A stretch of 64,000 bases of DNA, from positions 14,560,213-14,624,212 of the forward strand of contig OZ234493.1 in NCBI GenBank assembly GCA_965153455.1, in the 5' to 3' direction. Position 1 is the first letter of the stretch. Each line of letters starts with the position of its first letter. This stretch comes from Sphagnum compactum (taxonomy: Eukaryota). Made by a program: the position numbers and the translations under genes. Shown one piece after another: positions 1 through 64,000 of this stretch. The notes beneath the pieces were generated by a model, which had not been told where the DNA came from, did no database searches, and saw nothing but the letters and a program-made list of their open reading frames with translations.

Positions 1-1500
1 GCTTCAACAGCCTGAGAAGGTCTCTAATATACTTCCTGGAATTGCAGGAGTCATTTGTATGCTCTCCTTAGCAGTGTCCACAAGTTCCCTCATAGTAACA
101 TGCACTATATCTGCAACACCAGTGCATGAAGTTCAACTCGCTAGAATTCCAGAAACAATTGGGTCTTCAAGAAACAAATCAATCATGGTCACGGAGGGAT
201 CTATCTGCCTGCAATATGCTCAATTCAGTCTCTCCCTTACCAAAAGAAGGCAAAGACATGTGAAACTTAGGTCCATGATCATGACAGATAAAGCACTTCT
301 GCAAGTCTTATGCTTGGGAATACTTCTTATTCTGAAGTGTCCAAACCCTTTGCATGCTTGAGCTCTTAACATAAGAAAAGAAAATTCAGCAATGATTCCT
401 TCCATCAAGTTGAAGATACAGTGACAATGCTCTAACCTTCGCTTTCTCAATGGCCTGAGAAGCTGCACCTATCTGCATTTCAAGTTCAGGAACCCCAATG
501 CCTCTGCCTGAGCATGATGTTACCAGAGTTTGCACAGCAGTTCAACTCTCCTCAGTGCTCGTGCACTGCTGCTTCTAGTGGTGCATCCGTTCCTCAATAA
601 CAAAAGTTTCAGTTGCAACATCAACATATACACTAGGTGCAATCACAGCTGCTCAACCCATTGACAACAGTGACAGATCTTGAAGAAGCAAAATGTCTGA
701 GCTCTGGGTCAAATACTGCACTTTGGCTGCAAGAGCAAATGTGTCCTCTCCTGTAGTCCCTGATCCATTACCATCCTCTCACATTTGTCTTGCTAACACC
801 TTGTAAAATGCACGGGCAAGGTTCTCTTTGCATGCACTTAGAAATACAGCAGATTTTCACCTGTTCCCTCAAGAACATGGAACACAGAAAAATGTCACAG
901 TTGCAAACTCGTGGTATACCTTCACCAATCTAGATCATTTAGAGTCATTGCAGTTTGTTTCTAGGTTTACATCCTGTGATTTCCCCAGTTGATTGAGCTC
1001 TAACATGCAGCCACAAGGATGTGATCCCACAACAACTTGCCACACCATCATGTGCCTTGACAGATGCACAAATAGCTTGCACTTTCTCCATGTGATTGCC
1101 TTGAGCTTGCTAAGATCAAGGCTCGTGGGCAAGAAGCAATCCTTGATGATGAAGCAGCAGCAGCTGATAAACTAGCCCTAGATCCTATGTATGGTACTCA
1201 CCCAGACCCAAAACCTTCACAGAACTCAGAGGCTCACCACGACAAGATGTTCTTCAATTATGAGATCGCCCACTCGACCACCTGGTTTGCAAACAAAACG
1301 GCTTCCCCATGAGTTCCAGTACTGAAACCAAATCATTGAAGCAGCATCACATTTTTTTCTGTTGCAGCTCAGCTTGTGAAATCATCATGTCAAGATCTGC
1401 TATGATCAATCATAATCACTGTGAGCAGCTTGTCATTGCATATCTCCCAAGCAGCTCCCCTTACTGTTTGAAGTTGTTGAAGATACCTACCTAGGCAGAT
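1..1500 (-). pseudogene. Degenerate PPR-like gene remnant, probably truncated by the window edge
   Basis: Minus-strand fragments resemble PPR repeats (HCIFNLMEGIIAEFSFLMLRAQACKG) but are broken by many stops and frameshifts; boundaries approximate. Confidence 0.35.
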
Positions 1501-2555
1501 CTTCAACTCTTACCTGTTTTCTCGCTTGTCTTGGCCTCTTCCGACTACTTACTTAGTCATCATCACCATCAACAGCATGCTCCTTCTGAATACTCGTGGG
1601 ATCCTTGTACCGATTGCAGCTTACAAGCACCTTCTTCTTCTTTTCCGATCAATGCAGCTCCGTGTCATCACCTGCTGGCAGACCCCACACCCAGGGAAAA
1701 AAAATATCTATATCCGCACCTTGAAAGATGGTATCTATGACACTACATCACCCATTGATGATGACAGAAGAGATTGAGCTTCCCAAAAGTGCAAAGTTGC
1801 ACCACCACACATGGTAAGCTCTCATTGCCATCCGTGTTGATGCAACAAACAACTTTCCTCAACTGCAGCCGAGAAATCTACAAGTGCCATGTAAACAGGA
1901 AAAAACTGTTGTAGACTCTGCTGCTGCCACTTGTTGCATCTCCAAAGCTTTTTAATTCACAAAGATCTTCAGCCCGGGTATCTTATCCAGTGCTGCTGTT
2001 GCCAATTGTTAAGAAACAAGCTTCTTCATCTGAAGAATAAGAAGAAGAATCATGCAATCGAGGATGCAATAAACCCTAAATTCGTGGTTCGTTCCTTTGT
2101 ACATGGTGGTTGGTTTCAATCCATTCAATTTCTTATGTTGCTGCGCCAGATCAGTGCGAGAAAAGCGGAGTACAAGCTTATCTTCTTTCACAAAAATTCG
2201 GCACATCATCCATTGCCGCGTAGTGGTGATGATCTGTTTGAATTCTCCGGCTACTTCCGGCTTCTGGAGTTTGCCGGTGTCGACTCAGAAACTGTAGCTA
2301 GAGCTGAAAAACTCCACTTGGGTGAACTTTTCTAGTGGACTGGAGCTGGAATTCTCGTCTTTTAGATGCTGCTGATGTGTGTTTGATAGGCAGTTTTTGG
2401 TTCTCGAGGATTACTCTTGGTTTGCAATCAGCTCCGAGGTTGAATCCCAGGTGTAAGTGTTTTCGAGAGCCACAGCTTTGTGGTGAGGGTTTTTTTCTCA
2501 GAAGAGGTGTAGCTGGAAGTAGTGTGGAGTCTGGAGCGGGGATCCTTGTACAGAG

Positions 2556-4095
2556 ATGACGATGGTGGCACTGGTATGTATGGATCAATCTGTGGGACTA
2601 GGCTCCTTGGCATCCAGATCTTGTAGAGCTGAGCTTCAGACGTTTAGGCCGGGAGAAGCTTCCACTAGTGTTACGGTAGCTAGAGGCTTACAGAATGGAA
2701 GCAGCAGGCCGAGTTTTGTACCCAGGAAAAAACAACAACAACAAGCGCCCCTCGCGTTGTTGTTGCAGCAGCGGCTCACAGCTTTTGCAGAGCAGAAGGA
2801 AGCCCTTTCTGGAGTGGAAGAGAGAATTGGGTCTAGGTTAGGGTTTGAAGACCGGGAGAATTCCGATGGACACTCTATGAACTTTGCTGCAGTTAGTGTC
2901 GATGATCCAACCCTGGCCGCAGCTACTGCGAGCTCGAATGCAACCGTGGCTGTCACAAACCTAGGGAATAACATGCGAAAGATGGAGGCAACTATTGCAA
3001 TCCGGGCGCCATTGGAAGCTGTCTGGGGGGTGTTGACGGATTATGAGCATTTGGCTGATCATATTCCCGGGCTTGCTGTGAGTCAGATTCTTGAGCGACG
3101 GCCTTCTGGAGCTCGGCTTCTTCAGGTGGGTTGTTTGATGCCAACACCCATCCATTACTGTATGTGCTGCCAAATTCTTCATGAGATAAATGCAAGAATT
3201 TTTCTTGAGAAAGAACAGACCCCAAACCCTAACGCTCGGTTGCAGTCTTCTTCTTTGCTTCATATGTGATGGTGTGAAGGAGAAGCTCTATTTTTTGAAT
3301 TCAGTTTGAAGTTTTGTAATTAGCAGGCTGGATGAGCATCAAGGTTGCACATCCACCCAGTTTGCATTCTTGATGAAAAAGAAAGCAATTGGTTGTGGTT
3401 GTTATAGCAGAATCCTTCTTCTTCCTGTTTGGCAGGTTTTTTGTAATATTCTGAGTATGAATGAACATGGGTGGATTTGGACAAGCAGATAGGGCAAAAG
3501 AACTTGGCACTGGGAGTCAAATTCAAAGCAAAAGCTGTGGTGGAAGTATCTGAAGAAGCTGAACAAGAGCTACCAAATGGAACATTGCGGGACCTTCACT
3601 TTGAGACAGTTGAGGGAGATTTCCAGGTTTTCAAAGGCACCTGGCGAATGCATCAGGTATATATCTCTCTCTCTCTCCCTCTTTTTGGTATAATTCCATC
3701 AGGAGATGAACCACATTGTAAAACAAACCCAAGCCACATTTGCTGAAGGACTCAGCCATCTGTGCACCTGGAGGTGTACCTGAAAAAGAATAAAACCTGA
3801 AAATGCTGCAACAGCACTGGAACATGCAATTTTCCCTTTGCTCTCTTCTTATATTTCATTTGTTTGATGATGTAAAGTATATGCTTGACAACAGGTGCAT
3901 TCAGACAAAAGCTCAAAGTCTCCAAGTGCAGAGAAAAATGTGGAGACACACTTGTCTTATATACTGGAAGTGCAGCCAAAGCATTGGATACCAGTAGCAC
4001 TCATTGAAGGTGTTGTGTGTAATGAGGTCATGTGTAATCTAAATTCTGTTCGTAGTGTTGCATTAAGACACAAATTACTCTCTCATCATCCCTAG
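2556..4095 (+). CDS. SRPBCC/START-fold polyketide cyclase/dehydrase family protein, ~312 aa, probable plastid transit peptide; exons 2556-3125, 3489-3656, 3895-4095
   Basis: RKMEATIAIRAPLEAVWGVLTDYEHLADHIPGL, VEGDFQVFKGTW and THLSYILEVQPK motifs; three exons join in phase 0 across GT-AG introns. Confidence 0.9.
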
Positions 4096-5184
4096 ACAGG
4101 ACATCATCCATCAAAGTTTGTCAGTTTTTGTGCTTAGCTCCAAAGTATGATTACCTTCAATATGTTTTTTGTGGACTTTTTCTCTGCAATTTCAGGGATA
4201 ATTTGTTTAGTAATCCATTTTTTTGAACTTCCCCTGGCAAGTCAGAAACAGGTTCTTCTGTAGTATATTGCAACAAATTTACCATCCTGATAATCTGTTG
4301 GAACTCGATACCTTCTCTGCCTGGGCATATACACCAACCAAGAACCACTAGCAAACTGAGTTGAGTCAGCACTTCCTGGGATAACTCTGATGTCTATTTA
4401 GGAGATTCTAGCAAGGGAATGGTAGTCCCTTTCTGTGATTATAGGTGTTTTGGCTAATCAACCTCACCAAAATCACCCTGTTCTTTGTGATGTACTATTT
4501 GATGAGAGGATCCTCATTGTGTGGAGCAATTTTCAGAACACAACTGTATCTTATAGTCTACTTCCTTGTAATTCATGCTATGTCTCAACTCAATCCTCTA
4601 ATTTAGTTTTGGCCCAAGCTCAGTGATAAGTGACAGAGTGCCTACAAAATGGTATGACACTCAAAATGGTTGTCAGTCTAGTCAGAAGTTAAGTCAGTCA
4701 ATTCTCCCTGTTTTTTCCTGTGCACAATTTGCTTCTTTCCAAATGCTTTGTGTTCCTTTCTCTCTCTCTATGCAGGTGAAATTTTCTTCGCAATAAGGTG
4801 TTTTGGTTTGTCTTTGTTCAGACAAGAGGAGGTAGTTGTATCTGACCTCTGAAGAAGATCTAACAAAGAGCTGGTAGTGGGGATACTAAAATCTGATTAC
4901 ACCAATTTCCCTGGTGAGGGAAACTTGAAAAATGCAGCATAGTTTGTCCAACATATGGACCTCCATTCCCTGTGCTGCCATGGGTTGAAGACTGCAAGTG
5001 ATAGGCAATCTCAATCTGCTTCTTGTCTTCAAGCATTCTTTGAAGCTCACAATTTTGTGAGCTGATTCAACCAGCATGTACCTGACCAGCAGCATCCATT
5101 TGATATTCCGGAGGTCATCAAGTCATGACAAAACACATTACCCTGTGTAGTAGTTTTAAGTCTCTTCACAATTGCAAGCAACTG

Positions 5185-5340
5185 ATTGCTGCTACAAGGA
5201 GCATGACATTGTCGAAACAACATTTGTGAATTGCATATACCCAATTGCTACAAGGAGTATGACATTGTGGAAATGAGATTTGTGAATTCCAAGTACCCAA
5301 TTGCTTCAAGGAGCACAACGTTGTGGAAATAAGATTTTGA
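5185..5340. repeat. ~57-bp imperfect tandem repeat, ~3 copies
   Basis: Recurring (ca)attgctacaaggagcatgacattgt.gaaa...atttgtgaatt unit. Confidence 0.7.
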
Positions 5341-5906
5341 CTTGGTGATGGGTTGAGATCTTTTTGTTGTAAGAAGAGGGTTTCTGTTTGTAGCTCTGAT
5401 TACTGTCTTTCTACATATGTCACTCCAAACTGAAGGCTAGATTGAAGAGACAAACAGTTAGTTTCTCTCTCCCAAATTCTCCTCTCGCTGCTTTCAAACG
5501 ATGGGATTTCCTGGGGTGGCGACATGTACGTGCTGAGATATAGGAAGACACTTTTCTCTCCTGACCTTTTGCGTTGCTTTTGTGCAGAAAGGGACAAGTT
5601 TGTTCTTCGTTTTCACCTTCACATCCCACCGCATCTTGTACACATTTTCTGCCCCGAGTGCTGCAACATGAGGCATATGGGCCATGGATAGATATTATTG
5701 TCACAGCTTCAATCTTAGAATGACTGCACCACTTGTCGGTTCCCCAGAAAGCGTTTCTCTCATCTCTGCTTATCCAGAAACCGAAGAATTCTGTGCTTGA
5801 TGGCAGAAAGTACAATGCTATTCAAACCAAAGCAAAACGAGGACTTGCACTCGGAGCTGAATTCTCTTGATGAGCATGCGAGTAATTGAGAAGAATTCCA
5901 GACTGC

Positions 5907-7325
5907 ATGGCTCCGAATCAAGTCGTCCTCGTCGATCTGGGACAAGTATTTCACGATGCGGCTCAACCTCTACTCGATCCCCAACTGTGGCAAAAGCTTC
6001 CAGATCCGCTCATCGCTCTCGTCATCTCCAAACTCCCGCTCCTCAAGCTGATTCGTGCCATCCCCAGTTGCGGCAGGACGATCAGAAGGGAAGTGATGAC
6101 CAATCCTCGCAAACCACTTCTCAGTGTACACAGCAGAATCTACAACAGGGAGAGCTTCTTCCCAACTTTCTGTGAAGGAAAAAAATCTCGGCGGATGTGG
6201 GCATTCAACATGGAATCCGAGCATTGGACTCCTTTGCCCGATTTGAATTTCCTCCCACATGATGCAACTTCCATTCTCGCAGGAACCGGAGGCTTACTCT
6301 GTGTTTCTACTGGTGGCTGCTGCAAGCGACGTCCACAATGCCAAGCTCGTAGTGACGACGGTAGTGGAAGAACCGTCGCCAGCAAGGACGACGACTGGTG
6401 GTCGGATTCCTTGAAGCTTTTGCCTCAGCCAGTTTTCTTCATCTGCAATCCGCTGACGAGAAAGTTTCGGCGGCTTCCACTTATGAATGCGCCTCTGAGC
6501 CTCGCCGTCGCGCACTTAGAAGTGCGTGATTCAGGAGATTACGAGCTTTACATCGTCGGCTGGGTGGAAGCAAACGAGGAAATGATCGTCGCTGCTTACA
6601 GCTCTGGGTGTCATGCATGGACGTACTGGCGCGGGTTGGCAAATGCGCTTCGGCCTGCTCCTCCTCCCCCAACGACGACGACAACGACGCTTTTCGAGCC
6701 CGGACCCAATACTTGTGCAGTCGTTGGACACCGGATTTGGCTTGCTGGAGAGATCAAATGGGCAGGCATTTGGGATTCACGGATCTTGTGCTTCGATCTT
6801 GACTCCAGTTGCTGGAAATATGTTCTCAATTGGCTCACGGGATTCGAAGCTCCGAGAATTGTCCGTTGTACCGCGGAGGACGACGATGATTGCGTGTTCA
6901 TTGCATCCCAGCTGACGCGCTACCCGTTCACCGTATACATTCTTCAAGTTACCGCAGTTGGCAGCAGCGACCAAGATTCATCAGCTTCCATGACTTCCAA
7001 GCAGCGCACCAACTGCTTTCGAGAAATTGCTCAAATGCCGCATGATCTTCAGTTGCTCTTCTTCACGGACGACGTATCATCATCATCAGCAAACCGCACC
7101 AGCGCCTTCAAGCTCGCTTGGGAATGCCGATCAGGCAATGGATGCATTTGTTTCTACAATCCCAGCAACGGCGGCTTGGCTTGGTTTTGCTTGAAAGCTC
7201 AGATCTGGAGAACCTTGCCTCAGCAATGGGGATTCACACAATCCAAAGCTCTGCGGTCCTTTGAGTCTCCTTATACCTCAATGAGTAACTGTGTTTGGAA
7301 CCCTTCCTTCATTGCCCTTGTGTAA
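5907..7325 (+). CDS. Intronless F-box protein with kelch/FBA-like beta-propeller C-terminus, ~472 aa
   Basis: F-box-like LDPQLWQKLPDPLIALVISKLP, then GGLLCV and FFICNPLTRKFRRLP; first ATG at 5907 (the ORF track starts at a TTG). Confidence 0.88.
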   Translation: MAPNQVVLVDLGQVFHDAAQPLLDPQLWQKLPDPLIALVISKLPLLKLIRAIPSCGRTIRREVMTNPRKPLLSVHSRIYNRESFFPTFCEGKKSRRMWAFNMESEHWTPLPDLNFLPHDATSILAGTGGLLCVSTGGCCKRRPQCQARSDDGSGRTVASKDDDWWSDSLKLLPQPVFFICNPLTRKFRRLPLMNAPLSLAVAHLEVRDSGDYELYIVGWVEANEEMIVAAYSSGCHAWTYWRGLANALRPAPPPPTTTTTTLFEPGPNTCAVVGHRIWLAGEIKWAGIWDSRILCFDLDSSCWKYVLNWLTGFEAPRIVRCTAEDDDDCVFIASQLTRYPFTVYILQVTAVGSSDQDSSASMTSKQRTNCFREIAQMPHDLQLLFFTDDVSSSSANRTSAFKLAWECRSGNGCICFYNPSNGGLAWFCLKAQIWRTLPQQWGFTQSKALRSFESPYTSMSNCVWNPSFIALV

Positions 7326-7470
7326 GAGGAGTCACTCAAGGCTCAAAACATCAAAAGCTTCTTGCAAAGCCTTCCTTCACTGCCCTTGTGTAAGAGGAGT
7401 CACTCAAGGCTCAAAACATCAAAAGCTTCTTGCAGAGCCTTCCTTCACTGCCCTTGTGTAAGAGGAGTCA
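7302..7470 (+). repeat. 68-bp tandem repeat, ~2.5 copies, overlapping the F-box stop codon
   Basis: ccttccttca(t/c)tgcccttgtgtaagaggagtca recurs at 7302, 7370 and 7438. Confidence 0.9.
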
Positions 7471-8446
7471 TTCTACGTTCAAAAGATCACAAGATTCTAG
7501 CAGTATCCACAACTATTATTGTAGGTTGAACTTTGAACACAAGCACTCTGCATCCAAATGTGGAAGAACTTCAGGAAGCAAAAAAACAGTGTGAGTGCAA
7601 TGATGATACATTGAGAAAAAAGAGAAAGGCATGGAGCAACCTGGACAGAGAGAGAAAGAGTGCATGCTTGATGAAGCTCGAAATTTGTGTTCAGACAGAG
7701 CAACAAGTGTGTTCTTCATGTGTATTCACAGTTGATCTGGTGACTCTTCTGAATTCTACCAGGATTGAAGAAGACTCCAGGTTTGTATTGTTACTTAGAC
7801 CTAAAACACACTATCGTCCTGTACATCAGTACACCAGTAGACATATCCTTGTGATAGATAGGTTTTGATTTTGTCTCAAGAACTAGTGGACCCTGAGTCT
7901 TTGGTAACGAAAGCAACTAGAGCTGCAACCTGCAATTTTCTACTGAGCTCAAAGGAGAAGAATTCATATAGATGGTAATTTGTTGAATGTTTCCATGAGT
8001 GGTTGTTTCTTTCTTGTGCAGTGCAGTTGCATCCTGTTGACCTGCTTCGACCTCTGGCTTTTTGCAGAGCCTTCCTTTGACCTAGCCTCCTGCCACCCCA
8101 CATTGTGGAAGCCCTGGCAGCAGAGCCTTTCTTCAGTCTAAGTGTCCCCCCCCATTGTGGTAGCCCTGGCAGAAGTGTTCTTCTTAGATCTAGCCTTCCC
8201 AGAATGCTGCAACCCTGGCACCACATCCTGCAGAAAGATCTCTTCACACTCATTATAACAGAATCACTCAAAGCTCTTTCACAATAGCAACATGCCAATG
8301 CATTTTGTAGAAACCATCAAGCTCCAGTAGTATCCAGTAGAATCCAGTAGTGGGGCATGAAGCAATCTCTGCAATGTTATAGCAATTTTGTCTCTAAAAG
8401 CACAAGATGACACACTAACACCTTGGTAGCGACTACATTCCAAAGT

Positions 8447-9816
8447 TCAGACTTCTGCTAAAAGAGTCACCTTCTCATCCTCAGGACTGCCTTCAGAGGT
8501 GGTGCCATTGAAGTCCACAAGACTACGCTGTGAATCTTCAGGAATAGAGGCAAATGAACGAGCAGGTCTGGATGTGCGGTTGTAGGCTGGTGTGCTGTTT
8601 GCCATGGAAGATACAGAGGTTGTCCGCCCTCGCCGCTGGTGTGCTGAGGTAATGGTGTTTGATTTGAGTCGTGCTTTTCGTCCCTGTACATCATGAACCC
8701 TCATAACCCTCAAAACAGCGGCACAGCTAGGGTTTATTGCCAGGAAAAAACTCTGGGAAGTGTAAAAATTGCAGATTGAAACGGGGCATCCCATCTCGTG
8801 ACGCATTCACCATACTGATGCCCAATGTTGCCCAGGAAACAAGCAGATTACCTTGTTCAAGACTTTTATGATGAACAGCATCCACAACAACTCTTTGGGA
8901 AGAAGATACTTGAAAACACAAAAATTTGGAGGTCTACTGGCACAGTACATGCCTCTTGCCAAAAACTAACCACATATTCAGAACATAAATACTGCACATA
9001 GGTCTCACTCTCAAACTAACAATTAACCCTAACAATCACACAGAATAGACCGAATTCCACAAGCTGGCAACCTTCTTCATGGGTGCATAGATTTCACCTT
9101 GCCCATGCACTTTTCGAGATGTGGAGCAAATCGACCAGCAACAATAGGATGCCCGCAATTCATGCAATCAAAAATGTCCTGAGCAATAGTGGGATGTGAG
9201 AGACCAAACACATCAAAGGTATACTTGCCCCCAGTCTCAGATCCACCAATGTCAACATCACCCACAGTGGCTCGTGCATGGGCTGACATCTGTGCTTCCT
9301 CTTCCTCCTCGTTGTCAAGTCTGTAGTCAAACCCCAGGCGAGCTGCCCTATGCGCCTCAGCTGCCACATCAACTATGAGTGAATCCAGCAACTCTGCAAA
9401 CACATTCTGTGCCTGTTGCATGCACCCCCCCCCCCCCCACACACACACACACACATACATCAACAATCAAAATCCACAAAATTTTACAAATCAGAACAAA
9501 TTCATATGACACAACAGAAGGAAAATTTGAACAATTGAGCAATGTTTCTCTTCCCACATCCCAACAACTGTCTAGATTGCAGATATGGGAGATTGATGAG
9601 CAACTGCTTCACATTACCAAGTTGTGATATAAATTAGAGTAGATGTGTGACCAAGAAAATTCCAACGGAGTTTGACATAGCAGCAAATCCAAATCCAAGA
9701 AATAAGAGGGTACAACCAAATATGAGACTAGTATTTTTCTCCTGGGAACCTAATTGCAAACTTCTTCCACATAATTAACCTGCCTGAACTGGAGATTTCA
9801 AGCTGGCAACCACCAT
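8447..9816 (-). CDS. SGF11: SAGA deubiquitination module subunit SGF11; exons 9816-9784, 9412-9098, 8683-8447 (possible further 3' exon via donor at 8470)
   Basis: FAELLDSLIVDVAAEAHRAARLG and the zinc finger FDCMNCGHPIVAGRFAPHLEKCMGK|GRKAR; splice phases consistent if intron 1 is GC-AG. Confidence 0.9.
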
Positions 9817-12779
9817 GGCTACCCTCCACTGCAACAGCTTCTCTTGCTGGCCTGAAGTCCCACCCACACAGCACCAGCAACCTTCACATGCTCTTCAATC
9901 ACCGCTTCCACTGAAAGCTGCCATTGGGGTTGCTCCCCTTGTCTAAGCACACACACAAACTTGCAAAATTCATGAAATCCTCTCAAACGACTCCACAATG
10001 CGGAAAATTTCCAAACAACCAGAGACTCCAAAACACCCCGCCTGGATCCTCTTAATTCTTCTCAAAATTCTCACAACCACCACCCCAAGAAAAGAAGCTC
10101 TACAAAACAATGTGACAACTTCTGAAAAGCTCTGCAACGCTCAAAACAGAAAAATAAAAATAAAAAATGAAATGAAACTCATCAATAATTTATGACACAG
10201 GAGCATGCATCTCTTACCTTGAATTTTGCAAGAAAGTCGATCTGGTGAGCTGGGCTTTTCTTCTTCTTCTTCGGGACTCTGTTGCAACCGAAACCCTAGA
10301 TTTCACCCCTCGATCGCCGGATGCGTCCGAAGAAGCGTTTAGAGCTGCTTTTTGTTCTATTACTTTTTTGGAACGGCGCCCGATGGATGAAAGTACGTGT
10401 AAGGATGGAAAACATCTCTGTCCCAAATTCAATGAACAATGTTTTCTGTCCTAAATGGATGCCAAAACGCCTTTCTCACATCCAAAATGCGGCTGATAGT
10501 TGACATCGAAAGCATTTACACATATAGCGCGCAATTTCATCTTTTGAATCGCAGAACATACTACTTATGTGAAAATATACAATTACGACAACATTTATCG
10601 TTTAAATCATGGAGTGTGAAGTTTTTTTTTTAAAGTGAAAATTCACAATATTTTGATGTAAATATTGGGCTAGTGAAATTGAACAGGTGTTTTTATTTTA
10701 AAAAATTAGCCCAAATATCACAAAAATCTCATAGAAAACTTTCAACCTCGTCATGATGAAAGCAAAGGGAAAGCAAATGTCACCTCCCATCGTCCAGTGA
10801 AAATCATCACTTGCAAAGGCCTAACCATCTTTTGTTTAAGGTAAAGCCATAGGTCAAGAGCATTACCAAAATAAGGGCACCGAAGGCATAGCCGAATGTA
10901 GGCCTGATTTTGGTAATGCCCTCGATTGAGAACTTTACCCCAACATAAGGACTTGCCAAAAATTTAGTGGAGAAACTGAGGCGAAATAGGATGGGGGCAT
11001 TATGAAAAACAAAATGCCCTCCCAAAACTGGATGAAAAAATATGCTTTGCAAGGTTATTTCCACATACACTACAAAATTTGTGGCATGTCATTACGACCT
11101 AGGTCACTAGATCTTTGCCCTAATGGCCTTTGATTTTGTAACTCTAACCCTTTCCCTCAAACCCATTTTCACTCCAAAAAAATGTTCCTTGAAAACTCAT
11201 TTTCATTTGTCAATGTGCAAGCCTCAAGGTGCACAATACACATTGCAACAAACTTGCAAAGTTGTGTTCATTCTTTAATGCACATTGAATCATTCTTTAC
11301 AATCGTTGCTTTCGAATTGAACTTGTTTTTGCTAGCTTGCACATGAGATAGAAAGGTGGCAGCTCAACATGATTCAAACTTCAAGAATGTTTAAAGTTCC
11401 AATTACTAGTAAGTTTTTAAACTTTTCAAATAACTTGTTCGTTTCATGGTTTTGACTTTTTATATGCAGTATTCACTAAATGCTTATACCGAATGTTTTG
11501 TGTTGTTTGTGTGTGTAATGTTGAGTTTCAACTCACCAAGGCACCAGTGACCTCTAGGTTTTTGTGATTTGAATTATTTATGCAAGGCACATAGATTTCG
11601 TGTTTGAAATGATTATGTGAAACAAGTGGTTGTGCTACACTCCTAAGTGATGATTCACAAGGTTTAAAGATGCATGCGCATAGTCACGCTTGAATTTCGT
11701 CACAAACCTACATTTGAGCTGAATCCTTTATGTTTAAACCTTTTGAATCACAAGTTGAATTTGTTGTTTGGGATTTGTAAATCATTTTTCATTTTTGGTC
11801 TTAGTCATGTTTTCACACTTCTAAAATTTAAGTAATTTTAAATTTAAATATTTCTTTGGTAGTCAAGTCTCAAAAGAAGACTTTGCACCTATTAACTTTG
11901 TTTCTTAATCAATGTACTTAAATTCAGTCATATGATGAACAAAGAAATTAATTGCATGATCTTGAATTGATAATTACTCCACTTCAAAATTTTGACACTA
12001 TTAAACAAGGGTATCATTTATAGGTATCACTTTTGGGTATTTCAACATTGAATAAATGGATTTGAGTTATGAGGCCTATATAAAGTTTTAAAGTAATTCA
12101 CCATTGTCTTTGGTAAAAATCCCACTTTAGGTGTGAATTTAAATTGTTTGTTAACATATGGCAATATCAACTAGTGTATAACTCATTATCAAATAATGTG
12201 TGGCATTGTTTAGTAATGTATGGACTTATCAACTTATGTATGGCATTATTGAACATTGTTTAGTTTATTGGTCAAAAGTGTGTGACATTATCAAGCAATG
12301 TATAGGCTTATTCCAATCAACATATGGCATTGTTGGCCATTGTATAATGTCAAGGTGTCAATAGCAAATTGTTTACCCAACAAGAATGCCAACAAAGTTT
12401 AAAAGAACACAAGGTTGACATGTGGCTAATGGGGGGGGGGGGGGGAGGGGTGTGTGTTCTTCTAGAAGCTTCTCAAGAACTTTGAATGGAACATTTTCAT
12501 TTTTTCCAACTTTTTATGAAAATGATTTATGGAGGTGAAAAAGAAGTGTTGTGGAGATGGTGATAGGGAACTTTTGGAGGAAAAAAGGAACCGTGGATAT
12601 AATGATGGGGAGAGGGCAAGTAAGAAGTAAGAAGATGATTTTTCATGGTAATCAAGGACAAAGAAATCCAATCTTGAGGAAACGGGAACAATAAATAAAG
12701 AAAATGAATAATAGGAACTTTGAAGTGATGATCACCACAAGTTTAGGATGTTTTTGTTGTAAAAACACCATGGGTGAAG

Positions 12780-14790
12780 CCCATGTTCAATGAAGTTGGC
12801 ATGGTTACTTCAGCAAATGTTGTGTTTATACTACAATTGAGAAGAAAGGAAAGGAAAATACATAGTGATAAATGGTTTATGGAATATCCAAAATGTGAGC
12901 ATGTAAAAAATAAAATTGCTTCTACTCAATTGTCAACAATAATTGTCCTTTAACAACTCAATCTTGGTCAAGTAGTGAAAAATAACCAATTCGTTTTCAA
13001 TTTGCCATTATTTTCAACCTTTTTAATAAAGGTATGCCAATGATAAATTATGAAGATTTTAAGCCTTTGTTTAACTTTTTAAGGCTTCCATGTATCCCCA
13101 AAAACATTGGTTTAATGGGGCTGATTGGGAAATGGCAAAACATGTAGACAATGAGGTGAGAAAAGTTACTAAAAGTATTGTTCAGAATGTCAAGCTTGTT
13201 TCTCTTACTTCTCATGAAATCACATCCATGGATAATGGAAGTTGGGTAACCTATTGGTGGTTAAATTATGCAAGATCAATGTCAAATACCTTTGATGTTG
13301 AATGTGCAACAATTTTTTTTGGATTTGTAACTAGTAGTCTAATTTTGTTGATCATGATTTTTTTACAATGGGGTTTGAAGGAAGAGGAGCTTGCTTCAAA
13401 GGTAGTTTGTTTTTATGTTGATGGGGTCAAGACCTTCCAAGGCCTCAAATCTAAAGTTACAATTCAAATCCAATATCAATATTCTTCATTTATCACTAGT
13501 GTGCATTATATGATCCATTAAAGAAACTTAGTGGTACAAACTCTTTGAAACATACTTTTGGTTTCTAGCATGGAAAGTCTTTTGCAATGTATCTATGTTT
13601 AATTTAGTCATAACCTTAAAAAACATTTGAAATTTGTCAAATTGGTAAAAATCATGGAAATAAAAGGCAACAAAATATTGTGCAATATCAAAACTAAGTG
13701 GATAGTCATGATTAGTCATGTCAAGCATGTGTTGTTTAAATATTGCACTTTTCTCACAAAGATGGCATTAGATGCACCCACACTAACCTCTACCAAATCT
13801 AACTTGTGTTTGTTAACTAATGTTGAGATATTGTTGGAATCTTATCACACCACTTTTGGAAACAATGCAATCTTTGATCAAATTTGCACCACTGTATGAT
13901 GTGTTTGCGTGTGATTTTCTAATAGTAATCAAAATTTGTGAAAGGATGTATATTGGTTGTATTGTGCCATCCATTTCTTTTTCCTTGAGGTGATGTATTT
14001 ATGAACTTCCAAGCCTTGATCAATTGTGTTCATGAGAACATAAAATCTTTGATAGATTATCTATTTAAATATTGGAACATATCATTTGGTATTAACTAAG
14101 TTTGTTGGGCAACATATTTGGGCCATGTTTGTAGATTAGATTGGGGCATCCAAGTTTGGTTACAAAACATTTATTTGCCAAGGTTGTGGCATTTATGAAT
14201 TAACAACAATGTGATCAAGAAGCTAATGGTTAATTTATTACAAAATTGCAAGGTTAATTTTCAATCCAAAATTTGATGGATGCATTTGATATTGTGTACC
14301 CAAAATATTGGTTACAACCAAAGCTCGAAGCAAGGTCTGTTGCTCACTTAGTAATTTTCAAAGACACCATTTAACAACTAAGAAGTTAAGGTCTGATGAA
14401 TTATGGTTTCCAAGCCCACTGATTTTGACAAACAAAAATCTTTGTTTGTCATTACCATGAAAACTAACGGAAAGTAATTAGCAATGTGTGAATCTTATGA
14501 TGTGAACACACTTACCAAGTTGTGGATTATCCTTTCATCACAATTTTTTGTAAATAAATCCATGGGGACATCAAGTTGATTGAACTTGTTATGGTGCAAA
14601 TTATTGGTTCAATGGAATATGAACATTTTTTCTTTTATATTCACCATAATGAAAAGTAAACTACAGAATCAATTGACCATGCATCTAGAGTTGGTCATTT
14701 AAACATTCAACCAAAAGTTTTTCATCTTGCAAAACTTTCCATTTGGAGTAGCCATTCAAAATTGGAAAGATAACATAACTTGGTATTATG
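12780..14790 (+). mobile_element. Degenerate hAT-type transposase
   Basis: Broken ORFs KHWFNGADWEMAK...SLTSHEITSMDNGSW, VDGVKTFQGLKSKVT, ILCNIKTKW and a hATC-like C-terminus near 14580-14790; many stops. The element may extend to ~10684 (CAGGTGTT) and ~15575 (AACACCTA), but no TSD is visible. Confidence 0.65.
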
Positions 14791-17339
14791 TGAAAGTTTG
14801 AAAATTGAATGTGGATCCTAGAATTTGGTTCATGGCAAAGTTGCCCAAGTTTCACATTTTTTGTCATCATGTATCACAAAATTTAGATTATTATTTTTTG
14901 TATTCTAGTTGGAATGTTTGGAAGTTGGATGCTAACTTACATGTTACTTCACCTCTCTATCAACCCACCAAAAATGTTTTTTTAAGAAATTTTTAACTTT
15001 GTTATAAAAATCTTGAAGCTTTATTTTAAGGTGTTAACATATTAGTGGTTCACTATTATGATATCATTTTTGGTATGAATTATGGGGCATGGATGATGGG
15101 ATATTGCTTTAGTTGACTTTTTCATGTAGTAATGAAACTAAAATCTAATGGATGTTGTAACATATGCTTGAGTTTTGATGTTGTCAAAACAAATGAGTTG
15201 CCCGTTGTCTCCATAATTCATTTTTTGGGGATATTGTGAATCTTCAAACAACCCCTTTTCGGGGCATTTAAAAATTAGGATTTGTTTTCATATTGAACAT
15301 GGAATATTAACAATTTTTTTTGTGTAGGTTAGGTCGTATGTTGCAATGGGCAAAACCTTTATGGGTTGAAGTTTAATTCCCCTATACAATTTTGTTGCCA
15401 GAATTTGGAAACAAAAAATCCTTCATTGACAAAGACGATAAAAATATGAGAGCTTGTAGCTCCAAAATTCACTTAGAAAATTCTTTTTTTACAAACTAAG
15501 AACAAGAAAATAATTTCCTTCATAATGGAAAAATTACACATTTCCTTGCCATGTAATTAGCCAACTCAACACCTATTATGTCCATGTGACAATTATAGTT
15601 CATGGAAAGGTTGTCATGTAGCCAACCAAACTAAAATGAAAAAACATTAATGTGAGACTTGTAAGATGTATTTTAAGATGGGCAAAAAGGGGAAGAATTT
15701 GCATTTTCTTGGACAAATGCAACAAAAAGTAGGTATAATAATTGTAAACAAATGGGTACATTCCTGAATAAAAGAACCAACAAAGTGAGTGCACAATGTT
15801 TATTGTCTTTTTGAATTTACATAATAGGAACACACTAATTTGGAAATTTATTTTTTTGGATGCCCTTCCATTACTTGCAAAATTCCAACTATCAAAATTC
15901 ATGAAAATTCATAAAATTTCAAAAGTCTTTTTGTATTTTTGAAACAATGTGGACACTATTATTCCAATATTTTTTCATTGTTTTGTCTTCTAGTTTTTCT
16001 CGAACTTCAAAATATGAATGTGTTTTTTGTTATTCTATCTTCACCAAATGTTCTCAAATTTATGGTGGGTTTTAATATATTTGATGAGAAGAGCATCATG
16101 TCTTAATCTTTTAGGTGCATAAGTTTTGGATTCATATTTTGGATTTTAATTTTTGAACATCCTTTAATTATTAAAATAGTTCAAAATTTGTTATCACTGT
16201 TTTTTAAAAAAAATTGTACATTTGATTATAAAGTAGAACATGATGCATCCCACAATGTTGTCTACGATGCTTTCATCTCCATTACGACAAATGTGGGGTT
16301 TCATGTTTCATGTGAATTAACTAACATCCTTCTGCCAATTTCCCTTTAATATTTTCATTGTCAGGTTCACATTGTGTTATCCGTTGATGGCATCCACACC
16401 TTGGCTAATGTGTGGGCTTTTTAATCTCACAAGGTGACTATGATAGTGGTGGCTTAAAAAAAGAAAAGACTTTTACCATGATCAACATTTGACAGATGCA
16501 TTTCTTCCTTTTGGAACGTACTAAAACAATTCTGATTTTTAATTGAGTGCTTTTCAATCACAAATCATGGTGAAAAAAGATGGGTTGTGAATATTGAAAG
16601 ATGCTTATGTGGATTAGGTGATAAAATAAGGAACCTTGTTGACAATAATGTACATATGTATAAAAAAGGGGCAAGGTTATAAACCGTTTCTTATTTTGAA
16701 ATGCCAAAACATGAGGGTGGATGCTTGAGTGATGAACATTAAAAAACAAAGAAAGAACCGAAGGCCACACCCTTCTTTAAAATAAAAACCTACCTTAATT
16801 TCAAAGGAAGTGTGTTTCCACTAGAAAAGATTTTTTCCTTTTCATAAGATATGGGAAAATTGTCATTGAAGTCTTGTGCTTGACACTGGTTGTTTAAATA
16901 CACTATAAAAATTCAAGCAAGCTTTTTAGTCATTCTGGATGTTCAAAGACCCTAAAAATAGTTCTTAATGTCATTAAAAATAGTTTTTACTCACTTTGTG
17001 TCATGGTAGGTTTTGAAATGCAAGTGCCAAATATAGTGGGCCCATTGGAAGAAGGGATTGAAGTGTTTTCACTAGTAGAAATTGACTAAAATGTAACCAA
17101 TCTCTTTGCGACTACATGCGACTATCAGTTATTTGCAACTACATTTGGACATTTTTGCAACTATTTATTGTGTTGGTCATATTTGCAACTACAGTGCAAC
17201 TAGTTTGCAACTAGTTTGGTGTTCATCCTTCCATGTGAACAACATTTAGTTAAGTTTTCATCCAAGAAGAACAATTTATGTCCCATTAGTTGCAAATGTG
17301 ACCAACTTAGTTGTAACCCTATAAGTATATAAAGGTATA

Positions 17340-17912
17340 TTTTGTGAATTTTAAAAAATATAGTTCGGTGTATTAGGATTTATGAATGTATAATTTGAAT
17401 GTATATGAACAACCATATTAGATGTGTATTCAAATATTATTATTATCATAAATGGCCTCGATATTATGGTTACATTAAATGATATATATTTTGAGTATAT
17501 CAAAATTATACATAAGATATTTGTTAAATATATTGTGCCCATATTATAAGTTTATCCAAACCATTTTATTATACTTCTTAAAATTATTAAAAATGACATT
17601 TATTATTATTTGTATTAATATTATATTATATTATATATTAATTACATGTAATAAAAACCAAATTTAAATATTATCTTTAACTAAAATTTAAAAACAGTAA
17701 TATCTTGTTACATAATGATCATAATGATGATGATATTAGAATGATAAAAAAAATAATTCTATAATTATTGAAGTAATTATAAATTTTTTAGTATATTATT
17801 AAATTATTATTAAATTCTTTTCAAATGACTAATGTACTTATTACGAATTAATTTTTATTTCTTAAAAAATGAAAACTTAATTATAGTAAATCATAATAGT
17901 CTAACAAGTGAC

Positions 17913-17944
<32 letters not shown>

Positions 17945-18879
17945 GTCATAAAATAGCTAACCTAGGCTAGTGACAAATTACATTATTGTTATTATTATTA
18001 TAAGTAATCAATTATGAAATATTATTAGATTAATATAATAATTATTAAGAAATATTAATATATAGTTTTAAATTTTTGTATTAAAAATTTATAGTTGATA
18101 TTTATTAATTATTAATAAGTCAATAATTATAATCATTTACTAATATATATTTCTGATTTTCAGTTCTATTATTTTATATTTTATAATAATTAATGTATTA
18201 GTTAGAATGGAAATCTAATAAATTATTATACAAATTATTTTCGAAGGAAAAATATAATTATTAAAAATATATAATATTTATTGTAATATTTCATAAATCA
18301 ATTAATGAGTGAATTAATAATATGAATAATTATAATAAAATAGTTAACCTTGGCTACCAACTAGCTACAATAATAATTGAATTAATGATATTTTTACTAT
18401 TAAATATTTACTTATATATTTACTATTAACTATATAAATGAAAATAATAATGGGAGTAATTATAATAAAATAGTTAGCCTAGGCTAAGTTTTAATTATAT
18501 TATTAGATTAAAAAACCTAATAGTCAATATTTATAATTAATAGTTATTAATAATTAAATAATGAATATTTCAGTTATTATATTAATTTATTTGGTTACAA
18601 AATAATAATTTATTACTTAGTAATAATTAGTTAAATATTTCAATATTAGCCAATTACTCGTTAAATAAATTGGTTGATGGATTATTATAGTTAATATAAT
18701 ATTATGGTTTATCTAATTAATAAATATTTAATATTTAATAATAATATAATAAATTCAGTAATAATAAGATATTGATTATTATTACTATAAATAATTAGTT
18801 AGTTTCTAGTTTAGTTATTAATTAATTAATTAGCAAGTTTATTAATTTATTTTTCTATATTTCATTCGTTAAATAATTA
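17340..18879. repeat. Extremely AT-rich low-complexity interior of the outer CACTA, including (AAT)n
   Basis: ~1.5 kb almost entirely A/T; aat run at ~17917-17943. Confidence 0.8.
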
Positions 18880-19764
18880 CACTACTAGAAATTCTGTCAT
18901 ATGCAACCACACCACATGCAACTGGGATGCAACTGCCTGTCGCATGCAGTTTTTGCAACTATGCGCCCTTTTTGGGTGTGTATGCAACTATGGTGCAACT
19001 ATAATCGCCTTCATCCCAACCTTTGGATGAGTTCTGTGATATATCACCATATATATTTGATATATCATCGTATATCATTGATATGTATATACTCATAGTT
19101 GCATGTGCAACCAAAATATGCCAACTATGGTCTTTTGGTAAGTTAGGTACACATTTTTTTTAGGCATGTCTAGGATTAGGGTTGCCTACAAATGATAATC
19201 CCATTGATAAGGTTTAGGATATAGGTGAAAAATAACCTAATCTATTTTGCCACACCTAAAATAATGTATCTATCCCCAACTTTTAGTAGCTTGCTCCACA
19301 AACATTTAGAAGACAATTTACAACTGAAGATATCAATTTTACTTACAATAATTTATCACTTGATGAAGCAAAACAATGTATATGTGTATTCAACAAGAAG
19401 GTCCAATTAATCCCCTCAAGATTACAATATGTGGGTTTGACATGTGGAAATAATCTATTTTATTCCAACAATTATCCAGTACAAGTGAAGGTCTCATGGC
19501 ACATAGTCCATGTAATGCATGAGTTGGTTCCAAAGTCAGCCCTGATAGTCCTGATGGGTAGACATGTGACTAAAGCACACATCAGAAACCAGACATGAAA
19601 ACACATGCTATTGTCCCCCTTAACAACCATAACCAGACAATATGCAAACCCTAGAAAGGGTTACCCAAAGAATATCTCAGAATAAGAAGCTCTATCTGAA
19701 CCCCAACTTCACTCAATACATAATTTCTTGCTCATAAATGTTATTACAGCCAACTACAGAATGT

Positions 19765-22013
<2,249 letters not shown>

Positions 22014-22239
22014 ATGGAAACAGTAGTAACAACTTCAAGTCCTTCAAGTCTCAGGTGCAACAGCAAAAACGAAGCTGCAAATCTCAATGCGTCCATACAA
22101 CAACAGTAGCAGTAGGAGCAGGAGAGCCACAGCTACGACAATTGGGAGGAAGAGACAGCTACGAAGAAGAAGAAGCTCTTGGAGAAACAAACCCTGCCTT
22201 TCGGGGAGTTCTCGGCGGTTTCACACCGTCCATAGTCAC

Positions 22240-23012
22240 ACTTCCTTCCCTCTATTCCCCAAAATTGTAAACATGACCAACACTTCCCTTGTGCAGCACA
22301 ACCTCAAACGCTTCAGCCACATCTTCACAGTACAGGTAGCTTCGCACATTACATCCATCTCCATGGATGGGGAGGGGCTTCCCCTGGCCAAAAGAATGAA
22401 TGTGGGAATGAGCTTATCTGGGAATTGGTTTGGTCCATACACATTATTGCCTCGTCTGGTGATGACAGGCAACCCATATGAGCGGCCATATGCCATCACC
22501 GGCATTTCTGCACCAGCCTTGGTGGCTGAGTAGGGATTTGTGGGAAGCAGTTGCGATGCTTCATGGTTTCCAACAATTGCATCAGCCTCAGTCTCTCCAT
22601 AGACCTCATATGTGCTCACATGAATGAAGCGGTGGATAGTGCCTGTCACTTTGCATGCCTCCAGCAACACATGGGTCCCATAGATGTTGTTCTTTGTGAA
22701 CTCAATACTGTTGCCAAATGAGTTATCGACATGAGTTTGGACGGCAAAGTGCATAATGGTGTCAATACCCTCAGTAATGAGAAGGTAGTTCACAAGATCT
22801 GCACTCCCAATGTCACCTTTCACAAACTTGAAATTCTTGGAAGACTTGGAGGGCAACAGATTCTTCAAGTTGGAGCAATAATCCAACTTGTCTAGCACCA
22901 CAATCTCGTAATGTGGGTAGTTGCGCATCAGTCTGTTGGCAACATGAGATGCAATGAATCCTGCTACACCAGTTATCAAGATGCTTTTGGGAGTGTATGT
23001 GGCTTCCCCCAT
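22240..23012 (-). pseudogene. RHM1: Captured 5' fragment of UDP-rhamnose synthase (N-terminal UDP-glucose 4,6-dehydratase domain)
   Basis: YTPKSILITGVAGFIASHV, LDKLDYCSNLKNL, THVDNSFGNS, PTNPYSATKAGAEM, GNNVYGPNQFP; frameshift near 22380 and truncation near 22250. Confidence 0.92.
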
Positions 23013-23575
23013 TATGATGATGACCTCTGCTTCTGCAAATCTGCTTGATATTATTCAGTAAGAAAAAATTCTTCTCTATCAGAATTTTGTGGGCACAACA
23101 CAAGAGTAACAACAAAGTTCGGTGGAGCCACAGACGGGAAATAGAGAGGAAGAGTGTAATTTGGACTCCCCTGCAAACAAGGAAGATCAAGACCAAGCTC
23201 TCTTTAGTCCTGGTATAATACCTTACAAGTACACCTGCTTTTTTCTGGTATTGTCTGTCATAGGGACCGAATGTGAGGGACAACAAAGCGAGCAATATCT
23301 GCTGCTCACGACTACTAATCCACAAGCTCCTCATTTCCAACTGAAGAGATTATGTGTCGTCATTATGAAAACATAAAATTTCGAACAATCAAGATGTTCT
23401 GAGTGAGTGAATGAAATGCGTTTCTTCTTCTTCTTTTGCTCTTTTTTGTTTTTGTGTTTTAGGGTGTAGGGTTCTGAAGATGAAGAATTCTTGGTGCTTT
23501 TGTTTATTAACAGTGTGGCTGATGGGTGGGTGGGTGGCTGTCTGTCTCTATCTAGTATGCCTTCTTGCTCGCCAG

Positions 23576-24780
23576 GAACATTGTCTAAGAATTTTCCGGA
23601 GAGATGATGTCAAAGGTGTCCAAGCAGCAACATTGAAGCCCTTTACTGTGCTGCTGGAATGGAGCATTTCGCACTCGAAGCAGCCTCCCAACTTCTCGGT
23701 GGATTGGGGACTTACCAATGTGCTGATTGTTGAGTTTCGGCAAGCAAAATCACATGGAACATGTGCTTGAAAACAGTTCTCACCCTTTTTTCCTGTTTTC
23801 AAGATCTATGTACACATGATGTTGATGATGTAGGTTCCCATCAGTCCTCTTGCTATGGTGAATCAATCAATGAATTCGTTAAAATCAGATCTACTCTTGT
23901 ATTCCTTGTGGTGAGTTTTTCTCATCATCATCAAAGGTAACGTCTGCTGCTTTTTCAGCCTCTTCATTGCAGTAACTTCATCAGTATCTTCTTCTTCTTC
24001 TTCTTCTTCTTCCTCCTCCTCCTTCTCCTCATTTTCCTCCTCTTTTATGTCTTCCTCTTTGTGTAAAGTGATTGTGCTCCATTTTGGAAGAAGGTGGAGA
24101 ACATAAGACAACACCCTGATGATTCCTTTATAATTTGCCATTGTTATGATGAGCTGAGCCCAATTTCAATACCTGGAAGAAAGTGGGTGGTTTTTTCTTA
24201 AACCCTTTTGTGTGCATGTGGTGGTGGGGGGGATCTTGTAGTGAGATCGCACATTATTGTGCTGCTTAGGTACTTGGTTGAGAGTTTCAAGATTGCATTC
24301 AGTGAGGACCACGTGAACCAACTCTTGCAGCTTTATCTGAACACACTAGAAGCACAGTTACAACAACCCTCGCACACGCTCCTGGCAGGAGCAATGAAGT
24401 GTCTTGACTCGCTACTCACTTGGTTTGTGAGCAGCGAGTCAAGACACTTCATTGCTCCTGCCAGGAGCGTGTTGGTTTAATGATGAACTTCCTGCAGGAG
24501 GTAACAATATGTGCAATTGGCAATTGGTGGTTTTATTTTCTTTTGGGGGGACATGGGGGGACATGTTCACAATTTTCCCTTGTGCATAGGGTGTTGGGGT
24601 TGTCCTGTTGGGAAGCTGTCTCTTCATTTGGACCATGCACAAATAGATGGATATCTGAAAAGAAATGGTGGGCTTCAACAACTTGCAGGTTCTGTAGTGA
24701 ATTCACGGAGGTGCTTTGAATATATTGAGCAAGTATTATGGCCTCGTGAAGACCTAAAGAGATACGAGGTGTTGAGAGGT
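23576..24780 (+). pseudogene. PRKDC: Captured N-terminal exons of DNA-dependent protein kinase catalytic subunit
   Basis: LLQLYLNTLEAQLQQPSHTLLAGAMKCLDSLLTWF and FEYIEQVLWPREDLKRYEV resemble, as recalled, vertebrate DNA-PKcs ...PVLAGCLKGLSSLLCNF and ...IRPQIDLKRYAV; splice sites retained. Confidence 0.72.
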
Positions 24781-26103
24781 ATATCCTTGCACACTATTCG
24801 AATTTCCCACTACACGATTTCCCTTTTGGAGTTGCATGCAAGAGAAGTTGTAGACATTTTTCTCATCTTTTAAGCAACTGCAAATTTGGACTCTCAAGCT
24901 GTGTGGATTTTAAGTTATGTAGCTCTTCTCCTTAGATTGTTTGGTCTTCTTCTGTTTCAGGTTTTGTTGAGCTTTGCTTTCTTCTTGGGTTTTTGGTTTT
25001 CCCCTTCTCTTTTAGGTTTTGTTCAGCCATGCAGCACGATGGCTGAGTTAGTCCATTACTGCCAAACGTTTCTTCTGATAGAATGTTAGTACATTGGCTA
25101 ACGTTTGACCTTAACCTCCACCTATTACTAAGAGCTGATGAATGCAATGGGGATGTTCTGGTAGGTGTTCAATTCCATACATGTTGCTATTGAAGGTACT
25201 TGAACATGCATATGAACAGCCATTGTTGTTCAAACTGCTCCTCTGTTTTGGTTTTGGTTTTGGTCTTGTTTTTCTCATTTCTTAGGCTTGGTGTTCTTCG
25301 TTCATGCCATTATTGGTTGCTGTCATGTTATCAAATTTGAAAATTTGAAATGTCGACAGCTAAATTTCAGTGGATTTTCTTCATTTGCCATCTTTAGAAT
25401 TAAGCACGAAATTTAGTACTGAATTGGTAGCACTCTTGGTTTGAGGCAACAATCAGCCATTCTAATTGACTACTGTTTATGAAAATTGGAGAGCTTTTGA
25501 CTTAGTTAAATGCATTGCAATACTTTGAGAGCCCCTTCAAATACTGTGAATCCATGCTGAACAATCTAATCAACCTTTTTTTTGCCTCCCTGGTCCTGAA
25601 ATGCAGTTGCAAAGAAGGAAGGGTATTCATGAAGCTGAGCAGGTTTGGCTCAGGCTACTTTTTTTGGCTGCACATGCTACCCTACCTGTTTTAAACCTTC
25701 CTTCAACAAGGCACAAGCAATATCTGTTTTAACAAAGAGAAATAGGCATGCTTTCAGTTGAAAGTTGAAAGTTTATTATACCTTGATATTGGGTGATAGC
25801 TGGGAAAAGTAGAGGTTTGTGTTTCTGCAAAGTTTATTTTCCTTGACAATTGTTGGTTGCTGCTTTGAGGTAATGTCCCTTGCTTTATAGAATTGTTGTA
25901 GAGTAGTTTGGCAAGGCTTGAGAAGGGCCTGAGGTCTGACCCAGCTGCCAGACTAGTGTGTGGCTATGTTTTCTGTTTTGCTGGTCCCATGAAGCCTGCA
26001 ACAAACCTAAGACTCCTACTGTGTTCCATCCACTATTTGAAGTTGATGTTGCACCTAAGTGCTTGTTCTGCAGTATTTAATAGATATTTCTGGTGGATTG
26101 CAG

Positions 26104-26440
26104 GTAATGGTGCCCTATATGTACGAACAGTTCATCAGCAACTTGACATATGAGGTCAAAAGCGGGAACATCCCAGTGTCACGGAGTGATGATGTTGTTG
26201 CCAGAATTCTTCTGGTCAAATTTGAAACAGGTCTCTTTGAGGACCCTTATGCCAACAAGGGGCTTAAATCATTTATTGGCTAGCAAGTAATCACCTGCCC
26301 TCATGATTCATGAATTCAAGGAATTGCAATAATTTGTACTTATGCCCAACATTGGTCCACAATTGCTTAACCTTATCGTTGGAGTATGCAGAAGCACATA
26401 GATCATTAGCCCGTGAAGCAGTTAGAAGCAGTAGCCTCTC
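26104..26440 (+). pseudogene. Captured internal exons of a GH3 beta-glucosidase/exo-beta-glucanase
   Basis: VMVPYMYEQFISNLTYEVKSGNIPVSRSDDVVARILLVKFETGLFEDPYA, then AHRSLAREAVR after a short intron; in-frame TAG at 26281. Confidence 0.85.
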
Positions 26441-26854
26441 TCATATAACCAAACAATCTCCAAGCTTACGGAAGCTACCATGGTGGAGAAAGGCAGAGAA
26501 AGAGATGGGAATAAGGATTTGGGAAAGTTTGCTGTACCAAGAGACTTCAGTGGAACATATTGTGAAGCAGAACTTCCAAACAAATTTCAGAATAAAGTCA
26601 AAGGACATCTTCTGCTTTGCCATAGACCAGCTCACAAGACTTCTCTCTTGCTTTCTCTCTGATGAGTAATTCAAGCTTGCTGTGAAAATGTCATTCACAT
26701 AGTGTCTGTCAACCTGTACACAAAAGCTCTTTTTTGTGCAATCAATATTGCTCTTCACTAAGGACCATACAATCAAAATTTGAGTTGACACAAAGGCTGA
26801 ACTGCTAATGCAATTCTTTGTGCAACAAGATGCCATAATGTAGCAAAGAAGGAT

Positions 26855-26975
26855 GTGACCATTAGGAGCTCAGATATTGAAAACTGCAAACAAGAAAATG
26901 TGACCATCAGGAGCTCATGTACTGAAAACTGCAAACAAGAAATTGTGACCATCAGGAGCTCATGTATTGAAAACA
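26855..26975. repeat. ~48-bp tandem repeat, ~2.5 copies
   Basis: tgtgaccat(t/c)aggagctca...tgaaaactgcaaacaagaaa repeats. Confidence 0.8.
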
Positions 26976-27654
26976 GTATGTAGAGCTGAGCAAACCGGAA
27001 CATCACATGCACATATCATGATGAAGTGTTATGCGCATATGCACTTTCTTGCAGAAACTTTCAAAGGATTGCATTTGAAGATGTGCAGGTGCAAGAGTAT
27101 AATGCAGGGAAACAAAATTTGAAAGGGAAGATGAAAGAAACTTTCACCATGGGTGGGTGGCTACTACTACTCTTTGAAATCATCCTTGTCATTTGCCGGA
27201 ACCGGTCTGTTTCTCCAATTTATTTGCCAAGTATTGATTTTTGAACTAGCTCTAAACTCACACATTTCATATACTGATGAACTACAAACTGCTACAAACT
27301 GCATGAACTTTACAGACTGAAAAATCAGAAGTATCAGCCTAATGTGCAAAACATGCTCCTTGTTAGGCTCCTATTCACACCCTTGTAAAGAAATAAAATT
27401 GGTTGCAACTATCTAAAAGGTACCCCATAATAAATGAAGGTTTGTACTACACTGGGGAATTTGCAGCTACTAAATGCTTGTGTGTGGGCTCAACATGTTC
27501 AAGTTCAAACTGCAAAGGTTGTCAGGCTTTCCCTAAAAACCAACTTTTCTAGACTTGGAAGAGTAGAAGCATTGGGGAGGCTTGTGGCATACTATAACAA
27601 TTAGCATTTCTAAGGCAAGACCAACATAAGGCTAGTTGTTTGAGTAAGGTACAG

Positions 27655-30600
27655 ATGGAGCGTGACGAAAATGCAGTCATCAGTGATGCTGATGGTACAG
27701 CGGGTCACGATTCAGGAACGGTGGATGCTGATCCCGAAAAAACAACGCTAAACCCCTACATTTTAGCACGTAACAGGCGCATTGCTCAACTCAAACAACG
27801 ACTTGCAGAAGTTGAAGGAAGCGCACAAGAATTGTGAGTTCTTCTTAGACTTGTCTTCACATGCATAAATGGAGAGGACCATACAGAATTTAGTAATGGA
27901 TCGTGCAATCTCCATTGCCTGCACTGTATGAAAGAGTTTGGAAGTCCGACTATGTGCGTGAGTTTTGTGTATACGCAAATAGTTTGAACACGCTTCAATA
28001 ATCTTTGTTTTAGTGTTAGGTTGTAGCTACTCTCCAAATTCCAATCTATTCTAAATTTTTCATGGGGTTAGGGTTTAAGGTTTGAAATCGATGTGTTTGG
28101 TGCTACCATGAAATAGGGTTCCTGGTGATCATTTACTACATGCATAACTTAAAATTAGGTTTGTATGCTAGTTAGTGGTCATGTGCTTATTGAAACAGTC
28201 TTAGTCCAAACTAATTACTCCTTTGCTGTATTTTGGAAACATTCGGTCACTTGGCAGTCGTCACTTCATGGACTCAGCAACCATGCAAGGGAGGAAGAAG
28301 ACAAATAAGAAGTCCACCCAAAAGGTGGTGGATGGGAGAACACTTGGACACCAAAGCAAGAAGAGGAGCACTAGGAATGCTGGAAAACCACATCGTCATG
28401 TGGTGGAAGAGGAAGGGTTGTCGACATCAGCAGCATCTAGTGAACGCGACACTTCATGTAGCAGCGACTACAACTCAAAAGCAGAGGAGTCAGAAGGTTC
28501 TGAGCTGCCAGTTGCATCTTCAGTTATGAAGGAACAGAATAAGGCACCTAGCAAACGGACCCCCACACCAAATGTAATGTACCCCTCCCCCCCCCATCAA
28601 ATATTGTTTCTGAGGTCCATTTTGATGTCAAAGATACTAAAAGTAACAACATTATTGAAGGCACAATATCTGTGAAATTTCTGACTGGTCCTATATGAGC
28701 CTTGCTAGTCCGTATTGAGTTGAAGTTTATTCTAGCAAATGAAACTAAAGCAGAATAAAAACATGTAGGCAAGATCTACAACTTCACAGACAAACAAATT
28801 CTGGTAAAATGTTAACAAACATTAAAAAGACTCCCCCCACAGGCTTTGTGACTCAGCCTAACTCTGTGGCCCGAGCTCCCTCCCTCTATGTCTGCTGTGT
28901 GTTTTTTTCTGCAATCTAGTATTATGTGATTTTGTGTCTTTTGCTGCAATTTTGGTGTCTGATTTTGGTAGCCTGGTATGTGATTTTTTTTTTCTGGTGT
29001 GCAATTTTGTGTTTTCCTGCAGTCTGGTGTGTGTGATTTTGTGTTTTTTGATGCAATCTCATGTGTGAATGATTATTTTTTCCAACAATCTAATCATCCA
29101 AACGTCATGTTTTTGCTGCAGTAGTGTATTGTTTCCTTACAGATTCCTTAAAGATTTTCAGAGATCTTTTTTCTGGTTTATTTTTGACAGATGGATTGTT
29201 TTGCTAGTGATCTGATCAACCACTCTCTTCCTTATCATCTGTGGACTTGGTGCACACCTGTTTTGCATTCACCATCTAGTTTGATATAACACAAACAGAG
29301 ACAAACAGAACTTTCTTCTCTTCTTTCTCTTCTGACATCATATCTAAACTGAATGCTGCATTTTATCCCCCTCCAAGATTCCTCAAGAAGCAGTGACATT
29401 GGTCTTGACTGTAGATGTATTATTGTCAAGATTGTGTTCCAACTGCACAAGCCACACTGTAAAGAGATGTGATGTTCTGTGGGCTTTTGTGCCTGAAGAA
29501 TGTGAAGAAGTATAATTAATGATCCTAGAATTGTCTCCCTGATGAGTTTGCAAATCACTTTTTTCTTTAGGGATTGCATGCTTGTCTTACGGTCCAAATG
29601 CCCCGTTTGTTACAAGAGAACTGATATGTGCTTACTGGCTCTTAAACTGCACATTAGAGGTAGCCACTTGTAGAACATCTAGTATTGTCTTGTGGGTTTA
29701 CATGTTACAGCACATAAGCTCCATAAATTTGGAAATGGAAACATAAAATGGGGCCTAGTTAAAAAGGTAATTGCCAATACTCATTTGTCTATCTTCAACA
29801 TTAAGTCTCTCAACTATGATAGAAGGCTTAGGCAATAACACCTTAATTCTTCAACTAGCCTCTGTCCGTTTTCAGATAAGGGGGTAATTTATGTTATTTA
29901 CAGTGTCAATCATAGTAGAATGCTGAGTTTTCTCCTTCTGTTCTCGGTCTTGATGTTGGCCATGTATTAAGTGAGTGGAAGGCCAAAGTTCTTTTGTTTG
30001 TACAGAAGAGGACTCATGCTTCCTTACTGGTTCAAACCTCTTCTGATTCTTCTTTATACAGAGGTTGAGGTTGCTTGTATTAAACATGGTGTAGAAAGGG
30101 ATGGAGAACTCACAAGCCAACGATGGATCCAGTAGGTGTGCATTGGACCACTTCCGTATTCCAGACACATGGGTCTGTGGTGTTGTAGGGGTCTCGGTAG
30201 TACACTTTTTCTTGATTTCCTTTATCAAGATTGGAGATTTTTGCTTGAGCTTGTAATAGTTTCTTTAAATTCAGAGCTTGCAAAGTCTATCACTATTCTT
30301 GGAAATTATTGCCTTTATCCAGAGTGTCTTCAAGCTTTCAGTTAAGATCTAAAATTGTGCCCTTTTTGTTCATCAGAGTTTTTCTTTTGTATCAGGTTTT
30401 CTTTCATGTCCAGAAATAATCTTATAAATCTCCATGATTTCAGTAATGCAAATATGAAGTGGTTTTCTTTCAGAAATTTGCTGATCATGCTGTGTTCTGT
30501 AAAGGGTTAATTAAAGTCTTTTAACAGGCTTAGAAGGTTAAGGCAAAAGCACCTCAAACTTGTTGCCAAAATTTGTTCTGTTTCATATAGAGGTGTCATC

Positions 30601-33600
30601 TATGTAATCCGTAACACTGGTTCCAGTTAAGTGCTATATGATGGTCAAACCTGTAGCTCAGTCTTTGCAAGATCCTAAGAGCATGTAAGAGAAGCCCGAA
30701 CATTGGAAAAGCTCACCAATTCTGTTTTTGATTTAAAACTCTTCGTACGTGCTTAAGTCAAAGAAGTTTGTTGTTCATTTGGTATCTTTGCTAATGAAAA
30801 AATTATGGGAGATTTATGGATTCAAATGGGAAAATTGAACGTCAAAGGTTCAATCTTGCTGCCACAACAATAGGAGGAAATGGATGGTTGTCCTTCATTC
30901 TGCATTTTCCAAATCGTATGACTTAGAAAGAAGGTTGTGTAGCCAAGTTTGTAAAACCAGTCCTATGTTATGGAGAAAAGGTCTAGAGAAGGTCCTAAAC
31001 TTTCTGTTGTGCATCCCAAAAAGTTCGGAAGTCCAAAGTCAATCCCTTGCTGTTGGTTGGGTTTAGGGAATTTTCTCTTCGTGTGCCCTTCTTCTATAGA
31101 AAGATCCTATCTGTCATGATTCATCACTGGATTACCTTAGTGATCCATATGTTCTTTCCATAGAACTTTTGGCTGGATACAAAAGAAAATTGGATTTCCT
31201 CTATAAAGTTATACCTCATGGGAAGGTGTTTTCTGAATTTCTTACCAAAAACTTTGTTGGTTGTCTTCAATGTCATCAGTCTTTATGTGCATGCCTTTTA
31301 TATGTAGCCCTATTTGTGTGATTAGGGTTGTTCATGATTGATAAGTTTGCCATACGAATCTCTGTTTTTTTGGAATTTACATGTCTCATGTTGACAATAT
31401 ATGAGCAGACTGTATGTTTTCCTAGCTTCTACCCATTCCCTATGTATAACGTGTTGTGTGTGTGCTTGAGAAAAGAAAGCAACATCAAAGAAAGCTCGGG
31501 TTGAAACCCCACCACTTGTCGATATGGTGAATGCCACTAGGCTACAAAAGACCACATCGGCAACAGTACAAAGTCGCAAGCATGGTGGTGACTTTGCAAG
31601 GTGCAATAATCAGGCATGTAAACATGGTGTTGGAAGTTCAGAATGCACATGGAATGCTGGACAATGTGGGCACACAAGACAATGGAGTTCTTGCCAAGTG
31701 TCACAATGTCCTAATTGGAAGGTAAGATTGAGCCCTGGGCACAAGGGACTTACAAACTGTTGTGCCACTTGTGGAAGGGCTCCAAGCAACATGTATGAAT
31801 CAACATGGGGTGAAGGAGGGGGTGTGTGTGATCAGGGGCTATGTCAAAGGGTGCAACCACATTCACCCATGGGCGGGCAAGCACCAGACATGGCCTTGGA
31901 CAATGAAATAGAAGTAGATGCCCAGCCCAAGGTTTTCGCTGAAAGGGGTATGCAACGACGAGCTTTAAAGCGAGCTATAGAATTTGAAGCCCAAGAACGA
32001 AAGGAGAAAGGCTTGCCAGGCCATAAGGTGCAAGTGACAAGGCATGGCAAAATTGATGGTGCATGTGAAGGGAAGGATGCATGGGATGGTGCGATTAGGT
32101 CGCTAACACCTCGGATTTTGAACATGGCAGTGGTTAGGGTTACAGAACAGGACCCTGTGGACATGGCTAGACTCCGGTTGCAATTGGATGGGAGATTTGA
32201 ATATGTAGGTGGTGAATTAAGTGGGGCTGGCTTTAGGGATTGTGTAAGGCGATATATGAAAGGAGAAAGAGCACGCTTAAAAAGAAAGTATGCACAGAAA
32301 GGTGCCAAAGCCTGCCCACTTGAAGTGGACCGAGAACAATGGGAGAAATTAGTGACATATTGGCAACAACGTGAGACCAAGAATAAAAGTGAACACATGG
32401 TTGGTGCAAGAGGGGCAGTTGCAAATGTAAGCCACCTTGGGCGTGGTGGTAAGGCAGCTATAGAAGCAAAATTGGCAAGTTAACCCTAAAACCCTACTCC
32501 GTTGTGATGGCCAAATGGAAATTACAATATGTTGAAGTTATTATGCACTCACATGCCACATACAATGCTGAGCACTGAATGATGTCTGAAATGGGTGAAT
32601 GCAGAAATCCAGGCATCGCCGAAGCCCATCAATATCTGAGATGGCTGCTGTGGGACTAGAATCTAGTGGCACACCTGGGTACCCAGTGAGTTTTCCTAGC
32701 TGTTTCATTTGTCTTTCCTTGTCCTTTCCCTTTCTGTCTTGGTTATGGTTGATTGAGGGGATGTGATTAGCACTAGTATTGCATGGCCTACCTCAACCAG
32801 AAAGTCTGCTAAAGCAGTACCATCATCAGCAGAAGCTGGTGTAGCCTTTCCAAACAGCTTACCAAGTGACATCCCCTCACTGCTTTTACTAGTATCTGTC
32901 CTAGAAATGATATCATCAGGTACTGTGTCACCTGTGGCATAATGACCCTGTGGATTCAAGCTCCATAAGTCTGTTGTTTCATGCAATTACTTCACACTTA
33001 AGCTTCCAGTGGTGGATGAAGTATCATGTACTGCTTCATTCACAATTTTAAGTATTTCAACACTGGTTTCCTTAGCAGTATCTCTTGAATCAAAATCATC
33101 GGCTCCAGTATTCCAGATCCTTCATTCTGTGTTTTCCTGATATCTCATAATTCTCCTGTTGGTGCATATGTGGTCTCCAATCTTACCCAATCTGGTATTC
33201 TGAATTTTGTTTTTCTTTTGTTTCTTGTCTTCCCTTGTTTGGTTCTTTCTGTGGCTTCCTGAGGAAGTGTTAGCCTTGCTGTTTCTTCTTCATCGTGAGA
33301 TTGGAAATTTCTCTATTCTCATGCTTTTGGAATTGCGATTTAATTTGGTTTGGTTGCATTCTTTTGAGTGCTCTCCTTATACAAAGGTTTAACATATCGG
33401 ATCTGAATGTTAGAGAAAAATTTATAACAAATACTGGTTTTGGTAGGTTGTTTTTAAGTCCCATTATTTCAATACTTTTTGTCAGTTCAGTGGAACAACC
33501 ATTCACCTTGGATATATTTGGTTGAAATAGTAAGGATAAGTTGAGTTCTATGTTGTCAATGTAGCAGAAACTTCAGATTTTATCTTCTTAGCTAGATTTC

Positions 33601-36600
33601 CTCGTAGATAACTTGTTCCTCATATTTGGTCAGTTAGTCCTTAAGCAACCATTGGATGCCCACTGAGTACTGATTATGCAATTGTGAGCCATGGATTATA
33701 GCTCAACAATTAGTTAAGCTTTAATTCCGTAATTTTCCTTAGTATTAATGATTTGAATGCTTATAAGCCTCCAAGTAGTGATTATTAATAGTTGAATCAG
33801 CTTTTGTGATATTTCTAGGCATATAGTACTTCTTTATTTCAGTTGATGTAGCTCTTAATCAGTTAAGCACCTAGTAAACCTTTTAAAGTACATTATCCCT
33901 TTTATGTTGCAGAGAAGGGAAAGGGGATGTAGAATTAGTTGTGATTTATTGATATATAGGGAATACAAGCCCATAATTAACACTAGCATTCCGCCATGAC
34001 AAGGTTAAGTTAGTCTGTAGAAGAATCTTCAAGCACTAATGATGTACTTGTAAGATTTTTAGGATGTAGTCCTAATACATCTTTATTTAGTTTCACTTCT
34101 ATCAGACTTTTAAATAGAATCAAATCAAACTTAAGTATTAACATTTCCGCCTGAGTAACCTCAGGTGAATTACAACTGAATAACTAACTTAAAGGATAGA
34201 TCACAGTTGTAAAAAATCTAGGATGCGGCGAATGGTGCGAGCGAGGTACTCGGCTCGATGCTCCAGGGGAAGTGGGTTGATCGGGCCTCGTAGCCAACGA
34301 TAATGGCCATCACCAGGAACCCACGTTCGACAATGGAGACGGACATCATCATCTTCGCACTGGCACTCTTCAAACCTTTCTGGCGCGGCTCCACGAGCAG
34401 AAACAAACTCTAAATAAATTGCTAAAGCATGTGGGTTAGGGGACAGTCGACGATCCCATACCGAACGAGCGACTCGAGTACGCATCACTCTCCTGGGCGG
34501 TTCTTCTTCGCGCGGCCGTTGAGAAACATTCAAGTCGAGCGGTGCTTCTTCAAGCTCTTTTTGTTGTACGGGTGCGACTGGAGGATTTGAAGGCGTAGCG
34601 TCATCGTTCGCCATGACTAGTTGCACCTGCATCAACAAAAACCAAGAAGGTAGTACAAACAAGGTGGTACTTGCGTTCAAAAGGGGTCGAGGCCTTTTTA
34701 TTTAACAAGTTAGGGTAGGCGTAAGGTGTGGAAGTGACGGCGGAACCTTATCAAAACTCGAACACCCTAGATCTAAAGGATTCATCAAACCCTAAATTCA
34801 ACGGTGGATCTAAAAGTATGGGAGAGTTTTTTTTTATGCAAATTGTAATTCCAATTTACTATGTACTACATAGTTAATTAGTGCATAGTAAAGTAAATAG
34901 GAAAGGAATATCAAAGGAGTAAATGTTACACGGAAATGTTACTTCAACCATTGAATTAGTCAAGTAAGAACTCAAGGACTCTTCCTTGTTACTACCGATA
35001 ATTTATCCTAGTAGTTAGTTACTTGAAGTAATTCGGATGAAGAAGTAGGATGTGAGGGTCAACGGACGAAAAAGATATGGATCAAGCTCAAAAGACCTCA
35101 TCAAGATATCCAAGATAAGGGGGAGGTTGGATCCTCCAAATCCCATTAGTCATGAGGATTTTTCATCCTCTTTGATTAGAGGATGGAATATCTCTTGTGT
35201 TTCATTGGGCCCAAGGATTCTCATCCTAATTTCAATTGTATGGCCATTCATTCTCAAATTCTCATTGGCCCTTGAAGGATGAGGAGGCCATTGATTGGTG
35301 CAAAAGGATTTCAAAGCTTTCATTGGACAAGGGGAACAAGCTCAAGGAAGGTCATGGAGGCTTACCAAGGGAGAAGGCATTGTGTGTATGGGAAAAAAGG
35401 AGAAGAAGAGGAGAATGAAGTGTGAGAAAGGTTGTTAGTTCTTGTGTGTGGGAGGTGTTCATGGAAAGGTTATGAAAAAATGAAGCATGGAATGGAGTTG
35501 TGTGTAGCAAGTAATCGTAGTGAAGCCTCTGGACTTTTGGTTTAAGTAATTGTTTCTTTCAAATCCACCGTTGGATTTGTGTCAGAATTAGATTAATTTT
35601 AGTTTGAAAGGTGTAGAAGCTCCTCCCAAAAATTCAGCATCATCGGCTTTGCTGTGAGGGAGTTACAAGTGTTGGAAGTAGAGGGTGTTGAAGTGTTTTC
35701 CATGGGATGATTTCGTAGTGAAGCCTCTGGACTTTTGATTTAAGTAATTGTTTCTTTCAAATCCACCATTGGATTTGTGTCAAAATTAGATCAATTTTAG
35801 TTTGAAAGGTGTAAAAGTTCCTCTCAAAAATTCAGCATCATCGGTTTTGCTGTAAGGGAGTTACAAGTGTTGGAAGTAGAGGGTGTTGAAGTGTTTTTCA
35901 TGGAATGATTTCCATGGGGAAGCCTCTGGACTTTTGGTTTAATCAATTTTTTCTCTCAAATCCACCGTTGGATTTGTGTCAAATTTGAATCAATTTTAGT
36001 TCAAAAGGTGTAAAAAGCCCTCCCAAAAATTCAGCTTGATCGGGCTTTTTGTAAGGGAGCTACGCGGGTTGGAAGTAGAAGGGGTTGTAGTATCTGTTTT
36101 TTCTTCAAACTAGGCAAGTGGCTCCTAGCTCCAAGGCTTAAATCTAGATCAAAAAACATAAAATAAAAAACTTATGAGAGTTGTTTAAACATGGCTCCTT
36201 TTGTATTAGCTTCCAACTCCAACATCCAATTCCTTTCGTCAATTTACCCCCTCAGTAGATATTAGAGTAATCCTTCTCTGTTTCCGCGCCCTATTTGATT
36301 TGCGCACATAGTGCATCTTCATTTTTGTATCCCTACAACCCTTGACCACATATCTGCCCATCATCAGACGACTTCAAGATAAATGGGTGAACGCTCTAGA
36401 TAACAGCAAGTCTATATCTATAGGAAAAGCCCCGATCAGGAATTCCTTGTTAAGGTGAGATCTTTTGGCAGTCTTTCAAAAGGAGGCCGTAGGAAATCTA
36501 TTTTGGTCCTTGATGATCAAATCTCGACCAAACATCCCGCTTTTTTTGCAGAGCTCCTATGCTTGTCGGCTAAGGTAAAGATAGCTGATCATCTCACTTA

Positions 36601-39600
36601 GTAGTCCACCAGTTTTCGAATTTTCAGAAAATTACCACGGCAGGCGTTTGGTATTCCTAAAAAAACAAACACAAAGCAATCGATTATGGATGGCTTCCTT
36701 TGTGGTCGGTATCAGTTTATTTACTGATGCCAGGCGGTTAGCCAAGTCCATTATTCTGTCTTTACAAAATTTTATAGGATTTCGTAGATGGGTGTCTATA
36801 GCTTTATAGGTAAAGAGCCCTTTATTCTGCAAATTGATACCTAGTTACTTTTACGCGTTTTCTGAAGTTTTGGCATGAAAATTGAAGTCTTTGCATGCCT
36901 TATCCATGGTACGGATAATACTTTCATAGGCGGTTTTCACTGACAGAGGATATCTACAAAATCCACCTATCATCGCAGGCATAACCATAAAAAAGATCAT
37001 TAAAAAAACGTGAGCTATTATTAACACATTATAAAGCTGATGATTTCCACCAAGAATTTGATTGCCAGGTTGTGCTAATTCTATACGAATTAGTACTGAA
37101 AAGCATGTACCCATTACTCCAGCAATGGCACCGAAAATACAATATAAAGTGCCTATATCTTTGTGGTTTATAGAAAACAGCCATCTTTGTGCAAAATTGT
37201 TCATTTTATAACCCCATCTTTCAATAATATCATGCTTTGTTAAACTAATTTTGACTGATGTTCTCGTAATTTGGAAAAGCGAAATTCGTCACAAACTGTT
37301 GGAGTTGGAAGCTAATACAAAAGGAGCCATGTTTAAACAACTCTCATAAGTTTTTTATTTTATGTTTTTTGATCTAGATTTAAGCCTTGGAGCTAGGAGC
37401 CACTTGCCTAGTTTGAAGAAAAAACAGATACTACAACCCCTTCTACTTCCAACCCGCGTAGCTCCCTTACAAAAAGCCCGATCAAGCTGAATTTTTGGGA
37501 GGGCTTTTTACACCTTTTGAACTAAAATTGATTCAAATTTGACACAAATCCAACGGTGGATTTGAGAGAAAAAATTGATTAAACCAAAAGTCCAGAGGCT
37601 TCCCCATGGAAATCATTCCATGAAAAACACTTCAACACCCTCTACTTCCAACACTTGTAACTCCCTTACAGCAAAACCGATGATGCTGAATTTTTGAGAG
37701 GAACTTTTACACCTTTCAAACTAAAATTGATCTAATTTTGACACAAATCCAATGGTGGATTTGAAAGAAACAATTACTTAAATCAAAAGTCCAGAGGCTT
37801 CACTACGAAATCATCCCATGGAAAACACTTCAACACCCTCTACTTCCAACACTTGTAACTCCCTCACAGCAAAGCCGATGATGCTGAATTTTTGGGAGGA
37901 GCTTCTACACCTTTCAAACTAAAATTAATCTAATTCTGACACAAATCCAACGGTGGATTTGAAAGAAACAATTACTTAAACCAAAAGTCCAGAGGCTTCA
38001 CTACGATTACTTGCTACACACAACTCCATTCCATGCTTCATTTTTTCATAACCTTTCCATGAACACCTCCCACACACAAGAACTAACAACCTTTCTCACA
38101 CTTCATTCTCCTCTTCTTCTCCTTTTTTCCCATACACACAATGCCTTCTCCCTTGGTAAGCCTCCATGACCTTCCTTGAGCTTGTTCCCCTTGTCCAATG
38201 AAAGCTTTGAAATCCTTTTGCACCAATCAATGGCCTCCTCATCCTTCAAGGGCCAATGAGAATTTGAGAATGAATGGCCATACAATTGAAATTAGGATGA
38301 GAATCCTTGGGCCCAATGAAACACAAGAGATATTCCATCCTCTAATCAAAGAGGATGAAAAATCCTCATGACTAATGGGATTTGGAGGATCCAACCTCCC
38401 CCTTATCTTGGATATCTTGATGAGGTCTTTTGAGCTTGATCCATATCTTTTTCGTCCGTTGACCCTCACATCCTACTTCTTCATCCGAATTACTTCAAGT
38501 AACTAACTACTAGGATAAATTATCGGTAGTAACAAGGAAGAGTCCTTGAGTTCTTACTTGACTAATTCAATGGTTGAAGTAACATTTCCGTGTAACATTT
38601 ACTCCTTTGATATTCCTTTCCTATTTACTTTACTATGCACTAATTAACTATGTAGTACATAGTAAATTGGAATTACAATTTGCATAAAAAAAAACTCTCC
38701 CATACTTTTAGATCCACCGTTGAATTTAGGGTTTGATGAATCCTTTAGATCTAGGGTGTTCGAGTTTTGATAAGGTTCCGCCGTCACTTCCACACCTTAC
38801 GCCTACCCTAACTTGTTAAATAAAAAGGCCTCGACCCCTTTTGAACGCAAGTACCACCTTGTTTGTACTACCTTCTTGGTTTTTGTTGATGCAGGTGCAA
38901 CTAGTCATGGCGAACGATGACGCTACGCCTTCAAATCCTCCAGTCGCACCCGTACAACAAAAAGAGCTTGAAGAAGCACCGCTCGACTTGAATGTTTCTC
39001 AACGGCCGCGCGAAGAAGAACCGCCCAGGAGAGTGATGCGTACTCGAGTCGCTCGTTCGGTATGGGATCGTCGACTGTCCCCTAACCCACATGCTTTAGC
39101 AATTTATTTAGAGTTTGTTTCTGCTCGTGGAGCCGCGCCAGAAAGGTTTGAAGAGTGCCAGTGCGAAGATGATGATGTCCGTCTCCATTGTCGAACGTGG
39201 GTTCCTGGTGATGGCCATTATCGTTGGCTACGAGGCCCGATCAACCCACTTCCCCTGGAGCATCGAGCCGAGTACCTCGCTCGCACCATTCGCCGCATCC
39301 TAGATTTTTTACAACTGTGATCTATCCTTTAAGTTAGTTATTCAGTTGTAATTCACCTGAGGTTACTCAGGCGGAAATGTTAATACTTAAGTTTGATTTG
39401 ATTCTATTTAAAAGTCTGATAGAAGTGAAACTAAATAAAGATGTATTAGGACTACATCCTAAAAATCTTACAAGTACATCATTAGTGCTTGAAGATTCTT
39501 CTACAGACTAACTTAACCTTGTCATGGCGGAATGCTAGTGTTAATTATGGGCTTGTATTCCCTATATATCAATAAATCACAACTAATTCTACATCCCCTT

Positions 39601-42295
39601 TCCCTTCTCTGCAACATAAAAGGGATAATGTACTTTAAAAGGTTTACTAGGTGCTTAACTGATTAAGAGCTACATCAACTGAAATAAAGAAGTACTATAT
39701 GCCTAGAAATATCACAAAAGCTGATTCAACTATTAATAATCACTACTTGGAGGCTTATAAGCATTCAAATCATTAATACTAAGGAAAATTACGGAATTAA
39801 AGCTTAACTAATTGTTGAGCTATAATGCATGGCTCACAGCAATCATTTTAGTTTCACCTCTTCACATATGAGTTCAATATCTTTCAGGTGCCTTATGAGG
39901 TCTAATGTTTGTTCAATGCTCCCAAGGACTTTATTGGCAGTGGCAAACACTCTAATTCATTCCCCAAGCTTAATTGAACTTTTAATGGCTTCTCTTCAAA
40001 AAAGGTTTCAAATCCACCAGAGGCTAAAGCAGAGATCAAAATTGTTTAAACATCCAGCCAAGAGATCAAATCTGATGCCCCTGCAACTTTGAAAAGACTT
40101 CAAAGTTGTAGAGACTGTAGATTTGAACTCTTGGTTAGATTTCAGATTAGACAATTTATTTCTTTGTTTTGGCTAACGTGTGTATAGATGTTGCATCGGT
40201 ATCCCCTCCCTCGGGTACAAATTCTGCGGTCTATTTAGCTAATCTCTTCACATAGGAGCTCCTCTTTCTTTTTTAGGTTTTTCCTTTTCATTTCTTATTT
40301 CATTTTTGATTTCTTTTGTTTTTTTGTTTTTGTGTAAGTGGTGGTTCGTTTTGCAGTACCAGCAGCTATTCAGAGATGATGATAGGTTGATGGCAGCTTT
40401 GCACAGAATCAAGGAGACCTGCATTTTGTGTTTTATTATTCTTTCTAGTGCAGCATTTGCTGCAGTTCTTGTTTTGTTGCTTGCGGAATTAAAAGGTCTT
40501 GTGTACATGATCTCCTTGCATTTGAGAATTTTGGAACTTTGGGTCTTTCTGGATGCCCGCTCTAGTGGCTGCTTCTTTTGTAGAGTTTGGAATATATCAT
40601 GGTGAGAGATCCTGGTATTCCTTTTCCAGCTCGCGGCACTAGCTTGCAAGTGCCACTCGCCAGCTGAATGAATCGAGCTACTCATGATTTGCAGCCCGGC
40701 TCAATCTGCAACCGCTTGCATTGATTGAACCTCATAGTTTCTGATTTGCTCTAGACTAAATATTCATTTTTATTTCTGCCTTCATGAGTTTGATAGTAAT
40801 TAGTAAGTGGAATATTTATGTTGTCATTGTAAGGATCTTTTGATGGGTTAATTGGGCAAGCATCACAATCTCCCAGTTTGTTTTCTCGAATGACTGCCAT
40901 TGAAAAGAAGCTGCCAGAGATGAGTGGCCAAGTTTCCCAAGTTCTTGAAGGGATGGATAAATTGAATGCTAAGGTAAAAGATTTCATGCAACAATTGCTA
41001 GCATGTCGAGAAGATGGTGTGAATGTGAGAATCCCAAAAACTGTTGCAGCCACTGTAAACATTGAAGAGGTAGATGTTCCTTCAAGGACTGGATCCCCTG
41101 AGATTCTTGGTGTTGCAAAGAGCCTGCATGAGGTTCTTCATTCAGATCATGATGGACGAGGGTCAGGCACAACAGTGGTTGAGAGTGCCACACAATTAGC
41201 TCCAAAAGCCGATCATATCTCTACAGGAAAAGGGGTGGGCCAACAAGTGGATGGTGTTGTCCCTTCACATGTCCCCAACTATGTGTTAGTAGGAGACGAT
41301 ATCCCCAACTATGTGCTAATAGGAGAGGATATGGGGCAGAATCCTAATATGTCAGGGAAGGACAAAGAAGTTGGAGTAGCTTGCAAAGGCGGTGACTGTG
41401 TAGATGAGAGCAACCGCCAACGCCCACCCTCAAAGGTACGATCTAAGTGCCCAACATGACCAACACATTAAAGTTAGAGTCTACGAAATGCTATGGATTG
41501 TTCAATTGTGGGAGTACTCTTGCAGTGTATATCAAATGTGGCATATGTGTGGGATGTTGGGAATTGCACGAACTACATGGCTAAAATAGGACATAAGTTA
41601 GATTGTGGAAGCTAGATTTGTTGTTCTTTCTGTTACAATCTAAAGATTAAGAACATACCCACATTGTTTGGGGTCTAGGTGCATACAAGCTTCAAGGGAA
41701 ATCATTGACATGGTTTCACATTTGTATTCATTGATGGATTTGGTGTGGCAGAAAGTGCAAAAAAAGGTAGCAAGTATGCCAGCACCTGAAAGAGGTGTGA
41801 ACAGTCGGCTACGCTCTAATATTGGTGCAAGGGTGGGGAATGTAGGAGAGAAGGCAAGGCAACAGGTAAGTTAATACCAACATGCTCTTGCGTATCTATG
41901 ATTTATAACTAGGGAACACAAATGCCCTGTTTGACACAATGTTGTAACAAAAATTCCATTTTCCTAAATCGGTTGCTCATGGTAAATTGAATGAAGGTTC
42001 TTTATTGGTTGATGTGCAGTTTAAAGTAGGGGAAGCAATTGTCTTATGTAACCTTGATGCGGAGGTTGTAGCGAAGGGGCTGATAACAGGTGTTGGAGGA
42101 CAAGGATGTGTCCACCATGGGGTGCCAGTCAAGGAGTCATGGTTCCGAGTCCAGTTAAGTGAAATTGTGGCAGGTAAAGGCAACACCCCGTTGTTGGTGC
42201 CAAATGAGAATGATGATCCCCCACAATGTGTGTTAAAGGATGTAATAGGTTCAAGCACTGTATGGGAAGGTCGTCTAATGCGAAAGCATGCTTAA
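27655..42295 (+). CDS. CACTA TnpA-like multi-exon gene (exons approx. 27655-27833, 28258-28573, ~31476-32475, ~32604-32685, ~40834-41434, ~41752-41865, ~41980-42295)
   Basis: Ptta/En/Spm-like [20 protein letters not shown]...SHLGRGG and Tnp1/En/Spm-like C-terminal VVAKGLITG...HHGVPV...WFRVQL...PLLVP...IGSSTVW; lies between CACTA TIRs. Exon borders partly inferred. Confidence 0.72.
29300..31300 (-). mobile_element. Degenerate LINE (L1-like) ORF2 3' remnant in a TnpA intron
   Basis: Broken minus-strand ORFs ([14 protein letters not shown]...[15 protein letters not shown]) resembling a LINE RT C-terminus; no TSD found. Confidence 0.35.
34201..34614 (-). CDS. Orphan 137-aa ORF in the left arm (identical to 38907-39320)
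   Basis: [12 protein letters not shown]...RRILDFLQL*; CpG-rich, uninterrupted. Confidence 0.55.
   Translation of the reverse strand: MANDDATPSNPPVAPVQQKELEEAPLDLNVSQRPREEEPPRRVMRTRVARSVWDRRLSPNPHALAIYLEFVSARGAAPERFEECQCEDDDVRLHCRTWVPGDGHYRWLRGPINPLPLEHRAEYLARTIRRILDFLQL
35516..36090. repeat. 198-bp tandem repeat x3 in the left arm (mirror ~37431-38005)
   Basis: gaagcctctggacttttg...aaatccaccgttggatttgtgtc unit starting at ~35516, 35714 and 35912. Confidence 0.9.
36225..36958 (-). other. Spacer segment of uncertain origin, probably mitochondrial (possible group II intron ORF remnant)
   Basis: A long frame broken by stops continues from cox1 (…[28 protein letters not shown]…); identity is inferred only. 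Confidence 0.4.
36959..37204 (-). pseudogene. cox1: NUMT: first 82 codons of mitochondrial cox1, plus 92 bp of presumed 5' flank to 37296
   Basis: [82 protein letters not shown]. Confidence 0.97.
37297..39838 (+). repeat. Right 2,542-bp LTR-like arm (TGTTGGAG...GGCTCACA)
   Basis: TG...CA termini; TATA-like ctatatat and aataaa at ~39562-39576. Confidence 0.93.
38907..39320 (+). CDS. Orphan 137-aa ORF in the right arm
   Basis: ATG in gtcATGG context just after a pyrimidine-rich acceptor-like ttttgttgatgcag; open to TGA at 39318-39320. Confidence 0.55.
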   Translation: MANDDATPSNPPVAPVQQKELEEAPLDLNVSQRPREEEPPRRVMRTRVARSVWDRRLSPNPHALAIYLEFVSARGAAPERFEECQCEDDDVRLHCRTWVPGDGHYRWLRGPINPLPLEHRAEYLARTIRRILDFLQL

Positions 42296-42713
42296 GTTAG
42301 GGGCACTATAGGTCGAGAGCTAGTTGATTTTTGAATTCTAAAACCAACATATTTTGAGTAGTTATGGCCTTTTTTGGGTGTCAATGATATTTTAGACATT
42401 GTCAGGTTTAATAGACCTGATAGAGTGATGGATTCCTGGTTGCTGTAATTGGAACAATGGCCATTAAACCCCATTGGATGGAATTTCAATGTTATGACAA
42501 AAGGTAATTTGTTGGTTAAGTAACTGCAGATTTGTTACATGCAAAATTGCAAATCACAAATCTATGTGTGTAATATTTATTGGTTGATTTTTCAGCACTA
42601 GAGGAATATAATAGAGACCTGATATGTATAATGTACATTAGTTAAACTAGGTGTAGGTGTGCTCCTAATGCTAATGTGGTAATGGTTAATGCTACTAATC
42701 CTAATACATCATA

Positions 42714-42852
42714 ACCCTAAACCTTAATCCTAACCCTAAACCCTAACCCTAATCCTAACCATAAACCCTAACCCTAATCCTAACCCTAAACCCTAACCCT
42801 AAAACATATTTAACCTGTATGATGGAAAACCCTAACCCTAAACGTAACCCTA
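42714..42852 (+). repeat. Interstitial telomere-like repeats (CCCTAA/CCCTAAA/TCCTAA mix)
   Basis: accctaaaccttaatcctaaccctaaaccctaaccctaatcctaacc... Confidence 0.85.
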
Positions 42853-43712
42853 AAACATAGGTCAGCAGTTGCATATGCAATTCACCAGTTGCCTATGCAA
42901 CTAAATCTAATGGTTGTTGTGCTGCCACGTGGCGCACTATAACCGGTCTGATGAAAAACCCTAACCCTAAAACATGGGTTAGCAGTTGCATATGCAACTA
43001 AATCTAACGATTGTTGTGCTGCCACGTGGCGCACTATAAACGGTCTGATGAAAAAACCCTAACCCTAAAACATGGGTCAGCAGTTACATATGCAACTAAA
43101 TCTAACGGTTGTTGTGTTGCCACGTGGCGCACTATAAACGGTCTGATGAAAAACCCTAACCCTATTCCTAAAACATGGGTTAGCAGTTGCATATGCAACT
43201 AAATCTAACGGTTGTTGTGCTGCCACGTGGCGCACTATAAACGGTCTGATGAAAAACTCATGTGCCTAACCCTAATCCTAAAACATGGGTCAGCAGTTGC
43301 ATATGCAACTAAATCTAACGGTTGTTGTGCTGCCACGTGGCGCACTATAAACGGTCTGATGAAAAACCCCAACCCTAACCCTAAAACATGGTTCAGCAGT
43401 TGCATATGCAACTAAATCTAACGGTTGTTGTGCTGGCACATGGCGCACTATAAACGATCCGATGAAAAAACCACAACCCTAACCCTAACCCTAACCGTAA
43501 AACATGGGTCAGCAGTTGCATATGCAACTAAATCTAACGGTTGTTGTGCTGCCACGTGGCGCACTATAAACGGTCTGATGAAAAAACCCTATTCTTAACC
43601 CTAACCGTAAAACATGGGTCAGCAGTTGCATATGCAATTAAATCTAACGGTTGTTGTGCTGCCATGTGGCGCACTATAAACGGTCCGATGAAAAACCCTA
43701 ACCCTAACCCTA
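42853..43712 (+). repeat. CACTA subterminal array: 8 units of ~100-115 bp separated by telomere-like linkers
   Basis: Unit aaacatgggtcagcAGTTGCATATGCAACTaaatctaacggttgttgtgctGCCACGTGGCgcactataaacggtctgatgaaaaa(ccctaa)n. Confidence 0.92.
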
Positions 43713-44060
43713 CACATGTTCGCATACAATTCGGTGAGCTAATTTGCATGTAACGCAGTGTGAACGCAACCGTGTAGTTGCATGCAGTCGCATTTACAAC
43801 CGTAGGTATAGAATATGGGTGGATGAAACCGTATAACCCAACCGTATATACTTGCTCATATACGTATTGTGACATGCAACTAAAAGCGCCTGCAACTGGT
43901 TTTATGCAACTAGGCGAATTTGCAGTTGCATGTGTCGCATGCAACTGAAAATGCAACCAAACCAGTTGCATACGGCAGTTGCAAAATGGCAAATTTCTAG
44001 TAGTGTTAATAATTATATTAGTTAATTAGTTAACTAGTTAGGTGTCACTTATTTACTTAA

Positions 44061-44220
44061 TTATATACTTTTCAAGATGGGAATGATAACCAAAACATAT
44101 GGGATAAAGTTTTTAGTTGCAAGTCGTTTGCAACTGAACATTTTTAGTCGTAAACGACTTGCAACTAAAAAGTTTATCCCATATGTTTTGGCTTTCATTC
44201 CCATCTTGAAAAGTATATAA
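44061..44220. repeat. 160-bp near-perfect palindrome in the right part of the outer CACTA
   Basis: ttatatacttttcaagatgggaatg...catcttgaaaagtatataa with few mismatches. Confidence 0.88.
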
Positions 44221-44994
44221 ACAAGGTGTTTTGTCTTACATTTACATATGAAAATAGATGGGCATATGGGATGAGTCATTAAATATGACTTGACCCAAAG
44301 TAAAATATAAATATTCATGTATTTACACCTAACTACCTACTTCCCTAATTTGCCTACTTATTTTTCTACCTACCTACCTACCTAAGTAGGTATTTGGCCT
44401 AGGTAGGTAAATAGGTCCTATCTAGATAGGTGTTTAGCTTAAATGGGTAGGTAGGTCTATAGGTAGGTACTTAATGCAACCTACATACCTAAATATTGAT
44501 TTAAATTTAATTTGGAAAATATCAATTAATATGCCACGTGGCAAATTTTTATTGCACCACGTGTCACAATATAAACCATCCAAACATTAAAATTAAACAT
44601 CTTAGATTATTTCAAAATAATAATAAAATACTTTCAATTATTAAAAGTTGGGACATGTGGCAACACATAACTTGTTCCCATTGTTCACAAAAAAAGTCGC
44701 ATTTTAGTTGCAAACGACAATACGTATATGATTAGTCATAGGATGAAAACATATTTTGTTGACTTTTCTTTCATCCAAAATTCGTTGTCGTTTGCAACTA
44801 ATGTCAATGTGACTTGTCCAACGCAACTATTAAAATTAGTCACATGGACCAGTCGCAAAATGGCCATTTTCTACTAGTGTTTTATGAACTAATATCATTC
44901 AAAGCTAACAAAAATCGAAGTTGGAAAGTTTTGATGCGAAAAGTTTCATAAGGTGCAAATGGAGTTAATGCTTGGGTTTGTTCGAAATCTTGGA

Positions 44995-45100
44995 ACATCA
45001 AACATGTTGGCACCATTGTCTGTATAGATTTGGACAACATTATTTACACCCACTTTTTCAATGTATTCAACTAAGGCATTACATATGTATTTGCATCTTT
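44995..45100 (-). mobile_element. hAT transposase fragment (DUF659-like)
   Basis: YICNALVEYIEKVGVNNVVQIYTDNGANM motif. Confidence 0.7.
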
Positions 45101-46980
45101 TTGGGCCAGGGGGGAACACTAGTAAATAAAAGTAGAAAATACTTGAATAAAATATAGGTTGCAATATATTGGTTGTCGTGTAAAAATATAAGTTTATTAA
45201 CTAAAAATAAGGTGCATTTTATTCAAATAATAAATTTAATTATAATATAAAGTATGTAATAATTTGAATTAATGAACTATAATTAATATAGGGTGGCTTT
45301 AATAGGTATATATTAGAAAATTAAATAATAATAGGGTGATAAAAAATAGGTTGGACAATTATCTAATACCCTCCCTTTTCATGGTCATTTCATGCACATT
45401 GATTCCAAACTTTATACTAAGTATCCTCCTCAGGTTTTTTGGTCATGTGTTGTGTTGATAGCCTTTAATAAAAAAAACATCTTTGTTTGGGCAAACAAAC
45501 ATGATGTTTACCAAAGGGTGGCTATTAATATTAACCCAATTGTTTAAACAAATAGTGATTCCATACTTGTGAATCTAGTTTTTAGTCCTTTTGGTCACAA
45601 GTTCAATTTTATTTTTTTTGGAACATTTCAACCAAGGTTGTGAGGAAGGATGTCCTTATTCTAACATCCCTTTTAGTGTCCTTAACAATAGTTTTATTTT
45701 TACATTTTACCAAAAAATACTTATTAATTTGCACTTACCTTTTCCTATTGTGCACCAACAATTTCTTGACATTGCCCAACATCTTTTCAAAGCTACCTTT
45801 AGTGATTATTTGGTGTTGCTTAGTGTCCCCATGACATTTTTCATGGCATTACTTGACATGTTCCCAATGTTATCTTAATGTCCTCGTCATTTGTCAACAT
45901 CTCCTAAAAATTGATCAACATTTCAAAATTTCCTTTGCTTTGTGATCTTGTTTAACATTTCCAAAATGGATGTCTTCAAAATATTCATACTTGTTCTCAT
46001 GAAGTCATCTATCAATGATCATTGGTTAGTTTGACGAATAGTTATATCAAGTGATATTATTTTTACAACCAACACACTTTCACATTTCCCACACCAATGC
46101 ACATGTTAAAATGTTGATTTCATTGGGACTCCCACGAAATTAGTGTTTTTTTTTTCATTTTTTTAATCAAAATTTTGGTGAAATTTAACCTAAAAGAAAA
46201 AGAAATAGCCAAATTAACAGTAGAAAGGAAAATTGCCTCCTAAAAAAGAAAAGAAAAAAAAAATTACATGAAATTAACAACATTCCAATGAAATCAACAT
46301 TCTAACTTTGTACTTCCATTATTAATGAGTACAATAACTCTTCATGTCACTAGTAAATATTGATATTATGAGGCTCTTGCCAAATCAAATCCAAGTGAAT
46401 AGGGTATCATCCCTAGTTCATGCAAATGATGATATATATTTATCACCCATATAATATTACAAAAGGTTATATTAAATAGGCCTATCTAGATATATTAATA
46501 TTGATAGGATTATGACATATCTAACATACCTATTCAACTTTGGTTATGGTTGAATGTACGTGCAAAAAAACTTTTCATTTTTAAACTCAAGGTTATGTCC
46601 ATTGTGTTTGTTGTGGATGTCTATATATATGTGCAAAATTAAGATTGGATTGCATTTGCACACTGCCATAGTTTTCCCAAAAAAAATTCACAATTGTATA
46701 TCACATTAATGTTCTTCCTCATGATACAGAACTTGGATTAATGATTTTTATACACAATGTTTTAACCAGGCTATCATAACAAAATATGTTTTGCGCATAT
46801 TTGATAACATGTTTGGTGCAAAAGTTCATAAGGAATTACCTTACAAGAATAACAAGTTCAATAAAACTTATTTTAGAAATCAAAGCCAAACAAATTGGAA
46901 AAATTGATTGCCTTGTCGAAATAAAAATATATATTGTGACAAAATGTTGAAACATAAGGAAATTATGTATGTTTTGTCAA

Positions 46981-47766
46981 TCTAATATATTAAAGCAAAC
47001 GTGGTGTCTGTATGTCTGTCTGTCTGTGTGTTCGTTTCAGGTCTAAAGAAATGAGGGGTCTGTCTATTTAGGGACATGGAGACAGGAGGTATCGTCAGAT
47101 GATGAGGAGACCTGGATTTGGTCTCGAAGGTATCGGAACCTGAAAATTTGCAATGGCAGCAGAGGAGGAGATTCCAGGTCTCAAGAAATGAGGGGTCTGT
47201 CTGTGTTAGGGACATGGAGGCCAATCTATCATCACATGACAAGGAGATTTCAGGTTTCAAAAATATCGGGACCTGGGGTTTGGAACTAGAAGAAAAAGCA
47301 ATGGCAACAGATGACAAAATCCAGGTCTCAAGAAACGAGGGATCTGTGTTAGGGACACGGAGATTATGAAGTAGGGGATTTTAGGTCTCGAAAATATCAG
47401 GACCTTGATTTGGGACGTGAAAAAAGAAGGGAAGAAAGGAAGAGGAGGAGGGCATGGCAGGGAGAACGACGAGAGCCGCCATCTGTCTGTCTGTCTGTCT
47501 GTTCGTCACAGACATTCGCGGATTGCGGCCAGGGCAGCCGCTGCGGGGGGCCGAGCGAGGTGCCATGGCCTTTTATACATCCAGTGTGGATGCGTGATGC
47601 AGTTTGGGGCCAAACAGTGCGCTTAGCGGGCCAGATGGGGGTGCACAGGGCACGATGGGCGGGCTAAACCGGCCTGGGCAGCGCGCACAGGACCTGCAGG
47701 GGCGCCTCAGGCCTCCAATACGTGGCAAACGTGGCTGGAGTGGCGTAGCCACGGGTTACCTACTAG
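46981..47766 (+). mobile_element. Non-autonomous Helitron, 786 bp
   Basis: 5' A|TCTAATATATTAAAGC; 3' hairpin GTGGCGTAGCCAC followed by CTACTAG|T; inserted at an AT site without TSD. Confidence 0.88.
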
Positions 47767-48512
47767 TGTGTTTTAAATACATACATGTTTCCTACACCCA
47801 TGACCTCTCACGTTTCCTTTGTTATTCAACGCATCCCATGTGCACTCATAATCAACGGCATGACTTATGCTTTGACAAAACTAGAGCACCAAGCTCAACA
47901 TTCTCTATAAGCTGGAATAAATCCTCACACTCACAGGCATTTTTGCCCTAGTCCCAATCCATCATTTCTTGCTTGCAGTTTGCTTGCAACATGATTGTTG
48001 ATCACGTGTTCCTCTTTATTATTCTCAATTTTTTTATAAAAAAATTAACAAGGTTCTGAAAATGTGTTTTGAACAATAGCACGTCGTTTGTTGTTTGTAG
48101 AAGTTGTTTTTGGCACATTGTTGCACAATTTTGGAATTGTTATGTGTAATTTGATGAGGTGGGAAATTGTTTGTGGCAAGTTGTGGGGTGCATCATGGTT
48201 GCATTATGGAGTAAGGAGCGTGAAATCTAGTTAGCTAATGTGATAATGCTACAATGTGTTCGCTTGTACTACACGACACCATCAAAAACACTAAACATCA
48301 CCCTTTAGAGGTCGAGGGTGATGGCATTATAATGTGTTTGTACACAACTCGTTATGCTTCCAAAAACTCTTTCATCAAATATTTATGCCATTTGTTTCTA
48401 TTTTGTTATCATTAAGGTAAGTACTTAAAGTGGAAAAAGATGAGCCACCATGAATTAATGAAATAATTGAAATTGACACGCATAGATAAAAAATTGATGC
48501 ACATGGGTGAAA

Positions 48513-50361
48513 CACTATGAGAAAAAAAGGTGTTTTGCAACTAGCCTTACAACTCAATTTTTGAGTTGCAATGGACATTTGCAACTCACTATGTTTATAC
48601 GCTGTGAATTCTAAGAGACACGTTGCATGAGTTACAAAGTTGCAACTCACCATATATACAATGTAACTCATTGTAATTCAATTGCAACTCAGTCAAAACA
48701 ACTCATTTTCAACTACTATTCAACTCCATTATAATTTCACCCATGATGTCATGCTGATGTCATTAATTGTCATCCGTCTATTGAAAACTAACACATGACA
48801 TTATGAAAAAATTTGGACATAAAAAAATTCGAAATATTGATTTCCATTGTCCATTATGACTATTAATGACAATTCGAGATTACGACACGTGGCATAATAA
48901 AAAATTACCACATGGCATATTTTTGTATATATATATATATACATATACATATTTATTTTGGTAGGTAGGTAGGTAGGTCTTAAGACCTACATATTTACTT
49001 AAGACCTACCTACTTATTTACTTAGGTAGGTAAGTAAGTAGGAAAACATAAGATTAAGTGCATTAAAAAATAGCCATGAATTGTTTTTTAAAAATTTATG
49101 TTTTGCCTTTAGGTTAAGTTTTTTTCAACTCGTCCCAAAATGGCAAATGTATTTTATTGTGAAAACATAAGAGAACAAACCTTTTTTATATAGTTTGTAA
49201 CATGAGATCCAAATACAAAGCATATGGGTTAATGTTTTTAGTTATTCAATTAGTTGTAACTGAATTACAACTATGACACTTAAGCATTCAAGGCAGGCCA
49301 CATCCAAGGGGGGCTCCATCTTTTTTGGCGTTTAAACAAAACTTGAACCCCTCCTATTGGTGCATCTAGTGTAGTAAAAATCGTAAAAAATGGAATAAAT
49401 TGCGAAAACTATGGCCCCTCAAAATAGAACTTACAAAACTAACTGCCAAATGCTACAAAGGTTGATTCCCAAATACCCACAAAATTCCTTATATGTTTTT
49501 TTTATTGTTGTTATAATTCAAAAACACTTTGTAGAACTTTAGGTGGAAATCCTATAACACTTTAAATTGTTTTAAATGAATAAGAAATAAGAAAGTTATA
49601 AGGTTTGAAAGTAGGAGGGGTTCAAAGAAAAAAAACAAAAAAAACGTGTTTTGTAAGTTGAAAAACTTATTTCTTTTCTTGTTATTTTTTCATTACTCAT
49701 TTTCCTTTCCATTTCAAAAATGATTTCCAAACCTTGAAGTAATGCTCCCATAAGATTCTAAATCACTCAAAATGAAACACATATGATGAAGATATAAATA
49801 ATTAATGAATATGTATTCTTATTAAATTATAAATAGTTGTTTTATAATCATAACATAGTTAAACAATAATACTTTAGTAGTGGCGCACTAGTGGCCATAT
49901 TTATTGTATAAATGGGAATCATAATTGAAAATTTGTTACAAATGTATCCCATAATGGGTGGTGGAGATGTGGACACGTGGCATGATCGCATGTATGTACA
50001 TTGTACATTAGTTGCAACATATTTGTTATTTTAGTGACACATTTATAATAGTTCTACAATAGTTATACATGCAATTACAATGCAATTCTTTAAAAAGTCA
50101 AACATGGTTGACTACATATGTATGTACGATGTGTATAAATTATCATATATAAAACCTATTTTCAATTCACTTGCAACTATCATACAACTAACTAATTTTC
50201 TGACATGACAATTTATTTATTAATAAACCGTATTTCTAAGGGGATAATTGCACAATAGTTATAATACTTAAGGGATAATTACATAACAGTTATATACGAG
50301 TTGTTTCTTGAGTTTTAGTTGCAAGGTAATGTGGTTTCAACGGGTGCAATTTCTCATAGTG
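48513..50361. mobile_element. Non-autonomous CACTA element, 1,849 bp
   Basis: CACTATGAGAAA ... TTTCTCATAGTG, TSD AAA/AAA, TGCAACT subterminal motifs. Confidence 0.88.
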
Positions 50362-51851
50362 AAATCTTTTTCAAAATTTGTCAAATAATTTTTTTTCATT
50401 AAATATTAACAAATTTTCATATATTATTTTTTTGAATGCCAAACCTTACTATTCAAAAAATATATATTTGACATAAAAATGTTGAACCTACTATTTTAGT
50501 ACAATATGTGAATTTTTCATTCTAAAAATGTGCCTTAACAAACTTACATTAAGAGCAAATATATTTATCCACCAATGAAGGTGTCATATCTTCACCTCTT
50601 GGGTTTGTGTTCTCATTTTCTCCTATAATAAGAAGTGTTGAATGAAGAATTCAACGTTTGCCACAACTATCCATATGAATGTTTTGTAAAATAGTATTCC
50701 AATTTTTTTTTAGCTGGGTTTTTTATACAAGGCCTATATCTTGTTGGCAAATTCATGTTACTCCAAGTTAATTTGAGCTTCTTCCACATTTTAACAATGG
50801 AAAAAATTTCATTGGTATGCATAGAATGTCCTTGAGGTTTGTAGGAGATGACATATCATCTACTTCATGAATTGAGATAAAATGTTTATATCCCACCTTG
50901 TAGATAATCAACCATGCAATTCTTACTTATAAATGTATATTTGAACATACTTACTTGTATTCAAACAACAAGACATGAAGACTCATATTAAAAAACATGT
51001 GAGTTGATGTTGATAAAATTGCAAGTAAGAAAATTGATGTGGATAAAATTTGAGGCTCTATTTTTATCCAACCTCAAAAAAATGACCATTTAGTTCTCAC
51101 CATACTCAATTTTAATAAGGTGAATACCTATATGGTTCTTCAAAATTAAAAGAGTCACATCCATCACTCCCATGAGCACTTTCAAATCTCTCTTCGACAT
51201 TTTGTATCTCAATTTAATTATCCCTCAAAATTAGAAAGCAGGAACCCTTTGTTTAAACTTTATGATTACATAGAGGTCATGTAAACACATGTTAAACAAA
51301 TAAAACCAAAAAAAAGTTTTTGTGTGATTACAAAATGTTTTGGCATGTTGTGTCCTCGATCAAAATCACACAAAACACAAACAAAAGTGATACTCCAAGT
51401 TAATATGTTTCATGTTCTTTGTTGCAACAATGTATATGAGGGTAAGTTTAAACTAAATTCCAAATTGTCAAATTATTATGATAAGTTCTAATAGGTAGCC
51501 AAGAATATGGAGGGATCTTTTTCTTTTTTTTTCATATTTAATATGTAAGCATATTTGATCAAATTATTATTTAGATAAATGTCGCATGGCCATATCACAA
51601 AATCCTTTAAAAAGAACATTGCTAGTCATTGAGAGCTTTACAACAACATCAAGAGTGTGCCCCAACTTTTTAAGCCTAAGTTTGAAATTTCATTTTCATT
51701 TTCACTAAAGTCTAATATGGAGTTTTCATTTCTACCCAATTTTCATTGACAAAAATTACTCAAAATTCAATATCTCATGCACCTTAGGTCTAAAAATTAC
51801 AAAATCAAACAGATCAGATCAGGCTTTAGAAAATGAATCCATGGATGTGAA

Positions 51852-52171
51852 CAGAGTTTTCTTATTTAGGCAAAATTTCACCACTTGACAAAAAGAAAAG
51901 AAAAGAGGCTGCCTCCTCTACAAAGGATTTTTGGGGGGAAAAATCCCCTAAATTGGCCACATATTGAAAAAAAAAAAAGCTTGAAATCGCCATATTTTGA
52001 CTAGAGGTTCTTGCAAATTACCAGAACATAGCCAGGTTTTTTTCTTAAAAACTGCTTTTCTCTTTGACCTGTAGTCGAATTTGGCTAAATCCCTCTTGTG
52101 GAGAGTTGGCTATCCACCTACCTCATGAAATTGAAAAACAAATTGAGAAAAGAAGAAGAAAAGAAACCCTG
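51852..52171. mobile_element. hAT-family MITE, 320 bp
   Basis: CAGAGTTTTCTT ... AAGAAACCCTG with exact 8-bp TSD GATGTGAA. Confidence 0.88.
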
Positions 52172-52328
52172 GATGTGAAATTTGTTGAAGTAATTGCAAC
52201 CAAGTGAAAGCACAATAAGAATCCTCTTCAAATCATGAACCCAAAAGCAGAACTGTAATTGAACAGCAGAAAAAATCTTTCAGGTTTTGTTTTTGCATCA
52301 CACTGTGGAACTTTTAGTCCATTTGGGG

Positions 52329-53774
52329 ATGAACAAGAGCGTTGTTTTGGATGTTTGCAGGCATTTGGTGGTGTTAGTTACTTGCAAAAAATCACAATCT
52401 CGCTTTGCTTCGTTTTGGGTGCCGCAGATTGTTGTTGGCAAGAGCGCCAGGCAGAATCAACAGCTTGTGTGTGCAAGTCTCAGTAAAGTTCTTCATTCAC
52501 CACGAGTTTGCTGTTCTGCCGGAAGAAGAAGAATGGCAGCCAGGAACCAGAATCAAGCGTCAGATATTGAGAGCTCTGCTGCTGCTACACAGAATTCTGG
52601 AAACCCTAGCAAATCGGTGAGTTGTACAATGCAACGCTTTCTCGTGCGGAGGGACACCCTAAACCCACACCGAAGAAGAGTTTGTAGCTTCTTTGTTATT
52701 TTTTTCTGCAGTGAATTTTTGGGAAACCCTAGAGGCCTGTTTCGGGAAACCCTGCAGGGTTGTCACAATGGGTCATTAGGATCTGAAGCTTGAATTAGCG
52801 TACCTACTATTGAGAATTGGCACTTCTTTGCCGAATTTCAATTTTCTTTAATTTTCCAGAATCTCAACGATTGCATGCAAAATACACATTGTATTGTGTG
52901 TTTGTAAGAGTAACCCAATGGCTTGGGACAATAAATTTTATTTCACAAGTTGAGAGTTTGGTTTTCAACAATTTCAGCAAATATCAATACTAGACCTTTT
53001 GTGAATTATTTTGTGTTGAAATCAGTTGTAGGTACGGTATGTGCACAGCTTGCTGTGAACTTCCAATTAACATGTGAAAGTGGTTTGAAACAAAACTGTA
53101 AAACTTCAGAAAATTCATGCAATGGCACTCAATAAAATGTCACCCCCTGGTATGAGGTGTTTTTGGTCAGGAGTTTGTGAGACTGATGGCCCTTACATCA
53201 TCAACTGATCATAACTTCTCCAAACCTGGACCCAAGTGAATCACATTTGTCTTCTTTACTAGGGTTCATGACTTGAGGCTATCCTTGCAAAGATTCTCAG
53301 GTTTTATTGTTGAGTTTTGAGCATTCTTTAGTATTGGAATACTGGTGATTGTATGGCAGGTTTGTTCAGTGTGTCATTAGTGAGGAGATCAGGAACCGAA
53401 ACCCCAAGCTCCTTGTTATTTGTCATACATGTATAAGCATAGTATCTTGCATTGTTGATGATCTATCAGGTTTTGCCTAATTGGACTATTGGTGTTGAAT
53501 TCAGGTCAATGTGATTATACAAGGCAAAGTACAAGGTGTGTTTTACAGGAAATGGACAGTTGATAAAGCTAAGGAACTAGGCCTTGATGGCTGGGTGCGG
53601 AACTGCCGCAATGGCTCAGTGGAGGCTGTCTTTTCTGGAGCTTCCAGTACAGTTGATAATATGATTGAGAAATGCCGTAGTGGCCCATCATTAGCCCGAG
53701 TCACTGGCATAACAGTTTCCTCATGGGACACACCAGTTCTCCCAGGGTTTGAGCAAAAACCCACAACCTGGTAA
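52329..53774 (+). CDS. Acylphosphatase with N-terminal organellar-targeting-like extension, ~185 aa; exons 52329-52616, 53505-53774
   Basis: IQGKVQGVFYRKWT and LGLDGWVRNCRNGSVEAVFSG signatures; phase-0 GT-AG intron. Confidence 0.9.
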
Positions 53775-56700
53775 GCATCACATAATGTATCTGTATCCTT
53801 GATATGAAACAACTCCAGAGAATTTGTGAAATTTTGTACAACTCTCTAAAATAGAGTATCTAGAGTATACAACTCCTAGAGTATCGTGATATCTAGCTGT
53901 CTAGAGTATTGTACTCTAGCTGTATTGTACCATCAAGCCTTCAAGCAGGTTAGTCAACCTCATTGTCTGTTGTCACATTTGCCCAGCACTTCGATATGGC
54001 TAAATTGTAGGCATGATCTTATAATTGCATTGTTCCAACTCAAAGAGTGAATTCCTGCATAATAAATTTTTTTTATTCAAAAGCTCTAGAGATGTTTCTG
54101 TAGATTTCAGGAGAAATCTTAGGCAATCAAATGTGAAATGGTGAAATTTTGGATTAATGGGCAAATTCCACATTTCATTGTTATTAGCTCCATTGCATTA
54201 TCTGGTGGAGGTGACATTTGAGAACCAGGGTTGCCTCTTTTTTGAGCTGATATTCCAACTGCAGATTGGTTCAAATCATTGCAAATCCTCCTACAGTGGT
54301 TTTGAGATCTTTGAACGATTGTTGGTTTTTGTCAATGTAGAAATATTGTGTGAATAACAATCCAACATCAACCCTTTGAGGAAGATGTATAAAGTGGGTC
54401 TGCTATTATTATTCTGTGGAGCTGACTAAACTGAGGTCACTGTTTGTCTGTTGACAGGATGTGATAATCCTCAAGTACCTGCTATTTTGTCTATCAGAAA
54501 CCTATTGTGGTTTTGCTAGAGATACTTTGATTTGAGATTTCTGACTTACACATGTACAGAGCTTGTTGAATGCAGAGAATTTGGAGCATCTCAGAAAATG
54601 CTCTTGCCCACTTGTTTTTCTTTCACATCTTGATCAATCTGGAACCCACCTCAAGATCAAATTTTGCATTGAAACGATGCAACTTTGGGAATGAGCCACA
54701 ACTTTCAAGGCAATGCTGAGTCCAAATTCCTTGTTGCCAACTTCTTCATTTACCTCATTTTGATCAATTATTGCTCCAATCCCCTTCAGATCAAACATAG
54801 ACACTCCAGCCTCAACATTGTGCCATTAGGCAGATTACCTTGCCTTTGACATGTTGTCATTGTTGTAATGTTAATGGGCTAAAGGGAATATATTGTACAA
54901 GAAAGTCAGGGTTGCCACTTTAAGTCTTGCACTGGTTAGAAAATCATTTTGTGTCATGCGGCTAGCCACTTTGCATCCCTTCAAAACTGCGTTGTGTTGA
55001 GGGTTGAAGACATACTCCCTCCTTAATCTTGAACAGTTTTAAGTTTTCCCATTTCAGCTCCTACACACTATTGTGAAGTCAATCCTAACTATAATCCTTA
55101 ACCGTGAATCATGTTCCTATAAGGATTGACCTTAATATATAAGGATTGGTTCATACCATGTTCAAGGTTAAGGATTATAGGTTAATCCTAAATCTTGAAC
55201 ATCTCCTTTGCTTTCGATGGGCATTCCACCAACATCATTGTCCCCTTTCTTGATAATCAGCATCACCCTCTAGCTCCTTCATTTTCATCTCCTTGATCTC
55301 ATTTTCTTCATCAACACCTCACCATGATATTCCTTCTCCTTCATTTTTCTCTACTTTTCATTCTCTATTTTAAATCATCGTTTGCCTTGGTTCTTAATTC
55401 TTAAGCTTGTGTCTCCTACTTAAGAATTTTGAGTGTCATTTCTTCCTTGTTTTTTTATGTTTCACATTTTGATCATCTTTTCTTGCTTCTTTGATGACTA
55501 TTTACCCTCTTGAATTTCATGGTCCTTCCCTTGGCTTTTGTACTTCTTTTTCACATTCTCTTCCTCATTTTTGGTTTGGTCATCCACATCTTTCCCATTT
55601 TGTCCTTTTTCCTTTTTTCTTGCCATCCCTATTTCATCATTTTTCTGCTCATTTTGTATGTTCAACATTAAACCCTCCTTGTTGATGGTTTCATTGTCCA
55701 CATCCTTCCACTTCTTCCCTTCTTTTTTTTTTCTCATCATGTCCATCATCTCTAGGTTTGTTTTCATCTCTACTTTTTGCCTTTTGCTTTTAAGACCACA
55801 TGCTTCTCTTCAATGATGTTTGAGAATTAGCCATTCAAACTTCCAAGAATTTTTTCATAATAGTGTTATCGAATTGGCTAATTATACTCCATTTGAACTT
55901 ATGCTAAATCAATTTGAGGGAAAACACATAACTACACATCCATGGCCTAGATTAGTGAAATGGATGTCACCTTCAATCGTGAGGGGTCATTCTACAAGTG
56001 GATGTATTATCATCCATTGCGTAATTTTCAAGTTTTGATACCCTTGTCATTCACATTACATCCTAGGCCTTTTGTTACCATAGAATGTCAAAAGAGCCCT
56101 CCAAAGTTAGTTGGGTGGGTACAAAAGACTTTTTCCTCTTTATCACAATTGGAACAACCTTTTCAACATTGGTGATCATGAATTACATATTTTAATCTTC
56201 TATAGGTAGCCTACCATAGAAAGAGGTGAAATGGTGTTGTTCAAAAAGATATATAGGTTTGTGCAAGACACTTTCAATAAACAACCATTTGCATGATATG
56301 ATCTTTAACTAATAGGTGGTCTTTAAAGTCATGCAAACATTGAATTGACCAAACATTGAAATGTTTTTAATTGCATATAATTTAAGTTGCATGTGTCACA
56401 TAGTTAAAACTTGTTAAAATTATTTTCATTGTATTTTTGCAATGTTCTTACCACTTGTTGATATAATCATGATGATAATTATGAAAGTACCTAAAAAAAC
56501 CCCAAACCAATGTTGCATTTTAACGATTTTGAGACAATTTCAACAATGATAACACTTTGAATGGACATGATGAACTTTATCATATTAAGTATTTCATGTT
56601 TACATGTGAAGAATCCACAAATATTGAAGTCAAAAATATTAACATAAAAGTACCGTATTAAATCAAAATTATATCCATTAATTTCTTTTAATTACTCACA

Positions 56701-57589
56701 ACATTAGTTGTAAATGAGTTTGTCACCAAAACAATTTGTACCTTTGTTTTGTTGAATATTAATAAGGACCCCAATATTTGCATTACAACATTCATTTTTT
56801 GTATTTATTTTATCTTGCTTTCATCTTAAGATTTTGTCTTGATTAGGATGTTTGTTAGTTTTGGTTGCTAGATCTTGAATCATCATTAGAATAAGGGAAC
56901 TAATAAAAAAGGACGAGTGATATAGATAAAGAAACAGTAACACAAAACACATGTGAAAGAATCAATAGTCCAATAAAAGGTTTAAAACATAAAAAGAAGT
57001 GTTAAAAATGGCAAGTAAAATTTTATTTTGAAAAACATAAATTTGGCCCTACATTTTAAACAAGTTATTGCATTTGATTGTACATAATTAATATTACGTA
57101 ATAATTATCTTGGAGTGTGAGCACTAGTTGAACAAACCAATTACACATTTGGTGGGGGGGGGGGGGGGGGTTAGTTGTGTGTAATGGAGATAGAACTAGA
57201 TCTTGTTTTAAATTGGACTAGTTTTAAATGCTTTGTGAAAATGACCCAAAGAATCAATCTCAAGACTAAATTAAATATTCCTTAAAAAAATAATAGTAAT
57301 AAAATTAGAACTACGACCCATGGTTCCTTTTTAAATCAAGAATTGGACAACACTAGTCCAAACCCATTGTAACAATTTTTAACATACAATAAAAATTGCC
57401 ATGCATGTAATTGTATGGAAAAAAAGATATAACATATACTATGGTGGGGTTCAAGACTACAAACTTATTTTCATCATAGTTTCTAATTAAACTTCTGGGG
57501 GTTTGAGTAAGAAACTATTTTTGTAATTGAATATTATGCAAGTCAAAATACAAGGTCGGACATATATATTGGTTATTGGGTTAATCTTG

Positions 57590-57706
57590 AACTTTAATAC
57601 CTAAAGAATCTTGAACATGCATGTTATATGATTTAATAATAGATATGACCCAAAAAAAAAGGTAAAATATAACATGCATGTTCAAGATTCTTTAGGTATT
57701 AAAGTT
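57590..57706. repeat. Perfect 40-bp inverted repeat with 37-nt loop
   Basis: 57590-57629 is the exact reverse complement of 57667-57706. Confidence 0.9.
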
Positions 57707-59344
57707 GTTAGTAAGTTCAATTAATAGGATAGAAAGGGATTACTATATGTTGATGGTTTATAATTTAAAAAGGTAAGAGAGCTAATATTTACTTATTCAA
57801 AACAAGGAACTCATTTGAACGCTTGAATGTAACAACTTGGTCATCCATTTACTTGGTTCAATGTGTGCCTTGTTTGCTTTGATTTTGAAACCCAAAAACT
57901 TCGCTCTATTCTTGTTTTCTTTTTCTATGGAAATAAACCGAACGTCCATATATTGTCTATACTAATTTCATCATCTAAAATGTGACAGTATTGAAATGTT
58001 TATTGATGTGTTTTGGAACTACATGTGAACATGCACAATGTTTCTTTCATCACACACAATTGCCTTCCTTCATCACTTCTCACACCTTGAACTAACATTA
58101 AAAATTCACACAAATATATTGTGCCAAAATTCAATGAAAACATTAAATTATATTTAAATTTTTTTTGTTTAAATATGTGGATTTTAAAATATATATAACA
58201 ATTGGGTGAAAAAAATTAAAGCTCCCTCACATGATACCCCACAAACAAAATACCCTTTTTGATACACATGGTTGGGAAATTAATCCATAGTGTCCATCTC
58301 CCCCCTTGTGATTAAACTATTACTTACACAAATTGGTTTGTTAACATTTATTGATACAAACTATAAAAGTCTAAACTTATAAAACAAGTGCATATTTCTA
58401 ATGTGTGAGGTAAATTTTTTTTCCAAGTATTGGCTATATTGTGTTAATGGTCATATTTGAAAATATATGGTCAATGGTTGACATGAATAATAGTGTCCAA
58501 ATGTACTTGAATGTGACAAAGGCAAAAAAATATCAACTACTAAAAGTAAACCCATAATAAATTGCATAATCATTTATTACAATGTTAGAGTAGGTCGATA
58601 CCAATAGCATTGTGATGGCGTATAAACAACAATTTGGAGGAAATTCAAGACTTAGATAAGATGAAATTGAGTTTGGACCTATAAATTAAAATTATGCAAA
58701 GATACAATGTTTTCTTAAGGGTCAATGGAGAAATATGAGTGGTTGTCATTGAATAATCACAATGATTGACCCATTACATGGTTATCATCACTCTACCATG
58801 TCCAAGATTCCACATTTATGGGTAGGGATGGGAAAATAAATTGCACAATTTTGTATGCGATAAACATTATAGAAGCCCACCTACTAGGTATGGTTGAATC
58901 TATTTTTACTTTTCATGAGATTAATTGATCATGTGAAGTTAAATCATGCATGTTCAAGAACATTTATCCAACAAGATGGAAATCTCAGAAACTAGTTCAT
59001 TCATTGAAAACAAGAATTCTATATACTGGATTTATATCGATAATGAAAAATTGTTTACAAAATAAGGAAAGCACTTGGAATATAAGCATAATTCAAGCAC
59101 AAATGGGGAAATACATTATGGTAACCAACAATAGATGACAAATTACAAAATTCAAACACTTGATTTGGAGGTCATGACAGGTCAAAAGATAAACATTTTT
59201 AATTCATTAGACATCAAGGTTACCATTTAAGCGCTTGATAGCTTTAACATTTTATATTCCTTGTAAAATGTAAATGAAAATAGTAAATTTGTGTCATGTA
59301 CATTAAACTTTTCACCTTCTTGAAAATGCTTCTTTTCTTAAAAA

Positions 59345-61332
59345 TTACCTAGTTGCATAAATGTGAAGGGGAAGCCGAGCAATACCAATTGCTTGTAGTG
59401 AAATGGCTTTTGGAGTGGTGACACCAAACACTTCACCCATGTCAATGTCTTGAGGATTTTCTCCTAGTGGTAATTTCCAAGTGAAACTATGAAGAAGTCG
59501 AGCCAATCCCATTTGCACTGTTATCAAACCCAAAGGCAAACCTGCACACATTCTTCGACCGCAACCAAATGGCAATAATTCAAAATTTGTGCCTTTCAAA
59601 TCAATGTCACTTCCAACAAACCTTTCGGGATTAAAATCCCAAGGATTATCATAAGCAGATGGATGTCGATGAATAGCCCATGCATTAATAAATATGCGTG
59701 TTTTTGCAGGTATGTGGTAACCCCCCACTTCACAATCTTGCATGTTTTCATGTGGTATCAACAAAGTGAGTGGAGGATGAAGGCGAAAAGTTTCTTTTAC
59801 AACAGCTTGAAGGTATTCTAGTTGAGGTATGTCATCTTCATCTACTACACGTTCATGTCCCACCACATGGTCCAATTCATCTTGGAGTTTTTTCATAATT
59901 TTTGGTTTTTTCAAAAGTTCCACAAATGCCCATTCTATTGCTGTGTTGGAACTTTCAACGCCTCCAAGCAACATATCCTGACCAAAACAAGATCATCACA
60001 TTAAAATATGCATCAACAAGTTGTTGAACACCATTAAAACTTGGTTTTCTTACATGCAAATCTTTTGAACCACACCTATGTACTTCACATAAAAGATCAA
60101 TTGATATGCAAATAAATTCATTATTTAATATGCAAATATGTCTTTAATTTTTTTGAAATTGCAATCTACATGAGGTAAAGTAAACATTACGAGAAGCATG
60201 GCCTTGATCTTGTTGTCATCAAGTCTATCACCAGAATCTTCCATTGGAGGAAGAGACAACAACACATCAACCAAGTCTTTTGATCCATCTGCATGTTTTT
60301 CATTCATATGATCATGGATTATCTTGTCAAAAAATTGATCCATTTCCATAAAAACTTCTCTTGCTTGAGGTATAAGCCCTTGGAGATCAAATGGTTTCAA
60401 ATATGGAACAAAATCACTGATGTTGAAAGTCCCCCCTAAACGCATCAATTTGGTCATAAAATCATCGAACTCTTCATGTTTGTTGTTGTAGAAATCATCT
60501 TCAATGAAATACCTTTTTGTGAACAACATTTGTGTCATGATATTCAAGATGGTTTTGTGTAACAATGTTTTTATGTTGATTGGTTTTGCATCCTGCAATT
60601 TATTCAACATCACAATCAAATCATGCGTGATTCCTCAAGTTCAAAAAAACTATTTTTTTCCTTTGTTGTGTATGTTCAACTTGACAAACAATTAATTTTA
60701 GGTTTGCTTATATTCCTTAGAGTTCACAATTCTTTCAAATTTGTGTCACAACTTGGAAGTGCAATGAAAAATATGTATGAAGTTACAACTCAAACCTTGC
60801 ACTGCTCAAAAATTTCATGCATCGTGCAAGAAAACTCTTCATCTCGAATTTTCTTAGAGGCTTGCAACCTTTTTGTAGTGAATAATTCTGATGTACATAA
60901 TTTTCGCATTTGGCGCCAATCATCCCCATAAGGTGCCCATGCAACGTCCTTTCCACCATATGTGAACATATCAAGGACCACACTTCTAGGTCGTGTTGCA
61001 AACACTAGATCATGCTCTTGTAAAACCTCTTTTGCTCGATTTGGAGATGAAATCACAATTGTGGAAATTGACCCAAGCTTGAGCTCCATTACATCACCAT
61101 ACTTTTGTGATAGTTTGTAAAGGGAAAGATGTGGGAGTTTACCAAGAAGTGGAAGATTACCCAACACTGGCCACATGGGAAAAGGGCGTGGTGCTTTTTT
61201 TAGTTTTGTGTGACAAAAAAAAATCTTGAAAATGGAATGCAAGATGATCAAGGTTGCAATTCCTACAACTACAACCATCAACCCTTGGGTATGTGTAAAT
61301 AATTTGATCCATATCAAAACAATATTTGCCAT
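59345..61332 (-). CDS. Cytochrome P450, CYP71 clan (A-type), ~523 aa; exons 61332-60796, 60592-60191, 59977-59345
   Basis: N-terminal TM, WPVLGNLP, WRQMRK, KETFRLHPP, PERF and heme motif FGCGRRMCAG; two phase-0 GT-AG introns. Confidence 0.93.
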
Positions 61333-62644
61333 GTGTCACAAGGGTTTTTGCTTTCTCAAGTGCTTTAAAGAACAACAAGCTATGAACAATGAGAATGGAA
61401 ACCTTCTCTTTGGTGGAAGCTAAAACTATGTCTAATGGCTTCTACTTTTTCAAACAATGGTTCAAACAACTACAAGTTTTATGCAATGGAAATCTTCTCT
61501 TTGATGGAAGCTAAAATTATTTACAATAGTTGTAACATGAACCCATATATATACAACCTAGTGGTTGGGACTTATGGACCATGCTAGTTGTCATCTAGAA
61601 TAATCAACCTAGCTATGGTGGGCATCATTGTGTACATATGCCACCAAAAAGAAGGGGCACCTATTCTTTTCAAGATTCAATTCCCATCACTACAAGTTTT
61701 GAGGATAAGGTGGACCAAGGTGAACACGGGTTTAGGTCCTTTGGAAATTTAAATTTAGTCCCAAGAAAAAAAATTGGAATGTCCAAATTTGGCAATTTAT
61801 TTTTTTCATTATTTGAATAGTTTGGAGTTTTTACTTTTGATTTCAAATAAGGTGAACTAGGTTTTGGTCCCCTTATGGTGACCAAAATTTAAATCTCTAT
61901 AAAATTAATAATAAATAATAAAAATCATTTATACTTGCAAAATGAAAAAACATCATTTTGAGAATGTTGAGTCAAATCATCGTTGACCACATTAAATGAC
62001 ATTTCAAACATGATGCCAATATGAAAATTGATGTAAATTTGGTGTATGTTAACAACCCTAACAACTATGTAAACATGGTGCATCATGTTTATTTTAACAA
62101 TCTTAGTGGTAATCCATAATCATGTTCATTTTCCTTGCCAACATATATCATCAATTATCATTTAATTTTTTCCATATCAAACATTTAAAAAGAAGAATTT
62201 TGAATCTAGCATGGTTATATTAAGGGGTCCAACAAATGTGATTCTTAAATTTGGACATTAAGATCTTTGTTCAATTTTATGTTGTGAACTTGAAATTACA
62301 AAAGATAAAACAATCTTAATGAAATAAATATGGGCATAATAGTTAGTAAAACACATGTGTTAATAGAATGGATCTTGTTTGGGTAGTATTTAGATGTGGT
62401 GTAGAGTCCACCAACATTGAGTAAATAGATGATATTCGAACAAACAAATTAGTAGAAGAAATATTTTTGCACATTTTAACAATGATATATAAATTCACAC
62501 ATTGCACACACACATGCACACCTTTCATTCATTTTGTTGTAGTTAAACAATGTAAAGAATATGCATTGAAATAGATAACTTAAATATGAACACATTGTGT
62601 GGATAGCCTTTAAAACACTATTTGACATGTTCACCAATGTTCCA

Positions 62645-62900
62645 ATGCAATGGTTTTGTTTTTTCCCCATTTTGTTGTGTAATGGTTTTGCTTTCTCCCA
62701 TGTTCTCCATATCTATTTTGGGGCATTTCATGTTATAAAATCAAATAATCCTTCGTAGATTCTAAATGTCTCATTTTCAACACACTAACAACATGCAATG
62801 GTTTTCTTTTCTCCCATGTTCTCAAGATCTATATTGGGGCATTTCGTGTCATGAAAGCAAATAATCTTTCATATCTATTCTAGAGGCCTCATCTTGAATG
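62645..62900. repeat. Diverged ~116-bp direct duplication upstream of the P450
   Basis: aatggtttt..tttctcccatgttctc...ggggcatttc.tgt.at.aaa.caaataatc.ttc recurs. Confidence 0.65.
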
Positions 62901-64000
62901 CGCTAAATAAAAATTTTAAGCATTGCAAGTCTTTACATAAAAATCTTGTTCACAAAGCATCTTATCTCATCATAAGCATAGTGATATGACAAAATTGAAG
63001 ATGGACTATCAATGTTAAATTAAGGACATGTATTATCCTTCTACTAATACAAAACATTCCTTTATTTCTATCTTAAGTTTAAAAATTGGTTTTTTTTATT
63101 TTTTTAATTTTTTTTATGGTCCAAATTGATGGTATACAACACCCTTTTTTTTCCAAGGAAGAGAACCTTTTCCAAGGGAATCCTTGGACCAAAATGTTGA
63201 ATAGCATGGTGAAGTAAAACAAAAAAGAATCAAAACTTACATCTCACTTCATTTGTATGGGCATCTACAAGGATAATCATGTAGGATCCTCATTTGCGTT
63301 ATACATTACATCATAATGTCAAAAATAGAATGAACAAGGTTTGACTTTAAGGACAAGCACATTTTTATGAGTTCAATAGAAACCAAATCACTTTTAATAG
63401 CATCCAACTTGCACATGATTCCTTTCTCTCTCTCTATGGATGAATATATGTCATGATACATAACACAATTCTTTTTGAATTAGGAAAGGACTTTATTTAA
63501 ATGAATCAAAAAATGGTGAAAGAAACAAAAAAGGAATATACAAGAAGACTACTTTTGCTTTATCTTTTTGGGGTTGAAACCCTAAACATGTTAAGATGTA
63601 CTAAAAGTCACAAACCATCTCCTTTATTGTATACCTTTACTAGTCTTACTTCACCATACACATGGATACAAAGTCAATGATATTAATGGTTTTAAATAAA
63701 TGGTGGTCTAAGCTATTGTAGTTTAAAATATTTGACAATTTTTAAATTTGATATGACATCAAATATAGGAATCCTATAAAGAGTATGTCCTTTTAGGTCT
63801 AGATAATACATTTTAACTAGTTTGAAACCTTTGCCAAAAAAAATGTAAAAGTAAGATTTTAAAACTTCGCTAAATATACAAATTTTTGGATAAGTTTATT
63901 AGGTGCCATGATAATTTGGACGGGAAAACAATTCGAAATTTGATTTGTGATAATCCCAATTATTCAAATTGTTAGAATTAGCAAGTTTATGATTGTATGA

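Follow-up and report, generated by a model that had tools for sequence, protein, structure and literature searches.

A composite structure, in which two long inverted arms enclose a spacer of mitochondrial DNA, lies within the window (here the whole analysed stretch of 64,000 nt from Sphagnum compactum contig OZ234493.1). The features of the locus are collected in Table 1. Each arm is 2,542 nt long and the spacer between them measures 1,072 nt, with coordinates and lengths as claimed in an earlier note on this DNA. Comparison of one arm with the other reveals a single mismatch in 2,542 positions, where G at 33694 faces a different letter in the complement of 39827. Of the 121 family matches listed, 120 have the letter of the left arm here, which identifies the base at 39827 as derived. 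Both arms have TGT... at the outermost tip and ...ACA at the innermost. An inverted repeat of 2.5 kb cannot have arisen by chance, and no further copies of the arm or the spacer are present within the window.

The composite as a whole is flanked by a direct duplication of GCAAT. The letters are those reported in the earlier note, and they are backed independently by an empty site in the public run X1, where one contig follows the left flank as far as 33682, and its next 30 letters are those of 39844–39873. GCAAT occurs only once at this empty site, which indicates that the composite was inserted as one piece, again in agreement with the earlier note. The matches of two other contigs (X3 record 28 and X14 record 10) also end exactly at 33682. 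All contig evidence comes from runs X1, X3, X14 and X15, three of DNA and one of RNA. Among the contigs listed, which are a selection whose gaps do not count as absence, none bridges the inner joints or the outer joints between arm and flank. The insertion sits inside another repeated element; the contig depth of the flank is well above single copy, and no paralogues of the flank were found in the window or in the family loci.

Table 1. Features of the composite locus and its surroundings (positions in the window)
Feature	Position	Strand	Evidence and remarks
ORF, weak En/Spm-type transposase match	31470–32483	+	PF03004, E 0.0021, below curated cut-off
Left target-site duplication GCAAT	33678–33682	.	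Single GCAAT in run X1 empty-site contig
Left arm, truncated LTR-like unit copy, A end outermost	33683–36224	+	Inverted repeat, family alignment
Arm ORF, 137 codons	34201–34614	-	166 codons stop to stop (34201–34701)
198-nt sub-repeat, three tandem copies in left arm	35515–36109	+	77–94% identity; mirror at 37410–38004
Left inner joint	36225–36230	.	TC (36225–36226) and CAAT (36227–36230) still family-like (...ATCCAAT)
Mitochondrial piece 1, non-coding	36227–36956	.	Match to contigs of organelle-like depth in 4 of 4 runs
Mitochondrial piece 2, cox1 upstream region and codons 1–82	36955–37300	-	COX1 domain and contigs
Right arm, mirror of left, A end outwards	37297–39838	-	Carries the single derived base, 39827
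Right target-site duplication GCAAT	39839–39843	.	Sequence and run X1 empty-site contig

The repeat family of the arms

The family to which the arms belong is very abundant and consists of single units, 2.2–3.0 kb in length, with the ends TGTGAG...CTCACA. At least 120 related loci were found in contigs, and the summed contig depth in run X14 is about 1e5–3e5 for the arm compared to 200–470 on the flank. Units start with TGTGAGCC... (the A end) and finish with ...CCTCACA (the B end), and their terminal inverted repeat comprises only 6 nt (TGTGAG/CTCACA). Among the loci listed, 22 units are complete, with lengths between 2,242 and 3,046 nt. Perfect 5-bp target duplications flank 16 of them, another three have a duplication with one mismatch and the remaining three have none, while the chance rate of a perfect 5-bp duplication is 0.4%. 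The composite has TGTGAGCC, that is, the A end of the unit, at each of its two outer ends. The proposal that the same LTR-like end was used at both outer termini is thus upheld, and 5-bp duplications are what the family normally makes.

TG...CA ends are the signature of retroviral-type integrases, and from this signature we infer that the unit is probably a retrotransposon LTR. It is the ends that point to LTR identity and to a role of reverse transcription, since no copy adjoining a constant interior was found among the loci listed. When duplicates of the same locus are set aside, none of the 118 A-end flanks listed is colinear with another, and the 25 B-end flanks listed have no neighbour in common. 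In each assembly, copies of a constant joint between LTR and interior would be merged into a single contig, and the absence of such a joint among the loci listed is therefore weak evidence. A direct pair of units occurs at one of the loci listed (L077), where the copies are unequal and lack gag-pol, PBS or PPT features. Terminal direct repeats, as expected of a TRIM-like build, were not found within the complete units, and no transposase-like or integrase-like ORF was found in the composite, in the family units or in their surroundings.

The ORF of the left arm has its mirror copy at 38907–39320 on the + strand. It matches 1,264 predicted proteins of 132–169 aa and no homologue longer than these; searches for a Pfam family and for a usable Atlas match gave none. 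The frame is intact in 13 of 62 family copies, and its synonymous fraction is 0.41, compared to 0.17–0.33 in the other five frames. The 198-nt sub-repeat is present in two copies in most family units.

The earlier note described both arms as complete LTRs bounded by TGT...ACA. The bounding letters are present as described, but the arms are not complete, as family units extend about 190–330 nt beyond the inner boundary to reach the B end. Because related copies continue past this boundary, the inner ACA is no element terminus. Similarity to the family reaches 36226–36230 on the left and 37297–37301 on the right; the two breakpoints lie 2–10 nt apart in a unit of ~2.7 kb, and all private differences from the family are common to both arms. 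That both arms are cut at nearly the same internal point argues for a fold-back or palindrome origin and not for two whole LTRs with cargo.

The letters at the inner joints are consistent with such an origin. The left copy retains ...AACATCCAAT, after which the family sequence goes on with GCATGTT. In this continuation, ATGTT is complementary to AACAT, and TGTT is also how the right arm starts. A fold-back at the AACATCCAAT/GCATGTT spot would yield the observed centre with a loss of only ~3 nt. DNA folds of the family units gave no strong local (TAR-like) hairpin at the palindrome centre (z −1.0 to +1.8), which leaves only 4–5 nt of microhomology for a fold-back, a length at which coincidence is possible. 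A-rich motifs are visible by eye near 36158–36170.

The mitochondrial spacer

The spacer is built as a mosaic from two mitochondrial pieces, which overlap each other and the arms. Piece 1 contains no long ORF, and it is without an RNA family, as no Rfam match at E ≤ 0.1 was obtained in 33600–39900. The contigs that match it run on into unlike sequence on both sides, and the mitochondrial contigs of runs X3 and X15 turn unlike before 36227. In piece 2, cox1 codons 1–82 run from 37204 down to 36957, and the presence of cox1 DNA, noted earlier, is borne out by a Pfam COX1 match to the start of the gene (E 8.6e-12). At 36955 the cox1 exon contigs go on to the next cox1 codons and not to piece 1, and at 37300 contigs from all four runs proceed into unlike sequence. 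In none of the four runs are the two pieces contiguous in contigs.

All three joints of the spacer have overlaps of 2–4 nt. CAAT at the left inner joint also opens the mitochondrial match (4 nt), TA is common to the two pieces (36955–36956), and TGTT is common to piece 2 and the right arm (37297–37300). In the earlier note, the composite was taken to offer organelle DNA an integrase-driven way into the nucleus. Two pieces that do not adjoin in the mitochondrial genome, joined through overlaps of this kind, instead look like filler DNA from end joining, and as the joints resemble ordinary end joining we do not propose any general integrase-driven route from organelle to nucleus. A single unspliced cox1 transcript, or a cox1 exon with its intron, was considered as the source of the spacer and rejected because the pieces continue into different sequence in all four runs.

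Within each of the three DNA runs, the contigs that match 36227–37300 have similar depths. The spacer is nearly identical to DNA of organelle depth, includes the start of cox1 and is surrounded by nuclear genes and repeats, and it is therefore a NUMT. Compared with the mitochondrial contigs, it has a different letter at no fewer than 13 of roughly 1,074 positions, identically across runs. Such a pattern marks it as an old copy in the nucleus, as opposed to a chimeric read. RNA editing was rejected as the source of the cox1 differences, because the letters in the RNA run are the same as those in the DNA runs. The drift of the spacer would predict about 61 differences between the arms, in contrast to the single one observed. 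To reconcile the near-identity of the arms with the drift of the spacer requires gene conversion, an older source of the spacer, or an effect of the assembly.

Proposed origin and alternative explanations

The reading we prefer, to which we assign an even chance of being correct, is that the composite is a fold-back palindrome of a partial unit, inserted by the same end twice, with its centre patched by mitochondrial filler. A linear DNA copy, covering only part of the unit, would have started at the A end and stopped about 2,545 nt in. This copy could have folded back on an inverted microhomology of 4–5 nt and been copied back, giving a single palindromic molecule or else a pair of sibling hairpins; in either case all open ends would be A ends. 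An integrase-type enzyme would then have joined two A ends to a staggered target cut, producing the one duplication of GCAAT. Opening of the hairpin tip or of the palindrome centre may have come before or after insertion, and the open centre could have been resealed by end joining, with the capture of two unrelated mitochondrial fragments via overlaps of 2–4 nt. The arms could have stayed nearly identical while the spacer drifted if gene conversion later acted between them or if polishing of the assembly homogenised them. Under this reading the locus looks less like a novel type of mobile element than like a rare, one-off mistake of the integration machinery.

Integrases can join two separate donor ends in vitro. 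The composite could accordingly have formed from two independently broken LTR cDNA fragments, each contributing one A end to a concerted integration, with the inner ends subsequently joined through mitochondrial filler; this amounts to the model of the earlier note, with the arms truncated. Such a history would also produce a single 5-bp duplication, the same end on both sides and a mosaic, filler-type spacer with overlaps. It is, however, difficult to reconcile with the near-coincidence of the two breakpoints, for which independent breaks would have a probability of roughly 1% by position, or with the fact that the arms have all their private differences in common, and we regard it as unlikely. 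In a different scenario, the unit is a non-autonomous DNA element, mobilized by a Ginger/TDD-type or some unknown integrase-like transposase, and the composite is its fold-back derivative, moved by cut-and-paste via the two identical ends. Integrase-like DNA transposons, too, can have TG...CA ends and make 4–5 bp duplications. Among the loci listed, where a constant LTR/interior joint would again be merged into a single contig, the 22 complete units and every sampled end stand alone, and the widely predicted ORF of 137–143 aa, with a synonymous fraction above that of the other frames, could be seen in the same light. Against this scenario, the terminal inverted repeat is very short, the units and the interval between the arms contain no transposase-like ORF, and pattern scans gave 0 matches to the unit ends in viral contigs and 0 to the A end in prokaryote genome contigs. 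We consider it slightly less probable than the integration of two broken fragments.

The possibility of an assembly artefact, whether from a long read that was chimeric or folded back or from wrong joining within a high-copy repeat, has to be weighed because the arms are nearly perfect copies within a very high-copy family and none of the listed contigs bridges the inner joints. However, the two flanks differ from each other and match the empty-site contig with a precise 5-bp duplication, short overlaps occur at all joints, and the spacer is non-palindromic and at least 13 differences away from true mitochondrial DNA. A fold-back read would, moreover, mirror the flank too. An artefact is therefore very improbable in our estimate. 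Fold-back inversions at short inverted microhomologies occur at chromosome breaks, and a normal solo unit at GCAAT could in principle have been rearranged in place, by fold-back replication, by inversion, or by a second insertion followed by deletion. This would accommodate a spacer that looks older than the duplication of the arms, but the A terminus of the right arm abuts the right GCAAT exactly. A fold-back copy made in place would extend into the reverse complement of the left flank, which is absent, and a second insertion would bring its own duplication. Of the explanations considered here, we find rearrangement in place the hardest to credit.

Comparison with known systems

In several respects the family resembles solo LTRs and the products of LTR-retrotransposon integration, including the TG...CA ends, the 6-nt terminal inverted repeat, the length of 2.2–3.0 kb, the internal tandem sub-repeats and the abundance. 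The 5-bp duplication is found in both the family units and the composite. Unlike solo LTRs, the composite presents the same end of the unit on either side, its two copies being inverted and truncated; moreover, paired LTRs, an interior, a primer-binding site or a polypurine tract were not found among the family loci listed. Foldback and Ginger/TDD-type transposons, as generally described, have in common with the composite the long inverted arms, sub-repeats, TGT...ACA tips and a 4–5 bp duplication. Long arms are not a family trait, however, as the complete relatives are single units in 22 of 22 cases. None of the 120 loci listed has an outward-facing inverted pair, a structure beyond the reach of short-read assembly, and a transposase is lacking. 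With relatives of this form and a terminal inverted repeat of 6 nt, the alternative of a Ginger/TDD-like transposon with long terminal inverted repeats, raised in the earlier note, is not supported.

A precedent for the preferred fold-back reading could be self-primed strong-stop DNA, in which, according to the available portion of the source, a nascent strand that begins at the LTR terminus is extended after its 3' end has folded back, leaving the LTR terminus as the only open end of the hairpin (PMC6088434). Retroviral snap-back DNA of this kind would explain the two identical ends of the composite as well as the shared inner breakpoint. The hairpins are described in that portion as documented in vitro, as dead-end products and as undetected in virions, and no integrated example is cited there (PMC6088434). 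The present case differs in its 2.5-kb arm and in having no strong hairpin at the centre. As far as the available parts of the sources go, it is established that double-strand breaks can capture organelle DNA (PMC2567098, PMC3698918, PMC6215612), and the two non-adjacent mitochondrial fragments of the composite with their 2–4 nt overlaps match the end-joining origin of NUMTs and mosaic filler described there. In contrast to ordinary chromosomal DNA, the break here would have been at the centre of a mobile-element palindrome.

If the fold-back reading is true, retroviral-type integration in a plant can proceed with one element end supplied twice, and dead-end fold-back replication products can reach the chromosome. 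In the literature searched, no natural insertion of a fold-back replication product is described, only test-tube work, and no inverted LTRs sharing a target site duplication were found in retrotransposons. The locus also links the opening of a hairpin or palindrome with organelle filler DNA and with homogenisation from arm to arm.

Mu killer arose in nature when part of an active, high-copy element became duplicated in inverted orientation. The composite is likewise a partial inverted duplication of a high-copy element and, if transcribed, would give a long hairpin RNA against its family; a long and nearly perfect inverted repeat of so abundant a family is a plausible source of silencing RNA. 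Unlike Mu killer, the composite arose by insertion with a target duplication, and its hairpin RNA is putative. In the available part of one study, LTR hairpins from head-to-head insertions are proposed as silencing triggers (PMC11624286). It is conceivable, albeit doubtful, that the locus is a fixed record of snap-back partial LTR DNA, integrated in vivo via the same LTR end twice, and now acts as a dsRNA trigger of the Mu killer type against a repeat family that ranks among the genome's most abundant.

Structure and insertion of the composite

The repeat search found a single inverted pair in the window, two arms of 2,542 nt each with 1,072 nt between them, and the spacer contains the beginning of cox1 (minus strand). 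The arms differ at one position, 33694, in a base-by-base comparison, and GCAAT stands immediately outside both of them. The composite opens with TGTGAGCC... on the left and closes with ...GGCTCACA on the right; no further copies of arm or spacer occur elsewhere within the 64-kb window, which is plant nuclear DNA. In arms, spacer, GCAAT, outer ends and cox1, the sequence letters agree with the description in the earlier note.

Positions of the composite, its parts and neighbouring features in the window
Feature	Position	Strand	Remark
NAD-dependent epimerase/dehydratase gene fragment	22236-23054	-	
ORF, weak En/Spm-type transposase match	31470-32483	+	E 0.0021, below cut-off; just left of insertion
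Left-flank bin	33152-33345		194 nt
GCAAT, left	33678-33682		
Left arm	33683-36224		
Arm ORF, left	34201-34701	-	137 codons from common start
Mitochondrial piece 1	36227-36956		
Mitochondrial piece 2	~36957-37300		
Right arm	37297-39838		
Arm ORF, right	38820-39320	+	137 codons from common start
GCAAT, right	39839-39843		
P450 gene	59345-61335	-	split over two ORFs

Window positions 31600-37400 were compared with contigs of four public sequencing runs: X1 and X3, which represent one coded organism in two studies, X14 from a different organism, and X15, an RNA run labelled moss metagenome. One X1 contig follows the left flank up to 33682, and its next 30 letters match window 39844-39873 exactly. 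This contig is an empty site with one GCAAT, such as the earlier note had called for. In X3 record 28 and X14 record 10 the match ends exactly at 33682 and the contigs run on. Flank depth is far above single copy, indicating that the flank itself is repeated, and for this reason the empty site most probably belongs to a paralogue of the host element; whether paralogous or not, it shows the pre-insertion sequence. The single GCAAT means that 33683-39838 was inserted as one unit, duplicating 5 bp, and this part of the earlier proposal is borne out. The left-flank bin of the table has a summed contig depth 10- to 100-fold above its neighbours in all four runs; it holds another very abundant short repeat.

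The repeat family behind the arms

The arm is a very abundant repeat, as its summed contig depth reaches ~1e5-3e5 in X14, compared with 200-470 for the flank and ~2,000 for the mitochondrial part, and is raised in X1 and X3 too. Scanning metagenome contigs with the last 21 letters of the arm yielded at least 120 family loci. Beyond the TGTGAGCC end (the A end, at both outer edges of the composite) the sequence differs case by case (121 matches, 118 flanks), except for 13 flank pairs that are at least 99% identical and represent the same locus in different assemblies. Related copies extend beyond the point where the window arms stop, by ~190 nt in one subfamily and ~330 nt in another, and terminate in ...GTGCAAGAATTCCTCACA (the B end), with different neighbouring sequence at each of 25 ends. 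Among the matches listed there are 22 complete units of 2,242-3,046 nt. A 5-bp direct repeat flanks 16 of these perfectly and three with one mismatch, where shuffled pairing gives a perfect match in 0.4%; the three units with no matching duplication (L022, L079 and L111) may have arisen when copies recombined with each other.

Members of the family are solitary, have TGTGAG...CTCACA at their ends and make 5-bp duplications. This matches the picture of solo LTRs, and we treat the family's LTR status as putative. Terminal direct repeats were not found within units, nor was a unit copy adjoining a constant interior found among the matches listed. The missing interior is weak evidence against LTR identity: it applies to the matches listed, and an invariant junction of LTR and interior would be represented just once in each assembly, by a collapsed contig. 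Units are often back to back with A ends facing, the reverse of the arrangement in the window composite, or nested (L011 2342-3123; L029 266/267; L039; L005; L071). Inspected by eye, the translated flanks beside the A end at loci L097 / L102 and L086 show reverse-transcriptase-like motifs of other retroelements, suggesting that units there were inserted into other retrotransposons.

A total of 1,264 predicted proteins, labelled "hypothetical" and 132-169 aa long, match the ORF in each arm; a search for longer homologues found none, and the ORF has no Pfam family. It is intact in 13 of 62 family copies. The rates of change at its codon positions (0.127, 0.074 and 0.134) and a synonymous fraction of 0.41, compared with 0.17-0.33 in the five other frames, hint weakly at coding constraint in the past, an unusual feature for an LTR.

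Arm breakpoints and mitochondrial spacer

Judged against the family, both arms begin at the A end and are truncated, and the relatives that run on to the B end contradict the claim of two complete LTRs. The ACA/TGT at the inner boundaries does not mark the end of an element. Similarity to the family runs on through TC and CAAT up to 36230 on the left, and starts at 37297-37301 on the right. The breakpoints of the two copies are 2-10 nt apart, at ~2,545 nt along the ~2.7-kb unit. The left copy terminates in ...AACATCCAAT, where the family goes on GCATGTT; ATGTT is the complement of AACAT, and the right arm opens with TGTT. On the basis of this 4-5 nt microhomology only, a strand ending at the breakpoint could pair with itself and extend to its own A end. 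Folds of four family units gave no strong hairpin at the breakpoint (z -1.0 to +1.8).

Contigs at organelle-like depth match the two spacer pieces separately in all four runs. Those of piece 1, which contains no ORF and has no Rfam match, run into unrelated sequence beyond 36956 and before 36227, and those of piece 2 have the next cox1 codons at 36955 and unrelated sequence past 37300. Because each piece continues into different sequence in four runs, the spacer is mosaic, made of two pieces that do not adjoin in the mitochondrial genome. There is a short overlap at every joint: the left copy shares CAAT with piece 1, the two pieces share TA, and piece 2 shares TGTT with the right arm. Short overlaps of this kind are a known signature of organelle DNA caught by end joining at a break (PMC2567098, PMC3698918 and PMC6215612). 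Mosaic and overlaps speak against a single reverse-transcribed cox1 RNA as the source and against a transposon-style "cargo".

With at least 13 differences from the mitochondrial contigs in ~1,074 positions, mostly transitions and identical across all runs, the spacer is a nuclear copy of some age. The RNA run has the same letters, which rules out RNA editing as their cause, and the drift rules out a chimeric read. Five of the differences listed (37008-37242, all in the right-hand 300 nt) are A in the window vs G; this possible cluster may stem from deamination biased to one strand, close to what was once a DNA end.

Origin of the composite

We give roughly even odds to a one-off aberrant insertion, in which the LTR-like repeat is truncated and folded back and the mitochondrial filler was brought in by end joining. 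In the best-supported chain of events, partial linear unit DNA with a free A end would fold back and be copied into one palindrome or a pair of sibling hairpins, in which no ends but A ends are open. An integrase-type enzyme would then link two A ends to target DNA cut with a 5-bp stagger, and the hairpin tip or palindrome centre would be opened and resealed with mitochondrial filler. Integrases in vitro can join two like ends of separate donors. PMC6088434 describes fold-back products that arise by self-priming during reverse transcription in vitro, as dead ends. The earlier notion of complete LTRs with integrase-carried organelle cargo thus keeps its same-end, one-unit insertion and loses its complete arms and its cargo, replaced by truncation and end-joined filler.

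Two independently broken fragments are an unlikely source, as their breakpoints coincide, which would be rare for independent breaks and is directly accounted for by fold-back. An integrase-like DNA transposon family instead of an LTR would fit the solitary state of every copy and the widely predicted ORF in the unit; with a TIR of just 6 nt, and no transposase found in the composite, the units or their surroundings, it is rather improbable. None of the contigs listed bridges the inner joints, which would suit an assembly artefact; the distinct flanks on the two sides, the precise 5-bp duplication, the existing empty site and the drifted spacer make one very unlikely. Rearrangement in place of a normal solo unit is likewise very unlikely, as the right arm stops exactly at its own terminus against GCAAT, without mirrored flank.

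At the drift rate of the spacer the arms would be expected to differ at ~61 positions, compared with the one observed. Possible reasons are that the arms underwent gene conversion, that the spacer derives from a nuclear mitochondrial insert of greater age, that the fold-back was recent, or that assembly polishing homogenised the arms.

The composite varies on known processes, and is valuable chiefly because it records same-end integration in nature. It is also a possible source of hairpin RNA against a very abundant repeat family, comparable to the LTR hairpins discussed in PMC11624286.

What the first reader, a model, noticed from the sequence alone, without database searches (positions are those of the whole stretch)
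38907..39320. Orphan 137-aa protein encoded inside the LTR-like arm
Seen: an intact, CpG-rich ORF in an otherwise AT-rich arm, preceded by an acceptor-like site. It has an acidic/Pro-rich N-terminus with PLDLN, a basic RRVMRTR patch and a Cys/His cluster (CQC-x7-HC-x8-H). Established: LTRs rarely encode proteins (MMTV sag and HIV nef are exceptions); PxDLS and DLNxxP/EAR are co-repressor-binding motifs; Arabidopsis VANDAL elements encode VANC anti-silencing proteins that act on their own tandem repeats. Inference: this could be an accessory zinc-binding regulator or anti-silencing factor, possibly acting on the neighbouring 198-bp array.
Basis: partly seen in the sequence, partly recalled or inferred. 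Interest (0 to 1): 0.75.

Follow-up and report, generated by a model that had tools for sequence, protein, structure and literature searches.

The report
Moss retrotransposon repeat carries own gene
This small gene is real and belongs to a protein family of unknown fold that mosses carry inside the normally non-coding terminal repeat of a jumping gene; it probably regulates the element, but it is not the zinc-binding protein first proposed.

Summary
The 137-codon ORF is real, and it is no orphan. It is the cargo of a ~2.5-kb TG…CA unit with 5-bp target duplications (exact in 17 of 25 complete copies), very abundant in Sphagnum (1605 protein clusters). Most copies are dead (27 of 84 intact). 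Substitutions shared between subfamilies are purged (pN/pS 0.14, core 0.04), while private ones are neutral (1.03). Relatives at 30–45% identity occur in Physcomitrium and Ceratodon. One lies in sense just behind the polypurine tract of an intact Ty3/gypsy pol, so inside a 3′ LTR. The unit here is therefore most likely a solo LTR, though no parent element was seen (0 of 95 flanks).

The proposed Cys ligands are lost in distant relatives (1 of 54). An LxLxL-like motif, a basic patch and an ~85-residue core with GHxxWLxGP are kept. No Pfam, PDB or fold match was found. Splicing, expression and binding to the 198-bp array are not shown. In this window the gene is doubled in an unusual inverted structure around a mitochondrial filler. 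This scan noted the same kind of element before on other DNA of this genome.

The parts
38907..39320 (+). 137-codon ORF of the moss LTR-borne accessory protein family
   Evidence: intact, CpG-rich; family; purifying selection
38982..39002 (+). residues 26-32 (LDLNVSQ), aligned with the LxLxL-[ST]Q motif of distant relatives; EAR-like, variable inside the near family
39027..39047 (+). basic patch RRVMRTR (residues 41-47), candidate nuclear localisation signal (inference)
   Evidence: net +6 over residues 41-60; a basic cluster before the core in 42 of 54 distant relatives
39057..39317 (+). conserved core domain (residues 51-137): W53, L64-x-I66-x-L68, E83, G103-H104-x-x-W107-L108-x-G110-P111, C-terminal helix ending FL
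   Evidence: shared pN/pS 0.04; beta-hairpin plus helix in a low-confidence model
34201..34614 (-). identical twin of the ORF in the left arm
37297..39838 (+). right arm: 5'-truncated copy of the ~2.5-kb solo-LTR-like unit, ending in the family 3' end (…CTCACA)
33683..36224 (-). left arm: inverted copy of the right arm, 1 mismatch in 2542, same inner break point
36225..37296 (.). 1072-bp spacer, unrelated to the family (no hit in 79 loci), containing a decayed mitochondrial cox1 5' piece
36953..37204 (-). cox1 N-terminal fragment (nuclear copy of mitochondrial DNA)
   Evidence: Pfam COX1 E=5e-12
37430..38006 (+). 198-bp x2.9 tandem array upstream of the ORF (mirror copy at 35515-36091)
38156..38894 (+). 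candidate 5'-UTR intron (GT at 38156, AG at 38893-38894); not shown to be spliced
   Evidence: GT kept in 40 of 47 copies, AG in 65 of 82, neither above background; no such joint in 4 runs
33678..33682 (+). left 5-bp target-site duplication GCAAT
   Evidence: a contig of run X3 joins left and right flanks over a single GCAAT
39839..39843 (+). right 5-bp target-site duplication GCAAT
18880..44005 (+). host CACTA-type DNA transposon (CACTA ends, 3-bp TTA duplication) into which the inverted structure is inserted
   Evidence: weak Transposase_24 hit, E=0.002, below the curated cut-off

Best explanation
The ORF is an accessory gene that a lineage of moss Ty3/gypsy retrotransposons carries inside the LTR, in sense. 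The ~2.5-kb Sphagnum unit is that LTR left behind as a solo LTR, so each copy holds array, promoter region, gene and 3' end together. The protein is selected only while the element replicates; inserted copies are methylated and decay. Its likely job is that of a small nuclear regulator: a disordered acidic N-terminus with an LxLxL-like word that engages a TOPLESS-type co-repressor, a basic import signal, and an ~85-residue folded core that docks on a nucleic acid or chromatin partner. It would tune transcription of the element, by damping its own LTR or by titrating the host repressor. Shown: coding function, selection, motif conservation, LTR position in one relative. Inferred: solo-LTR origin of this family (about 0.8), nuclear location, co-repressor binding and target. 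The stated confidence is for the whole chain; that the gene is a real selected TE gene is about 0.95.
For: Selection: among 82 non-duplicate copies, leaving out C>T and G>A changes, singletons are 99 N / 31 S (pN/pS 1.03) and variants shared by 4 or more copies are 12 N / 28 S (0.14), Fisher p=2.4e-7. Four of five other frames show no such drop; the fifth is the in-register antisense frame. The result holds outside the six search words (0.18, p=4.8e-5) and is strongest in residues 51-137 (0.04). Indel openings are 0.4 per kb per copy in the ORF against 9.8 and 7.5 in the flanks. Carrier: TGTGAG…CTCACA ends, median 2535 bp, exact 5-bp duplication in 17 of 25 and one mismatch in 3 of 25. L080: a 770-codon open RT-RNaseH-integrase frame stops at 2314, a purine tract lies at 2343-2353 followed by TG, and a 92% match to relative P0325 starts at 2610 on the same strand. 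Database gene models join relatives to pol-like or gag-like sequence (P0358, P0336, P0323; my reading, no Pfam hit). Motifs: and one search counts. No transmembrane stretch.
Against: No parent element was seen for this Sphagnum family: 0 of 95 flanks share an internal region. The LTR placement rests on one contig (L080) of a relative about 35% identical, and that contig breaks off inside the ORF. The window's own motif is LDLNV, not strict LxLxL; position 28 is V in 29 of 82 near copies, and residues 1-50 show no significant selection signal (0.52, p=0.33). The 54 distant rows are dominated by one sub-group and are not independent. No spliced joint was seen and expression is unproven. Both structure models are low-confidence (pLDDT 51 and 53), so nothing shows what the core binds.
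Confidence: 0.42

Rival explanations
1. It is an accessory protein of the replication cycle, not of transcription: it binds element RNA, Gag or the integration complex (nuclear import, RNA export, suppression of RNA silencing), like retroviral accessory proteins.
For: Basic patch in 42 of 54 distant relatives. Such roles are proposed for plant additional ORFs (PMC7264820, main text read). The conserved surface of aromatic, His and Gly-Pro residues could bind RNA (inference).
Against: Does not explain the recurrent LxLxL-[ST]Q word. A gene within the LTR is transcribed best from solo or 3' LTRs, apart from gag-pol, which suits a trans-acting regulator (inference).
Confidence: 0.25
2. VANC-like anti-silencing factor: the core binds a motif in the family's own tandem array and removes DNA methylation from cognate copies.
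For: A second family with a distant relative has its own 190-bp x2.9 array upstream, of unrelated sequence, which resembles the co-evolution of VANC proteins and repeats (PMC5735166, passages read). The ORF of the active lineage keeps its CpGs.
Against: No similarity to any Pfam family in 62 members. No array is visible by eye before the ORF in L080. Copies carry heavy CG, CHG and CHH decay. An EAR-like word points to repression. Tandem arrays are common in plant LTR elements anyway (PMC11963269, passages).
Confidence: 0.15
3. The 2.5-kb unit is not recombination debris but moves as such: a non-autonomous, gene-bearing element with 6-bp inverted ends, mobilised by an integrase or transposase in trans.
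For: 0 of 95 termini adjoin a shared internal region. 1605 clusters exist. In this window two 3' ends bound one insertion with a clean 5-bp duplication.
Against: TG…CA ends with 5-bp duplications are the solo-LTR signature (established knowledge). Short-read metagenome assemblies under-represent full elements, and the loci were the best 80 of 438. A relative is inside a true 3' LTR.
Confidence: 0.13
4. It is a captured host exon that hitch-hikes in the LTR without serving the element.
For: Single-member clusters with two tandem copies of the core exist in Ceratodon purpureus and a second unnamed source (P0296, P0288), and the tree has no root.
Against: Purifying selection acts on the TE copies themselves, and the gene is kept as a full ORF in many TE families across Sphagnum and Physcomitrium. 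The tandem proteins form one starred group among TE-like rows (97/95), which fits domestication at least as well.
Confidence: 0.05

Closest known systems
Additional/extra ORFs of plant LTR retrotransposons (Grande gene23, RIRE2, Retand TRP28, Ogre ORF1, env-like ORFs); PMC7264820, PMC6317226, PMC11963269
   Same: Extra conserved gene of unknown function, kept in most copies of a Ty3/gypsy family, small and probably nuclear, next to tandem arrays.
   Different: Those are described in the internal region, mostly antisense between pol and the 3' LTR. This one lies within the LTR, in sense, is ~140 codons (under the 250-codon screen of PMC6317226), has no Pfam domain and is spread by solo LTRs.
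Phygy (non-chromovirus Ty3/gypsy of Physcomitrium; PMC6317226)
   Same: Moss Ty3/gypsy with a compact pol; close relatives of the protein are multi-copy in P. patens. The pol of L080 shows no chromodomain hit.
   Different: Phygy has 4-bp NCGN duplications and no extra ORF listed; this family has 5-bp duplications without an obvious motif. No RT tree was made.
LTR/U3-encoded retroviral proteins (MMTV sag, HIV nef, foamy virus tas); recalled, not from a call
   Same: Coding sequence inside or overlapping U3, in sense.
   Different: No sequence or fold link was found, the carrier is a plant retrotransposon, and there is no membrane segment.
VANC anti-silencing proteins of Arabidopsis VANDAL elements (PMC5735166)
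   Same: TE-encoded accessory protein beside family-specific tandem repeats.
   Different: VANDALs are DNA transposons (Mutator-like; recalled). No homology was found, no binding or demethylation is shown, and the array is not visible in every relative.

Membership tests
Solo LTR of an LTR retrotransposon | TG…CA termini with a short inverted repeat | tested here: met
   TGTGAG…CTCACA, with single-base variants, across the copies listed
Solo LTR of an LTR retrotransposon | 4-6-bp target-site duplication around a single unit | tested here: met
   exact 5 bp in 17 of 25, one mismatch in 3 of 25, none in 5 of 25
Solo LTR of an LTR retrotransposon | parent element with the same unit as direct repeats around PBS, gag-pol and PPT | tested here: inconclusive
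   0 of 95 flanks share an internal region; no whole genome held; a distant relative lies behind pol and a PPT-like tract
Plant additional ORFs (aORF/eORF) | kept as an ORF under selection across copies and families | tested here: met
Plant additional ORFs (aORF/eORF) | located in the internal region, between the LTRs | tested here: not met
   inside the TG…CA unit here and downstream of the PPT-like tract in L080
Phygy lineage | 4-bp NCGN target duplication | tested here: not met
   5-bp duplications against the table row read
Phygy lineage | RT/RH/INT phylogeny within Phygy | not tested
Zinc-binding (Cys/His) domain | conserved set of Cys/His ligands | tested here: not met
   C84 1 of 54, C86 1 of 54, H94 7 of 54, H104 52 of 54 in distant relatives; kept within the near family (76-82 of 82), so a family-specific site is not excluded
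EAR-motif repressors | LxLxL or DLNxxP word | tested here: inconclusive
   window has LDLNV, neither strict form; strict LxLxL in 29 of 54 relatives against 2.6 shuffled
EAR-motif repressors | binding to TOPLESS/TPR and repression | not testable with these tools
VANC anti-silencing proteins | homology to VANC domains | tested here: not met
   0 Pfam families in 62 members at E<=0.1
VANC anti-silencing proteins | binds own tandem repeats and demethylates cognate copies | not testable with these tools
   needs DAP-seq/EMSA and bisulfite data; the decay spectrum shows only that copies were methylated
env-like ORFs | transmembrane segment | tested here: not met
   highest 19-residue hydropathy 0.57; 0 of 54 relatives above 1.6 in their last 100 residues

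The most novel reading that the evidence does not exclude
Moss Ty3/gypsy elements carry, inside the LTR itself, an old regulator of new fold that recruits or titrates the host TOPLESS co-repressor. Every solo LTR is then a self-contained trans-acting gene, so LTR recombination multiplies the regulator instead of removing it. The domain has also been taken over as a tandem two-domain host gene in some mosses.
Probability: 0.3. Interest if true: 0.82.

Novelty: new variant of a known kind. Interest (0 to 1): 0.6.

Why it matters
LTRs of plant retrotransposons are treated as non-coding, and solo LTRs as inert remains. [quoted passage not shown] It also makes the open question of what plant retrotransposon accessory proteins do testable in Physcomitrium, which has multi-copy relatives and easy genetics. 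The core matches no known family or solved fold, and a possible domesticated version exists.

Tried and rejected
Zinc finger: rejected for the family. Orphan or chance ORF: rejected. Assembly fold-back as the cause of the inverted arms: unlikely, because the flanks are not mirrored, a 5-bp duplication bounds the structure, and a contig carries the empty site; read-level proof for this individual is lacking. Each arm as a complete LTR: rejected, the inner ends are truncations. Spliced N-terminal extension MPSPL: the upstream ATG is kept in only 11 of 47 copies, and no joint was found in 4 contig sets.

Searches without a result: Pfam, PDB sequences (1 hit, E=0.14), ESM Atlas twice, viral contigs (0 of 18 candidates), longer proteins of 329-2000 aa (0 of 7999, weak evidence), Rfam over 33600-40000. 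AlphaFold2 with 22 and 62 sequences gave pLDDT 51 and 53. The fold search topped at Z 3.7 (rmsd 3.5, 58 aligned), which is no match and no proof of a new fold. Homodimer prediction of residues 45-137 gave no verdict (score 0.01). Codon-model omega values from IQ-TREE could not be read out. Simple pairwise Nei-Gojobori ratios fell from 0.80 to 0.32 with distance, but control frames were distorted by CpG decay, so I rely.

RNA runs: all 18 RNA-type holders had small word shares (0.07-0.14). Of 4 runs laid, X1 and X2 look like one data set. X3 has summed contig depth 215-306 over most of the ORF against 64 or less outside it; X11 has none over the ORF; non-coding parts are covered too. This is not proof of transcription.

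Literature: no description of this family turned up in searches; subscription journals and bioRxiv supplements were not searchable.

Full report
OBSERVATION. The ORF at 38907-39320 is intact and encodes 137 residues. It is GC- and CpG-rich (0.53; o/e 1.23) against the rest of the arm (0.37; 0.34), which equals the window mean. An identical copy lies at 34201-34614 on the minus strand, because the gene sits in a 2542-bp inverted repeat (33683-36224 and 37297-39838, one mismatch) around a 1072-bp spacer.

LOCAL STRUCTURE. The whole 6.2-kb structure is bounded by a 5-bp duplication, GCAAT. A contig of run X3 joins the left flank to a single GCAAT and the right flank, which is the empty site in this or a sister element. 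The spacer holds a decayed mitochondrial cox1 piece (Pfam E=5e-12) and matches none of 79 family loci. The insertion lies in a CACTA-type element (18880-44005, TTA duplication), itself nested in a second one (17070-44879, TTT duplication). Both outer ends of the structure are the family's 3' end, and both arms lack the family's 5' end and stop at the same base. My inference: a break near the 5' end of an ordinary copy was repaired by annealing through the 6-bp inverted terminus, copying the unit backwards to the broken end, and sealing with filler DNA. An aberrant integration using two like ends would give the same picture. This is a property of this copy, not of the family.

THE CARRIER. In these the unit runs from TGTGAG to CTCACA, median 2535 bp. 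Of 25 copies with both ends, 17 have an exact 5-bp duplication, 3 have one mismatch and 5 have none. Of 36 5' and 59 3' flanks, none shares an internal region; the only shared flanks are duplicates of one locus or neighbouring pieces of the element. One cluster member is annotated in Sphagnum jensenii. These are solo-LTR features, but the parent element was not seen and no whole genome was held. The link to LTR elements comes from relatives. Contig L080, filed in a cyanobacterial assembly and most likely plant contamination (my inference), has a 770-codon open frame with RNase H and integrase domains ending at 2314, a purine tract at 2343-2353 followed by TG, and a relative of the ORF starting at 2610 on the same strand. 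That places the gene about 260 bp inside a 3' LTR of a Ty3/gypsy element. The contig breaks off inside the ORF. Several database gene models also join relatives to pol-like or gag-like sequence (my reading of the sequences, no Pfam support).

SELECTION. Of 84 ORF copies in the 79 loci, 27 are intact, 56 have premature stops and 5 have frameshifts. Most stops are C>T or G>A changes, and decay rates are 13% at CG, 19-25% at CHG and 9% at CHH, so copies have been methylated. After dropping 3 near-duplicates (82 rows, window included) and leaving out C>T and G>A changes, singletons give 99 N / 31 S (pN/pS 1.03) and variants shared by at least 4 copies give 12 N / 28 S (0.14), Fisher p=2.4e-7. Four other frames give 1.2-3.9 for shared variants; only the in-register antisense frame is low, 0.33. 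The loci were chosen by protein similarity, so I repeated the test outside the six search words: 0.18, p=4.8e-5. Residues 51-137 give 0.04, residues 1-50 give 0.52 (not significant). Indels open 0.4 times per kb per copy in the ORF and 7.5-9.8 times in the flanks, a contrast partly inflated by the same choice of loci. This is the pattern of a gene selected in replicating lineages and neutral after insertion.

THE PROTEIN FAMILY. 1605 of 1630 candidate clusters at 90% identity match, as do 160 representatives at 50%; a profile of 14 diverse members finds 1758 of 2673. Named members are Sphagnum jensenii, Physcomitrium patens (several near-identical predicted proteins) and Ceratodon purpureus. 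In 54 of 62 aligned rows under 60% identity, which are weighted to one sub-group, the kept positions are W53 (48), L64 (54), I66 (52), E83 (49), G103 (52), H104 (52), W107 (53), L108 (54), G110 (54), P111 (52) and F134 (53). C84 and C86 are each kept once, so the zinc-cluster idea fails for the family. A word of three alternating hydrophobic residues followed by S/T-Q occurs in 39 of 54 N-termini (0.24 in shuffles), strict LxLxL in 29 (2.6 in shuffles), and a basic cluster precedes the core in 42. In the near family the word varies (V for L28 in 29 of 82). That LxLxL is the EAR motif bound by TOPLESS is recalled knowledge. No Pfam, PDB, Atlas or fold match was found. The better model (pLDDT 53) shows two strands (63-71, 80-88) and a helix (117-134). 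Two single-member clusters, one from Ceratodon, hold two tandem cores; first pairs with first and second with second, in one starred group among TE-like rows of an unrooted tree. They may be a domesticated gene.

ARRAY, SPLICING, EXPRESSION. A second family in L018 has a distant relative (E=2e-42 to the profile) behind a 190-bp x2.9 array of unrelated sequence. L080 shows no array by eye before its ORF. The array-gene pairing is therefore recurrent but probably not obligatory. A 5'-UTR intron (38156-38894) is possible, but its ends are no better kept than other GT and AG sites and no joint was seen in 4 contig sets. One RNA run has several-fold more summed contig depth over the ORF than outside it, one has none, two look like the same data, and all cover non-coding parts. 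Expression remains unproven.

MECHANISM. Most likely (0.42) this is a small nuclear regulator made from the LTR's own promoter, which engages a TOPLESS-type co-repressor through the leucine word and a nucleic-acid or chromatin target through the core. Rivals: a cofactor of particle, RNA or integration steps (0.25); a VANC-like anti-silencer acting on the array (0.15); a unit that moves alone and is not a solo LTR (0.13); a neutral captured exon (0.05).

KNOWN SYSTEMS. Plant additional ORFs are described in the internal region, mostly between pol and the 3' LTR (PMC7264820, main text read; PMC11963269, passages). The REXdb survey counted extra ORFs of at least 250 codons and lists none for Phygy, which has 4-bp NCGN duplications (PMC6317226, passages and one supplementary table row). 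Passages of the P. patens TE paper contain no ORF in LTRs, and the study discarded LTR-retrotransposon assemblies under 1000 nt (PMC7466625). The Sphagnum genome paper mentions LTR content only briefly (PMC9946827, passages). VANC properties come from PMC5735166 (passages); PMC11899658 (passages) added nothing. Searches found no description of this family; subscription journals are not covered. Two earlier notes of this scan describe the same kind of element elsewhere in this genome; they are not independent evidence.

VERDICT. A real, selected accessory gene of no known family or fold in the LTR of moss retrotransposons; a new variant of a known kind. The zinc and anti-silencing readings are not supported, and the co-repressor reading is plausible but untested. 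Interest 0.6.

Noticed in passing
window 33683-39838: Near-perfect 2542-bp inverted duplication made of two 3' halves of the LTR-like unit around a filler with a decayed cox1 piece, with one clean 5-bp duplication outside. It could form a long hairpin RNA if read through.
   Followed up: partly
window 17070-44879 and 18880-44005: Two nested CACTA-type elements with 3-bp duplications (TTT, TTA). The inner one is 25 kb and holds host-gene pieces: an NDP-sugar dehydratase (22236-23012, minus) and a ubiquitin-conjugating enzyme fragment (21006-21278, minus).
   Followed up: partly
window 42712-43712: Subterminal region of the inner CACTA element has telomere-like TAACCC runs and a 110-bp x7 array containing them and a G-box-like CCACGTGG word.
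   Followed up: no
L080 2343-2365: Behind the purine tract the sequence reads as a short near-palindrome with CA followed by TG five bases in, like the off-register ends that earlier scan notes describe for moss gypsy elements.
   Followed up: no
P0296 (Ceratodon KC19_5G095800) and P0288: Single-member proteins with two tandem copies of the core domain; P0288 has a DLN word near its N-terminus. Possible domesticated host gene.
   Followed up: partly
L018 2083-about 4420: A second Sphagnum family with the same TGTGAG start, a 190-bp x2.9 array, a 26-bp CCAAT-rich array and a decayed distant relative of the ORF at 3597-3989; its 3' end and duplication were not fixed.
   Followed up: partly
L009, L030, L012, L019, L072: Several copies appear to sit inside reverse-transcriptase genes of other retrotransposons (flanks; my reading) or within a few kb of a second copy in either orientation, which suggests clustering in TE-rich DNA.
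   Followed up: no
L080 (record CADCWO010000123.1) and P0487: Moss-like retrotransposon sequence filed in bacterial metagenome-assembled genomes (a cyanobacterium and a Bacilli bin): probable contamination.
   Followed up: no
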